A stretch of DNA of 57,336 nt, filler included, from Sphacelaria rigidula (lineage: Eukaryota): assembly GCA_964200075.2 (NCBI GenBank). It is 8 parts of 8 records of this genome, joined end to end, with 100 filler letters (N's around TTAATTAATTAA, not from the genome) between each part and the next. Parts side by side here need not be neighbours in the genome. Positions count along the whole stretch, not along the records: positions 50,258 to 57,336 come from CAXNAA020016598.1; 7 more parts are not named here. One strand, 5' to 3'. The position numbers and the translations under genes are program-made. Shown here in pieces: positions 1-57,336 of this stretch (position 1 is the stretch's first letter; every line of letters begins with the position of its first letter). The notes below the pieces were generated by a model, which saw only the letters and a program-made list of their open reading frames with translations, ran no database searches and was not told the origin of the DNA.

Positions 1-66
1 ATTCACTGATTGACCGCTTTTCACTCTCAATCGTATCATCTACTCTCAATCTCACGAAAACACTGT
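1..66. repeat. Dispersed repeat, probably a Copia 3' region/LTR fragment
   Basis: ATTCACTGATTGACCGCTTTTCACTCTCAATCGTA... matches 35999-36064, which lies just downstream of a minus-strand Copia RNase H remnant. Confidence 0.6.
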
Positions 67-796
67 TAGTACTGGTTTTTCTGTTTTTGTGCAAACTTCT
101 TGGCTCCGCTCCCTTGTTGGCTTGCACACACCCTTCGCGATGAGCAAGAATGTCTCACGCGACCTCCGTCTCAACATCGATGCATGAACAATGCGCCGCC
201 TCCGTCGTGAACTCACGCGTGCGTGTACGCCTGGTACTGAAACATAGGCGCGTGCCCCACCCAACCTCAGTAAAAAAGTCGTTGCACAACCACATACGTT
301 CGTGGCTCTCTACCCTGTTGCAGTTTCACACGATCATAATTAAGGGATCACGTGTCCAAGGCGCAAACGCCACAGAGTTGGTTCAAGCGAGCAAGACTGG
401 TCTGGTGCAAGGGCACCAAAGAAGCAGACAGTATCACTCGAGACCAGCTGACCAGACAGCGACACGCCAGCAGTCTCAGTAGTACAGTAGTCCCTGGCAC
501 TTGATCGATTTTTCCCACCCACCACCCTATCGTTCTAGGGAGGGAGGCACCAGGGTGCGGATTATATGGATGGAGTAAAAGGGGGGCGGGGGGGGGGGGG
601 GGGGGGGGGAGGAGAACCCNNNNNNNNNNGGAAGACAACGGCCTGCGCCGATCGACAGGCCGCGCTGGAGGGCGGGGGGGGGTGTCAGAGTGACCTACCG
701 CAAGGGCGGGCCAATATTGAGTACAGTAGTCTCGGGTTAGCTCGATATTTTCCCTACTGCGAGAACGTGTTCTTTTGTCTCGTAGTTTTGTTTGTG

Positions 797-1279
797 TTAG
801 TTTTCCGTCTTTTCTACATCCCAAATAATCCATAATTCTTGAGCCAAACGCAAATATCCGATCATCTGCACGTGAAACACACGAAACTTCGACTCCAAAC
901 TTTCCTCTGCTTTTACAGAACCGTCCCAGGGGTGAGTGTTTGTATTATTACGTTCTCTAACAAAATTCGGTTAAGCACGTTGTCCTCCTGTGTAATTATC
1001 GTTTCGGAACTCAGGTAAAATACGTGGATTTCTCTGCTGGTCGCCGTTTGCTGTACTCATCGTAGGGTTACCTTGTGCGCCTGCGCCCAAATGCATACTC
1101 CTTTTGCTTTGGTAGTCGGCAATAGCATCGCGTTTCGCGGCCTCAATAAGCTCTGCCTGTTTTTCTTCCATCTCAGCTTGTTTTTCTTCCATGAGCCGCA
1201 GTTTTTCGGTCTGTTGTACCTTCATAAGCCTAAGCTTCTCCGTTAACTCTTCCGTGCTGAAATCCTTTCTGTTAGCCAT
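797..1279 (-). pseudogene. Ty1/Copia-like gag N-terminal remnant
   Basis: ORF MANRKDFSTEEL... (coiled-coil) continues past one in-frame stop (971-973) into WDGSVKAEESLESKFRVFHVQMIGYLRLAQELW, resembling the Copia gag N-terminal pattern (DG...M..YL....LW); an LTR-like unit lies upstream. Confidence 0.5.
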
Positions 1280-1362
1280 TGAGCGACTCTAATTATGTCT
1301 TACTGTTGCTTATTGTTATCTCAAACCGTATTAACCTCTCACTTCTTGACTCCCTCTCGTTA

Positions 1363-1658
1363 GCTCAAGCTCTTCAAGTGCTGCTGTATTTTGCTCAAAC
1401 TGTAACAAACGCTAACTGCGTGACTTCTCGTCGGCTCAAGCGCTTCAAATGCTGCTATAATGCGCTCAAACTGTAACACACGCTAACTGCGTGACTCTCA
1501 CGTTGGCTCAAGCGCTTCAAATGCTGCTTTATTTTGTTCAAACTGTAACAAAAGCTAACTGTGTGACTTTCAAGTTGGCTCAAGCGCTGTCAAATGCCGC
1601 TGTATGTTGCCTCGAGTTGGCTCAAGCGCTATGATGCTGTATGTTGCTCAAACTCGCT
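1363..1658. repeat. Tandem repeat, ~72-bp unit, 3 full + 2 partial copies
   Basis: GCTCAAGCGCTTCAAATGCTGCT...CAAACTGTAACA..GCTAACTG.GTGACT starting near 1363, 1434 and 1506, then truncated copies. Confidence 0.9.
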
Positions 1659-1763
1659 TATTACCTCCCTGCTATACCTGGCTGCAATCGACCCGTTTCA
1701 AACTCGCTAGCGTAATTGATCAAGGGAACGTCTCTTAGAGGACGCGCTTTGGACAGGGGAAAA

Positions 1764-1952
1764 TGTATGACTTCTTGTTTTAAGTTCTTGTACCCTTTTA
1801 CTCACCAAACATCAATCGTGCAAGCTCCACCCGAGCTGCTCAATCCCACCTAGAAATGCAATCCCAGAAATGCACAAAACCAGACCAGAATGAACCAGGA
1901 GGGGAGGACCGTATATAGGGTTCTCTTATATGCCATACATCCAGTCATAACA
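1764..1952 (-). mobile_element. Putative 5' LTR (~189 bp) of the Copia-like remnant
   Basis: TG...CA termini with a short inverted repeat (TGTATGACT / AGTCATAACA); TATA-like motif inside; lies upstream of the gag-like ORF. Confidence 0.5.
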
Positions 1953-2567
1953 CAATCCGTTACCGCAGACGATACCCGGTACCCATGATACATCATCAAT
2001 GTGCACCGTATGTATCCGAATCAATCCACGTACGCAGGCACTAGTGTTTAGCTCGGCAATAATCAATCACATCAATCACCGAGGATACAGCAGCTCCGTG
2101 CTGGCTCAGTTTGTTTGTCCCAACCTGCACGCACCCGCCTTGCGTGTCTTTTCCGATCACAGCACCCGACAATAACTGACGTATCGGGGAAGACACAACA
2201 GATAGCTGCACAGTCATCACGCGTGATTGTTTGAACCTTGTTTGGGCAGCACTTTGATGCCGCCCCAATTCTGTGCAAACCGAAACAGGGGGTGCAGCAG
2301 CACGACTGCTAATAAGCGACTCAGGCAGTCTTCGCGGAGATCATACCGACTTCACAAATGCCCGAAGACATCACAGCGCAGCGACAGCTGCAGCACGTGA
2401 GACAGAGCATATTTGTGTTGGTGCTGCAGCACAGTGATAGAGAGGACATGCCCCATGCGAAAGTTCTTTACCTGATTTCGGGAGGGTCCTCAATTTTCCC
2501 CGAGTGGCAATTTTCAAACGCTCGGCGATATTCGCGCGGAAGTAAAGAGTTTCCGGAAACGCTTTTT

Positions 2568-2722
2568 TGTCATTTCAGAGTGCAAATATCTCAGGATCAC
2601 AGTGTAACGAAAAATTATTTCCTCCTCCGTCAAATGTGGTATTCCCCCCTGGCTTTTTTCGGATGAGGCGTATCTTTTTATTCTACACTCTGACCGTGAG
2701 ATATTTGCACTCCGAAATGACA
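2568..2722. mobile_element. MITE-like inverted-repeat element
   Basis: TGTCATTTCAGAGTGCAAATATCTCAGGATCACAGTGTA pairs imperfectly with TACACTCTGACCGTGAGATATTTGCACTCCGAAATGACA. Confidence 0.65.
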
Positions 2723-4629
2723 ATCATTTCCCGAAACTTTCTAATTTTTGAAATCACTTTGAGTTACCCCCGTCTGTGGAAGGTGAGCCAAAACTCTTCA
2801 CGATGCTATATGAGTGCTGCTGCGCTTCCTGGTGTAAGCCCCCGGATGGTCATCATGTCACATAGGCAAAGCTTATGCATTGCTTAGACGTGGGGGGTAG
2901 ACCACTGAATGGGTACATTCTCTACGCAAGGCATCCTAGAACCTAGTTCACCATGGCTACAGTAGTAGTGCAATAACCCTACGTCAAGGATAGATCTTGC
3001 CTGTACGAGCCCAATAGCAGCAGGAAGGCACGCAGTGAGCACTGCGTTTAGCATGTAGACCAACCCTTGGCGAAGGATGGGTGGTGTCGTATTGAGCGGT
3101 CAGCAACGGTGGAGTGCAGCTCAGTTATCGTGAGGCGACATATTAAATTGCCCTCGAATAGAAATGGTTTGCGGTCGTTCTTTCTTCTGACCGTGTGCGC
3201 GGCAACCTGGTGGATGACGTGCCTTTACCTTTACATAAATCGTCATTGAGCTGAAGGTGGTTCGGGGGACCGGCAATCGTGTTGTCCTATAGCCTGCTAC
3301 ATACGGACGTTATCTACCCTGTAACAGAAGGTCTACACAAGTGCTTGATCTCTCATCCATTCATCCCCTCAGATGGGATGTGGCAGACTTTCTGTTTTGC
3401 TTGTTTTGCAGACGTCGGGTGAAATCAACGACTGCAATAACACCCTCCAGCTTCCGAGTATTAGATCTTGCCGCAAGGGCGCAGCCGTCCTTGCTCGCAT
3501 GTGTGTGTGAGAGAGAGAACAGTAGAGGTTGTAGGAATATCACCCTGCTTTTCGACGACGTGTTCTACTGCACACAGAGGCAATTCTTGTCCAAGCAGAG
3601 AGGCGGAGAGAAATCGATCTTGGCATTGGTCAGCGCCTGTGACGAAATCACGCCGTCACGTTGAGCATATATGGATGATGACTTGGGATCTGTAGTTATG
3701 ATATGGATGATGACATGGACACAGGGGTGATACCCGGATGTGGGTGATGAAGTGTATGTGCCGGGGTGGCACTCCAGGATAATAAAGGGTGTTGTGAAGG
3801 CAAACAACTGAAACCTGAGGCCAGTGGAACTGGGGAGTCCCTCAACAGCATTAGACGCTGCAGTACTATCAACCTGCTGGCGTCACAATGTAGATAGTGC
3901 TAGTCGTTTTAGTAGTGCTATCGTTAGTGACTGCTGAAATTGTTTCAGTAGAGAGGAGTCTGGACAGCTTCGAACATATTGCTTCACGGACGCGTGAGAA
4001 GAGTTCACGCGGAGGTAGCTTCAAAGGCGGCTGGCCCGTGATTGTGTCGTGGTCTGATCACGAGGTGCTACTAGCGTCACTCTCGCAAAACATACCCGGC
4101 CAGGGGTGACCCGAGGTCAGCGGCTGGCCAGAGTGAATAATTGCAGTCGAGAGGAATCACCCTTGAACTCGTGGGTAACAGACCCTTAAGTCCGTCCAGC
4201 ACTGCATCGTAAGGCCAAGCAGGGACTCACTTTCACGTGCAAAAGAGGTACTCTTGACTTGCTTGCAAGCAGGGTGTCTCCAAGTGTGGCTGATAGCTTT
4301 TGTTATTAGGCTCGCTTGGTTGCTAAAATACGACTGATCAGCCTGGGGTGATACTGCGAAACCCGACTGGAATATAACCCGACTAACATACAGCTGGAAT
4401 ACGATCTATTGCACATGCCAAGCGCACTTCGAAACGCATACTACATATACAGTCGATATCCGCCATATCATCCCCCTCCCGTGCTTTGTTCACGCTGCTC
4501 ATGAAAGACGAGGAAAGTCACAGCTCAAGTCACTCCGAGGGTGATCCACATAAGTCTCTACTGTACGCCATCAGCCTAATATCACGCCAAAGACGAGAAA
4601 ACTGCAGAATTTCGGGGCTAGAGTTTACC

Positions 4630-5180
4630 GCGGGAAAAAACTCGTCATGAAATCAGAAGATGGGCAACACCTGGTATTCAGGGGAAAAGCCCATCGCTTG
4701 GGGGAAAAAATCTCTCACGCCCTTTCAGATCATAGCGACTGCTTTCGCATGTGCCATGTCTTCACGGGATCTCAGTTGGACTGGAGAACAGAAACTACCA
4801 AAAATAGAATATGACTATTTTCAGATAGTAAGCCCTTAGATGCCCCTGATTGGCTACGCCAATCTTGGGTAGTGTGGGACTCGCAAAGAGCTGACCCACC
4901 AAAAATAACCCCAAGAAAGCGTTTACTGGTTGATGGGAGCGCTGCACGCTTCTTCTCCTATTGACCAGTACCCGCTAACCTACTGGACACTGCGGGACTA
5001 CATCGTATATCAACAGTTCAGTCACGATGCAATGTCCCAGCAGGTACTCGGCGCCCATCCCATTGTGCAATGCTCACGCATGAATCTTTCTACATAAGAA
5101 GGGTGGGGCGCCCTAAAGTCGGATCAACTTTCACCGAGGACAGAGAAATGTGATGAACGGACTAGGTACCTAGAACAAAG
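4630..5180 (+). pseudogene. Possible highly degraded tyrosine-recombinase (DIRS/Ngaro-like) remnant
   Basis: Frame-broken peptides FSDSKPLDAPDWLRQSWVVWDSQRAD, IRRVG and REM**TD weakly resemble YR motifs (SKxDQ, LRxGG, REGRWxS); followed by an A-rich tract at 5180-5690. Confidence 0.25.
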
Positions 5181-5689
5181 GGTAGGATCAGGACACAAAA
5201 CCAAGATAAATAAACGACAAGTAGTCTCCGTGGAATGCAAGGCCGGAAAAAACGAAAAGAGCAGAGCAAAATCGACCCCGTGAACACGTGAATGGGAAAA
5301 GAGAAACCGGAAAGTAGTTCTGAAGGAGAAAACCAGCCCCGCAACATAACAGGGGAAGGGAAAAAGAGAAAATAAAACATGAAACAAAAGTAGAAATAAT
5401 ATCCCAGGTCCATAATACGAAGGAAAAAATCATGCATCATGAAAACAAATCAAAGTGCCTGACACGAGAAAGAGGATCAAGTCCAACGAACGCAAGAGAA
5501 AACAAAATAGAATAGAAAATACATATGGAATCCAGACCGGGAAGTCGAACAGAGAAAAACAAAATAGGGTTAGAGAGACAAACACCGACCCGTAAAAACA
5601 AACGAGGCAGAAAAAGTCCAGACGATGCCCCAAAAATCATAATCAAACGTTGAAAAGTGAAGAAATATAAACGGAAACGATAACAAGAT

Positions 5690-5981
5690 ATATGAGCGAG
5701 CTATGGAGCCCTCCTGGACTCAGAACAAGGTCACAAGATTGCTCCAAGGGCTTCCTCCCTCACTAGGGCTTGAGGACTTCAAGACAGTTGTTATTCATAA
5801 ATACACAGCCTTCGTTATCGGAAGTAACCACATGCGTGAAGCATGTGATGTTCAAATCCACATAGTCTGCTGATCAGACGCGCAAGTTCGTCAACCAATA
5901 GAAAACGCCTACAGCAGATTGTTCCACTTGTATATCATCATGAACCTGCACGTACGTGTACTGGAGGTGGACTACCCTACA
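5690..5981 (-). mobile_element. Probable 3' LTR of the Gypsy remnant
   Basis: On the minus strand a G-rich PPT-like run (TTGGGGGGGTGC) is followed by TGTAGGG at 5981, the same TGC|TGTA junction as the LTR at 48526; distal end approximate. Confidence 0.55.
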
Positions 5982-6289
5982 GCACCCCCCCAAAGTCCGC
6001 ACTACTCGAAGTAGAACGCGAGTTTGACAAAACAGTAGACAACAACTATCATGTTTGCTACCTTTGTCCCCCCGGTAGTGACACACAACCTTGTACTGTC
6101 ATGTTTCACAAACATGATGACGTGCACAATCTTGAACATCGACACTCAAGGACAATGTCTAAAGCGAACTCAGGGATGTCAACCACTCTTCAGCGGTAAT
6201 TTCCACGTAAGTATTCTCACACAAAGCAAACATGCCCAGTATAGTACCATCGCAACCAGTAGCATTCGATATCATCATTTTGTAAAGCT

Positions 6290-7050
6290 TCGTACCATAC
6301 TTTGCCTGCGAACGTGCTCGCACCTTTTTACTTAGTCCCAACTGCCGCAGTTCAGATTTTACAAATTGCGGGGCTCCGTCCAAAATGTTTTCCAGAGGCT
6401 CCCACGAGTTTTCATCTTGGCCAAATCCGACGCACTCTACATGTACATAAAATCCATCTCCTGTTTCGTCCCCAGATATACCGACAATAGCCGCCATCTC
6501 GAACTCGCCTTGTGCAAAAGCATACTGGAACACCTCCTTAACATCAGCTGTAGTCTTCAGCTCCTTGTCCGCATAAAATCGAAGGCGGGCGACATGAACA
6601 TCCTTTACCTCACCATTCACGATGTTCTGTACCCCGTACACATGTTGTTGTTCCGCTGTCACAATCCGCTAAGGTCCCGTCCACGTACTCACAAGCTTTG
6701 GCGTAGTTCCCGAACGCCTCACCCTCGCCGCCAGCACGTAATCGCCCACCGCAAAGTTAGGGAGCTTCCCCTTATTAGCCACACGTCTCTGTAGATCGCG
6801 GTTCTTGTCGACACGCTGCGCCACCTTCTTGTGCAACTCTTGCTGAGCCTCAAGGATTGACGTCACCTGTCGCCTCAAAGCGTCTTCGTCAAGCACATCG
6901 ACGCTCCATTCGCCCCCAGTTGACGACGCCAGAGTAGAGAAACTGGTGCGCGGTGCCCGGCCAAACATAACATGGTATGGCGTGCTAGCATAGCACTCTC
7001 GGGAAGCAGTGTTCAATGCCCACTGCACTGCAGGTACCAAACTCACCCAT
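6290..7050 (-). mobile_element. Ty3/Gypsy remnant: integrase C-terminus + chromodomain
   Basis: VPAVQWALNT...TPYHVMFGRAP, KLVSTWTGP, VHVARLRFY, then chromodomain-like VHVECVGFGQDENSWEPLENI; frameshifted; cut by the contig end. Confidence 0.9.
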
Positions 7051-7080
7051 TAACAACAAATTGTGCGAATTGAGGTTTAA

Positions 7081-7180
7081 NNNNNNNNNNNNNNNNNNNN
7101 NNNNNNNNNNNNNNNNNNNNNNNNTTAATTAATTAANNNNNNNNNNNNNNNNNNNNNNNNNNNNNNNNNNNNNNNNNNNN
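7081..7180. other. Artificial 100-bp contig spacer (N44-TTAATTAATTAA-N44)
   Basis: N-run with a central TTAATTAATTAA (stops in all six frames); identical spacers recur every 7179-7180 bp. Confidence 0.97.
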
Positions 7181-9504
7181 CCCCCAAACACATGCAGTGA
7201 CCCTGGTGCCACACGAGGGCGCGCCAAAGGTGCGCAACCTAACCCTCGGAGATAGTGCGGTGAGCAAGACCAAGTGCGATCAGCATGAAGCGGCCCAAAA
7301 CGCCCACACCACGGCGGCCCTCATGAGATAGATCCCACCGCATATGCATCACGTACATTCGGCATTTGGGAGTTGGATCGCCACACGTCCAAGTCTCTCG
7401 TCACGAAATGGGATCGTGACGCGTATTGTTCCCTCCATCCGTGAGATGGGAGGGAGGTCTGCCGCGCTGTGGAATATGGAGAGTGTTAATGAAAACGGCT
7501 CGGGACTACTAGAGAGGGATGGGGTGGAATCACGAGACGGGACTACTACTGCGGTTGAGATTGTCAAACGGACGCACGTTTTAGGTTTGGCGACGGCGAC
7601 GAATCGAGAAGGAGACGAGGAGATACGAGAAGCGGTAGTTTTTACGCCGGCTCACACCATGTTTCACGAGATTTCAGGTTTTGCCGCGAACAGAAGTGCC
7701 TTGAAATACGAACGCAGTGTATATAAAACCCCCTCCCTCGATGTGTAGCCCCGCTATTTGTGCACGTGTACGCTTCGGCGTGGCGTATTCGTTCGCGAGC
7801 ACCCCGGTCGCCGACGACTTCGCTTGATCTGTCTCGGCCGTGATGATACGTACGTGTGGCGGTGAAAACGGCAACGGATTGGGTTGCCGATTAAGAAAAA
7901 GCTTCGCTCCAACATCACGTCTTCTTTTTTTTGTTCGCCCTCAACACTTGAGTGGTGGCGTGACGGTGCATCTGTGTGCGCGGTATCGTAGCATGTTCCA
8001 TTCAACCGCCGTTGTGGCGGTGTTGTAGTCATGGTGGTCGGACTGTGTGCCGTAGGGCTGATGTGCGAAAGCTCCCCCCAGTCGACAAGTGTTCTTGTGC
8101 GCGAGTATTTTTTAGACAGAGAAGGTGAGCCGCATATCATTGGGTAACACTACTAGTGCAGGACGGTTGTTGTCCTTTTGAAGTGTCTGCTGTGTGTGTG
8201 TGCTTGGCGGCGGCTGTTTATTTCGTGCATTCGTCATAGGATCCTTTCTCCGGGGAATAAATTAGCTGCGCTTTAGAGGCAGTAAACGGAATGACCCGCC
8301 ATGCACGATTTGTGTTCGCGAATTTTGTAGCGCAGGAGTTTTGAGACGATGCATGCAGTACCGGGATTCGAAATAGTCGAGGCTCGTGGATTTTTCCTCT
8401 CTTGATTATGTCTGTTTCTGTCCTACGAGGTGTTCTCGTTTTGTTGCTGTTGTGGGCTGAGTTGTGTGTTTCCTCTTGCTTGCGTTCATTCAATTTATCC
8501 AGTGGCTGTGTTTGACGGGTACCGAAGCAGCTCGGGCACGAGTAATGACCGTCGGCGGGTGCTGTGAGCGGTAGGAGTACTCCGTGTGGAAGTCAGCAGA
8601 AAGAGCGCCTCGTAATAACGGCTGCTCTGTGTGCGTGCGTGTGTGGTAGAGTGACCATGGGCGCCGTGTTGTATCTTGTAAGTAATATGCCTTGAGCTAT
8701 TTTGATCTTGCTGCACCGGTTTAGTTAATTAAGTAAGTTGTAAACATCTGGCGCGCGGCTAAAATAGTTTGCTAGAGGCGATGGTTGGTATCCTCTACTC
8801 TCAAAAACCAAAGCAATGCAGCCAGTTTTTTTTGTTTTCATTTGCAAATAGAGAGCCACGAGGGAGGACGATGATTGTGGCCGGTACGCGGTGAGAGCTG
8901 CAGTACAATGGAGTGATCATGAGTTATTTTCTATTCCATGAAACAAATATAATAGTGGATCATCCGTTTGTAGTGAAGACGAGCTCCTTGGTCGATTGAA
9001 TTTGAGGTTTACTTGGGAGGTGCGCCTCCAAAAGGCGTCGGTACGAACCCTGGCTCATGGGAGCGACATGCCCCTGTCACCTTCGTGTTTCGGATTAATC
9101 CCTTTGAAGAAAACTGGGTAAGTTGGAAACTGGGCCTGCATTTCTATGTCAGTCGCCCCCGTAAAACCCCTCTCATGTTTTCGAGGCATGCATCTCCATG
9201 GTAGACCTTGAGTATCCGTGATTGCATACCGATGACTTTTGCCCACCACGAGTGCCTGTCTAAATACCTGGCACCCCGAAATAAGCGAAATCGCTGGTTC
9301 CTGTCTCGTTTCTCACAAATTGAAGCAAGATGAGAAGAACGCACCCCCCACAGTTTCCATCTGTCCCCGATAGGCGGCGAGGCCATGACAGGATGGAGCG
9401 GAAACGATGTGTGGTTATCTTCCTGTCTGTGGTGCAGGTCAGGCTGGTTCACGCTTATCCAACTGAAAAGACTCATCGGCAACACTTTTCACCGTTTTAA
9501 CGAG

Positions 9505-10630
9505 TGACCCTGAATGTTTGCACAAATGTGCTGTGGGTCATAATGCAACCTTCAAGGTTCGAGTTTTTTTTTCCCTCATTTGTTCATTTTTCCCCACCGT
9601 TTTCCGGGAAACCTTGGATCCCGTCGGACCCCCGAAAGATGGTAAAATAATAAGAATGGAAAAACCTCGTTCATCCGAACTTGCGCAATGACCCTTCGCA
9701 CATTTACGCACATTTTCAGGATCCAACTCCGAGAAACGGCGTGAAGTCTTGCGCGTTTGTGCGATGAACTTTTATGTGCCACGGTGTAACCGGAGACAAC
9801 TTGATTTTAGTATCAAAATGGCGTTCTCGGGCCTTCTTCAACGTGAACATGCGAATTCAAGCATCAGTTGATCGAGTTGACCACGAAACTTTCTCGACTC
9901 CTTCCGCGGAACAATGAAAAAAATGGCAGTGCCGATTACCGGGGTCCCAAACTGACTGCGAAAAAACGACTTGAATCCCGCCGGACACTCGAAAAACGGT
10001 AAAAAAAGTCTAGAAACAGCCGATCATCGAAATTGAGGTGAAGCTTTTCACTGAGGATGAGAACCCGGAGGATGAAAATCTTTGTATCCACATCAAATCT
10101 TCGACCTCAAATTCGGATGTTACAGACGTTGCACAACGTCTGTAACGTCCGAATTTGAGGTTATAGGCACCCCAGTGGCCACCCGTGTGATGACAAGTAC
10201 TACACGTCATACAAATTTGGAATTCGATAACCGAAATGTTGGGGTCCTAGGTGAAAAACCAATCCAGGGGTATTTCGGCGATCCGATCGTATCGCCTCAA
10301 TTCCCCCGAATAGTTTCTTCATCTGGGACCCCAACATTTCGGTTATCGAATTCCAAATTTGCTGGGCGTGTAATTCAGCAGTTGTCAAGAGGTACCAGTA
10401 GGTGAAGGAATAATGGAACCGTATTCGAAGATTTGATGTGGATACGAAGATTTGAATTTCCGGGTTTTCATCCTCAATGAAAAGCTCCATCCTCAATTTC
10501 GATGATCAGCTGTTTGGAAGTAACAAAAAATCGTCTATTGAGAGTTGCGCGATGACCCATAGCACATTTGTACAAGGTTTCAGGGTCGAACTCCTAGTAA
10601 CGGCGTGAAGTTTTGCGCGTTTGTGCGAGG
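9505..10630. repeat. ~90-bp repeat in direct (9681-9765, 10545-10630) and inverted (9505-9540) copies flanking a foldback
   Basis: TTGCGC.ATGACCC...GCACATTT...CAGG.TC.AACTCC.AG.AACGGCGTGAAGT.TTGCGCGTTTGTGCGA seen twice, plus a partial reverse copy. Confidence 0.7.
10014..10516. mobile_element. Foldback/MITE with long imperfect arms and a nested hairpin
   Basis: 10014-10103 pairs with 10426-10516; 10203-10255 pairs with 10318-10370 (TA|CACG...CGTG|TA); internal hairpin 10104-10161 belongs to the CACGGGTGGCCA family. Confidence 0.85.
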
Positions 10631-10669
10631 ACGTGAGCTAAAAACGTGAAACTCTAAACTACTTGGTTA

Positions 10670-11290
10670 TAGTACGAAAAAGTCTTTTTTGGTGTGAATT
10701 ACACGCCGAAAAGGAAAAAAACTGTATGATGAGGTGTTCGAGTTTCTCGACCAAACTTTGAGTGATGCTATGGTAGGGGTGCACAAATATCTTTTGGGTT
10801 TAGAATGGTTGGGAGCCCCGTATCTCATCCAAAGCACGACTTCTGATGAAATATGCGAGAGTACGCCAGGATTACTATTCCAGTGTACTATCATAGGGAT
10901 ATCCCGAATAACAGCCTGCATCCGTTTTTGAGGTTCAACATTTGGGTGAGGTTCAACGGACCATCGAAATTCATTTGTTTCGTCCAATAGGGTCGAGGTT
11001 CGCAACCGGTTTCGACCATGTAACGCAGGGGTCTGAACTAGCGACGGAAAGCGCTGGCACTCTCTCCCTCAGATAGGATTTGTGACAACCTCAGGGTTAG
11101 GATTAGCGCCCAGGGGAAGTCCTGAAATAACGGATGGTTTTCTTGGAAAGCAGTCGTTCATTGTAATGGGTATGAAGCGTTCAAGCAAGGAAATTTCGAT
11201 TATGAACAGAGAAAGATGTACTACGATACCCCTGAATACTATTATTCTACATGTTTCATTCCGAGTGATGTTCTCCAAATACCCCCACAG
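10670..11290. mobile_element. Degraded dispersed repeat, possibly LINE-derived
   Basis: AGTGATGCTA.GGTAGGGGTGCACA also occurs at 43385 and partly at 50069; weak RT-like peptide (ITMNDC) on the minus strand. Confidence 0.3.
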
Positions 11291-11389
11291 TTGATCGGAT
11301 TACTTCTTTTGTTCTCCACCTTCAGGCCAACATGCGTGGGCCATGAGCCCTAGCTATAGTCAAAGATGAGTTGCGGAGATCATCATCGA

Positions 11390-11700
11390 TTGTCGGAACA
11401 TCGTCTGGAAATGACTTGCTTTCAGTCTAGTAATCGATTCGTACAGTACGAATCAATTCTTGGTCCTTGTTTTTAGAATCGGACTGCACCCCAGATACGC
11501 GCACCTCACGCACGCGGAAAGCGCAGAATTTTCGTAGAGACGTTGTTGACCTTGCGCTTAACTCTCATCTCCATGTCGAGCACTCAGACCTCACAAATGG
11601 TATATTTGGTGGTCCGAACCAGCGATGATTCGTCCGAATCTTGAAGCGTATATACGTATACGAGTAGCTTTGATGATTCACCACCTGATTCGTTGCCGGC
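11390..11700. repeat. Dispersed repeat, inverted copy of 17500-17790
   Basis: Shared near-palindrome GATTCGTA...TACGAATC and CGAATCATCGC.GGTTCG in opposite orientation. Confidence 0.7.
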
Positions 11701-13776
11701 ATGCGAAGTCTCTTGAGGCCTCACATCGTCGCTCATTGCATTATGCATGTTCCCAAATTCCTCTCGGCAGTGGGTGCCTGAAAAGCAACCAGCAGTGAGT
11801 TAAGAAGTTGGAAATCGAACGATCTTACTGCTACTCTGAATCGACCGGACTCGCAGTCAAGAGTACCGCTCAAAATCTTCGACGACATTACATGCTCAGC
11901 ACTCGAGCACCCTTCCTATCCCACCGCCGCGCGACACGAACGTTTTCTGAAATGTGGTGGAACTGTCATACCGAAGTCTTGCCTACCGGAGTATATATAG
12001 ATATACAAATACGTATTTTATGGCTACAGCAACTATGAACAGGAGGGGAAATGCCAAAAATCACCTCACCCCTTACGCGTTTCACATTTATGAGGACAAA
12101 TCTCTTCTATTGGGAAAATTCTCCGCAGAACAGCAACGAGTGAACCCACATCAATAGGCGCGCACTTCCTACAGCAGCAAGGCCAGTCAAGCATACACCC
12201 GTGCCATTTTCATGGTACGGGCCGCGTTCACATTGACAATTATAATACCCGATGCTACTCGCACAAGGCGGACGCAACTCTGAGCAGGCGGTCATCCGAC
12301 GTATCCCTTCTCACCCCTCTTCACCACCGCAGAAGCAGGAGTGTACTGATGCACTGTGCTGTGCTTCCCTATACCGTTCACGCGGGCCAAAAAAAATCAT
12401 AGGACTGCACATTACACGCTTTGCTCGGATACAAGCATTTTTTTTCCCTCTCTATTTCAACACGAATTCGCTGCCGCGAAGGTCCAACCGACAACACCTA
12501 GTTTGAGTACATACACTTCCCACCAGTCAAGACCGCATAGACCGAAAAGAGGTCACAACTAAATACGCCCACCTACGGGGCAGAGACAGCTACTGTAGCT
12601 CGCTTGCATCACGACGGGGCCGAAGCAATGCAGCGCGAAAGAGCTGAGTCAAATCAAAACCAAATCAAATCACACTGAGTACCACCAATGCATGGGCAAA
12701 CCACGACTACAGTATTACAGACGTACTACATGGTGTGCACTGAGGCAGACCTTTGGCGCATGAACTACTACGTTATACCAGTAGAATCGTGCACCGAGGA
12801 AACCAACGGCGCCCTTCAATGGCATCTACAATCTGCTAGTACCTATCTCTAGCCTTGTGGACTACAGAGAGCCACATTTCGCATTGTGGGTATACAGTGT
12901 CGCGAAAATAATCCCCAGGAAATCGGATGCAAGGGATCAAAAAGCCAGAAATGGTGCATCGAGCGTCACAAATGTGAGGGTACACATATTCATTCTCCAG
13001 ACCAACTGAGTGAGCGACCGCGACCAGTTCATTTTTCGGGCGCCTTCCACTCCTGGTTGATACTACAGTAATATTTGCAACGCTGATCGTTTTTACGAGT
13101 AGCTCCAGGTGTTCGGTGTTCTGTGTGCGGGCGTGATGCCTGAATGCATGACCGACGTGTCAAAAATCTGACTAAAGCACAACGACATACTCTCCTCGCA
13201 CACACGCTTGAACGCCTCGCACACACGCTTGAACGCCTCGCACACACAAGCAGATACCACCATAAAAAATCTACGTAGTGAAGCACAGTACAATATCCCC
13301 CCCCCCCCCGATGGCCGTGCGTGTTCAAGTTCACGTATTTCTCCATGTCTACCACAGACAAGATCTACGCATTGCATCCGCTACACAAGAGAAGCCCTTG
13401 ATAAAACAAAACAAAACAAAACACAACACAACAAAACAAAACACACATAAACCAGCAAGCAAGCAAGAAAAGAGCTCACGCGCACTATCTGCAACGCACC
13501 CCACCTCTTGACCATAAAAAACATGAAAAAATATAAAAATATGTATTGAAAAAAAATATATAGCAGAATCCCGAAACGAACAAAAATAAACACTTCGCGT
13601 TTGCTGCCGGATTGCAAGACACACAACCGCCCACACACATAAAAACATACGCGTATCGGTGCTTTGAAATTCCCCCCCGCCCCCCGACTAAACGAATGAA
13701 AATAACAAAAAGATAAAAAAATGAAAACAACAAATAAAAACAAAGAAATGGAAAATCAGAAAAGTACAAGAATAAG

Positions 13777-13782
<6 letters not shown>

Positions 13783-13811
<29 letters not shown>
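13783..13811. repeat. (AC)n microsatellite
   Basis: Seen directly. Confidence 0.95.
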
Positions 13812-13813
<2 letters not shown>

Positions 13814-14227
13814 ATGTCTGGCTAGACAGCGCAAGCACACGAAGCGAGAATCTCCCGCATCACGAAAAAAAAAAGCCTTTTTTGTTGTCGATGGGCGTCA
13901 TTCCTGCCCCGTCGTAGCTCAAGCGCCCCCTTTGCCGCAGCGGCGTCGCGAGCAACAAGTCTGACGATATCTTTCTGCGGTGTTTTACACCTCCGGGTGT
14001 TACGCTTCTACGTTCCCCCTCGCCAGGGGCATTCCAGGGCTTTGAAGCTCTTCTGTTCGGGCTCGAGGGGATCGACAGGGTCGGCGTGACGGCTGGTTCT
14101 TCCGCTATGCCAAACCCTAGTCTCGCCTCTTTTGGTCGCGTGTGTGTTCGCGCACCAAGCCGGCCTGCAGTGGGAAGAGACAGTCGCCTGCAAAGAGCGC
14201 GGACGGGGGTGGGGCGGGGGGGGGGGC

Positions 14228-14260
14228 GTACTCATTTGTTGCTTGCCTTTGTCATTTGAC
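14228..14260 (-). mobile_element. LINE 3' end (ATGAGTAC family) at contig end
   Basis: Reverse of ...GGCAAGCAACAAATGAGTAC abutting the G-rich tract 14205-14226. Confidence 0.85.
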
Positions 14261-14360
14261 NNNNNNNNNNNNNNNNNNNNNNNNNNNNNNNNNNNNNNNN
14301 NNNNTTAATTAATTAANNNNNNNNNNNNNNNNNNNNNNNNNNNNNNNNNNNNNNNNNNNN
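14261..14360. other. Artificial contig spacer
   Basis: Same N44-TTAATTAATTAA-N44 structure. Confidence 0.97.
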
Positions 14361-14446
14361 ATTCCAGATCGCTCCGAGAATCGAACCCCTCAAGTCAACC
14401 ATCAGAAGGCTGCGAGGTTACCAACTGAGCCACCGGGGCGACCGGC
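14361..14446 (-). mobile_element. tRNA-derived SINE head
   Basis: Minus strand GCCGGTCGCCCCGGTGGCTCAGTTGG (A box) ... GGTTCGATTC (B box); second copy at 24600-24681; no clean acceptor stem. Confidence 0.75.
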
Positions 14447-15020
14447 TCAATGTGTAGGTGGAAATAAAGTCTATTTTATACTTGTATTTCTTCTTCTTGG
14501 TGGGTGGCGTAGTTGATGTTTCTTGTTGGCCTGTCGTGGCGCGTGTTCCTCATGAATAGCAGTAGTATTTAGAAATAGACCGTTTCTTACGGTTCTTATT
14601 TTCGCAAGAATTCCAGAACAAGAAAATCGAGACGCCGAAATTTTCAGGAAATGAAGGCTCCCGGCCCATATTTTTAACCGAGACACGGCGAGACTTGCAA
14701 CGCCCGCCAGCGCAGATGTTGGTGGCCCTCTTCGTTATCTGCGGGGCTTTGCTGATGGCAATGTCGAACATCCCCAACACCGTCTGCACACTGGCGCAGA
14801 TTTTGCTTCGCCATCACGGCGCACGCGGGATGTCGTCAGGGGTTGATCATTTGTTGGCATCGACCGTGCTGAAAACCTGCAGCACAGACAGTACAGCTCT
14901 GTACTGTCTGTGCTGCCTGATGTAGTGAGTTGTACAGTAGGTGTCCGTTTGCACACAGCAGTAGTAGTACGGCGGCTGTAGTGAACATGAGTACAGTACT
15001 GTCTGTACTGCCGCATTTAA

Positions 15021-15138
15021 CCCTTTTGGAACCCACTGACGATTCTTGTTTTCGTGAATCGGCATCATTTTGACTTGAAAACGACGGAAAATTATACCGA
15101 TTCACAGGAACAAGAATCGTCAGTGGGTTCCAAAAGGG
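15021..15138. mobile_element. piggyBac-like MITE (118 bp)
   Basis: TTAA|CCCTTTTGGAACCCACTGACGATTCTTGTT...AACAAGAATCGTCAGTGGGTTCCAAAAGGG|TCAA; ~42-bp TIR, TTAA-type flanks. Confidence 0.85.
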
Positions 15139-16419
15139 TCAACAGTAGGGTGCAGATGTCAGTTTGCAACCAACGGCTGCCGAAAATGATCTGGACAACG
15201 GGCAGTGCAGACAGTACAAGGTGTGTTCTGCTGCATGCAACAACAGGGTGCAGATGTGAGTTCGCCGACAGTAGCATACAACGGCTGCACTCAAATGATG
15301 TGGAGAAGTGCAGTACAGACGGTACTAGACAGTGCACAACTGTCTGTACTGCCGCATACTGCAGTATAGGATGAAAATGTCAGTTTGCATATAGTACGAG
15401 CTGGGTCAGCAGGCATCGGGGGAGGTCTATGTTGCACGTCTTCTTACACGAACGCAGGAAGCTTGGCACGGTGAAGCATTCAAGACTTTGTACCCCGCCT
15501 TGGGGTGCACATCCATTTGAATCCCGCTGACCGTATGCTTGATATTTTACCGCTCTTTTGGTACCCCGCTCCCCTGTCGAACCCGCCGAAAAATACATGT
15601 GGAACCGCAAGAAAAGTCAATATTTCTGTTCGTATTGTTTCATGGTATTTTTCTCTTGAAACGATGGGAATGTACGAACCGTAAGGTGTTGCTTGCTGCT
15701 AATGTTGATGTTTGGATGTTGCTTGTTTGATTCTTTTTTGGTTTTTGGGCAAGAGGAAGGTTACAATATATATATATATTGTCAATAACATGATAATTTA
15801 CTAATATTAGTAATTCCTCAACGCACAGGATGTAATCGGTGGAACTGCGGGTATAGATTCAGTTCGCGGCATCGGCCATGGTCGTACCGTCATCGACGCC
15901 GATGTCGCTGGGCATGAGAGTGATGGCGTGTCAGTAGCAACAGAGAGACAGCTTTTTAGGGCTGCGAACTGGACCAGTTGATACCGTCGGCTAAAGTGGC
16001 ACTGGCGTTAAGCTGGAATTGTCGACGACCACTTTATTCGAAGTTTATCGTTACCAGCTATGTCGTATACCAACTTTAGTATATGGGAAGTTTCACGCTA
16101 TTCGAGGACATGTTTTCAAGACTCCAGTTCAACACATGAGGAACTCATTGGGAGTCCAAAATATGACAAATGACACATGATCGTATGTGAACAACGTTGG
16201 CGGAAGTTGGATTCCGGCAGGGGGTGCATGGTAACGCAGAGAACGATAAATTAGCTGTCCCCGGGGTGTGCTTTCTGCCGTGAAGTTAGGGGGTGGTATC
16301 CGCCGTTGTGGCCCATACCGTGCGAACGGCAATGCGTGTGGATGTCATGAAAGGGTCTGCGGGATACTTGAAACATGGGAGAAAAAAACGAGAATGAATT
16401 TCGAAGTCGGAGAGGTGAT

Positions 16420-16900
16420 GCACGCACCTCCCTCCCTTCCCCCCCCCTCGAAATCAATTGTTCCCCAGGTGGTATCTACCGTTTTGGCCTGTTACACACG
16501 AAGGCGATCCACCTCGACACACGAACACATTGGTAAAATATGTTGAAAATAAGAGAAGTAGACTGCCACCATCTCCCCATTTCTCTCCACCCGGGAATGA
16601 AATCACTCTATCCCCTCTCCAGACACGATGAGGGTGTCATCTACCGTGTTCTTTAGTAACGTGGACATTTACACACGGATAACGATGTCCCCAAAAACAC
16701 GAAGGGGGCATCGTTGGAACACATTCACCACATACTATTCTCTCATGGCCCCTTTCTCCTTCTATCCCCCTTCTCGGGGATGAAATCGCCGCATCCCCTC
16801 CCTGAATAATCTCAGCGGGAAAAGGGTCTTATCCAACGTTTGAGTCACATGCGGCCGGACAACAATGAATCTGAAAGACGTGACCGCTACCAATAAAAAA
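16420..16900. repeat. Degenerate ~180-190 bp tandem repeat (about 3 units)
   Basis: Recurring ATGAAATC...ATCCCCTC (16598, 16780) and GG.GT.ATCTACCGT-like blocks (near 16468, 16632, 16824). Confidence 0.55.
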
Positions 16901-18542
16901 AGTATCATCACCCCTAACTAGTTAGTTATACATGCCGTTTTCCCAACGGAGCGAAAGACACGCGGGGAAGAGTTTTGAAGGGAGAACAAATCAAATACCC
17001 CAGTTTTTCTTTCCTCCGGCAGTGCGCCTACGGGCCCCCATCACCAGCCGAGGGAGAGAGGAGGGGGGTGTTGGCCGCTCGCCTTCGATGTTTTTCCAGT
17101 AAATCGGCGCAGCGAATTTAATGGGAAAACCTCGATCAACTAGCCGCTGGCACAGTCAGTTTTAACTGACCTGAACCGCCAGTTTACAGCCCTGCTATTG
17201 TTTTTTTTCTTTCTCCTGTGAGCAGTTTGCTCCTCAGACCGTTCAGGCCGTACGCCTCCCACAGCTCTCACTGGTGTCCCCAACAACCGGTCAGACCTAG
17301 GGGGGTCAGAAGGATATTTGGCTTCTTGAGCCTCGACATACCCCCGTCTTTTTTTTTCTGTGAGAAGTACAGTATTTGATTTCCGTTGATGAAACATGAA
17401 CCCTGGGGACCCCTCCCCTGTCGTTCCAGGGTCAGACGCCTCATTACTGCAAACCCTGACGGAGAAAAAAAAAGTGGAAACAGAAAAGACCGACGCGAAC
17501 CATTTTTACGGCGTCAGGCCCCAGAAGAATCCACGGTTCGAACGAATCATCGCCGGTTCGAATCACCAAATCCACGATATTTCAGGCCTGATTGCTCAAC
17601 GAGAAAAGATGTTGACCGCTGGCCCAAAAGGTCTCCACGCAATTTTTGCGCCATTTCACGTGTCTAGGCCGCGCGTACCCGGGCCGCAACGCTGAAAACA
17701 AAGCCGCAGGGTTGATTCGTATGGTACGAATCAATCACACAAAAATCGAGTGATTTCCAGACGAATCATTCTTTCGCCCGACCCTTGGAAGAATCCACCA
17801 GCATACGTCATGCGCGCACCAAAAATGTCACCCCGGTGCCAGTCGGATTAGTTTTGTCCGATGACAGGGACGAATTGAGTCCAGTGTGTTCAACTTTATG
17901 CACAGCCAAAATGAGCAATTGCGTAAAACTCTATACAAACAACAATCGGCACCGCTTGTCTATTTTCTATGCACTTGAGTCCCGTGCTTCACTCGCGCAC
18001 ATTTTTATACGGGTCTGAAAAACACGCCTCGGGCTAACAGTTTTGAGTGAAAGCTGTACAAACTCAAGCATATGTCGTTCAAGAAACAGCGCCTCGAAAT
18101 CCACACTTTTATATCCCCGGTGCCAAAAGGGTTAAGGACGCAAATGGCAAAAAAACGAAAATTGGCAAGAGTCGACGGAATGCGTACGATAGTGCGGGGG
18201 TGATGATTCAAATCCTCGGTTATACAAAATATCAAGGGGGTACTGTAAACTTTACTGTACCAGAAGAGTATGCAACCTCTAGTACACGTGCAGGTCCATG
18301 ATACACTGTCTGTTGATGCAGCGGTTTGTGTTATGAATAACATGAGGTTGGGTCATTAGATAGTCTGGAGTATGACCATGGGTGCTTGACATTTGACTTA
18401 TGCAGAGGAGTTGCTGCTCGCCACTTTCGACATTAACAACTGTGGTTTGAACAGCACCTGTCTTGAAGTCTCCAAGCTCTGGTGAGGGAGGGAGCCCTTG
18501 TAGCAGTCCTGTGACCTTGTTCAGAGTCCAACAGAGTCTGGA

Positions 18543-18690
18543 TACTGTACTGTACTGTACTGTGCGGTGCGGTGCGGTGCGGTGCGGTGCGGTGCGGTGC
18601 GGTGCGGTGCGGTGCGGTGCGGTGCGGTGCGGTGCGGTGCTGTGCTGTGCTGTGCTGTGCTGTGCTGTGCTGTGCTGTGCTGTGCTGTGC
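18543..18690. repeat. Compound pentanucleotide microsatellite (TACTG)n-(TGCGG)n-(TGCTG)n
   Basis: Seen directly. Confidence 0.97.
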
Positions 18691-18699
18691 CGGGGACAA

Positions 18700-19100
18700 C
18701 ATGGGTTGATCGTTCGAGATCACGAACTTGCCGACTAAGTTTGTTTTCTTTAGAGACGAACACAACGACAATGTATCGCAGCCCATGCAATCCAAACCGT
18801 ATTCGCAACGCGTGAACACACCACAACAGAACAGACAGTGGAAGCTCCGACACATGAGGGAGGGCTTGAGTATTTTTGCTGCGGTACAGTAGTGAAACAG
18901 GACATGTCCCATGTTTTAGTCCTCCATCTGATTGTGGAGAGGTCGTCAATTTTGGGACAGTGCCGAGTTTGAACATTTGGCCATGGTCACGCTTCTTCCA
19001 ATTCACTTTGAGTACCCTAATCTGTGTGTGGGAGGTTTGGCTTGAGATTCGGGCTTCGCCCGCTAATTGAGTGAAGCAGATTCTGTCCAGGTACATCTTT
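18700..19100 (-). pseudogene. Possible degraded RTE-type LINE RT fragment
   Basis: GGLKHGTCPVSLLY ... IRFGLHG resembles GLxQGCxLxPxLF ... IRxRLDG. Confidence 0.3.
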
Positions 19101-19429
19101 AGTTTGCCGATAGGTGAAAAACTGGAACATGATTATTCCGGCCAATGCGTATTTGGTGATGCGGTGAACTGGGGTCCGAGCCCGCACATGTCATCACTCC
19201 ACATCACTCACGCTCTTCGGATATCCATTTCAACTTGAGCTTACTCCCATCAAGCGATATGGAACAATCTATGTTGCTAGGGGCCGGCGATAGCTAACTT
19301 TTGCCGCTGCTACGCTCCAGCCCGATGCCCTGAAATACATATACACATATATATATATATATAAGTGACCACGGCTCGATTCCTGGTAAGTCACTTAAAG
19401 TGCGACAATCAATCTATCAATCATTCAAT

Positions 19430-19600
19430 CAAAAATAGGACAGGCCTGTGGACAGCGGCCGTGGCTTATCTGACCGGCGACGATGGTGTGTGCGTAGGTT
19501 ATAGCTTCTCACTCGGTGTAGGGGGGCGGTGCGTGTGGGGACGCGACGTGGAGTTGGACTGGGTAAGCTTGGCAGGGCAGAGCTTGGGGTAAGGACAGGA
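19430..19600. mobile_element. MITE family copy (ACAGGCCTGTGGAC TIR family)
   Basis: Homologous, with inverted interior, to 31164-31335 and 31419-31654. Confidence 0.75.
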
Positions 19601-19867
19601 TCGAGAGACGGTGGGTGCGTGACGGGGCACCCTGAGTGAGGAGTATGACCATAGCCCGGACAAGAGATTGAAGGATGACAGCCCTGGGCTTGACAGGCCC
19701 GGAATGACAGTCTGTGTTGACGTGCGGGGGGGCTATTAGTCAGCGGGTCGAGTTTTACAGAGATCATAATCACACTCACACACACACATATATATGTATA
19801 TAACATGCGTTCATTCACGGTTAATTTTGATCATCTGCCGTTGTCTTCCTTTGCCTTTGTTCGGCAG

Positions 19868-20032
19868 AATGATGCGCTGTTGGACAGTCACGTGCTGTGC
19901 GGCAGCATGAAGCCGTGCATGGACTGCCACGGCCAGTGCGAAACAGATCCAGATTACAAGTTTCAGGATTGGCTCTTCAATTTGGAAGAAGACCCTCGCG
20001 AATCTGTGAACCTTATACACGATTACCCCGAG
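19868..20032 (+). CDS. Internal exon of a sulfatase (arylsulfatase B/J-like C-terminal region)
   Basis: Polypyrimidine-CAG acceptor at 19867, GAG|GTGCGT donor at 20033; 165 nt, phase 0-0; encodes WLFNLEEDPRESVNLIHDYPE, matching the sulfatase C-terminal LFxLxxDPxExxNL...PE motif. Confidence 0.85.
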
Positions 20033-20117
20033 GTGCGTGGCCGTTGTTACTTATGCCGAAACGGCACTTTTTTCTGTAGCTGTCTTGAGTTCAAGAATCC
20101 ATCGGTGGATAGAGAGA

Positions 20118-20215
20118 CTGATAAATAGGTAGATGGATGGATAGATAGATGGATAAATTAAATAAGTGAGATAGATTAGGTAGATAGATATAGATAGATA
20201 GATGAATAGATAGAT
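20118..20215. repeat. (GATA/GATG)n microsatellite
   Basis: Seen directly. Confidence 0.85.
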
Positions 20216-20934
20216 CACCGTACATGAATCGGTCCGAAATCAATCCAGCCGCGGTGAAAAAGAAAAATATCGCCCAGGTCCGTGATAAGCGACAACACGT
20301 AATGCTTGCTGAAGTAAGCTGGAGGAGATGGTGGTGGTGGGGGGGGCAAGCTGAAGGAGCCGAATGCTTCCGATTTGCTGCAACCAATTTTTATATAGAC
20401 TGCGTGTTTCAGGTCACTTTCAGTCCAGTTCGACACGCTTATCAATTATAGTATAGTGAAACAGTGCGTGTTCTGTGTTGCATGCAGCGTCCTCATGAGA
20501 TTAATTCCTCATACTTAGCTCTCCCTTCGAGCAACAAGAACAGCGGACGTACAGGAAGCACCTGGTCAGCTTGTAAGTTCGCAGAAAGTGACGAGACACC
20601 ACCATGCATTCCTGAACGACGGAGAACAACGTTCATGATCCAACAACTGACCGTCCGCACCACAGGATTGTTTGCCCGCCTGCCTGCAGACATTCAGAGG
20701 GCTACTGAACTAAATTGTTTTGGACCACAGGTTGGATGCTTTGCGACCGACCTGCTGCTGTCCAGAAGAGTTTGCACTTCGCCACTATCTTACCCTTTCA
20801 CTGTCCAAAATGTACTGTAATGAGGCTCTCGTGTTGGTGCCCTCTTCCCATCAGTACGAGGAATAAAAACGTAGGCGGCTGGAGATGACGCCATAGGAAC
20901 ACTTCTCGATTTCGACCACGTCTCGTACAGATTG

Positions 20935-21006
20935 GTCGATCCCTTGAGACCACGGACTCAGCCCGAGGAAGGGGAGAGGTTCAAAGTGCGAGAAATAAAT
21001 AAATAA
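20935..21006 (+). mobile_element. SINE 3' end with (AAAT)n tail
   Basis: GATCCCTTGAGACCACGGACTC...GGTTCAAAGTGCGA + AAATAAATAAAT; matches the reverse of 49322-49380. Confidence 0.7.
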
Positions 21007-21336
21007 CAATTCATAATAATCATAATGTCTGTAACAGCAAACGACTTTGATGTGCGTGTTGTACGATTATCTCCAAACCATAAGTAAGCCTGCCTGTTAT
21101 TAACACGTTCGCTCGTTCGTGATGAGCACCGGTGCGTGAATGAAGAGTCGAAATATAATGACGATGTCGTTTTTATCTGCGACGTCGATGTATGCCGTGC
21201 CTCGAAACGCCCATCTTTAAGTGGGACAACCGGTTTCATTCACTTGCTATTATGGTTGAATCGAAATAATGGTGGAACCTCGTTTCTCTACCTGCCTTTC
21301 GCTTGAAAGTCGGTGAGGGGAGGGGGGGGGAGGGTG

Positions 21337-21440
21337 GTACTCATGATCCTCCATGCCATTGTCACAGGACCACTGACCTCGCATCCCTACAATGCCGGGA
21401 CGGAGCACGCTGGGTTTTCGCCAGACCAGGCTCGCACTCA
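21337..21440 (-). mobile_element. Non-autonomous retroposon (LINE-tail family B), 3' end
   Basis: Matches 34488-34580, 50258-50317, 55915-55965 and 56600-56780; ends ATGAGTAC next to a G-tract on the plus strand. Confidence 0.75.
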
Positions 21441-21540
21441 NNNNNNNNNNNNNNNNNNNNNNNNNNNNNNNNNNNNNNNNNNNNTTAATTAATTAANNNN
21501 NNNNNNNNNNNNNNNNNNNNNNNNNNNNNNNNNNNNNNNN
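21441..21540. other. Artificial contig spacer
   Basis: Same N44-TTAATTAATTAA-N44 structure. Confidence 0.97.
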
Positions 21541-21623
21541 GCCTCGTGGGTGGCCATAGCAAACTGGGTCCGGCACCGGCAGCATACGCGCTTCAGGTGT
21601 ACGCAGTTCGTACGCATGACCCC

Positions 21624-21916
21624 CACGGGTGGCCACTGGGGTCTGTAACCGGGCCATTTTGGGACCTCATCCACATGTGGTAAGGTCCGCGGATTAGGTG
21701 GACAACTGAAGAGCATTCGCACAGCATGGACAGGTTCGAAACAAAGTATGTTCCAGTCTACAGGGGAGTCACCCGCCTATAGAGTGGGACATGTTTTGTT
21801 TCGAACCTGTCCATGCTGTGCGAATGCTCTTCAGTTGTCTACCCAATCCGCGGACCTTACCAAATGTGGAGAAGGTCCCAAAATGGCCAGGTTACAGACC
21901 CCAGTGGCCACCCGTG
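21624..21916. mobile_element. Foldback MITE, CACGGGTGGCCA termini, ~140-bp arms
   Basis: Near-perfect 293-bp palindrome; the same termini occur at 38972-39081 and 10160-10187. Confidence 0.9.
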
Positions 21917-23938
21917 CAATGCTTGGCCACCCAGGACCGATCCAACAGCTTCAACGCTGACGACCACGAGAGTTGCGCTGCCTCCAACACACGAGTCGAT
22001 ATCCTCACGACAGCCATATGTTCATGATGTGCTGGTTGTTCCGGCTCGCTTCAGATGATTCCCAGCCACCAACGATATAATAATGTCGCCATCTACGACC
22101 AACTGATTCGTCGCCGTTGCCACGTCGTCGTGAAACTAGTGCATTATTTCCGACCCAACTGCGATGGTTTTGTACTTCGTGGGAAGATCGTGTGCTTGAC
22201 ACCGCATCGTAGTTCGTAGCACCCCAGGATTGACGCCCGTCGTAACCAATCGGGCGGGTCAACAGGAACCATGCCTCTGACCCTCACCCCAACCTTCGAC
22301 TCCAATGCAGCCCTCCAAGTACGCGGTTCTCCCACAAATTACAGTTCTTCTCGAATAACGTTCCGATCCGGTTTTCGCAAGTGGTGGGCATTTCTAATCG
22401 ATTTCAACTGTCGACTCATCGTCCACCAGCAACACATGCAACCGTCCGCACGTCGCTTACCCTTGAAGCAGCAGTCGTACTTGTCGCACTTGCCGCGGCA
22501 TCTCTTGCGGTCGTCGCCAATTGGCTTCCAGTCACCGGGGCAAGAGAAATGCTTGCACTTGTCACGCTGCTTTGTGGAGTGAGTAAACCGGCACAGACAA
22601 GAAGCAAACAGCACACATGTTGGTGATCAGTAATGGATCACATGCCGGCAACTAATTGGTCAGCGTTCGTGTCTCTTGTCCTCTAGTTTTCAATGGGCGG
22701 CGACGAAGCTTCTGGTATAGACCTCATCTCGTTCCAGGCCTCGCTTTCCGTGTGCTGCCTCTGCGGTGACAGTCGCACGCGAACCTACATATTTCCCGAG
22801 GAATGCTGCCGAGTAGAATATACGTCGTGAAGACGTGTACTAACGTGAAATAAAGTGCGATGCCTTACCATGTGGCACGTTATGCATACGGTGTGATGGC
22901 AGTCTCCACACCACAGCTGTGCACCCCCGGGCCACGGGCATACGTTGCTATGTGAATGCTGGTGAATGTGATGAAACAACACGTTACTGCCAACCTATGT
23001 TGAATGAAGCCATACTAAAGCAAAGAGGCGTTGACCATACAGGGAGCTCCGTAGATGAGAATTTCGAGCCCTCCTCGCGGGAGATACTTCAACTTTTGCG
23101 TGCCAAAACGTTTCCCGTGCTCAGTCAGCCTATTTTGATACAGGTGCAGTAATAATGTCGAGCAGTTTTGCCTTATCCTGGACATACACCGACCATGAGG
23201 TAGTCGATCACTCGATCCAAGTGAGTACCTCCGTACAAGTATGTTCCGATCTGCCATCTTGTGTCACTTGGTCTAATGTTATGAGGAGAATGAGAGCTAC
23301 AATGCAAAAAAAAACACAACGAGGGAAAATAAGTAAGGCAGGGGAGTAAGGAACGCCATCAGTTGTTCCGAGTTGTTCCGAGTTACGCTTCGTCCCCAAT
23401 CATCTTGGTTCAAGTACACGATAACTTCAGTGCTTGCATCGCGTTTTCTCGGCACGCGAGTCCAATCCTTTGCTTGGTTGCCGAGAAGTTTTCGTTGCAA
23501 GATTGGCCCTTGTGGGTTCGCGACCAGCAGCATACCAGGGAAACGTTTCCGGCTGTTGCTGTGGTGTGTAGAGGGCCACAACTTGTGAAAATGTTTGTCT
23601 CGTGATATTCGCAAGAGCGGTGAACGTGGCGTGGTAGCTTGCGGGTATGTGCTTCTCGAGTGTTTCACCGACAAACAGCAGCAGTACTCGAGTGCAACAA
23701 CAAGGGCACAGCAACAACAGGAGCAGCAGCTTCCTCCATCCTCCTGCCGCGGCATATATCATTTCTTTAGTACATTACAAATGAGCCAGGTCGTAATTTT
23801 GAGGTGACGCGTCCACTTGTGAATTACACTGATTGGCTCGGTAAGGCCTAATTTCTTCAGAAAAAAAGGAGTCGATGCACACTATCCCGATATGTAGTGC
23901 CTAAAGTCAGTCCTGATTCCCCCACACAACTGTTGTAG

Positions 23939-24124
23939 TGTAATGCGTGAGAGGACCCCGTGCTTACATCTGAATTTGAACATCCCTATGGTTGGGGTTA
24001 GGGTTAGGGTTAGTGTTGGGGTTGGGGTCAGGGGCGTGGTACCTCCAGAGACTGGCCCGATTGGGTATGAAAAACGTCGATCCTGGGTGTTTTGGAGTAC
24101 GGCGCGGTCCTCTCACGCATTACA
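23939..24124 (+). mobile_element. TGT...ACA MITE with telomere-like interior, TSD GTAG
   Basis: GTAG|TGTAATGCGTGAGAGGACC...GGTCCTCTCACGCATTACA|GTAG; interior GGGGTTAGGGTTAGGGTTAG. Confidence 0.85.
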
Positions 24125-24399
24125 GTAGTCTAGAGTCAGGTTTTGGATTCTTGTTCGACACCCCATCCCGGGGACATCTGATATCTCGTGGGTTCCGCGC
24201 CCCCTCACCCCTCAACCCCCCTCCCCTTCCTCCAAATCCTCCAACAAATTTCAACTCTTTAAAGGTATGGTACCTTGATTCCAAAACAATTTTCAAATTG
24301 CGCCCCCAGCCCCCCCCAGGACCATACTAAACTCAGCATCGTGACCACCATGAACTGCACCGAATGTAAGTAAGTGGTGAGTGATGCCGCGAAAGCCAC

Positions 24400-24570
24400 T
24401 GTGATGCGTGAGAGGACCGCGTGCTTAGAGGACCGCGCCGTAGTTCGAAACACCGCAGGATTGAGTTTTTTTTAAACCAACCGGGCCAGTCCCTGCAGGT
24501 ACCACGCCCGTGACCATAACCCCAACACACACCCTAACCATGCGGATGTTCAAATTCCGAAGTCGCTCTC
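24400..24570 (-). mobile_element. Truncated copy of the TGT...ACA MITE
   Basis: TGTGATGCGTGAGAGGACCGCGTGCTTAGAGGACCGC left end; the other TIR is lost. Confidence 0.75.
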
Positions 24571-24599
24571 CACTGTTGTGGATTGCGTGAGAAACAATC

Positions 24600-24681
24600 T
24601 CAGATCGCTTCCAGATTTGAATCCATGACCCGACCGTCAGGGGGTTTCGAGGTTACCGACTGAGCCACCGGGGCGACCGGC
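24600..24681 (-). mobile_element. tRNA-derived SINE head
   Basis: Homologous to 14361-14446. Confidence 0.7.
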
Positions 24682-25744
24682 AGTGACTCACGTGTAGATC
24701 TCGCCTCCCTAACCCAGTCACTGTCCCGGGGGGCGCTATCCCAGCATTGGTCTGGTTGTCCATAATCAATAGAGTGATCTCATCGTTAACGTCACTCACC
24801 ACATGGACATTTGATGTAGTAAAACCACGCTGGTTGTTGTTGTCCACAACGCCGAAGGAAACTACTTTTAATATAGTGCCAAACTGAACCGATGTGATGA
24901 GGCTTTTCGACTCCCAGGGTGGCTCGTCTGTTAAATCGTCCAACATGGTCGTTGGCTACCACCGCACCCATTCAGCTAGGCGTATATACGTATATAGTGT
25001 ACAAAAAAACCCCATCCGATCCCCTCTGCACTACACTTGCAACATTGGCATGTCAATGTACGGCAGTGCGCGATATTTGTACTTTACGCCACCTTGCGGC
25101 CACGGGAGGTGAGGTCGCGATGCGTGTCTGCTGGGTCGAAGTCCTCCTGATTAGCGATTCCGTGCTCCCCGCCTGCCGGCACGAGGCCGCAGCAGACACG
25201 AGTATTAAAGGCAGACGTTGGGGTTACAGTAGGTCAGCGCATGAGGCCACAAACGTGATACACGGTGGAGACGAGACACTCCTTCACCATGTCGATGTAC
25301 CGTTTTAGCAGCCAGCCTAGAAGCTGGAAACCTCGCACCGAAAATATCTCGACAAGCGCAGCGACACATCACGACGTTTACCTATTCTTGTGATGGGGGG
25401 ATCACCATGCTTGTGCTCCGATAGCTTCCACTGTACTCGAGGATGTTCACACAAAGGATAAAGTCGTGACTGCCCACATCAGAGTGAAGAGAACGTGTGT
25501 TGAATTCCCACCAGATGCGTTTTTCCCTCCAGATGCGTTTTCCCCTTTCGAAATAGAGTATTTCCATCGTCGAACGCGGGAGAATGTGAAGAGAGGTGGA
25601 TTCATCTCTCGAGACCATGGATTCGTCGTAAGGAAGGGGAGGGGTAAATAATGTGTGACGAAAAGAATCGTGTGCCGATGATATATCAGACACGGGATTT
25701 TACGAATCGGGGATGGATCTTCTGTTGAGGATGAATACCCGGGG

Positions 25745-25955
25745 TGTAATGCGTGAGAGGACCACGTGCTTAGAGGACCGCGCCGTAGTTCAAAACACCT
25801 CAGGATCAACGTTTTTCAAAACCAATCGGGTCAGTCCCTGGAGGTACCACGCCCCTGACCTCAACCCCAACACTAACCCTGACCCTAACCCTAACAATAG
25901 GGATGTTCAAATTCCGATGCGGTCCTCTAAGCACGCGGTCCTCTCACGCATTACA
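25745..25955 (-). mobile_element. TGT...ACA MITE, 37-bp TIR, 5-bp TSD CGGGG
   Basis: TIRs differ at one base; flanks CGGGG/CGGGG; inserted into a copy of the 10014-type foldback arm. Confidence 0.9.
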
Positions 25956-26329
25956 CGGGGGATTGAAATCTTCGTATCCATACGAAACCTTCCAAGTATG
26001 CTTTCGTTTCTCCACTAGCGGCTAGCTTTTGACAACTACTACACGCCATACAAGTTTGGATTCCGATACCCGAAATGTCGGGGTCTCAGGTGAAAACCCA
26101 ATTTTGGCGTCCGATCGGACACCTAAAACCGCTCAAATTTGGGGGGTATGCGCGGCCCTCCAAAGGCAAACATGAGCGTCCGGAGGCGTTCAATCCCTCT
26201 GGAGGAAACCGAAGACATCTCCTCCGGAGGGTCGCGCACCCCTCCAGAGGCGTTTAGTTCCTCTGGATGCTCGAAACGTTTACCCACCTCGAGGAATTTT
26301 AGAGGTACCCGAATGGCCGCGTGTGTGAT

Positions 26330-28540
26330 GATTGGTTGCTGCCCGACGTCTTCCGTTGGAGAGTCTGCGCAGTCTCATGCCGCGCGCCATCAGCATCGAC
26401 AGCACAAGGGCAGAGGACGAGGTGATCGGTGTGGTGGCGGCGGCGGATCCTCCGGCGGTGGAGGGTCGCAGTCGAGTTCTCAGCAGCAGCAGCAGCATGG
26501 GTCTGGTTCTGGATCCGGCGCCGGCGTACTGCTGCTCCGCAACGGGCGGTGCAGGTGGGACCGACTTCTACAGTGTCGGCACTGCGCCGGCGCCGGTGGC
26601 GGCGCCGGTGGCAACGCCAGCAGCAGCGCCAGGCACGATGCCTGCTGATGCGCTGGTCGGAGTTTGGCCGACTTCTTGGTCTGCTTGCTGGTGATCGTAC
26701 CCGCCGGCGGTGCTGTTTGAACCTGCCGGGGCGTCTTCGCCTGCGCAGCTTGCGCAGCCGTAGTGTCACTCGGGAATAGCGGCGCGTCGGTCGGCGGATG
26801 AAGCACCAGTGGAGTTTGCGGATGTGTACGTTCCTGCGGAGCCTGTCTTCCAAATCAACGGGAGCGTGGAGCCATTGCAGTTCGGGCTATGTTGGATTCT
26901 GGCGCCCGCTTCACGAGTCATCTAAGTCTGTCGGTGCAGATTGTAGAGATGTTGGAGCGTCTTCTCCCGGGTGTGCCGCTGCGCATTCTGTTTTCGCTCG
27001 GGGCACGGCAGACTGTCACCGCGTTGGGTCGGCATGCGTCCGTCACGGAGCGTACTGTTTCGTTGCAATTGAATTCCACGACTTCCTGAGGGTCGGCGCC
27101 GTTACCTCCGATCTCGTTTGCGATCATGCGGGGGTCGGATGGCCTTATTTTTCCGGGGTTGCGGACGCTTCAGAATCTTGGAGTCGATCCGTGCGAGCGG
27201 TTGTGGGACTCCATGAAGACGCGGATGTCTCCGCCTGGTCCGCGCGTGGAGACGCCCGCCTTTTTGGGCAGTCGTCGCTTGAGTTTGTCGATGGATGCTT
27301 TTCAGGAGGCTGGGGGGCAGGTGACCGACGAGCGGGATGAAGCGGTGGAACGCTTAGTGGAGCAAAGCCCGGAGATGTCCATGGATCAGGCGGAAGAGGA
27401 GTCCGCTTGGAGGGTCGCGCTGGAAGAGAACGTGACGGATGCTGTGGCGAAAGGCCTCAGCTTGTCAAAAGCGAAGCGCCTGCGCGGCATCTTGCATCGT
27501 CGCGTCAATGCGTTTCGTCGTGCGCTGCGGGGCGATCACCCTGCGTGCGTGGAGCCCATGTGTGTTCAGCTAAAACCTGGGGCGTCCGCGGTGAAGACGA
27601 ATCCGCGGCGGTACGAGCCGGTGAAGTCGAGTTCGTTGGCATCGTGCATGGCGGCTCTTTTGGCGGTCGGGTTGGTGTTTAGGAATTTGCAGGCGGTGTG
27701 ACCCAGTCCGGCTATGGCGATCCCGAAGAAAGACTCGTTTTGCCTGGTAAACGACAACAAGGCAATGAATGAGCAGGTCGAGAAGCCGCCGGGTGTGATG
27801 CCCAACCAAGAGTCGGACACGCGTGACCTGATGAGTGCTCGTTTTTTTGGCAATTTGGACCTCCTCAAAGGTTACTGACAGATGCCGTTGGTGGAGGAAG
27901 CGCAGGAGATTTTCACAATCACGACTCCGTTTGGCTTGTTTAACCCGAAGCGAGCGCCGCAAGACGTGCTGAATGCCACGGCATATTTTCAAGGCATCAT
28001 GACAGGACGTCTCGTCGGTATAAAATGCAAGATTTGGGTGGATGATGTGCTTGTTTTCGCGGACACGGAAGACGATTTTGGAGACACGCTTGATGCTATC
28101 GTGGCTCGTTTAGAGAGTGTTGGTTTGTTTGCAGCTGCGCACAAGTGTACACCCTTCGCTAGTGAACTCGTGTGGTGTGGGAAAGTGTACTCACACGGAC
28201 GTATCTCATGACTCTGTCAGATTGGGAGGCTTGTGTAACATGGGGCGCCCGGAGACAACCGCAGAACACATGCAATTCTTGCTGGCCGTGAATTGGCTGA
28301 GTACCTCGATACCGCGTATGGCAGAAAACATAGCCCACTTGCGTTTTCCCCTCGAAGAACTCATGGCGGGTGCTGCGAGGCGGACGAAGCGTGTGGCAAA
28401 AAACCGCGCTTTTCCGCCTGTATCGTGGACGGAGGGCAGGCTGCAGGCGTGGGCGGCAGCGTAGGATTTGCTGGCTCACGCCGTGACGCTGTTCCATATT
28501 GTCCTGATTGTCAGGTGTTGATGTTTCCGGATGCATCTGA
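26330..28540 (+). mobile_element. Degraded Ty3/Gypsy pro-RT-RH remnant (same family as 43785-48783)
   Basis: MLDSGARFT (protease), LDLLKGY*QMPL, PQDVLNATAYFQ, WVDDV, LMFPDAS; many stops and frameshifts. Confidence 0.92.
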
Positions 28541-28620
28541 GGAGTCATCCTACGATAGGGGGGGGGGGGATTGGGTTGGACGAAAAACCAGGCTCATACG
28601 GGTGCCAGACATCCTTCCCC

Positions 28621-28720
28621 NNNNNNNNNNNNNNNNNNNNNNNNNNNNNNNNNNNNNNNNNNNNTTAATTAATTAANNNNNNNNNNNNNNNNNNNNNNNN
28701 NNNNNNNNNNNNNNNNNNNN
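28621..28720. other. Artificial contig spacer
   Basis: Same N44-TTAATTAATTAA-N44 structure. Confidence 0.97.
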
Positions 28721-28755
28721 TGATCAAACGACCAAGGCAAGCAACAAATGAGTAC
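28721..28755 (+). mobile_element. LINE 3' end (ATGAGTAC family) at contig start
   Basis: CAAACGACCAAGGCAAGCAACAAATGAGTAC followed by a long C run. Confidence 0.88.
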
Positions 28756-28864
28756 CCCCCCCCCCCCCCCCCCTCCTCTACCGTAGGGTGACTCTGTAAT
28801 AGATCCATACCTGATCCAGTACAGTTTTGGTCTGTTGCATCGATTGACCATATATTGTTTAGGG

Positions 28865-29800
28865 TGTGCACACTTGTAATCCCTCTCCATCTTTGGGACA
28901 TGTCCGTGGCCTCAAGGGATGAACCCATCTCTTGTTCGGCAAACGCATTGCAATTTGGCATCGCGGATTGGACTCTTTATGCTACGGCCGTTCTCACGTT
29001 TTCAACGAAGGAGATCAGATATTGTTTACAGAGAAAAACAAATGCGTCTGCCGGGATTTATTTAAGCCACATATTTCCGACCTCACGGTTGCAGTTGTAC
29101 CATTTGAGAACCGGGGCGTAGCGGCCGATAGTAGGCTGGCAAATCACAGCAGTGTCTATAGAGGATCCGGCACCCGTTTCACATCGATATTATTAGAGGG
29201 GAGCATACCATCCAGCATACAAGCGCGTACGTATTAGCATCTTTATTCTCGGCTGATTTCAACTTTGTGCGCAGGACAATGTTGGGTAGCTTACAGCTGG
29301 TCTTCATTTCGTGCTTGGGGATGACAGCTGCACGCTCTCGTCCTCAGACCCGAGCATTCACCCCCGAGCGAATTCGCCCTGGATTAGGTGGATAATACGA
29401 TCACTCGGTATGGATTGGTTACGGAGGCCCTCACCAACTACCAGGTAGACGCTCAGCCCTCAGTACTTCATTTGCTCTTTTATCGACTCTCTTTCAGCCC
29501 GCAACGCCTCATTTTCCTTTTCCCAAGGAAGCCCCCAGCCCTGAGAATCGCTCCAGCTGATCCCTTAACGTCAACGGCTGCAGGTGGAGTACACCCCTTC
29601 CAGATACACAAGTTCCCCTCGATTTCGTAAGGAACAAGAATATTTGTGATGATAACGATCCACTAACCCGCTCGAGCGTAAACCAGTTCATTTATACGAT
29701 GCATTTCCACGCATGGACGGTTGCTCCTGCTACACATATCCAACATTGTTCGTGGTCGAAAGGCGTAGCGCCGTAGGCGCCCATGGTCCAGTAGTCCGTG
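28865..29800 (-). mobile_element. Possible degraded LINE 3' portion sharing its tail with the SINE at 20935/49322
   Basis: Minus-strand tail ATCCCTTGAGGCCACGGACATGTCCC resembles the SINE tail; ELVYLEG peptide near 29600 resembles RT FxYLG. Confidence 0.35.
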
Positions 29801-30576
29801 CTTCTTTTCCTTTTCAGTCGCAACGAAAGTTTCGGAATAATCGTTTTGGTATAGAGAGAACGCCTACATACAAATATCTTCGCCCCGCATATGCCACGCG
29901 GCATCGATACCCCTTTAGATTACCAACGGCAGACAGCCGATCTAGATTTTTACAAATCTGGGGGCGTGAGCGTTTCTGAAGGCGATGTTAGCCCGCGAGT
30001 TCACTATTAGGATCTCAGCCCTCCGGGTATTATTTCTTGACTACCTAGCAGTCAGAATTTCAGAACGATCCTTCGGTTCTGTGAGTGTTGGCATTTGTTA
30101 TGTAACGTTATAGCTCGAATTAAGACAAATAAGTATGTCTGAACAAAAAGCAGATTTGGAACTCGAATCTGTCCCCTCGCGCACACATACGCAGTCTCGT
30201 TTCGATTTCAAAAGGATTGAGGTGAGGCTTCAGAACGCCATCGCCCCGAGAATCGGAGGATTGATTCGACTTCCTCAGAGCTAGCTAGTCGAGAACCTGG
30301 CCTTTAAGAGTGGGGTCCGGGAGCTCATTCCGCACGCTATGTCGGAATCGCTGAAATCTCCAGAGTTATATGAAATTAATATTTTTTGCCATAAAAGATG
30401 GCACGTGCCGCCGCCAGCCGCATTGCCTCGTCATGAGGACACCAATATGTTCGAGACTACAGAGCAGTGGCCGTGAGTTGGAATCGCTGATAGAAGTCCA
30501 TGTACATGGTCAATACACACAGCTATCGTTGAACAGCTGAACGGTGCGGCGTGTTCGGTGGGGGTTGGTGGTGGTG

Positions 30577-30611
<35 letters not shown>
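30577..30611. repeat. (CAT)n microsatellite
   Basis: Seen directly. Confidence 0.95.
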
Positions 30612-31163
30612 GGCACCGCGTCCGGGTGTGGTGAAGGGGGTGCTGTGATACTGTGCCTGAAGAGCGTTCGCAAATCGCCCAACCCCCAACCCCCCCAGCC
30701 CAGAGGATGAGCACAACATGGCGAACACACAAGCAACGCGAAAGGAACCGCCGCGGTCAGCGTTTTCCCCTCGCTTACCCCCTCAACCCAAAGTGGAAGC
30801 TCTTGGTGCTGAGTGTTGGTGAAGGGACGGTGATTTCGGTCGGCTTTGCCGTCATGAATACGCAGGTGAACAAATGCCTCACAGTCCCACCTGATCAACC
30901 ATGTTAGATTGGTGCAATCCTTCTGATTGGAATGGAAAACTCAGGAATCCGTTTTGGCACTCACCCGGTCTATTTGCGGCCATCTACGTTTACACTAGGG
31001 TCATGTTCCAAAATCGGTGGAACTATCAGAGATGAGATTATTATTGGGTATGCCGGCCGCCGGCGCCACAAGGAGTGAAACGCAAGGAACCGAAGTTCCT
31101 CTCAACTCTGTGTGCACCATAGAGGTAAGACTATATCATGAACACCCCAGAAACAGGTGTTGT

Positions 31164-31654
31164 GTAATATAGGCCAGTGGACAGCATGCGTGGCTGATCT
31201 AACCCGGGACGGTGTGTGTGTGTAGGTCCTACCCTTATCCCAAGCCCTGCCCTGGAGAACTTACCCAGTCCAACTCCACGTCGCGTCCCTACACACGCCG
31301 TACCCTTACACCGAGGGAGGAGCTACAACCTACATCGACGTGTCCGAGTGGTCGACGATATGGATTGGAAACCCGTTGTGATTTCACGCGTAAGTTCGTG
31401 TCCTACCGTCGACGCCAGTGTAAGACAGGCCTGTGGACGGCAGACGTGGCTCATCTGATCCGGGGCAGTGCGTATGTGTAGGCCCCACCCTTGTCCCAAG
31501 CCGAGCTTTCCAGAGCATACCAAGTCAACGTCCACGTCGTGTCTCCACACTCGCCGTACCCTTACACCGAGTGAGTACCTATTACCTCCACACACTCATT
31601 CACACCGTCCTGGGTTAGACAAGCCACGCCTGCCGCCTGCAGGCCTGTCTTACG
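31164..31654. mobile_element. Two adjacent MITE copies; the second has TIR TGTAAGACAGGCCTG...CAGGCCTGTCTTAC(G)
   Basis: 31164-31335 and 31419-31654 are homologous direct copies; TIRs are visible in the second. Confidence 0.8.
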
Positions 31655-33193
31655 GTTGTTTTTTCGGCCAAGAATACCTTCGCCCATGAATATCGGAATC
31701 CCCGCAACTAGCGCGGTATTTACCCGAACTCTGAAGGATGTGAGCGATCACCGTCCTCTTAATGATCCGCATTCCCGACATATACGTACCAAAACCTCCG
31801 GAAATCTTTGTCCAGATTGATATTCACGATAGCTAGGCAAAGATCATCCTTTGAGCACGCTCAAGTTTCGCGATAAAGTCTCCGATTCTTTGATGAGGTG
31901 ATTCTCATGGGCCGCAAAATAAAGACGTGGACTTTCCACGAGAGAGAGAGAGGCCAATGGTGGGCCCTCAGGGGCCCACCATACGATTAGGGCACGCACA
32001 GTAGTAGCATCCAGCCATGGGTGCCTGGAGTTAGGTGGATGGCATCCTTTGAGCGTTCGCATCGGCGCTATTTTGTTCCACTGTACGCTTGAAATTATTG
32101 ACCGTAAACTACTTCGGATATCGCGGTTGACCTTCAATCAGGCCTATCTTTCGCGAGACTCAAAGGGTTAGTCAGGCCCTGAGCAGCATATCTGAAGCTG
32201 TCGGTTCCGAGGAGTTTCACTCCAACCTGTTTGCCGACCGCAGATCACCATATCCTTTTGTGTGCTTCCTCTGGCTCGTCGTGTCTGAGGTTCAGCTGAG
32301 GCCAGCTGAGGCGCAAGAGTGTTGGCTCGATTTCCCAGTAGATGCATGAGGGTTTTTTCTCCCAGAAGTATCTGGTGTAAATTGTTGAGTGTGAGAAGAC
32401 GTGAGTAGCTAAGAAGAGGAGGTTGTTTGAGAAAAGTCGACCCAGTGCGGAATTGATGATCCAATCCGCGGTACTGTACTACAAAGTGGGGAATATACCG
32501 GGGCAGATAGCGGCTGTGTTGGTGTCTTGAGACGCCGGGCTCGTTTCGAGGGAGAGGAGGGGTTGAACGCACAACCATAGCATGGGACTTGTATGCATAG
32601 CAAAAACATAAATATCCTGTGAATACTTCGAGCATGACGTTGTAGGAGTCGTCGTCATTCAGTGCGTGAACCTGCCGAACGGATATTGCTCATGAGATAT
32701 GCAAGAGGGCGAACACGACCTTCATCATCCCAGAACCTATTTTACTGCACCAACAAACTACCTCGTCCGAGTTTCCGATACTCGCCGGGACACCCGATCG
32801 ACCTCCCAACACAAAGCAATGCTCGATACTGAGTATTCGGGTAGGATGTACAGAACACGATGAGGCGCAGTCTACAACCAAAACAGACAACGCTTGCAGA
32901 TACCGTAGTTTGGCGACTGTTGGTATCCTCAAATGTACTTGACTTGAAGATTTGGGACCGGGGAATGAGCATCTGCATGTGTCCTTCCTACAAAATACGT
33001 ACAGCTTTTAGCCAACTAATAATTCCCAATCCCACCTAGAACAAACTACCAACAACGACCAACCATCTCAACCGCCATCAACAGCAACAACTACAACAGC
33101 AACAACGGCCAACAACCACAACAAATATGGAAGAACGTCCATGCTTATAGCGAAATAGTGCGACAGTAATCTTGTGGTCCACTGCATATTCAC

Positions 33194-33322
33194 CTCGTTC
33201 TCACAAAAGTGGGCGACGGTCAGGGTGACGTCCGCCGCGTGCACCGAGGTGTGGTAAGGATTTGGATTATCCGGGTCGAAGCAGTTGTTGTGCTCAACGT
33301 GCATCAAGAAATGCGACAATTT
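33194..33322 (-). CDS. Internal exon of a class I 3',5'-cyclic nucleotide phosphodiesterase (PDEase_I)
   Basis: CAG acceptor (33323-33325) and GAG|GTGAAT donor; 129 nt, phase 0-0; encodes NPYHTSVHAADV, matching the PDEase_I NPYHNxxHAADV signature. Confidence 0.88.
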
Positions 33323-34161
33323 CTGTTTCAAGTCCGAATAGACACATCGATCAGCAGAAGGGCATGGCGAGCGGGCGTAGGAGCGGGGGGAGCTTGGTCG
33401 GGATTAATTATCGCTATGTCGTTAGAGACTCAGATGAACACAGCCTTCTCGGGCTCGCAAATCATAGCGAGAGCTCTTGCAGCGTTCACCAGAGTGGTGA
33501 TCTTTAACACAGAGAGGTGGGTATCTTTTGGATCTGGCTTATGGAGTACATGAGGATAGCGTTCAGGATTTAACAATCCCTACAAACGACGAACTCCGAA
33601 CGAGTCTTGAGCAATGGTGTATATGCTCAGGTACCCTGAAGGGTACATTTGCGAAGACAAGTACCCATACGAAATATGAAGCCCCGGGAAATGTTTTGCG
33701 ATTCGTGTGTTACACATGCGCAGTGATCCAAAAACAAAACAGAGTTTTGGGTTGATGAATGACAAGAACAAGATGTAATCCACGAGGGGGGTGGGAGAGC
33801 AAAGTCGGGAGGTAGTCATATGCACGTACCGTAGCGGACGTTCTAAAGGCTGGGGGGGGGCACAATCGTCATGTTCCACTGATTGATGGTTGCAGACTAA
33901 ACTAACTGTACTGTGGATGTCACAGCTGACGAAGTTTGGAGCACAAGCTCTTGATAGGACACAAAACGTGAGCTACGAGCGGGTATGTACCAGCAGCGGC
34001 GGTGTACCAGGAGGCAAGATATGTACGGCGTATACATCCCCTGGGTGATTGTGTTTTGGGAAGCGAAAGCTTACACTCGGGGTATGGAATTGAGGGGGGG
34101 GGGGGGGGGGGNNNNNNNNNNTTCGTTTGTGGGGTGGGTGTGGATGGGTGGAGCTGAGAGT

Positions 34162-34197
<36 letters not shown>

Positions 34198-34487
34198 ACG
34201 TGCGGAGCAGAGTACCTCACCCTCCTCCAGGGTAACGCCCCCGAGTGTGAAGTCTTCTGCAATGCTTGGCACCAGGTTGGTGTCTGCAGTAAGTACCCTA
34301 CAGGGGTACATGGCACACCTACTATATTACGCCGACCCCAAATACCACCCCCGAGCGAGGATTTTTTGGATCCGAAGACTTGTCACCCGACGGTCTCATA
34401 CGCGGTACACAACGTTGTTGAGATGATACCGGAATCAGTCGAACTCGTATCTCCAGGGGGTACCAATGGAGGGGGAGGGGGGGGGGA

Positions 34488-34900
34488 GTACTCATGACCT
34501 TGCATGCCATTGTCATGAGACCATTAACCTTGTGTCCCTACAAAGCCGGGACGGAGCACGTTGGGTTTTCGCCTGACCTGCTCGCAATCACCAAGCGCGA
34601 ATCGCCGTGATGTATTCGGCGAGTCGCATGAAAGGGTAAGCTGCATCCTGCTGAGCTTGTTCGGCCCGAGCACAAACTGATCAACTTGCTACTGAATGAC
34701 AGCCTACAATGAGTTGTTGATTTATCTTGTGGTCTCACCACTCCCAGGGACAGTCACGGGTTACCCACTGCTTTATGTGGATGGCTCACCGTGTGAACAC
34801 AACGTGATACGATCATGCTCTTTGCGCGGAGTGGAGGTTCTTCACCCCGTACAAAGCGATCTAGCTCGACCACAATCATGGTTGCTTAGAAAACGCGAGC
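34488..34900 (-). mobile_element. Non-autonomous retroposon family B, longest copy
   Basis: Body matches 56600-56780; tail matches 21337 and 50258; G-tract adjacent to its 3' end; 5' boundary approximate. Confidence 0.7.
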
Positions 34901-35004
34901 GAAACAAAAAGTGGTAACCTGGTTTCCTGACTTACATAGTGAGTGGCACGTCTTCACTGCATCGTTGCCAACCGATGCCCACGCTTAAACCGGGGTGGGG
35001 GGGC

Positions 35005-35700
35005 GTTCTCATCTGTTGTTTGCCCAAGTCTTTTGACCATTGACCACGCATCCTTTTCAAGACGGAGCACCGTCCCTACTCCTGATAGATACACCTCCAA
35101 CATTTGGGCGCTCACCACGTTTCTTTCATACATCACACAAACAGGGTTTACATATCTTGTCCCCTTCCTGTTTTGCCGTCTCTGGCCACCATCTATCTCC
35201 TGGTATAGCCATCGTTTTCTCGCTACAATCAAATACATCAAAACTTTTCATGCCACCTTTGTTTTCACCCCACATTCCTTCCCCAAAAACGTAACGTTCC
35301 TCCTTGTATAGATCATACTCCGCCACCATATGAGTTCTACCTTCTACTGCTTTACCACAGGGGCAATTCTGTGCATCCAATCCCTCCTCCTCTCGACTAC
35401 TGGTTTATCCCTCTCTTCTTTCTGGCAGGTCCAGGTCTCCCACCCGATGACACAGTTTCCTTTTTTTTGCGAAGTCCATCGGGTCATCCAGACATGGTTT
35501 CATTCCTATCGCCTCTCTCGACTCCCCGCATATCTTCAGGTGCTCTACCTCGTCTACTCTGCGTCTGAGCGGTCATTTCCCCCTTATTTCTATCATGTCT
35601 CTTACGGTCGTCTTGCACCTGCCACATTCACCTGTAGACATCATCTTGTCTTGGTTTCGTCATACGTCCTTCCACACTTCTCGATTACGCTACCCCACGT
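35005..35700 (-). mobile_element. 5'-truncated LINE (ATGAGTAC family)
   Basis: CPCGKAVEGRTHMVAE zinc-knuckle region and GDRWWPETAKQEGDKICK, homologous to 53524-54036. Confidence 0.9.
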
Positions 35701-35749
35701 TAGCCAGGGGGAGAGGGCGTTAGCCAGGGGGGAGGGGGGGGGGGCAGGC

Positions 35750-35799
35750 GTACTCATCTGTTGCTTGCCTTCGTCGTTTGACCCTTGACCACCCATCCC
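35750..35799 (-). mobile_element. LINE 3' end at contig end
   Basis: GTACTCATCTGTTGCTTGCC preceded by a G-tract. Confidence 0.85.
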
Positions 35800-35899
35800 N
35801 NNNNNNNNNNNNNNNNNNNNNNNNNNNNNNNNNNNNNNNNNNNTTAATTAATTAANNNNNNNNNNNNNNNNNNNNNNNNNNNNNNNNNNNNNNNNNNNN
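35800..35899. other. Artificial contig spacer
   Basis: Same N44-TTAATTAATTAA-N44 structure. Confidence 0.97.
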
Positions 35900-35998
35900 G
35901 TTGATATCCTACTCAGGGGTATCGAGGGCCTCAGTGGCAAGCTACTACAGGGAGAATATTGGACCTGGTGGAGGTGCATTTCGGAAGTGAAACGGCTT

Positions 35999-38300
35999 AT
36001 TCACTAATTGACCGCTTTTCAGTCTCAATCGTACTTTCAACTCTCAATTTCACGAAAACGTTGTCGTACCTGGTGTAGTTGTATCTCGCACCATTTTTGG
36101 AACACAATGCTGTAGAGATCGTTTGGAGTAATTGTAAACAACGGTTGGTTGTAGAGGGCTGTGCTCTACATCCGTACTGCAATAGGCACGTCTGTTTACT
36201 GCAACAAGCAATAAGTGGAGATCGAGTCGTTTAACCACATACAAAAACGTTGTTATTTCCCCTCGATATGGGTCGGCATTCAGAGTCGAATGTGAATCCT
36301 CGGACCTCGAGCACAGAGGGTTGCGAAAGATACTGCTCGGTTACGAAGCGTGTCAAGCAGCGATAGCCGACAAAGGCAGTCAAAGCTACGCTTTTGTGCT
36401 ATGAACCAGCGACAAAGGCAAACGCAGCAAACTGAACATCTTCCTCGATTTTCTTCCCAGCGACAGTTCGCAAGAGAGAAATGCCATACAGAGCCCGCTC
36501 TGCGATACCACGACCGCTGTACCGACAAAATTACGCCTACAGAAACGAGGCAACACACCCTTTCAAGTGCTGAAATTTTCGACGAGCTTGACGATGTTAT
36601 GATGACAATCCTTGAGGCGCTGTTGCCCACGATGTATAGGACCGAAGTATATTGTTGACGTACAGGGACACAGCACCAGATCCATCCTCGAACCCTAGTT
36701 TCATCGTCGTCCTGTTTGAAGAGGACACTACTTCCTTTGTGATGAGCCCTGCTGCCACCAGCTCTACTTTAATTGTGGATGCGTTGTCAGTTCTTGTAGT
36801 TCATCAATGAAACTGATGACCCGTTTGTGAGCATTGTTACTTGGGGTGATATTGACATGCCATGATGAGGATTTTTGCTCCAGCTCGCTTCTGCGAAGGC
36901 CGCGAAGGCTGCGAGCTTGGAAGCTCTACACTTGTGGGTAAAGGCGAAGTTTGTGAAGCCTGCGGCGTAGAAAAATGAATGCTTGGTCACCCCGCCGGGG
37001 GCCTCAGGTGATTTGGACGTTGCCCGCATTCGCTGAATGACTGCATGAAGTGAATTATAGCGTGACACCTCCATGATGTACATGGCGGCACCTGTGATCC
37101 ATTTGCACCGCTTTATAACCGCTGTATCCAGTATACGTAGCACTTTACCCACGGTTGGATGAGGGAAATTTCGCTTCGGAGTCTCGCTTTCTGTAATGTT
37201 TCACGACGTCCCCCGTGTACTCCTTGCAGTTGATGGTGATTGCTCCTTTCCTACGGTCAGTGACCTATGACAGGCCGCCCATGTCTGTTCAGTCGAAGCG
37301 GCCCATCAGCTGCTTGTGCTCAGCTGCTACTTGCTGGTGCTGGGAGCAACAGGACGTCGATTGAGAGCGCCAAGATTCCGAAGCCCGTGTCTCATGCTCG
37401 GGCACGTACAACTACGGGTCTGACTTGAGGGGGTCGAAGTCCGCTGGTGTCGAGGTGGTGATCTATGGTGCTGGCCGGTTCTTTGGGTTGCGACGAAGAC
37501 TGCACAGATTTTGCGTAGCTGCTTGATCAGGGACAACCCGCACTTACGGTATTGCTTTTGCCACCTGGCGCCGTTTCATGTACACTTCTTCCTCGTCCAC
37601 GTCAAGAAAATACCCGTTGTACGTCCAGCATTTGCATTCCGTGGTCGAGTTCCACAGCTACTGTGAGCACAATTCGGAGCCTCTGTAGTCAATGGACGAG
37701 TGCGAAGGTGCCGCTGCAATCGACGACACGGGTTCGGGATTGACTCTGCATGAGTAGACTCTTTCGTATTGGTCTTCCATCTTGATCGCGAGCACCCATC
37801 TCGTTGCAATGTGTGGGAGGACCGACTGCTTTTTCGACCGGATCGGAGTTTAAACGCGCCCTTGACGAGGGTTAGCGTCAGGGTTAGGGTTAGTGCTAGG
37901 GTCAGGGGTGCGATCCCTGCAGGGGCTAGCCCAAGCGGTCTCGAAGAACGTCGATCGTGGGGTGTTCCAATTCTGATGCGGTCCAAGAAGCATGCAGTCC
38001 TCCCACGCATTACACCGTACCAACTCCCTCTTGTATAGAGATCCAGCTGGCAAACGCCGTATTTACCATAGATCGGTCATTTTATTGTCCGATGCTCCTC
38101 CCAACGCGCACCTTGCGGGAAGTCCATGCCCTCCCCGAAGCTGTCCTGGATTACTCCCTTGCAGTATTCACGCGAAAAGCTTCGCTGCATGTTGGTCGTG
38201 GCATAGTCGTATTCCGCACTGACAACGTCGCAGCTTGCACGAGTGGCCAGAGGGTTACCTTGCGGCACGTGCACGTCGCCAAACTCATTTGACAATTTTC
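35999..38300 (-). mobile_element. Degraded Ty1/Copia RT-RNase H remnant with 3' region
   Basis: AEYDYATTN...MDFPQGARW, KQLMGRFD*TDMG, ITGAAMYIMEVSRY, FAEASWSKNP and ELVAAG follow the Copia RT/RH motif order; interrupted by the MITE at 37805. Confidence 0.85.
37805..38014 (+). mobile_element. TGT...ACA MITE copy nested in Copia RT
   Basis: TCGT|TGCAATGTGTGGGAGGACCG...GTCCTCCCACGCATTACA|CCGT; interior GGGTTAGCGTCAGGGTTAGGGTTAG. Confidence 0.8.
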
Positions 38301-38971
38301 AATTGACAGCGCTCGCCCAACCTGCCCCAGAAAAACGAACTACCCCATGACGCGCCAGGTATCATGGAAGTAAACGTGGGCAAACTCCCTACCGCGATCA
38401 TCCTGCCGGGAAAGTGACACTCCAAAACCAAGTAGAAGGCACAGTACGTGACAATTCCGCGCTGAGGCTACCGTATACCGTACTTGGTCATAAAACAATG
38501 TGTCATTCCGCGTGGTGTACGTATTTGTCGAAATGAGTTTGCGCTCATATCGCAGAACTTCGTTTATTCGATATCTCTGAACGTTTCGGACAATTTATAC
38601 TCGGGTTCGGATATCTCCGAAGATGAAGCGACTTGACTTGTTCTCCGAAACTTCATGTTTAGAGAAGTCGGAACAATGTGGACTGCAATGCAGAACTTCG
38701 GAGAGTTGCCCTGCGTGTTCGTCGTGGCGCTCGCAACCCTTCGATAGTCATCAAGAACCATGTCAGTGACACCCTGGGCCATGTCGGAGCCTACAAAGCG
38801 CCGTGGGTTGGCGAGAGCGACGTCCTCAGGCCGGCGAGGGCGAGCCAACAACGAGATCAGCACTGTGTTCCGAATAAGAGAGGTCCGACGACAACGGCAG
38901 AACTCGATGAACACGCTACCCTCTGGGCCGTTTGGGAATCTAAGAAGTCTCAAGACGTCTCCAAAACCATG

Positions 38972-39081
38972 CACGGGTGGCCACTGGGGTGCCTGTAACC
39001 TCACATTTGGATGTTGCAGACCTTGTGCAACGTCTGTCACGTCCACATTTGAGGTTGCAGGCACCGCAGTGACCATCCGTG
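38972..39081. mobile_element. Short foldback MITE, CACGGGTGGCCA family
   Basis: 110-bp imperfect palindrome. Confidence 0.85.
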
Positions 39082-39169
39082 TGTTTGTCGACAATAATGG
39101 GCCTCAGTGTACAACAAACCTCGATACTCCATGCCATCCATCATAGCGCCCACGTTGCTGAGTGAGTAG

Positions 39170-42075
39170 CGACTATTCAAACGCGCCAAGCTGTCAGCAA
39201 CTCCTGTTTATTTTATTGAGAGCTTCCATACAAAACGCGGGGGTACTGTGCAATGCATGCTCAAAACCACTGATATACGCATGCCGTTCAATGTCACGTT
39301 TAAGCGATCCCAACGCATGACCGTTCTTATTTTCGAAACGACCGACACTCCTAGCCCCCAACACCTCGCAATCAACGAATTTCAGCGAAACCGCCCTTGA
39401 GTGTTGGCCACTTCAGACGACTGATGCTTTTGCGCGGATAAACGAACGATTCTATGGATTATGCAGAAAACTTCCGCCAGACGTCTTTTCTCAGCGTATA
39501 CGTAAGAAACACTCGAACCAGTGCCCGATAAATGTTGTGTGAAAGTGTTCAACTTGTCGACCAGTTCAGTCTTCTAAATCTGCATGTTACGTGGGCTGTC
39601 GCGCACATTCCCGTCCAGACACATGTGTTATCGGCCGCGCGGGGAGGGTTCGACTGGAAACTCGAGTAAAGGGTCGGGTGAAGGTTCCGCCGCCATAACT
39701 TCGCCGTGGTACATCGCCCACTACACCGCTCCGACTCCAGTTGCCGCCACTTCGCCGATCGCTGTCTCGCCGTCGGCTGTGCCGGCAACCACTCCAGCGC
39801 CATCCTCGACCGCTCCGACTCCAGTTGCCGCCACTTCGCCGACCACCGTCTCGCCGTCGGCTGTGCCAGTAACGGACCACCGTCTTCGCCGCGAAGAGAA
39901 TTTCCCCCCCATGCATACTACCTGTTTTCGCCGAAGTAATACGGGATCTCGGGCACGAGAAGGGCGTACGGATGGAGGGGCGTACCCGGTCAAGGACGCA
40001 GTTAGCGCATATACAGCGCGAACAGCAGGGGGCACCGATGTCGGAGCCTTCCCCGCCGGAAAGGGCGCCTAATTCCCTTGTGCACCACATGGGACTGGTG
40101 TCCATGATGGATGAAGACGCTCTGCTGCTAGTGCTAAGCGCCAGGGAGGCAATAGGCAGGACCTGCTCCAAGGAGCCACCACTTATTGAAGGTGACGAAG
40201 GCGTACCACATGCCTTCCCCGTGCTGCTCGCGCGGCAGCGGGACATGGACTACGCGATCCGGGAGCAGCGAGTTCCGCATAAGCCCCCCGACCTTCCGCA
40301 CTGTCAGGCAAGGGACTTGAGAATACGAAGGAGCTACGGCGAGGCAGTGCAATCTGAACACGGTCAGATATGGAGCGGTTCAACGAAGAAGGAGCTTTAC
40401 GGCCTACTGGAGGCTGGCACTTTCTACGAGGCCTAGCAACGACCGCAAAAGTACGCCCACGCGAGGTGGGTATACAACTAGGAGGCAGACGAGTACGCAT
40501 GGCCAACCAGGACCAAGTCAAGATTGATTGCAAGGGGAGATGGGCAATGGGTACCCATAGATTTTGGACAGTATTTTGCGCTCACAGTTGCCGTTTCTTC
40601 GACACGACTTTCAGCGGCAAAATTGCGTGTGCGTTAGAGTTGGATTTGTGTCATTTTGTGTCATTTTGATGTTGAGCAAGCATTCCTTCAATCACACCTA
40701 GGCGAAGATGTATCCATGAAGTAACCTCAAGGTTGGGTCAAGCTACTGGGTAAAACCGTCAAGCTTCGCAAATCGCTTTACGGTTTAAAACAAGCATCAG
40801 GGCAATGGCACACCCATTTAACGCGGTGTTTGTTGTTTTGGAGACTTGTATAGTGTTTCGCAGATGTTTGTGTGTTTCGTCTGATGGGGGAACGAAAGGT
40901 AGCTAGTATTGTTGTATATATATGATGATATATTCGCGGTAGGAAAGAGATCCAGATGTGACCAATTGCGAGGGATCTCAACGAAGTGGTTCCCGTAAGA
41001 AATGTGCGGCCATTTCAATGGTATTTGGAGTGCCTTTACGAAAGAAGGATGAAAGAAGGCACTCTTAAGGTGCTCAGTAGACTTACGCTGAGCAGTTGAC
41101 CGAATAGTTTGGAGTAGAAAGTAGTAAGAGTGTTCTACTTCCGGTAGGTGTGAGAGTCGATGACTCTGGTGCGGAGGAAGCACCAGGGGTATGGCTTTCG
41201 TGAACTAGTAGAATCACTCATGTAGCTTTCGACGCAGACGAGGCCGGATATCTCCAATGCAGTAAGCGTAGTGGCTAGGTACTGTGCTGCACCGGAAAAG
41301 ATACGCCGGAAATCAGCTCTCAGCATCTTGAGTTATGTGCAATGGACGAGTTCGTTGGGAATCATTTTTCAAAGAGGTACTGTAGGAGGATTGAGCTTGC
41401 AAGTATTTGTAGATGCAGATTATGCAAGTGAGGCAGCTAGCTGATCGGCCATCAGTTTGGGGGGGAGCAATCATGTGTGGAGGTGAATGTATTTTATGGT
41501 TTTCTCGAGCGCAGAAATGCGTCACGCTTCCTACACCGCAAGCAGGGTATGCAGACGCTCTTGAGGAGGTGTCATTCTTAAGACAGGTTGGGCGCTTCAT
41601 GTTGCCGGAGGTTGGTATGCCGTGCATCCCCGCATTTGAGGACAACCGAGGTGCTCTGCAAGTCGCACTAAACGCCGATACGAACTCTAATTCCAAGTAT
41701 ATAGATGTACGGCATCATTTCATCAGAGAACTGGTAGACAGAAGGGAGATCTCGGTCATGTTCACATCATCCGAATATCAGCATGCGGAATTCTTGATAA
41801 AGGCATTGATTGACCCAGGCATCGTTTGAGCTCCACCGAAATTTTGTGATGGATTCATGTCGGGTATTGCTTTTTTGGGGATTCTGGACATTGATTTCAT
41901 TTCGTGTAAGCACAGTATTGGGCATGCTTTTTAGTTGGATATTTTGTTATCACAAAACGACATGGGGCGATGAATGAATATTCTCACATGTGGGCTGATG
42001 AGGTTTGTACACCATCAGGCAATGCCACGAGCAGGGGGGATGCAAGAAATACTCGAACCAGTGCCCGATAGATTC
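39170..42075 (+). mobile_element. Degraded Ty1/Copia element (integrase end, RT, RNase H, PPT, start of 3' LTR)
   Basis: KELYGLLEAGTF, DVEQAFLQS, LRKSLYGLKQAS, TRPDISNAV, WFSRAQKCVTL, EDNRGAL, SKYIDVRHHFIRELV; PPT-like GAGCAGGGGGGA followed by TG at 42041. Confidence 0.9.
39725..39875 (+). repeat. 84-bp in-frame tandem duplication in the Copia INT-RT linker
   Basis: TAPTPVAATSP..VSPSAVP encoded twice. Confidence 0.9.
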
Positions 42076-42978
42076 ATTGATGAATAGATATGCAGAGATG
42101 AAACGGACGGGTGCGGAGAGAATACACTTCTGCAGCACTCATAGTGTCGCCAGTACGAAGTACATGTTCATGCCTAGACTGTCAAGGACCACACTCACGT
42201 GTCGATGTCTTCTGGTCGCAGTCAAACTCACAGAGCTGACAAGCGACTTCAGGATGCCAGAAAACGACCCGCACAGCGTCCAATGTGCAGTCAAAGTAAT
42301 ATAAATTTATTGGGTAGTTTGTTACTCCCTGCAGAAGGGGTGAAGTTGTACCGAAAGCAGGTGGGGCACTCAAAGCAGGGTACGATGCAGTAACCTGTCG
42401 GCGTCCCCTAACAAAATGATTCATTCTTCAAAGAGTCTTCCCGGCACTCTCTGCAAGGCAAACTGAATTAGCTTTAGTCCTGCAGAACGTCTTTCAGGAT
42501 CTTGTGCAGCTCCACATACGAGGCACAAGTACGAATTGCACCCTCCAACGTCTCATGGACTCACAAAAACTAAGTTGCTGTTCTCCAACCGTGCAACTGC
42601 TCCAATTTGAGGTGCTCCGTTCACATTGTCCCAATTTTGCAGTATCGTGGGTGCGTAAAATATGTCAAATACTTCTTCCCAACATTGCTAATGCTCGCCC
42701 GGCGCTAAAACGGAGGTTATTACGCTGCCGACGTATGCGATGATACGGTCTGAAGTGCCGCGCGAGGGGTGCCGCCGGTGCCCATGAAGCTAATCGTGCG
42801 GTCTAGGAGTGCATGGATGGCCTCAAAACATATAACAGCCGATTATAAATTTTGGGGTTCGCACAAAATATGGGGTTGAAGTGGCATTTCTCTCTTGCAC
42901 GGAAGACCCAAAAAACTAGCGACCTAGCGAGGCCATCTTCCCCCCCCAAATGATCGAAGCAGTTGAGCAGCTGTGGCT

Positions 42979-43078
42979 NNNNNNNNNNNNNNNNNNNNNN
43001 NNNNNNNNNNNNNNNNNNNNNNTTAATTAATTAANNNNNNNNNNNNNNNNNNNNNNNNNNNNNNNNNNNNNNNNNNNN
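42979..43078. other. Artificial contig spacer
   Basis: Same N44-TTAATTAATTAA-N44 structure. Confidence 0.97.
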
Positions 43079-43175
43079 CCTACTCCTAGTAGAGACACCT
43101 CCAACATTCTGGCGCTCATTACGTTTCTTCAAAAGCTCAGTAAATTGAGGGGAGGGGAGGTACTCATTTGTTGCC
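43079..43175 (-). mobile_element. LINE 3'-region fragments at contig start
   Basis: CCTACTCCTAGTAGAGACACCTCCAACATT and GTACTCATTTGTTGC next to G-rich DNA. Confidence 0.75.
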
Positions 43176-43784
43176 CCCCGAGGAGGGGGAGTGCAGTACA
43201 GACGCGACCGGCTGTGAAGAATATTGAAATTGGGTCCAGCTTGATTCATGTCTTTCCCCTGATACATGATGCAGGGATCCGCGCGCGGTCTCCGATCGAG
43301 TGCAGCCGCTTTACTGTAGTAAGATCAAATTCAGTTTGTAAGGTCAAATTCAGTTTTTTTTCTTTTGATAAATCTCAAGTCGTGAGTGATGCTACGGTAG
43401 GGGTGCACACATATTTTCTGAGGTTAGAATTGTTATCTAAGAACACCACTTATGACTATGGGTGAAATAATCTCATCTAAGAATTTCTTATCGGGGGGTC
43501 GTGCCTGTAAGTACGTGTGGTGCTGCTATTTTGTTTTTGTCAGTTTTGTGGGGATGGTGTAAACATATAAAGACAACTTTCATTTCAAACGATTTTTTCT
43601 CTCGTTTTTCTCTGGGGGACAGGACATATGCTAACACCTATCATCTTGTTTTTGTCGTCGAGGGAGACACGGTGGTGAGATGGTTGAGCCAGGCATTTCC
43701 CCCTCTCATTTGTGCTGTCAGCACGATTGAAACTCGTCTTCAGTACGAACACATGTGTAAATACTTCTCGAGTGTAGTGTGGAC

Positions 43785-44042
43785 TGTAGCCAAATGGTAC
43801 CAAGCCGTAGGTTTCAGTATAATTACATGCATGGTTGGAGCAGTGGCGGGGGACAGGGGATCCTGGATTGATGGCCCTTTTCTGTGTGGCCCCTTGCTGT
43901 CTGGCTCGTGATGTGATGTGATGAGGATCACCCCGTGATAATAACAAATTAGAAGAAAGGACTTGTCGAGCACGAGGCCAGTGATGCTGGAGGAGTCCTT
44001 CGTTGAAAGTTCTCTTGTCCAGATCGTCTAGCACAGGGTATA
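43785..44042 (+). repeat. 5' LTR
   Basis: TGTAGC...GGTATA; direct repeat of 48526-48783. Confidence 0.92.
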
Positions 44043-44234
44043 ATATCTAGATATTTCTTTTCGGCACTCTGTCGGAGGAGTTCGGCTGAGGAGAGGGGCC
44101 GCAGCTGGAAGCCAGTTTGGCTCGCAGTCGGAAGGAGACAGCTTGAAGCGGACAGCAGTGGAGGACACTCCGTGGGCTGGTGGACGCACAAGTCAGGCAA
44201 GAGTCTCTCCGTGAAGTGGTTAATCCTAGACTAC

Positions 44235-45074
44235 ATGGCTCAAGCGGCGGCAGCGCCGCTGGTGTTAGGTGAGCCACTAGACCCGCCAAATTATGGCGAG
44301 TTGTGGACAGAGGAAGCATCACGAGTTTTTTATGACAAACATATCGACTATTTAGAGAGGTTGCATTTGGCAAATGCACAAAGAGTCATACGGCATGCCA
44401 GGGTGAGCATCGGACAACGTATCCCAACATATATTCACCGATGCTTTGAAGGCATGTACAAGGACAGTTGAGCTATGACCCCCGACGAATGGCAAGATGC
44501 TGTGAAGCAGCATGCCGGGTACACCACAACCGGCGTCAAGCATGGCACTGCGCGGGCTGCAGCAGACCTACGTAGAGTTCTTACTATGCCGCAAAGCGGT
44601 GGAACATCCGTCAAGGATAGAGCGATGATGGCCAATTCATCAATGGAAACCTTTTTTGCTGAAAACCTCACGGTGCAAGCCATGTACCGTGGGGAGGACA
44701 GGAGCTGGTTGACAGGCCCGGCCGAGTCGACTTCCACAGCTTTGGTGGACGGAATTTCGCCTTCGGAGTTCAAAGCGTGTGTTAAAAGCGTACCAACGTA
44801 TGTAGACAATTGGAAAAATAATCCGACGGTGGTGTTCAACAACATATTTGATGCCGCCGACCACTGGAAGTTCAACGAGGCGCATTGCCAGCGCGGCTCT
44901 GCGGCAGATGCAGGTGGTGCGCGCCGCAAGCAACAACAGCAACGGAAACAGCAGCCGTCTTGGCGAGCGTCGTCCACTCGCGCGTGTTACAACTGCGGCA
45001 ACAACGGACACCAGATTCAGGACTGCCCCAAGCCTCGCGCTCAAGGCGCTGCTCAGGGCAATGCACGAGATTAA
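44235..45074 (+). pseudogene. gag: gag with CCHC zinc knuckle
   Basis: One in-frame TGA at 44469; CYNCGNNGHQIQDC knuckle. Confidence 0.85.
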
Positions 45075-45519
45075 TCAGAATCTCGAGGCGGTCGTCACGG
45101 TGGACGGGGCCGTGCCAACCAGGGACGCGGGCGCGGCGGCCGCGGTAGTAAGCAATCGGCGGCGGATGGTCGTTCCTCCGCTGCTATTTCTTCCACTACG
45201 TCATCAGGTGGTGGCTCTGGATTTTCTGGTTCGTCCGTGTCGGGGCGGGCAGTGTACGTGGGAAATGCAAATACTTCGGTGGGGAGTGCTGGAGCGAATA
45301 CTTCACAACCCCTCGGCCAGGCAGGATCCGTGTCTGGTGCATCTTCTACTGCTGCGGTGGCTGTAACAGCACCGTCTGCATATTCGGCGACGTCGTCTGG
45401 GTGGACCGCCGATTTTCAACTATCAATCTCAAGAGGTGGAGCGCAGCCCTGGCGTCAGGTGACTCTTGGTACCGACCAGGGTTCTTCGGCAGGCGTTGTG
45501 CCTGTCGATCGCAAGGCTG

Positions 45520-45900
45520 AATGTTTGCGCGCAGATATTTTATTGCCTGGTTCCGTAGGTTCGTTCATGGCCCGCGTTATTCTAGATTCTGGGTCCGCGC
45601 TCACGCCGATTGGCGTGGGGTTGCTAGAACAAATCTCTTGACGGCGCTCAGCTTCAGATTCGGTTCGAAAACGGACCGCAAACGGCACAGATCGCCACGG
45701 GTGCTCCCATGACGGTTACACAAAAAACCGTGCCGATTGCTGTCAGCGTGCGTACGCCGTGGGGGGCTGTGGAGTTGCAGCCCATCACGTTCGCTGTCAT
45801 GCCCGGCAGGGACAACGTGATAATGTTTGGGATGGCGACGATGAAGGAGCGTGAGATTGATCTATATCCGCTGGCGTTGAAGGAGTTACGTCCGCACCCT
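45520..45900 (+). pseudogene. Aspartic protease, frameshifted
   Basis: RVILDSGS active-site motif; later VIMFGMATM in a different frame. Confidence 0.8.
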
Positions 45901-46218
45901 GCGCCGGTGCAAACCAGCGTGGAAAAACCCCAGAAACCTTGCTGCAAGGCGTGTGATCGTACCCATACGGTCATTTCAGAGTGTCAATGAGGAGGAGGCT
46001 CCTGCGGATGCAGCGGTGGAGCACTTGGTCGATCGGGGGCCCGACATGTTCATGGACCCAGCGGAGGAGAGAGGTGCAAGAGAACGTGCGCTAGAGGATA
46101 GCGTGCAGCAGGCCGAGCAGAAGGGCCTGAGCGCCGATGGCGCACAGTGTCTGCGTGATATTTTGGCTCGTCGCGTGGATACATTCGTCGCGCGCTGCGT
46201 GGTGATCCGCCAGCGCGC

Positions 46219-47808
46219 GTGGAGCTCATGAGGGTGCATATCAAGCCACAGGCGAAGGTTGTGAAGGCCAAGCTCCGACGATACGATCCGGTGAAGACCA
46301 GGTGGTTTGCCTCATGCGTCGCAGCTTTGGTGGCGTTCGGTTTAGTGGTTAGGAACATCCAGGCTGTGTGGGCGAGTCCGGCGATGGCGGTGCCGAGGAG
46401 GGACACATTCCGTTTGGTCAGCGACTATCAGGCGGTGAATGAGCAAGTGGAACAGTCTCCGGGAGTGATGCCAAGCCAAGAAGACATGCGGGAGTTTCTG
46501 GGAGCCCAATGCTTCGGCAAGTTGGACCTGCTACAGGGGTATTGGCAGATGCCTCTGGCGCTAGAGGCTCAGGAGATCTTCACGATCGTCACGCCTGACG
46601 TCTTTTTTACGCCTACTCGTGTCCCACAGGGCGTGTTGAACGCCACGGCGTATTTCCAAGGTGTGCTGACCGACAGTTTGCGAGGTCTAGAGTGTACAGT
46701 GTGGGTGGATGACGTTTTCTATTTTGCTGAAACCGAAGAAGCATTTTCAGCTTTGCTTGACGAAATTCTTGGCCGCTTGGAGAGTGTTGGTCTGTTCGTC
46801 GCTGCGCATAAGTGCACCTCTTTTGCTCGCGAAGTGGTTTGGTGTGGTAAGGTGTACTCCAAGGGTACTGTTTCGCATGATCCCGTCCGCATCCAAGCTT
46901 TTAGCAATATGCGACGTTCTCACACCGCTAGTGAGCTGATGCAGTTTCTGCAGGCGGTGAATTGGTCGCGGACTTTGCTCCCGCGCATAGCGGAAGTAGT
47001 TGCGCCGCTTCGTGTGTTTCTGGAACAACGTATGGTGGGGGCTTCGCGTCGGACCAAGCGGGTGGCGTGTAATCGTAATATCCCGGAGGACGCTTGGACG
47101 GAAAATCGTGTGCGGGCATGGCGTGCTGCGCAAGATTTGGTGGCGCAAGCGGTGCCGTTGCATCATCCTCGTCCAGGGTTCGCTGTTCTGATGTTTCCAG
47201 ATGCTTCGGATTTCCACCAGGGTAGTTTTTCAACGCAAGTGCCTCTCGCCGAGTTCAGAAGTGGCATTGCGCTCGAAAACATGTCACACGAACCGTTGAC
47301 GTTTCTGAGCGGTAAGGTTAAGGGTTTACAGTTGCGGTGGGCGACAGAGGACAAAAAAGGTTTCGCGATAATCAATACATTTCGAACGCTAGAGTACTTG
47401 CTTTGGGGTGGTGTTCGCATTTTCGCCGATCATCGCAATCTGGAATACGTTTTTAACCCCAAAGGGTGTGTCACGTCGGTGACGAAGGCCATGGCACAAC
47501 GGCTTGAAAGTTGGAAAGGTGTGCTCGGCCAAGATCTGTGTGCCATTGAACACATTCCTGGAGAGCGCAATTTTTGGGGAGATTTGTTGTCTCGCTGGGT
47601 GAAGGTTCCTACCGTGCCTGTTCGTTCTATTGCAGTGTACAATCCGTGTGATGCCGATTATTCGCTGCCCTCGTTAGATGTCATTCGTACCGCGCAGCGC
47701 AAAAAAGTCGGCGACGGTGTTCATTCTTTCCCTACAACTTTCGGTCAAGCTGCCTTGGCTGACGATGGTTTGTTTCGCGTGCGTGTTGGTTACGGTGATG
47801 TTTTGTGA
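46219..47808 (+). CDS. pol: Reverse transcriptase + RNase H open frame (529 aa) of the Gypsy element
   Basis: LDLLQGYWQ, PQGVLNATAYFQ, WVDD, FPDAS, DHRNL, GERNFWGDLLSR. Confidence 0.93.
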   Translation: MELMRVHIKPQAKVVKAKLRRYDPVKTRWFASCVAALVAFGLVVRNIQAVWASPAMAVPRRDTFRLVSDYQAVNEQVEQSPGVMPSQEDMREFLGAQCFGKLDLLQGYWQMPLALEAQEIFTIVTPDVFFTPTRVPQGVLNATAYFQGVLTDSLRGLECTVWVDDVFYFAETEEAFSALLDEILGRLESVGLFVAAHKCTSFAREVVWCGKVYSKGTVSHDPVRIQAFSNMRRSHTASELMQFLQAVNWSRTLLPRIAEVVAPLRVFLEQRMVGASRRTKRVACNRNIPEDAWTENRVRAWRAAQDLVAQAVPLHHPRPGFAVLMFPDASDFHQGSFSTQVPLAEFRSGIALENMSHEPLTFLSGKVKGLQLRWATEDKKGFAIINTFRTLEYLLWGGVRIFADHRNLEYVFNPKGCVTSVTKAMAQRLESWKGVLGQDLCAIEHIPGERNFWGDLLSRWVKVPTVPVRSIAVYNPCDADYSLPSLDVIRTAQRKKVGDGVHSFPTTFGQAALADDGLFRVRVGYGDVL

Positions 47809-47829
47809 ATTCCGTCGGATGATGAGGCT

Positions 47830-48420
47830 CTACACACTCGCTTGATGGTGTGCTCTCACATGCGGTCGACCGGTCACCGTGGTGTGGCGCTGACTCTGTT
47901 TCGTCGCGGTGTCTCGCGAAACCAAGCGCAAGCTTGCTCAGGGCCAGGCTGTGTTGCCCAAGTTTGCAGCTGAAGATTTCGTCTTGTATGCCCGTTTTCG
48001 TAGGCAAGGTGTGACGCCAAAGTTGATGTCTACGTGGACAGGTCCGTGGCGAGTGGTCGGAGCNNNNNNNNNNCGATCACGCTCACGTGTATTCGGCGCA
48101 GAACATTGTTTCTGGCGCCGTACACCCAGCCCATGTCGCTCGTTTGTGTTTCTATGCTGACTCGCAGTTGCACATCACTGCGGAACTAAAAGATAGATGC
48201 ATTTCAGCATTCGTCTGCTCAAGGTGAATGTCGGATGAACGCTTTGGTGCACGTCGCTGAGGATGAAAGCGGTGATGTCATTGTTTTGGTCGATTGGGAA
48301 GGGTTCGGTGCTGAAGAACGTACACGGGAGTCTCTTCGCAAGGTTCTTTCTTCTGCGCCTGAGTTTGTTTTGAAGGAACTGCGTAAGCTGTGGTTGATTC
48401 GGGCGCTGACAAGTAAATGA
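47830..48420 (+). pseudogene. Integrase N-terminal stub fused to C-terminal GPY/F region and chromodomain
   Basis: CSHMRSTGHRG (first half of the HHCC finger) jumps to KLMSTWTGPWRVV; then VLVDWEGFGAEERTRE. Confidence 0.8.
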
Positions 48421-48525
48421 GCGTCGGAGTATGATATTTCTTTGTGATCTGGCGTCTGCGATTCCTCCTTGGTTTTTGTTGGGTGTCAAGCTCGTTCGTT
48501 TGTCTTAAATGCACTTCGAGGATGC

Positions 48526-48783
48526 TGTAATCCAATGATATCAAGCCGTAGGCTTCATTATAATCGTATGCACGGTTGGAGCAGTGGCGGGGGACAGGGG
48601 ATCCTGGATTGATGGCCCTTTTCTGTGTGGCCCCTTGCTGTCTGGCTCGTGATGTGAGGTGATGAGGATCACTCCGTGATAATAACAAGTTAGAAGAAAG
48701 GACTTGTCGAGCACGAGGCCAGTGATGCTGGAGGAGTCCTTCGTTGAAAGTTCTCTTGTCCAGATCGTCTGGCAGAGGCTATA
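48526..48783 (+). repeat. 3' LTR
   Basis: TGTAAT...GCTATA followed by GGAC. Confidence 0.92.
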
Positions 48784-49316
48784 GGACATATATATATATA
48801 TATATATATGTGTATTCTCACATGTTGTGGTGTATGATGCGTATGTTTTTAATACGTATCTCTCGCAGGATTTCGGTGAATGGTGGTGGTGGGAACGGCC
48901 TGGATGAGGATCACCCACGGAAGCCGGATTCTACGTGTTTCCCCGGATGATGTGGTGGGGTAGGGGTAGCGCGAGGGGAGAATGAACGCAATATAGACCC
49001 TCGTCGGCGTGGCAGCAGCAGTGCTGGCAATGATTCGGGTACCAGTGGTGGTGGTGATGAAATATACGACAGTGATATTAGTATTTGAAAAAGGATGTAT
49101 CAGTGTGGACCGATGACCTGTGCCAATGAACATACGTACTTGATTATTCTCCATGACACGAGGTACCCACCCCCCCCTTTTTAGGATCGAGGAGACCCGT
49201 ATCCACGTTGATGTTTCTGGCGCAACATCGAGTTTGGCGAGAACGACTTCGCGGACTGACTCCAACCAAAGCTCTGACTTACAAGTCTACGTCGATGACT
49301 TTTTGCTTACCCCCCC

Positions 49317-49620
49317 TTTTTTTTGTCGCACTTTGAACCCCTACCCTTCCTCGGGACGAGTCCGTGGTCTCAAGGGATCAACCCATCTCTCCCTGGTACA
49401 CACCTCACATTCTGGTCTCGCGGGTTGGGTCAGCACTCCCGCACCGCGTCAACTCACGTCAAACAAACTCAGTCGGCTAGTTTGTTCACTCACGTTCCCA
49501 CGTTTTCCACGGTGGAAATCAGATATTACTAAGAAACAACCCAACGCATGGGGAATCGAACCGTCGTTCTCTCCACCCTAATGGCGACAGTCAGACTATC
49601 ACACCACCGGGGCGCGACGG
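49317..49620 (-). mobile_element. Near-complete tRNA-derived SINE (~300 bp)
   Basis: Minus strand CCCGGTGGTGTGATAG (A-box-like), GGTTCGATTCC (B box), tail matching 20935-20990, then an A run. Confidence 0.75.
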
Positions 49621-50099
49621 ACAAGGCCTGGTTCATCAATATGCGGGTCATTGTCTCCTGTCGGGTTTCATTTCATCGCAAGCAGGTCGATGAGTCGCAT
49701 GGCTCGTGTGCTGCTCCTCTGAACTGCCCGACGTGCATTTTGTTCACAAATCTATATGTTTGATGAAAGCATTACAACCAGCAGCCACCATTATCAAGCA
49801 GGCTTACTCACACGAAATCCCTATCGTCAAGCATTCTAGCTACCGGCGGGTGGTCGTCGAATCTGGTCAGTGACTCCAAAAATTCACACTTCCCGATTCT
49901 TCTGTACAACAAAGTGTTTTATGGATATAACTCACGAAAATCTTGTGATTACTTAGCGGGCACCCTTACATATCCTTCTCGTCCACTTCACAAGGGAAAT
50001 TTCCCTGTATATTTCCATCAATCATGTAGACACGGAGTTCATTTTTACCCGCCGCGCGAATGCGTGTAAGTGATGCTACGGTGAGGGGGGGGGGGGCAC

Positions 50100-50157
50100 G
50101 TACTCATTCGTTGCTTGCCTTAGTCATTTGACCATTGACCACGCATCCCTTTCGAGA
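50100..50157 (-). mobile_element. LINE 3' end at contig end
   Basis: G run, then GTACTCATTCGTTGCTTGCCTTAGTCATTTGACCATTGACCACGCATCCC. Confidence 0.88.
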
Positions 50158-50257
50158 NNNNNNNNNNNNNNNNNNNNNNNNNNNNNNNNNNNNNNNNNNN
50201 NTTAATTAATTAANNNNNNNNNNNNNNNNNNNNNNNNNNNNNNNNNNNNNNNNNNNN
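50158..50257. other. Artificial contig spacer
   Basis: Same N44-TTAATTAATTAA-N44 structure. Confidence 0.97.
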
Positions 50258-50317
50258 GGCATTGTAGGGATGCGAGGTCAATGGTCTGATGACTATGGCA
50301 TGCATGATCATGAGTAC
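50258..50317 (+). mobile_element. Family B retroposon 3' end at contig start
   Basis: GGGATGCGAGGTCAATGGTCTGATGACTATGGCATGCATGATCATGAGTAC + ACCCCCTCCCGCCC. Confidence 0.78.
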
Positions 50318-52508
50318 ACCCCCTCCCGCCCAGGTATGCATGTCACGCAAAACTGCATCCTCGAGTTGGAACTCTATAGTTGATTCCAGGCCAAAGTTCT
50401 TCACAAACGGGCTTGAGTACAGAGAGACCGAAAAAGGTGTTCTGTGCGGGACTTCGGTCGCAGCGTATCCTTGTTGGCTTTCCGTTTTTCCCTGTACCTG
50501 TCGGTGGGTAGTGCAGGCCACTTATTTTTTGTTCACCAGCGGATCGTCATGAGCGCCTGTAAAGTGGACGGTACGATATTATCGCGGTGCTTCGGGTACG
50601 GCTATGTCTTGCAGTTGTTTGATGTTCAAGGGTCGTGGCGTTGGCTCATCCATGGCCGTTACACCCTGCATGTCTTACGGCTCACATGTGCGCTTACGGG
50701 TGATGCTGTGTTGGCCTGTTTTTTGTTTGTTGTTCACAAAGCCAGATCCATGAAGGAGGAGGGGGAGTAGGGCACGCACACTCCATCAATATATCTCATC
50801 ATTGGTTGATCTTACATTAGGGGTAAAATAATATTGCCTGCAAAACAGGAGTATCTGAGTGAGTTCTGCGCACACTCTTAACACTGCGAGCTTCGCCTCG
50901 GAACAGTTTCGCCTGCTGGTAATCCAGGGACATCCAGGGGTTTCCTGTGGGCAGGTTTTTTTTTTTGGGGGGGGTAGGGGGGGGATACCTGTCCCCAACA
51001 CAACGGGAAGGATCACAAACGTAACCGTGTCTGTGTGGACGTTGCCAAAGGGAAAATAGAAGTGGGGCACCAATTCCGGAGATGCGGAAGCGACCATGTT
51101 GACTGCGTTAAAAAAAGTCAATTTGATCACCTTGTTCCCCTACAGAACAACTACAGAACTACGCCGCAGCCTGGCCTCATTCGCCTATTTGGGTAACGAC
51201 CAGTTAACCATCGAAAACCCCAAGCAATAAGAGACGGGTTTTGTTCAGTTCGTCGTCTTCGCGCTCTGCCTGGCTCCTGTTGTGCTGTCAAGGTAGCTGC
51301 ACACTGTAGTGTCTGTTGTGCAACACTACGCAAAGATAGAAACAGCGTGCAGAAGATTGTGTTGAGTGTAGAGCGAGGACATGCTGATTGTTTCATACCC
51401 TTGTATTCGGCCGTCATTGATGGAAAACGGTTTCGTGACGATATATAAGCGGCAGCGGAAGCAGCAGCACCACCAGGTGCAGACCGCAATTCAATTAGAG
51501 TTGACACAATGTGATTGGTGTACAAGATCGAAACGCGCTCGAGGTATACCGGCACACTGCGAATGAAGACTACATGAAGAAAGATGATGATGCATGCTTT
51601 GCGTATATCGTAGTAGTGAGTTGTGGCGGCTGCCTGCGTACACCACTTCCAAAACATGAAAATGTGTACCCCCACGAAAACAGTCCCAGCGAAGGCAGTC
51701 ATACCGGACACGCTTCACTTGCGGCTCATAACCAGATCTTCGGCACTACTTTTTGCACGGATGCTCAAGATGCACACATGCTCGCGTAGCAACTCGTCTT
51801 GTCTTCCAAAAAAGCAGCGTTTCTGAAGCCCCAAATGTGGGGGAGTGGCGGCCTGAGGGGTCAGCGGGAATATTCGTCTTGTTAAAAGCGAGAGAGCACA
51901 CGTGTTGTTAGGGTGAACACTGCTTGAAAGGCCTCGAGCGGTTTCTTCTTGCTTCAAGCAACGCGTTGAAGTCAGGCGGTGGCTCCACCCCCTTTACAGG
52001 ATAAGGGTATGGTAGGGACGGTAGTAGTGGAGTCAACCAGGGTTCGGATTCAGGTCGCAGTCTTGTGTGGGAAAAGGGGTTGATGGCGTTGCGGCGGAAC
52101 TTGTGCGAGGAGCTGTCATGTAAAGCAAAGCTCTAATATGTGTGTGGGTTGCCTTTATTTGCTTTAGAGCGAAAATGTTCTCTGTTTCTCTGCTTGCAAT
52201 GTCGCATACGTCACATGGAACAATTGTACAGGAGAACAAGATACAGATTGTCAACAGTAGCCAATACATGGCGCTGTAGTTGTGTATGCACGCTATAGCC
52301 ACAGCGTCCGTCCCCTTAGGGTGGGTAGGCCACAGATCCAGCTCATGATCGAGCAGCAGGAAGATTTTTCACTTTAACGAGGTACTGTAGTACAAATCTT
52401 CAACTCAAGGACAACATCAATCTTCTTCTATGTAGCACGCACGAATGTCATGTTCTTCAACTGTGAGATGGCGAAGGGGTGAAAAATCAGTGACCCCCCC
52501 TCCCCTCG

Positions 52509-54040
52509 AAGGGAAGAAGGTGCTATGATGCTAGATGGGGAAATATCGAATTATTTTGATGTTTCACAAGAGCTTGCATGAGGATGTACGTCATCACCCA
52601 CTTTGCTCAAGGTATTTATTGATAACTTGATATTTAGAAAGCAGCAAAGCAAGGGGTCAAGGTGTGTGAAGATATGGCATCAGGATCGATGCTCGCGGAT
52701 GATTTTGTGGGGATTTCAGAAACACCAGAAGGATTACAGAAACAGATGGACAAAGCGCTAGAATACACTAGGAAATGGAGTGTGACAGCGAATGTCAACA
52801 AATGCGCGGTACTCGTCTGTAACGAAGATGTGCAAAATTCGGTAGAGACCAAATAGAGGTGGGGAGAAGAGGAACTGCCGATTGTAGACATACCTTGGCG
52901 TAGAGATCTCAAGAAACTGTTCTTGGGATGCACACATGAAAAAAGTAATAGAAAAGGGTAAGGCACAGATAGGAAGGATGGGCTTGATCCTCAGAGACTC
53001 GCACCTAGATACTAGGATATATATATATATATATATATATATATCCTGATGAACGTGATCGGACCAAAGCTGGAATATGCAGCAGAAGTATGGAAAGGGA
53101 ACGTGAAGTTGGTGAAGAGGTTGGAAACAGTACAGATGGCAGAAGCTAAGAAGATACTTGGATGCTCGAAACAACGCGTAGTACAGCACTGAGAGCAGAG
53201 TTGGGAATGTATTCACTTGAAACAAACAGAGGTATGAGGAAATCGAAATGACAATATAGCGTTAAGAACATGCATAGGAAGACATTCTCAGCTATAGTTG
53301 ATGAGGCTGCATGGAAGAAAATGACGAAGGGGCGGGCTGGAATAAGGTGGGATAAAGAAGTCGAGAAAATATGGAAGAAGTTCCGAGGAAACCAAGACGA
53401 AACACTATCCATAGGTGAAGGCGCGGGGTACGAGACAAAGGTGAGAGACACGATCGTAATAAGGGGAAAAGCAGCGCTCAGGCGTAAAGTAGAGGAGGAA
53501 AACAACTAGAGATATACGGGGGGTTGAGAGAAAGGGTTAGGATGAAAACATATTTGCATGGCCTCATGGACGCGGCGACGAATCTGAACCTGCGATTTCG
53601 GGTGGGGGAGCTGGACCAGCCAGAAAGAAGAAATAGATTCGCCAGTCGTCGAGAGGAGGGGGAGGTAAATGCACAGAATTGCCCCTGTGGCGAAGCAATA
53701 GAGAGCAGAAGTCATATAGTGGCGGAATGTGAACAATACAAGGAGGAACGGGACGTGCTAGAGGGGGAAATGCAGGACGTGAACAAAAGTGGCATAAGAT
53801 CGTTTGATGCATTAGACAGTAGGGAGAAAACGATGGCTATACTAAGAGATATATGGTGGCCACAGACGGTGAAACGGGACGGGGATAAGATATGTAAATG
53901 TTTTTTGTGCAATGTATGGAAGAAACGTAATGAGCACCGAGATGTTGCAGGTGTCTCCATTAGGAGTAGGAACGATGCTCCGTTTCGAAAGGGATGCGTG
54001 ATCAATGGCCAAACGACTAAGGCAATCAACAAATGAGTAC
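52509..54040 (+). mobile_element. 5'-truncated LINE: RT 3' half + CCHC C-terminal domain
   Basis: *GCTSSPTLL, MLADDFVGISETPEGLQ, YLGV, PKLEYAAEVW, CPCGEAIESRSHIVAEC; ORF stop lies inside the terminal ATGAGTAC; C-rich flanks on both sides. Confidence 0.93.
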
Positions 54041-54801
54041 CTCCCCCTCGCCCCTACTGAGGTATAGCTTGTGTCCTCCCACCGCGGGACTCCTGTAGAG
54101 TTGGCAACCCGCTTTGACTCACACGAGCTTTTGCGACTCATGATATATACAGATCGGCGCCGAAATGTTCTTTCCCTTGCAGTATGTGCAGTATGTGCAG
54201 TATGTACAAGGCATGGGCAGAAGAAGATTCGTTTTGTCGCCTCCGGCCCCTGTACGGTACAGAGTCGAACGATTTCGGGTTTATGGCGGGTTCCGGTGGA
54301 AGTGGTCGTTATGGGCGATGTTTCATCAGCGTAACGACCAAGACTGGTCAATGGTAAAGGATACTTGTAAATTGCTGCTTTACACAACTTTGTAGGACTA
54401 TACCAAGACAGGGTACAATAAAAGACAAGCCAGAATCGGAACATTGCGACAAGAGACTGTGATGTCCTCGGAAAGCAGAGGCATATACCCCCTGCCGCTC
54501 TGGGCCCGTTTGAGGTATTGAACAGCTTGGCTGGGCTTTCCGTAAGTTGGGTAGTCCTCAGCACCATTTCCATAGTAGGGTGGGACACGCACTGCGTGTC
54601 CTCGGCATAACGACGGGTGTGACGACGAGGTCACGCCTTCTTGCGCTGCGCAACATAACTCGCTGACCGCTGTAACCCAAAAAGGTCAAATGCGACTTCC
54701 TGTACCTGTTTTGCAGCCGATGAATGTATATATTACAGACATGCATGCCACGTGAATCCGTCCTCCGACCACTTCCCCTGCCTACCTCAACAATGAATTA
54801 G

Positions 54802-54926
54802 GCTCTTCCCGAAGGAACGTTTGGCAGAAGGTACTTCAGCTTCATGGATGGGAACAACTTCTCCCCGGATAGCCGGAGCCCCGTGCATTTCGTTGACGAT
54901 CCCGATTTGGCGTACGTCATGCGAAG
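54802..54926 (+). CDS. COQ4: Internal exon of ubiquinone biosynthesis protein COQ4
   Basis: TAG acceptor at 54801, AG|GTGCGT donor; encodes ALPEGTFGRRYFSFMDGNNFSPDSRSPVHFVDDPDLAYVMR, which aligns with the recalled COQ4 segment LPEGSLGREY..FL....SPD.R.P..FVDDEELAYV. Confidence 0.9.
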
Positions 54927-55269
54927 GTGCGTGCATCAACAGAGTCACCATTTGAACACAACGAGTGCTGTATTGTACAGTAGGTATGTTGAGGAGCAGC
55001 ATGTCACCCCGGATTTCGAAACGCATATTGCAGGCTCCTTTTCGTACGCGTACTGTAAATGAGCGAGACCGTGCGCTGCCATAACATATGTCCTACTTTC
55101 CCCCCGACATGCGTCTACTGTACGGGGCATCTTAAGCAACGTAATGCTCGGAGGTGTCGTCACCGCAGTTCCACGAGGAACTCGTCGTTGGGTTTTTCAC
55201 CGCTCCGTGTGGGATCCGCCGTGACCAATACTCTACTCAGCGAAGGGGAAAGACGAAGCCACGAACACC

Positions 55270-55890
55270 CAAGGTGGAATGAAATCGTTTGATGCATTAG
55301 ACAGTAGTAAGAAAACGATGGTTCTAGCAGGAGATAGATGGTGGCCACAGACGGCGAAACAGGACGGGGATAAGATGTGTAAAAGATTTTTGTGTCATGT
55401 ATGGAAGAAACGTAATGAGCGTCGGAATATTAGAGTTGTCTCTATTAGGAGTGGGAACGGTGCTTCGCCTCGAAAGGGATGCGTGGTCAATGGTCAAACG
55501 ACTAAGGCAAGCAACAAATGAGTACGCCCCCCCCGGAGATATACGGGTGGTTGAGAGAGGGGATAGGGATGAAAGCATATTTGCATGGCCCCATGGACGC
55601 CNNNNNNNGATGCGTGGTCAATGGTCAAACGACTAAGGCAAGCAACAAATGAGTACGCCCCTCCTCCCCACCTTCTCGGGACGTGGGAAACATGCCAATG
55701 CCAAGGACGAGCTTGCCAGCCATAGTTGATAACACTATATGAAAGAAAGTAAGGAGATTGCAGGCTGGAAGAAGGTGGAATAGCGTAGTCGAGAGATGTG
55801 GAAGGGCATTGGAGAGAACCAGGACGAAATAATGTCCATAGGTGAGTGGGGGGGATACAAGCGACCAAGGGAAGCAACAAACGAGTCTCC
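55270..55890 (+). mobile_element. Head-to-tail stack of truncated LINE 3' ends separated by C-tracts
   Basis: Termini at 55518, 55649 and 55881 each followed by C-rich runs; GDRWWPQTAKQDGDK peptide. Confidence 0.85.
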
Positions 55891-56272
55891 CTCCCCCCCC
55901 CTCCCCTTTTTGGGCTTGGTCTGGGGGAAAATCCGACGTGCTCCGTCCCGGCGTTGTAGGGATGGCACCCCTGGGAGGTTCTTGTCAGTTGGCGAAAAAA
56001 GCTGTAAATCAGGCCACGCACTGCGTAAGCTAGGCAATCAGGTCACCTTTTTTTTCGCTTGCATAATTCTTGCGGTAACCACTGGGGGCAGCGTAAAAAC
56101 AAATCTGGATACGTAGGCCCCAAGATCCAAAATTTGAGTTCCTGGGGGGGGGGGGGGGGGGGGCGGCACCCAGCCGTCCGTCCTCCGGTTAATTGCCGAA
56201 GCGTTGGCATGGGGCGGATGCGGTCAGCTGCCGTGGACAGAAGTCCTTGACAAGGGGCGTCCACACCTGAGT

Positions 56273-56601
56273 GAAGCCATCGGGACAGAGCGGGCAAGGG
56301 GCAGAAGCAAACATATAAACCCCGCGAAACCCACCAGACTTTGCGGTTTTGTGTCAGGGTTTATTGATCAACTTCTTCCAACAAAATTAACGAAAAGAAA
56401 AACAAAAACAGGAAAAATTCGAGAAAATGCCCTCCGGCATCTGAGGCCATCGGGACAGAGCGGGCAAAGAGCAGAAGCAGATACAAACCCTGCAAAGCCC
56501 ACCAGACGTTTCGGTTTTTGTCGGTGTTTATTGATCATTTTCTTGCAAAAACATGAACAGAAAAAATCAAAGTGGCGAGACCAGAAAATGAAGCAGCTCA
56601 C
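56273..56601. repeat. ~169-bp tandem duplication
   Basis: GA.GCCATCGGGACAGAGCGGGCAA...CCCACCAGAC...TTTATTGATCA at 56273 and 56442. Confidence 0.88.
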
Positions 56602-56780
56602 TGGAGGCGGTCATCCAAATGCAAGATGATTAGCACGCGTCGAGCCGGACAGTCTTAGCAGGATGAAGCTGACCCGTCACGCGACTCGCCGAAGACATCA
56701 CGCCGCTTCGCGCTTAGTGATTGATTGCGAGCCTGGTCCGGCGAAAAACCGGCGTGCTCCGTCCCGGTTTGATAGGGATG
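56600..56780 (+). mobile_element. Family B retroposon fragment
   Basis: Matches the reverse complement of 34540-34700. Confidence 0.7.
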
Positions 56781-57336
56781 CGGTACTGCGATGCACGCCG
56801 GTTTTTCGATGGGTGCTGGGACGCGCACTCCCCCACCTCCTGAAAAACATCCAATTCCGGCGGGTACTGCGACGTGGACCGATTAAGCCCTTGAATAACA
56901 TTTCTCCAGAGACGAACGAAGTCGGCCTGCCGTAGGTGCGGGTGCTCGTTTCACTCCAGCAAACTTTGCGACCGGCTCGACCGTCGAAATCGGTGTTTCG
57001 ATGGTCGACCTCAAAGCTGTCCCTCATGGGTAATCCCTTTTTCCGTCTGAGCTCTACTCAGTTCCTTGGGGCAACAGCGTAGACTTGCGTAGGTGCGTAA
57101 ACAATTCGTAAACATGTTTTGCGTTGAATAGGTGAGGACTATGGTACAGTATTTTGGCATGTGCTGCACCTTGCAAACTAGGGAAATGGAAGACGGGGAG
57201 AGATTGAGTGGTCTGCCCGGCTGTGCCATGGGACGTTGAGGCTTGTTGAATACTATTCGAGCTGGGCCAGCAGTGCATCCCGCATTTGCATCTCTAATCA
57301 TAACTTGTCAAGTTTACCAAATCAGCTCGACTCGAA

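Follow-up and report, generated by a model that had tools for sequence, protein, structure and literature searches.

A C-tailed LINE of probable RTE-X kind and its short companion, associated with C-rich tracts in Sphacelaria rigidula

The window examined here, a stretch of 57,336 nt from Sphacelaria rigidula, is composed of eight separate pieces of ~7080 nt each with artificial linkers N44-TTAATTAATTAA-N44 between them, and the ten LINE copies present in this joined stretch do not make up one locus. At four of the ten LINE ends (14228, 28741, 35750 and 50100), the copy is interrupted 33-58 nt upstream by the end of the piece and not by 5' truncation. The copies of the LINE (family F1) and of a companion element (F2), together with the C-rich tracts that border them, are located as follows.

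52494..52508, +, C-rich tract of 15 nt immediately before the longest LINE copy, at its 5' junction
52509..54040, +, longest LINE copy, 5'-truncated; tblastn with the protein P0002 covers residues ~857-1360
53018..53043, +, (TA)13 insert in the longest copy, which also has frameshifts and stops and is dead
54034..54036, +, TGA stop of the LINE ORF; the element continues for 4 nt, to 54040
54041..54057, +, C-rich tract of 17 nt (12 C) at the 3' side of the longest copy
55270..55534, +, copy B1, 5'-truncated, first in its array, with its tail G+C8 (55526-55534)
55535..55672, +, copy B2, beginning directly after the B1 tail; N7 gap at 55602-55608; 16-nt C-rich tail (55657-55672)
55684..55906, +, copy B3, old, with an internal deletion and a decayed end; 18-nt C-rich tail (55889-55906)
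34992..35697, -, copy A1, 5'-truncated; 13-nt tail (34992-35004)
35727..35799, -, copy A0, reduced by the piece end to its terminal 50 nt; 23-nt C-rich tail (35727-35749)
43147..43174, -, copy D1, last 15 nt of the LINE only, with C-rich tracts on both sides
43079..43133, -, copy D2, LINE fragment starting ~16 nt past the D1 tail, cut by the piece end
14201..14260, -, LINE 3' end of 33 nt, cut by the piece end; C-rich tail with longest run C11
28721..28778, +, LINE 3' end of 35 nt, cut by the piece end; tail with a run of C18
50080..50157, -, LINE 3' end of 58 nt, cut by the piece end; 95-98% identity; tail GTG+C12
50258..50331, +, F2 3' end, terminus …CATGAGTAC; 14-nt C-rich tail
21312..21440, -, F2 copy cut by the piece end; 25-nt C-rich tail
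34468..34742, -, F2 copy of at least 255 nt; 20-nt C-rich tail
56571..56782, +, F2-type copy whose canonical 3' end is not in the window

A search for GCAACAAATGAGTAC with up to three mismatches gave 11 matches against 1.71 expected, and 11 matches were reached by none of 100 shuffles. The match at 27052, which has neither a LINE context nor a C tract, was dropped as a chance match, and the remaining ten are the same ten ends listed in the initial annotation; the ends themselves stand, whereas their plus-strand coordinates had been displaced by 7 and marked where ATGAGTAC starts. As that annotation had also stated, each LINE end of the window is followed by a C-rich tract (10 of 10, with 8-15 C within the first 15 nt), whose length is 9-27 nt in eight copies according to a fixed rule and 20 and 23 nt, by eye, in the other two, while the terminal 8-mer found at six sites outside the LINE, taken as a control, is followed by 1-5 C in 15 nt. 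All four external copies, which lie on unrelated public contigs, show the element end and then a G with 7 to 13 consecutive Cs. Beyond position 55534, contig records from four sequencing runs (882, 454, 813 and 74 among the matches listed) continue in consensus with 14 to 23 additional Cs and have unlike sequence after the first non-C base. The 3' terminus can be written as TGA, GTAC, usually a G and then (C)n, the length and the interruptions of the tail differing between copies. The claims that no poly(A) is present and that a 3' UTR is practically absent were likewise borne out: an A run follows none of the 10 ends in the window and none of the 4 external ones, meaning that the poly(A) or A-rich 3' tail of poly(A)-dependent (L1-type) elements occurs at 0 of these 14 ends, and the ORF of the longest copy (53488..54036, including the stop TGA) leaves a 3' UTR of 4 nt before the element end at 54040. 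Very short 3' UTRs are a feature of the RTE clade.

The C-terminal ORF of the window is 67% identical to P0002, a protein of 1360 aa, and 69% identical to a Sphacelaria rigidula record. P0002 carries Exo_endo_phos (residues 170-392), Exo_endo_phos_2 (279-414) and RVT_1 (740-989) domains in one protein; the APE endonuclease and reverse transcriptase within a single ORF that mark RTE-X are found via P0002, the window copies starting at residue ~857. Two proteins of Ectocarpus sp. CCAP 1310/34, P0009 and P0015, are 54% and, over part of the length, 71% identical to P0002, respectively, and P0009 is 38% identical to the window ORF in an alignment that runs to the last residues, so homology with the Ectocarpus relatives extends to the ORF end. 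More distant matches (23-28% identity) are fish and ctenophore APE-RT proteins. Judged from these alignments, the closest named relatives of the LINE are brown-algal APE-RT LINEs of Sphacelaria and Ectocarpus. The LINE itself is probably of the RTE-X kind, an assignment based on the annotation in PMC12477816 and on Ectocarpus homologues rather than on labelled reference sequences, and the window elements are best read as the decayed copies, most of them 5'-truncated, of a single-ORF LINE with an APE-type endonuclease from a brown alga or a close relative, apparently of the RTEX-1/2_Ec32 kind. In blastn against external copies, the longest copy aligns from 52515-52517 onward with 76-82% identity. 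Outside the window, LINE copies were found at three loci in a metagenome scan and at one in a scan of prokaryote genomes, while a viral scan returned none; the sequence bin containing the external copy L004 held that copy only, and none of the external-copy contigs reaches the 5' end of the LINE.

F2 is a short non-coding element that has its last ~50 nt (alignable over ~50-75 nt) and the C tail in common with the LINE: 25 columns are invariant between the two 3' ends, and blastn gives 79-83% identity over 52 nt. The F2-type copy at 56571..56782 continues in public contigs into the F2 3' end at 50258 (joints from 56765/56767 to 50258-50263). The LINE has, in other words, a non-coding partner bearing its own 3'-terminal sequence, as a stringent-type LINE has in a SINE-like partner, and F2 is presumably copied in trans by the LINE enzyme, which would recognise the common 3' end. 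No conserved RNA fold was supported at this common end (RNAalifold on 11 ends, 1 of 14 pairs covarying), the single-sequence fold of the shared end gave z = -0.01, and the structure reading was rejected.

The copies follow one another in head-to-tail order, C tracts joining B1, B2 and B3, A0 and A1 (A0 lying head to tail upstream of A1), and D1 and D2. Both families take part in such arrangements in the public contigs, where joints from LINE tail to F2 head, from F2 tail to F2 head and from F2 tail to truncated LINE are each carried by 11-33 contigs of X1, X3 and X4 among the joints listed; the contig joints have short sides of 18-37 nt and were flagged as weak. In the X6 run, possibly one of RNA, a C tract stands directly before short truncated copies in 33 and 11 records among the joints listed.

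Upstream of the copies, a C-rich 10-mer (at least 8 C) occurs within 30 nt at six of seven 5' junctions, compared with a background of 1.3-1.8% of the positions in the window. Taken with the arrays joined by C tracts, these C-rich 5' flanks support insertion at C runs. It should be noted that four of the six flanks are the tails of upstream copies and that the independent evidence on the 5' side consists of the longest copy and D1. One may thus argue that the C tract is only a tail, element-borne or element-made, that insertion sites are otherwise random, and that 5' C tracts arise from copies piling up. The four borrowed tails speak for this explanation, as do the 5' junction of B1, which offers merely CACCC and no real C tract, and the fact that an exact TSD could not be demonstrated. 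However, the piling up in head-to-tail order would need an explanation of its own, the longest copy, whose flank is single-copy up to the junction (contig depth ~70), still adjoins a C-rich tract of 15 nt, D1 has C-rich tracts on both sides of just 15 nt of LINE, and C-rich TSDs were recorded by the curators of the Ectocarpus elements (PMC12477816, Supplementary Material 3). We consider a tail without any target preference unlikely.

The question of target site duplication deserves separate comment. At the longest copy, the initial annotation had quoted CCTCCCCTCG at 52499-52508 and CCTCCCCCTCG at 54040-54050 and proposed a TSD with a 1-base indel. Both strings are present as quoted, but their resemblance is no better than that of two unrelated C-rich tracts: the matched flanks score 18, while the 5' flanks of other copies score 18, 16 and 18 against its 3' flank, its own 5' flank scores 20, 26 and 22 against the 3' flanks of other copies, and the observed score was reached by 246 of 2000 flank shuffles. 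Across four copies, local alignment of matched flanks showed no excess indicative of an exact TSD over cross-paired flanks and 2000 shuffles. The X1 and X3 records span the 5' junction of the longest copy, which is therefore present there; among the joints listed, none skips 52509-54040. As we saw no empty site, the presence of a C run at the target before insertion is something we infer rather than observe. The unique bases that follow the C run look alike by eye in A1 and in B3, an observation on two copies that is suggestive only.

This anatomy, with C tracts at both ends of the LINE, arrays of copies and a 3' end common to LINE and F2, is in our opinion best explained by an RTE-X-kind LINE that, with its F2 partner, would insert at C runs by means of a (C)n tail primed on a G run, a proposal that we hold to be rather probable. 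By target-primed reverse transcription, the endonuclease would nick the strand bearing the G run, and the (C)n end of the RNA would pair with the nicked G run, which would then prime cDNA synthesis. A staggered second nick would duplicate a target beginning with the C run, so that the new copy would possess a 3' C tract in which tail and target are merged, and a C-rich tract would adjoin its 5' end or precede it by a few bases. Every C tract formed in this way would serve as a further target, yielding head-to-tail arrays. In this scheme, the C run would take the role held in L1 by poly(A) and the T-rich nick site. Targeting of C/G tracts had been set against C-tailing of the RNA in the initial annotation; the tie to C tracts on both sides holds (six of seven 5' junctions, arrays), but the opposition does not, and C tail and C target most likely belong to a single mechanism.

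A stricter form of targeting, in which the RNA has no tail, only pre-existing long poly(C)/poly(G) tracts are entered and all flanking Cs are target, would account for the 15 C/G runs of at least 8 in the window that have no repeated 3' end attached, among them C33, C22 and C20, for which chance at the window composition predicts about one by our own estimate, and for the similar lengths of the 5' and 3' tracts of the longest copy. Yet such orphan runs may themselves stem from insertions that were aborted, D1 being an example; just 3-5 Cs stand beside unique sequence at B1 and at the inferred target of B3, and an RNA without terminal C would need another route of priming. Strict targeting is accordingly as improbable to us as a tail without a target.

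Within one array, the copies differ in age. Identity to external copies is 70-79% for B3 and 85-88% for B1, while B2 reaches 91-100% to L002 (84-98% to L001 and L004, blastn); in the other array, A1 shows 74-77% and A0 90-92%. Members of such unlike age favour successive insertions. Arrays might instead stem from single events in which the reverse transcriptase, on reaching the 5' end of one RNA, jumps to the C tail of a second, and tandems would then be uninformative about the target. The precision of the junctions, as where B2 begins directly after the B1 tail, and the many truncated copies that start ~57-65 nt from the end (joints to 53976 and 55469, among the joints listed) are compatible with this explanation; the spread of identities within one array and the fact that the downstream member is the oldest are not easily reconciled with it, bearing in mind that the fragments are short and possibly of different subfamilies, and we judge it quite doubtful. 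The least probable explanation is that the tail is made anew at each insertion, by untemplated G added to the nicked target strand or by C-tailing of the RNA, the tract being neither inherited nor target: tail length and interruptions vary among copies, extra Gs at the 5' junction of D1 show that untemplated bases occur, and no 3' UTR exists to template anything past GTAC, but slippage and decay predict varying tails equally well, and the C-rich 5' flanks are left unexplained.

The proposed insertion at C runs invites comparison with known systems. Kibi and Koshi (Tx1 clade) and Waldo and Mino (R1 clade) have on either side the simple sequence with which they also end, and tandems occur. Unlike the LINE described here, they belong to other clades and target di- to tetranucleotide repeats, not a homopolymer. 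The Tx1/R1 comparison made in the initial annotation is an analogy of behaviour, the named relatives found being brown-algal APE-RT LINEs. In L1, the poly(A) tail pairs with a T-rich nick site, TSDs begin with the tail base and 5' truncation is frequent. The logic proposed here is alike, in that a homopolymer tail would anneal to a complementary run at the nick, but the LINE of the window has C instead of A, a single ORF, a 3' UTR of 4 nt and an A run at none of 14 ends; with C in place of A, host polyadenylation cannot make the tail. Tail-target pairing of L1 is touched on in section 18 of PMC6007223, in which Nishiyama and Ohshima (2018) reported for RTE-clade LINEs a correlation between the first TSD base and the microsatellite-like 3' tail, whose repeated base it matches, and proposed pairing of tail and target. 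Those LINEs and their SINEs resemble the present pair by the APE-type single ORF, a tail other than poly(A) and SINE partners with a common 3' end. Their tails, however, consist of repeats that contain T or A, for instance (GGTTTT)n or (CAA)n, with a microhomology of 1-2 bases, whereas the LINE of the window has a C homopolymer tail and a C-rich stretch of 9-27 nt on both sides.

The nearest precedent is found in the curated Ectocarpus TE library (Genome Biol 2025, PMC12477816), whose Supplementary Material 3 describes RTEX-1/2 and RTEX-N1/N2 with '(C)n 3'', '(C)n termini/TSD' and a 'C-rich' TSD, and notes that the RTEX partners 'can be present in tandem' and have '60 bp 3' end 83%'. Among the Ectocarpus LINE families in the listed part of that table, a (C)n terminus is given only for RTE-X. 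These entries refute the suggestion that the specificity had not been described before, even though the C tail is not discussed in the main text of the paper ('c-rich' has 0 occurrences). RTEX-1/2_Ec32 and RTEX-N1/N2_Ec32, as described there, share with the window elements a brown-algal host, a single EN-RT ORF, a (C)n terminus, C-rich flanks or TSD (an exact TSD not being demonstrable in the window), short non-autonomous partners with a common 3' end, and tandem copies; they differ in species or family, and RTEX-1/2_Ec32 is likened to the LINE of the window by description and not by consensus sequences. The RTE-X passages of PMC11203168, PMC10294476 and PMC9942856 are silent on tails, and a literature search on C-tailed LINEs gave nothing relevant, a weak blank since 'poly(C)' is not searchable and 'polyc' also matches polycistronic and similar words. 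The C-tail trait was hence already noted for Ectocarpus RTE-X, and what the present stretch adds is another lineage and the detail of the junctions rather than an element of a new kind.

Few LINEs have a C-homopolymer tail, and the question arises as to how an element that lacks both polyadenylation and a 3' UTR produces and maintains one. The LINE is also a likely source of the numerous poly(C)/poly(G) tracts found in the genome. Given that host polyadenylation cannot supply the tail and that the 3' UTR has only 4 nt, one could go further and suppose that the enzyme of the element builds the tail anew, by untemplated G or by slippage on a few terminal Cs, and that the LINE and its companions, each insertion providing the next landing site in a self-seeding cycle, are the main source of the large poly(C)/poly(G) excess, a speculation to which we give little weight. 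The mechanism of C-tailed insertion remains within reach of ordinary experiments.

As a minor observation on the assembly, the piece ends and the N10 gaps coincide with poly(C)/poly(G) tracts, and tracts of this type break short-read assemblies.

The 3' end of the LINE, an APE-type element with a single ORF whose longest copy lies at 52509..54040 (+), carries a terminal motif that was matched 11 times in the window at no more than 3 mismatches, against 1.71 expected, and none of 100 shuffles reached 11. The match at 27052 was attributed to chance and dropped. A C-rich tract follows all ten remaining matches (8-15 of the first 15 nt are C, against 1-5 in six controls that share the terminal 8-mer but lie outside the LINE); the tract measures 9-27 nt in eight copies under a fixed rule and 20 and 23 nt, by eye, in two others, and no A run follows any of the ten window ends. 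The ORF at 53488-54036 stops at a TGA lying 4 nt ahead of the element's final base. The initial annotation had claimed that ten LINE 3' ends run into a C-rich tract and never into poly(A), and that a 3' UTR is essentially absent; both claims hold, and the two flank strings it quoted are present where it placed them. A search with 22-nt and 21-nt terminal patterns returned four external copies, three of them on marine metagenome contigs and the fourth on a contig from a supposedly bacterial bin, and in 4/4 the motif runs into G and then 7 to 13 consecutive Cs. When contigs from four public sequencing runs were compared with the last window piece, 882, 454, 813 and 74 records ran past 55534, the end of the tail of LINE copy B1, and their consensus gave 14 to 23 more Cs up to the first non-C base, beyond which the sequences diverge. 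Since the run contigs continue in Cs past this position, the C tract is general in the genome and in independent assemblies, and the 3'-end observation is both real and general. The LINE parts attained summed contig depths of 10^5 to 6.6x10^6, compared with about 70 for unique sequence in run X1, which shows that the LINE is very abundant, summed depth not being equal to copy number.

The C-terminal ORF (182 aa) shares 67% identity with P0002 (1360 aa, encoded on a metagenome contig) and 69% with the final part of a chimeric Sphacelaria rigidula (brown alga) gene model. The single ORF of P0002 encodes both an endonuclease of the APE type (Exo_endo_phos 170-392, Exo_endo_phos_2 279-414) and, further along, a reverse transcriptase (RVT_1 740-989). 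Among named proteins, its closest relatives come from Ectocarpus sp. CCAP 1310/34 (54% and, in part only, 71% identity), distant ones at 23-28% coming from fish and a ctenophore; the Ectocarpus protein P0009 is alignable with the window ORF through its final residues. These relationships make a brown alga or a close relative the most likely host. The window copies of the LINE are broken and span residues ~857-1360 or less only. A (TA)13 microsatellite at 53018-53043 (+) breaks the reading frame of the longest copy.

A companion element, F2, which appears to be non-coding, terminates in …CATGAGTAC and a C-rich tract, and has the following copies:

50258-50331, F2 copy
21312-21440, F2 copy
34468-34742, F2 copy

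F2 and the LINE are alignable over their final 50-75 nt, where 25 columns are invariant, and share 79-83% identity across 52 nt; upstream of this common 3' end F2 is unrelated to the LINE, without any LINE match. SINE-like partners usually borrow the enzyme of a LINE via a common 3' end, and F2 fits this usual picture. Folding of the common 3' end RNA gave no supported structure. An internal tandem duplication of ~125 nt (56272-56396 and 56442-56564, +; 82.5% identity), which may belong to F2, precedes the F2-matched region 56571-56782 in a high-depth repeat block that includes both.

The window does not represent a continuous chromosomal segment. Seven linkers (N44-TTAATTAATTAA-N44), spaced 7179-7180 nt apart, delimit eight pieces of ~7080 nt each:

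7081-7180, artificial linker
14261-14360, artificial linker
21441-21540, artificial linker
28621-28720, artificial linker
35800-35899, artificial linker
42979-43078, artificial linker
50158-50257, artificial linker

Because these linkers join the pieces, features of neighbouring pieces are not genomic neighbours. A piece end cuts four of the ten initially annotated 3' ends (14228, 28741, 35750, 50100) 33-58 nt upstream, as would be expected if short-read contigs break within an abundant repeat. Five piece ends fall within the LINE or F2 (14260, 28721, 35799, 50157, 50258).

External copies served as guides for placing seven LINE 5' junctions. At six, a 10-mer containing 8 C or more occurs no more than 30 nt upstream, against 1.3-1.8% of window positions. 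The tail of an upstream copy accounts for four of these six tracts, and three head-to-tail arrays are connected by C tracts:

55270..55534, 55535..55672 and 55684..55906 (+), LINE array B1/B2/B3
35727..35799 and 34992..35697 (-), LINE array A0/A1
43147..43174 and 43079..43133 (-), LINE array D1/D2

Elsewhere in the genome, contig joints lead from LINE tail to F2 head, from F2 tail to F2 head and from F2 tail to truncated LINE, each type occurring in 11-33 contigs among the joints listed for runs X1, X3 and X4, with short joint sides (18-37 nt) flagged as weak. Compared with the same references, B3 shows 70-79% identity, B1 85-88% and B2 91-100% to external copy L002 (84-98% to L001 and L004), while A1 shows 74-77% and A0 90-92%. 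Such differences between array members favour insertion in successive steps, into C tracts already present, over one event with template jumps. Two 5' junctions are independent of any neighbour: the longest copy adjoins a 15-nt C-rich tract within otherwise single-copy sequence, and D1 consists of the last 15 nt of the LINE alone, with a C-rich tract on either side. The proposal of C-tract targeting therefore finds support in broad outline, given C-rich sequence at 6/7 junctions, and loses its TSD detail: the exact TSD proposed at the longest copy cannot be shown, its matched flanks (18) being no better than cross-paired ones (16-26) and equalled by 246 of 2000 shuffles, with the same outcome for the other three copies. 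At the joints to 53976 and 55469, many contigs pass straight from a C tract into no more than the terminal ~57-65 nt of the LINE, with a near-constant start base; this may reflect a site where reverse transcription tends to stop, or else a distinct mini-element. Just upstream of A1, at 35698-35735 (-), a 14-nt unit (C run and 9 unique bases) occurs twice with 6 C-rich bases between; this direct repeat could be the trace of an insertion of which just the tail remained.

The C tail and the C target most likely belong to one mechanism, of which the C tail on the RNA, its base pairing and the position of the nick are our inference. An RNA ending …UGA GUAC (G)(C)n would pair with a G run laid open by the endonuclease nick, a second, staggered nick would duplicate a target starting in Cs, and the fresh C tract would become a landing site in turn, a logic that is the same as for L1 with C in place of A. 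It agrees with the RTE-clade model of PMC6007223, where the first TSD base tracks the one repeated in the 3' tail. Lacking polyadenylation and having a UTR of 4 nt, the element could maintain its C tail through read-through copying of the donor tract, slippage extension or untemplated addition.

The specificity, initially thought undescribed, is already on record for Ectocarpus. In the consulted portion of a curated Ectocarpus TE library (Genome Biol 2025, PMC12477816), RTEX-1_Ec32 is entered as 'single EN-RT ORF; (C)n 3'' with a 'C-rich' TSD, RTEX-2_Ec32 as '(C)n termini/TSD', and RTEX-N1/N2 as non-autonomous, with a 3' end in common, 'can be present in tandem' and a 'C-rich' TSD; the main text, as far as consulted, leaves the feature undiscussed ('c-rich', 0 occurrences). 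The tie between our LINE and these RTEX families rests on host lineage, Ectocarpus homologues and identical unusual features in the entries consulted, the families being compared by description. Our literature search found no other C-tailed LINEs, 'poly(C)' not being a searchable term. The kind of element was therefore known, and a further member is added here.

Elsewhere in the window, 15 C or G runs of at least 8 (up to 33) are not joined to any repeated 3' end that recurs in the window, against about one expected by chance at window composition (our own estimate), among them:

588-609, C/G run
13297-13309, C/G run
28558-28569, C/G run
34094-34111, C/G run
34164-34196, C/G run
56144-56163, C/G run

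Such runs may be tails orphaned when insertions were aborted, or they may serve as landing sites. Long G runs adjoin the N10 gaps at 620-629 and 34112-34121. A ~120-nt repeat, roughly 70% alike and preceded by a C run in both places, follows A1 (34880-35004, -) and an F2-like fragment (55965-56090, +), and is either another element associated with C runs or part of a larger composite. Other coding features are:

44472-47808 (+), Ty3/Gypsy-type retrotransposon (zinc-knuckle gag 44472-45074; RT and RNase H 46159-47808)
27090-27701 (+), ORF with no Pfam match, having by eye a short motif in common with the beginning of the 46159-47808 pol
6159-6668 (-), chromodomain-like ORF, a weak match under Pfam's cut-off

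Finally, a 9-nt repeat at 54177-54210 (+) has three copies in the window, and contigs of runs X3 and X6 have one extra unit after 54177.
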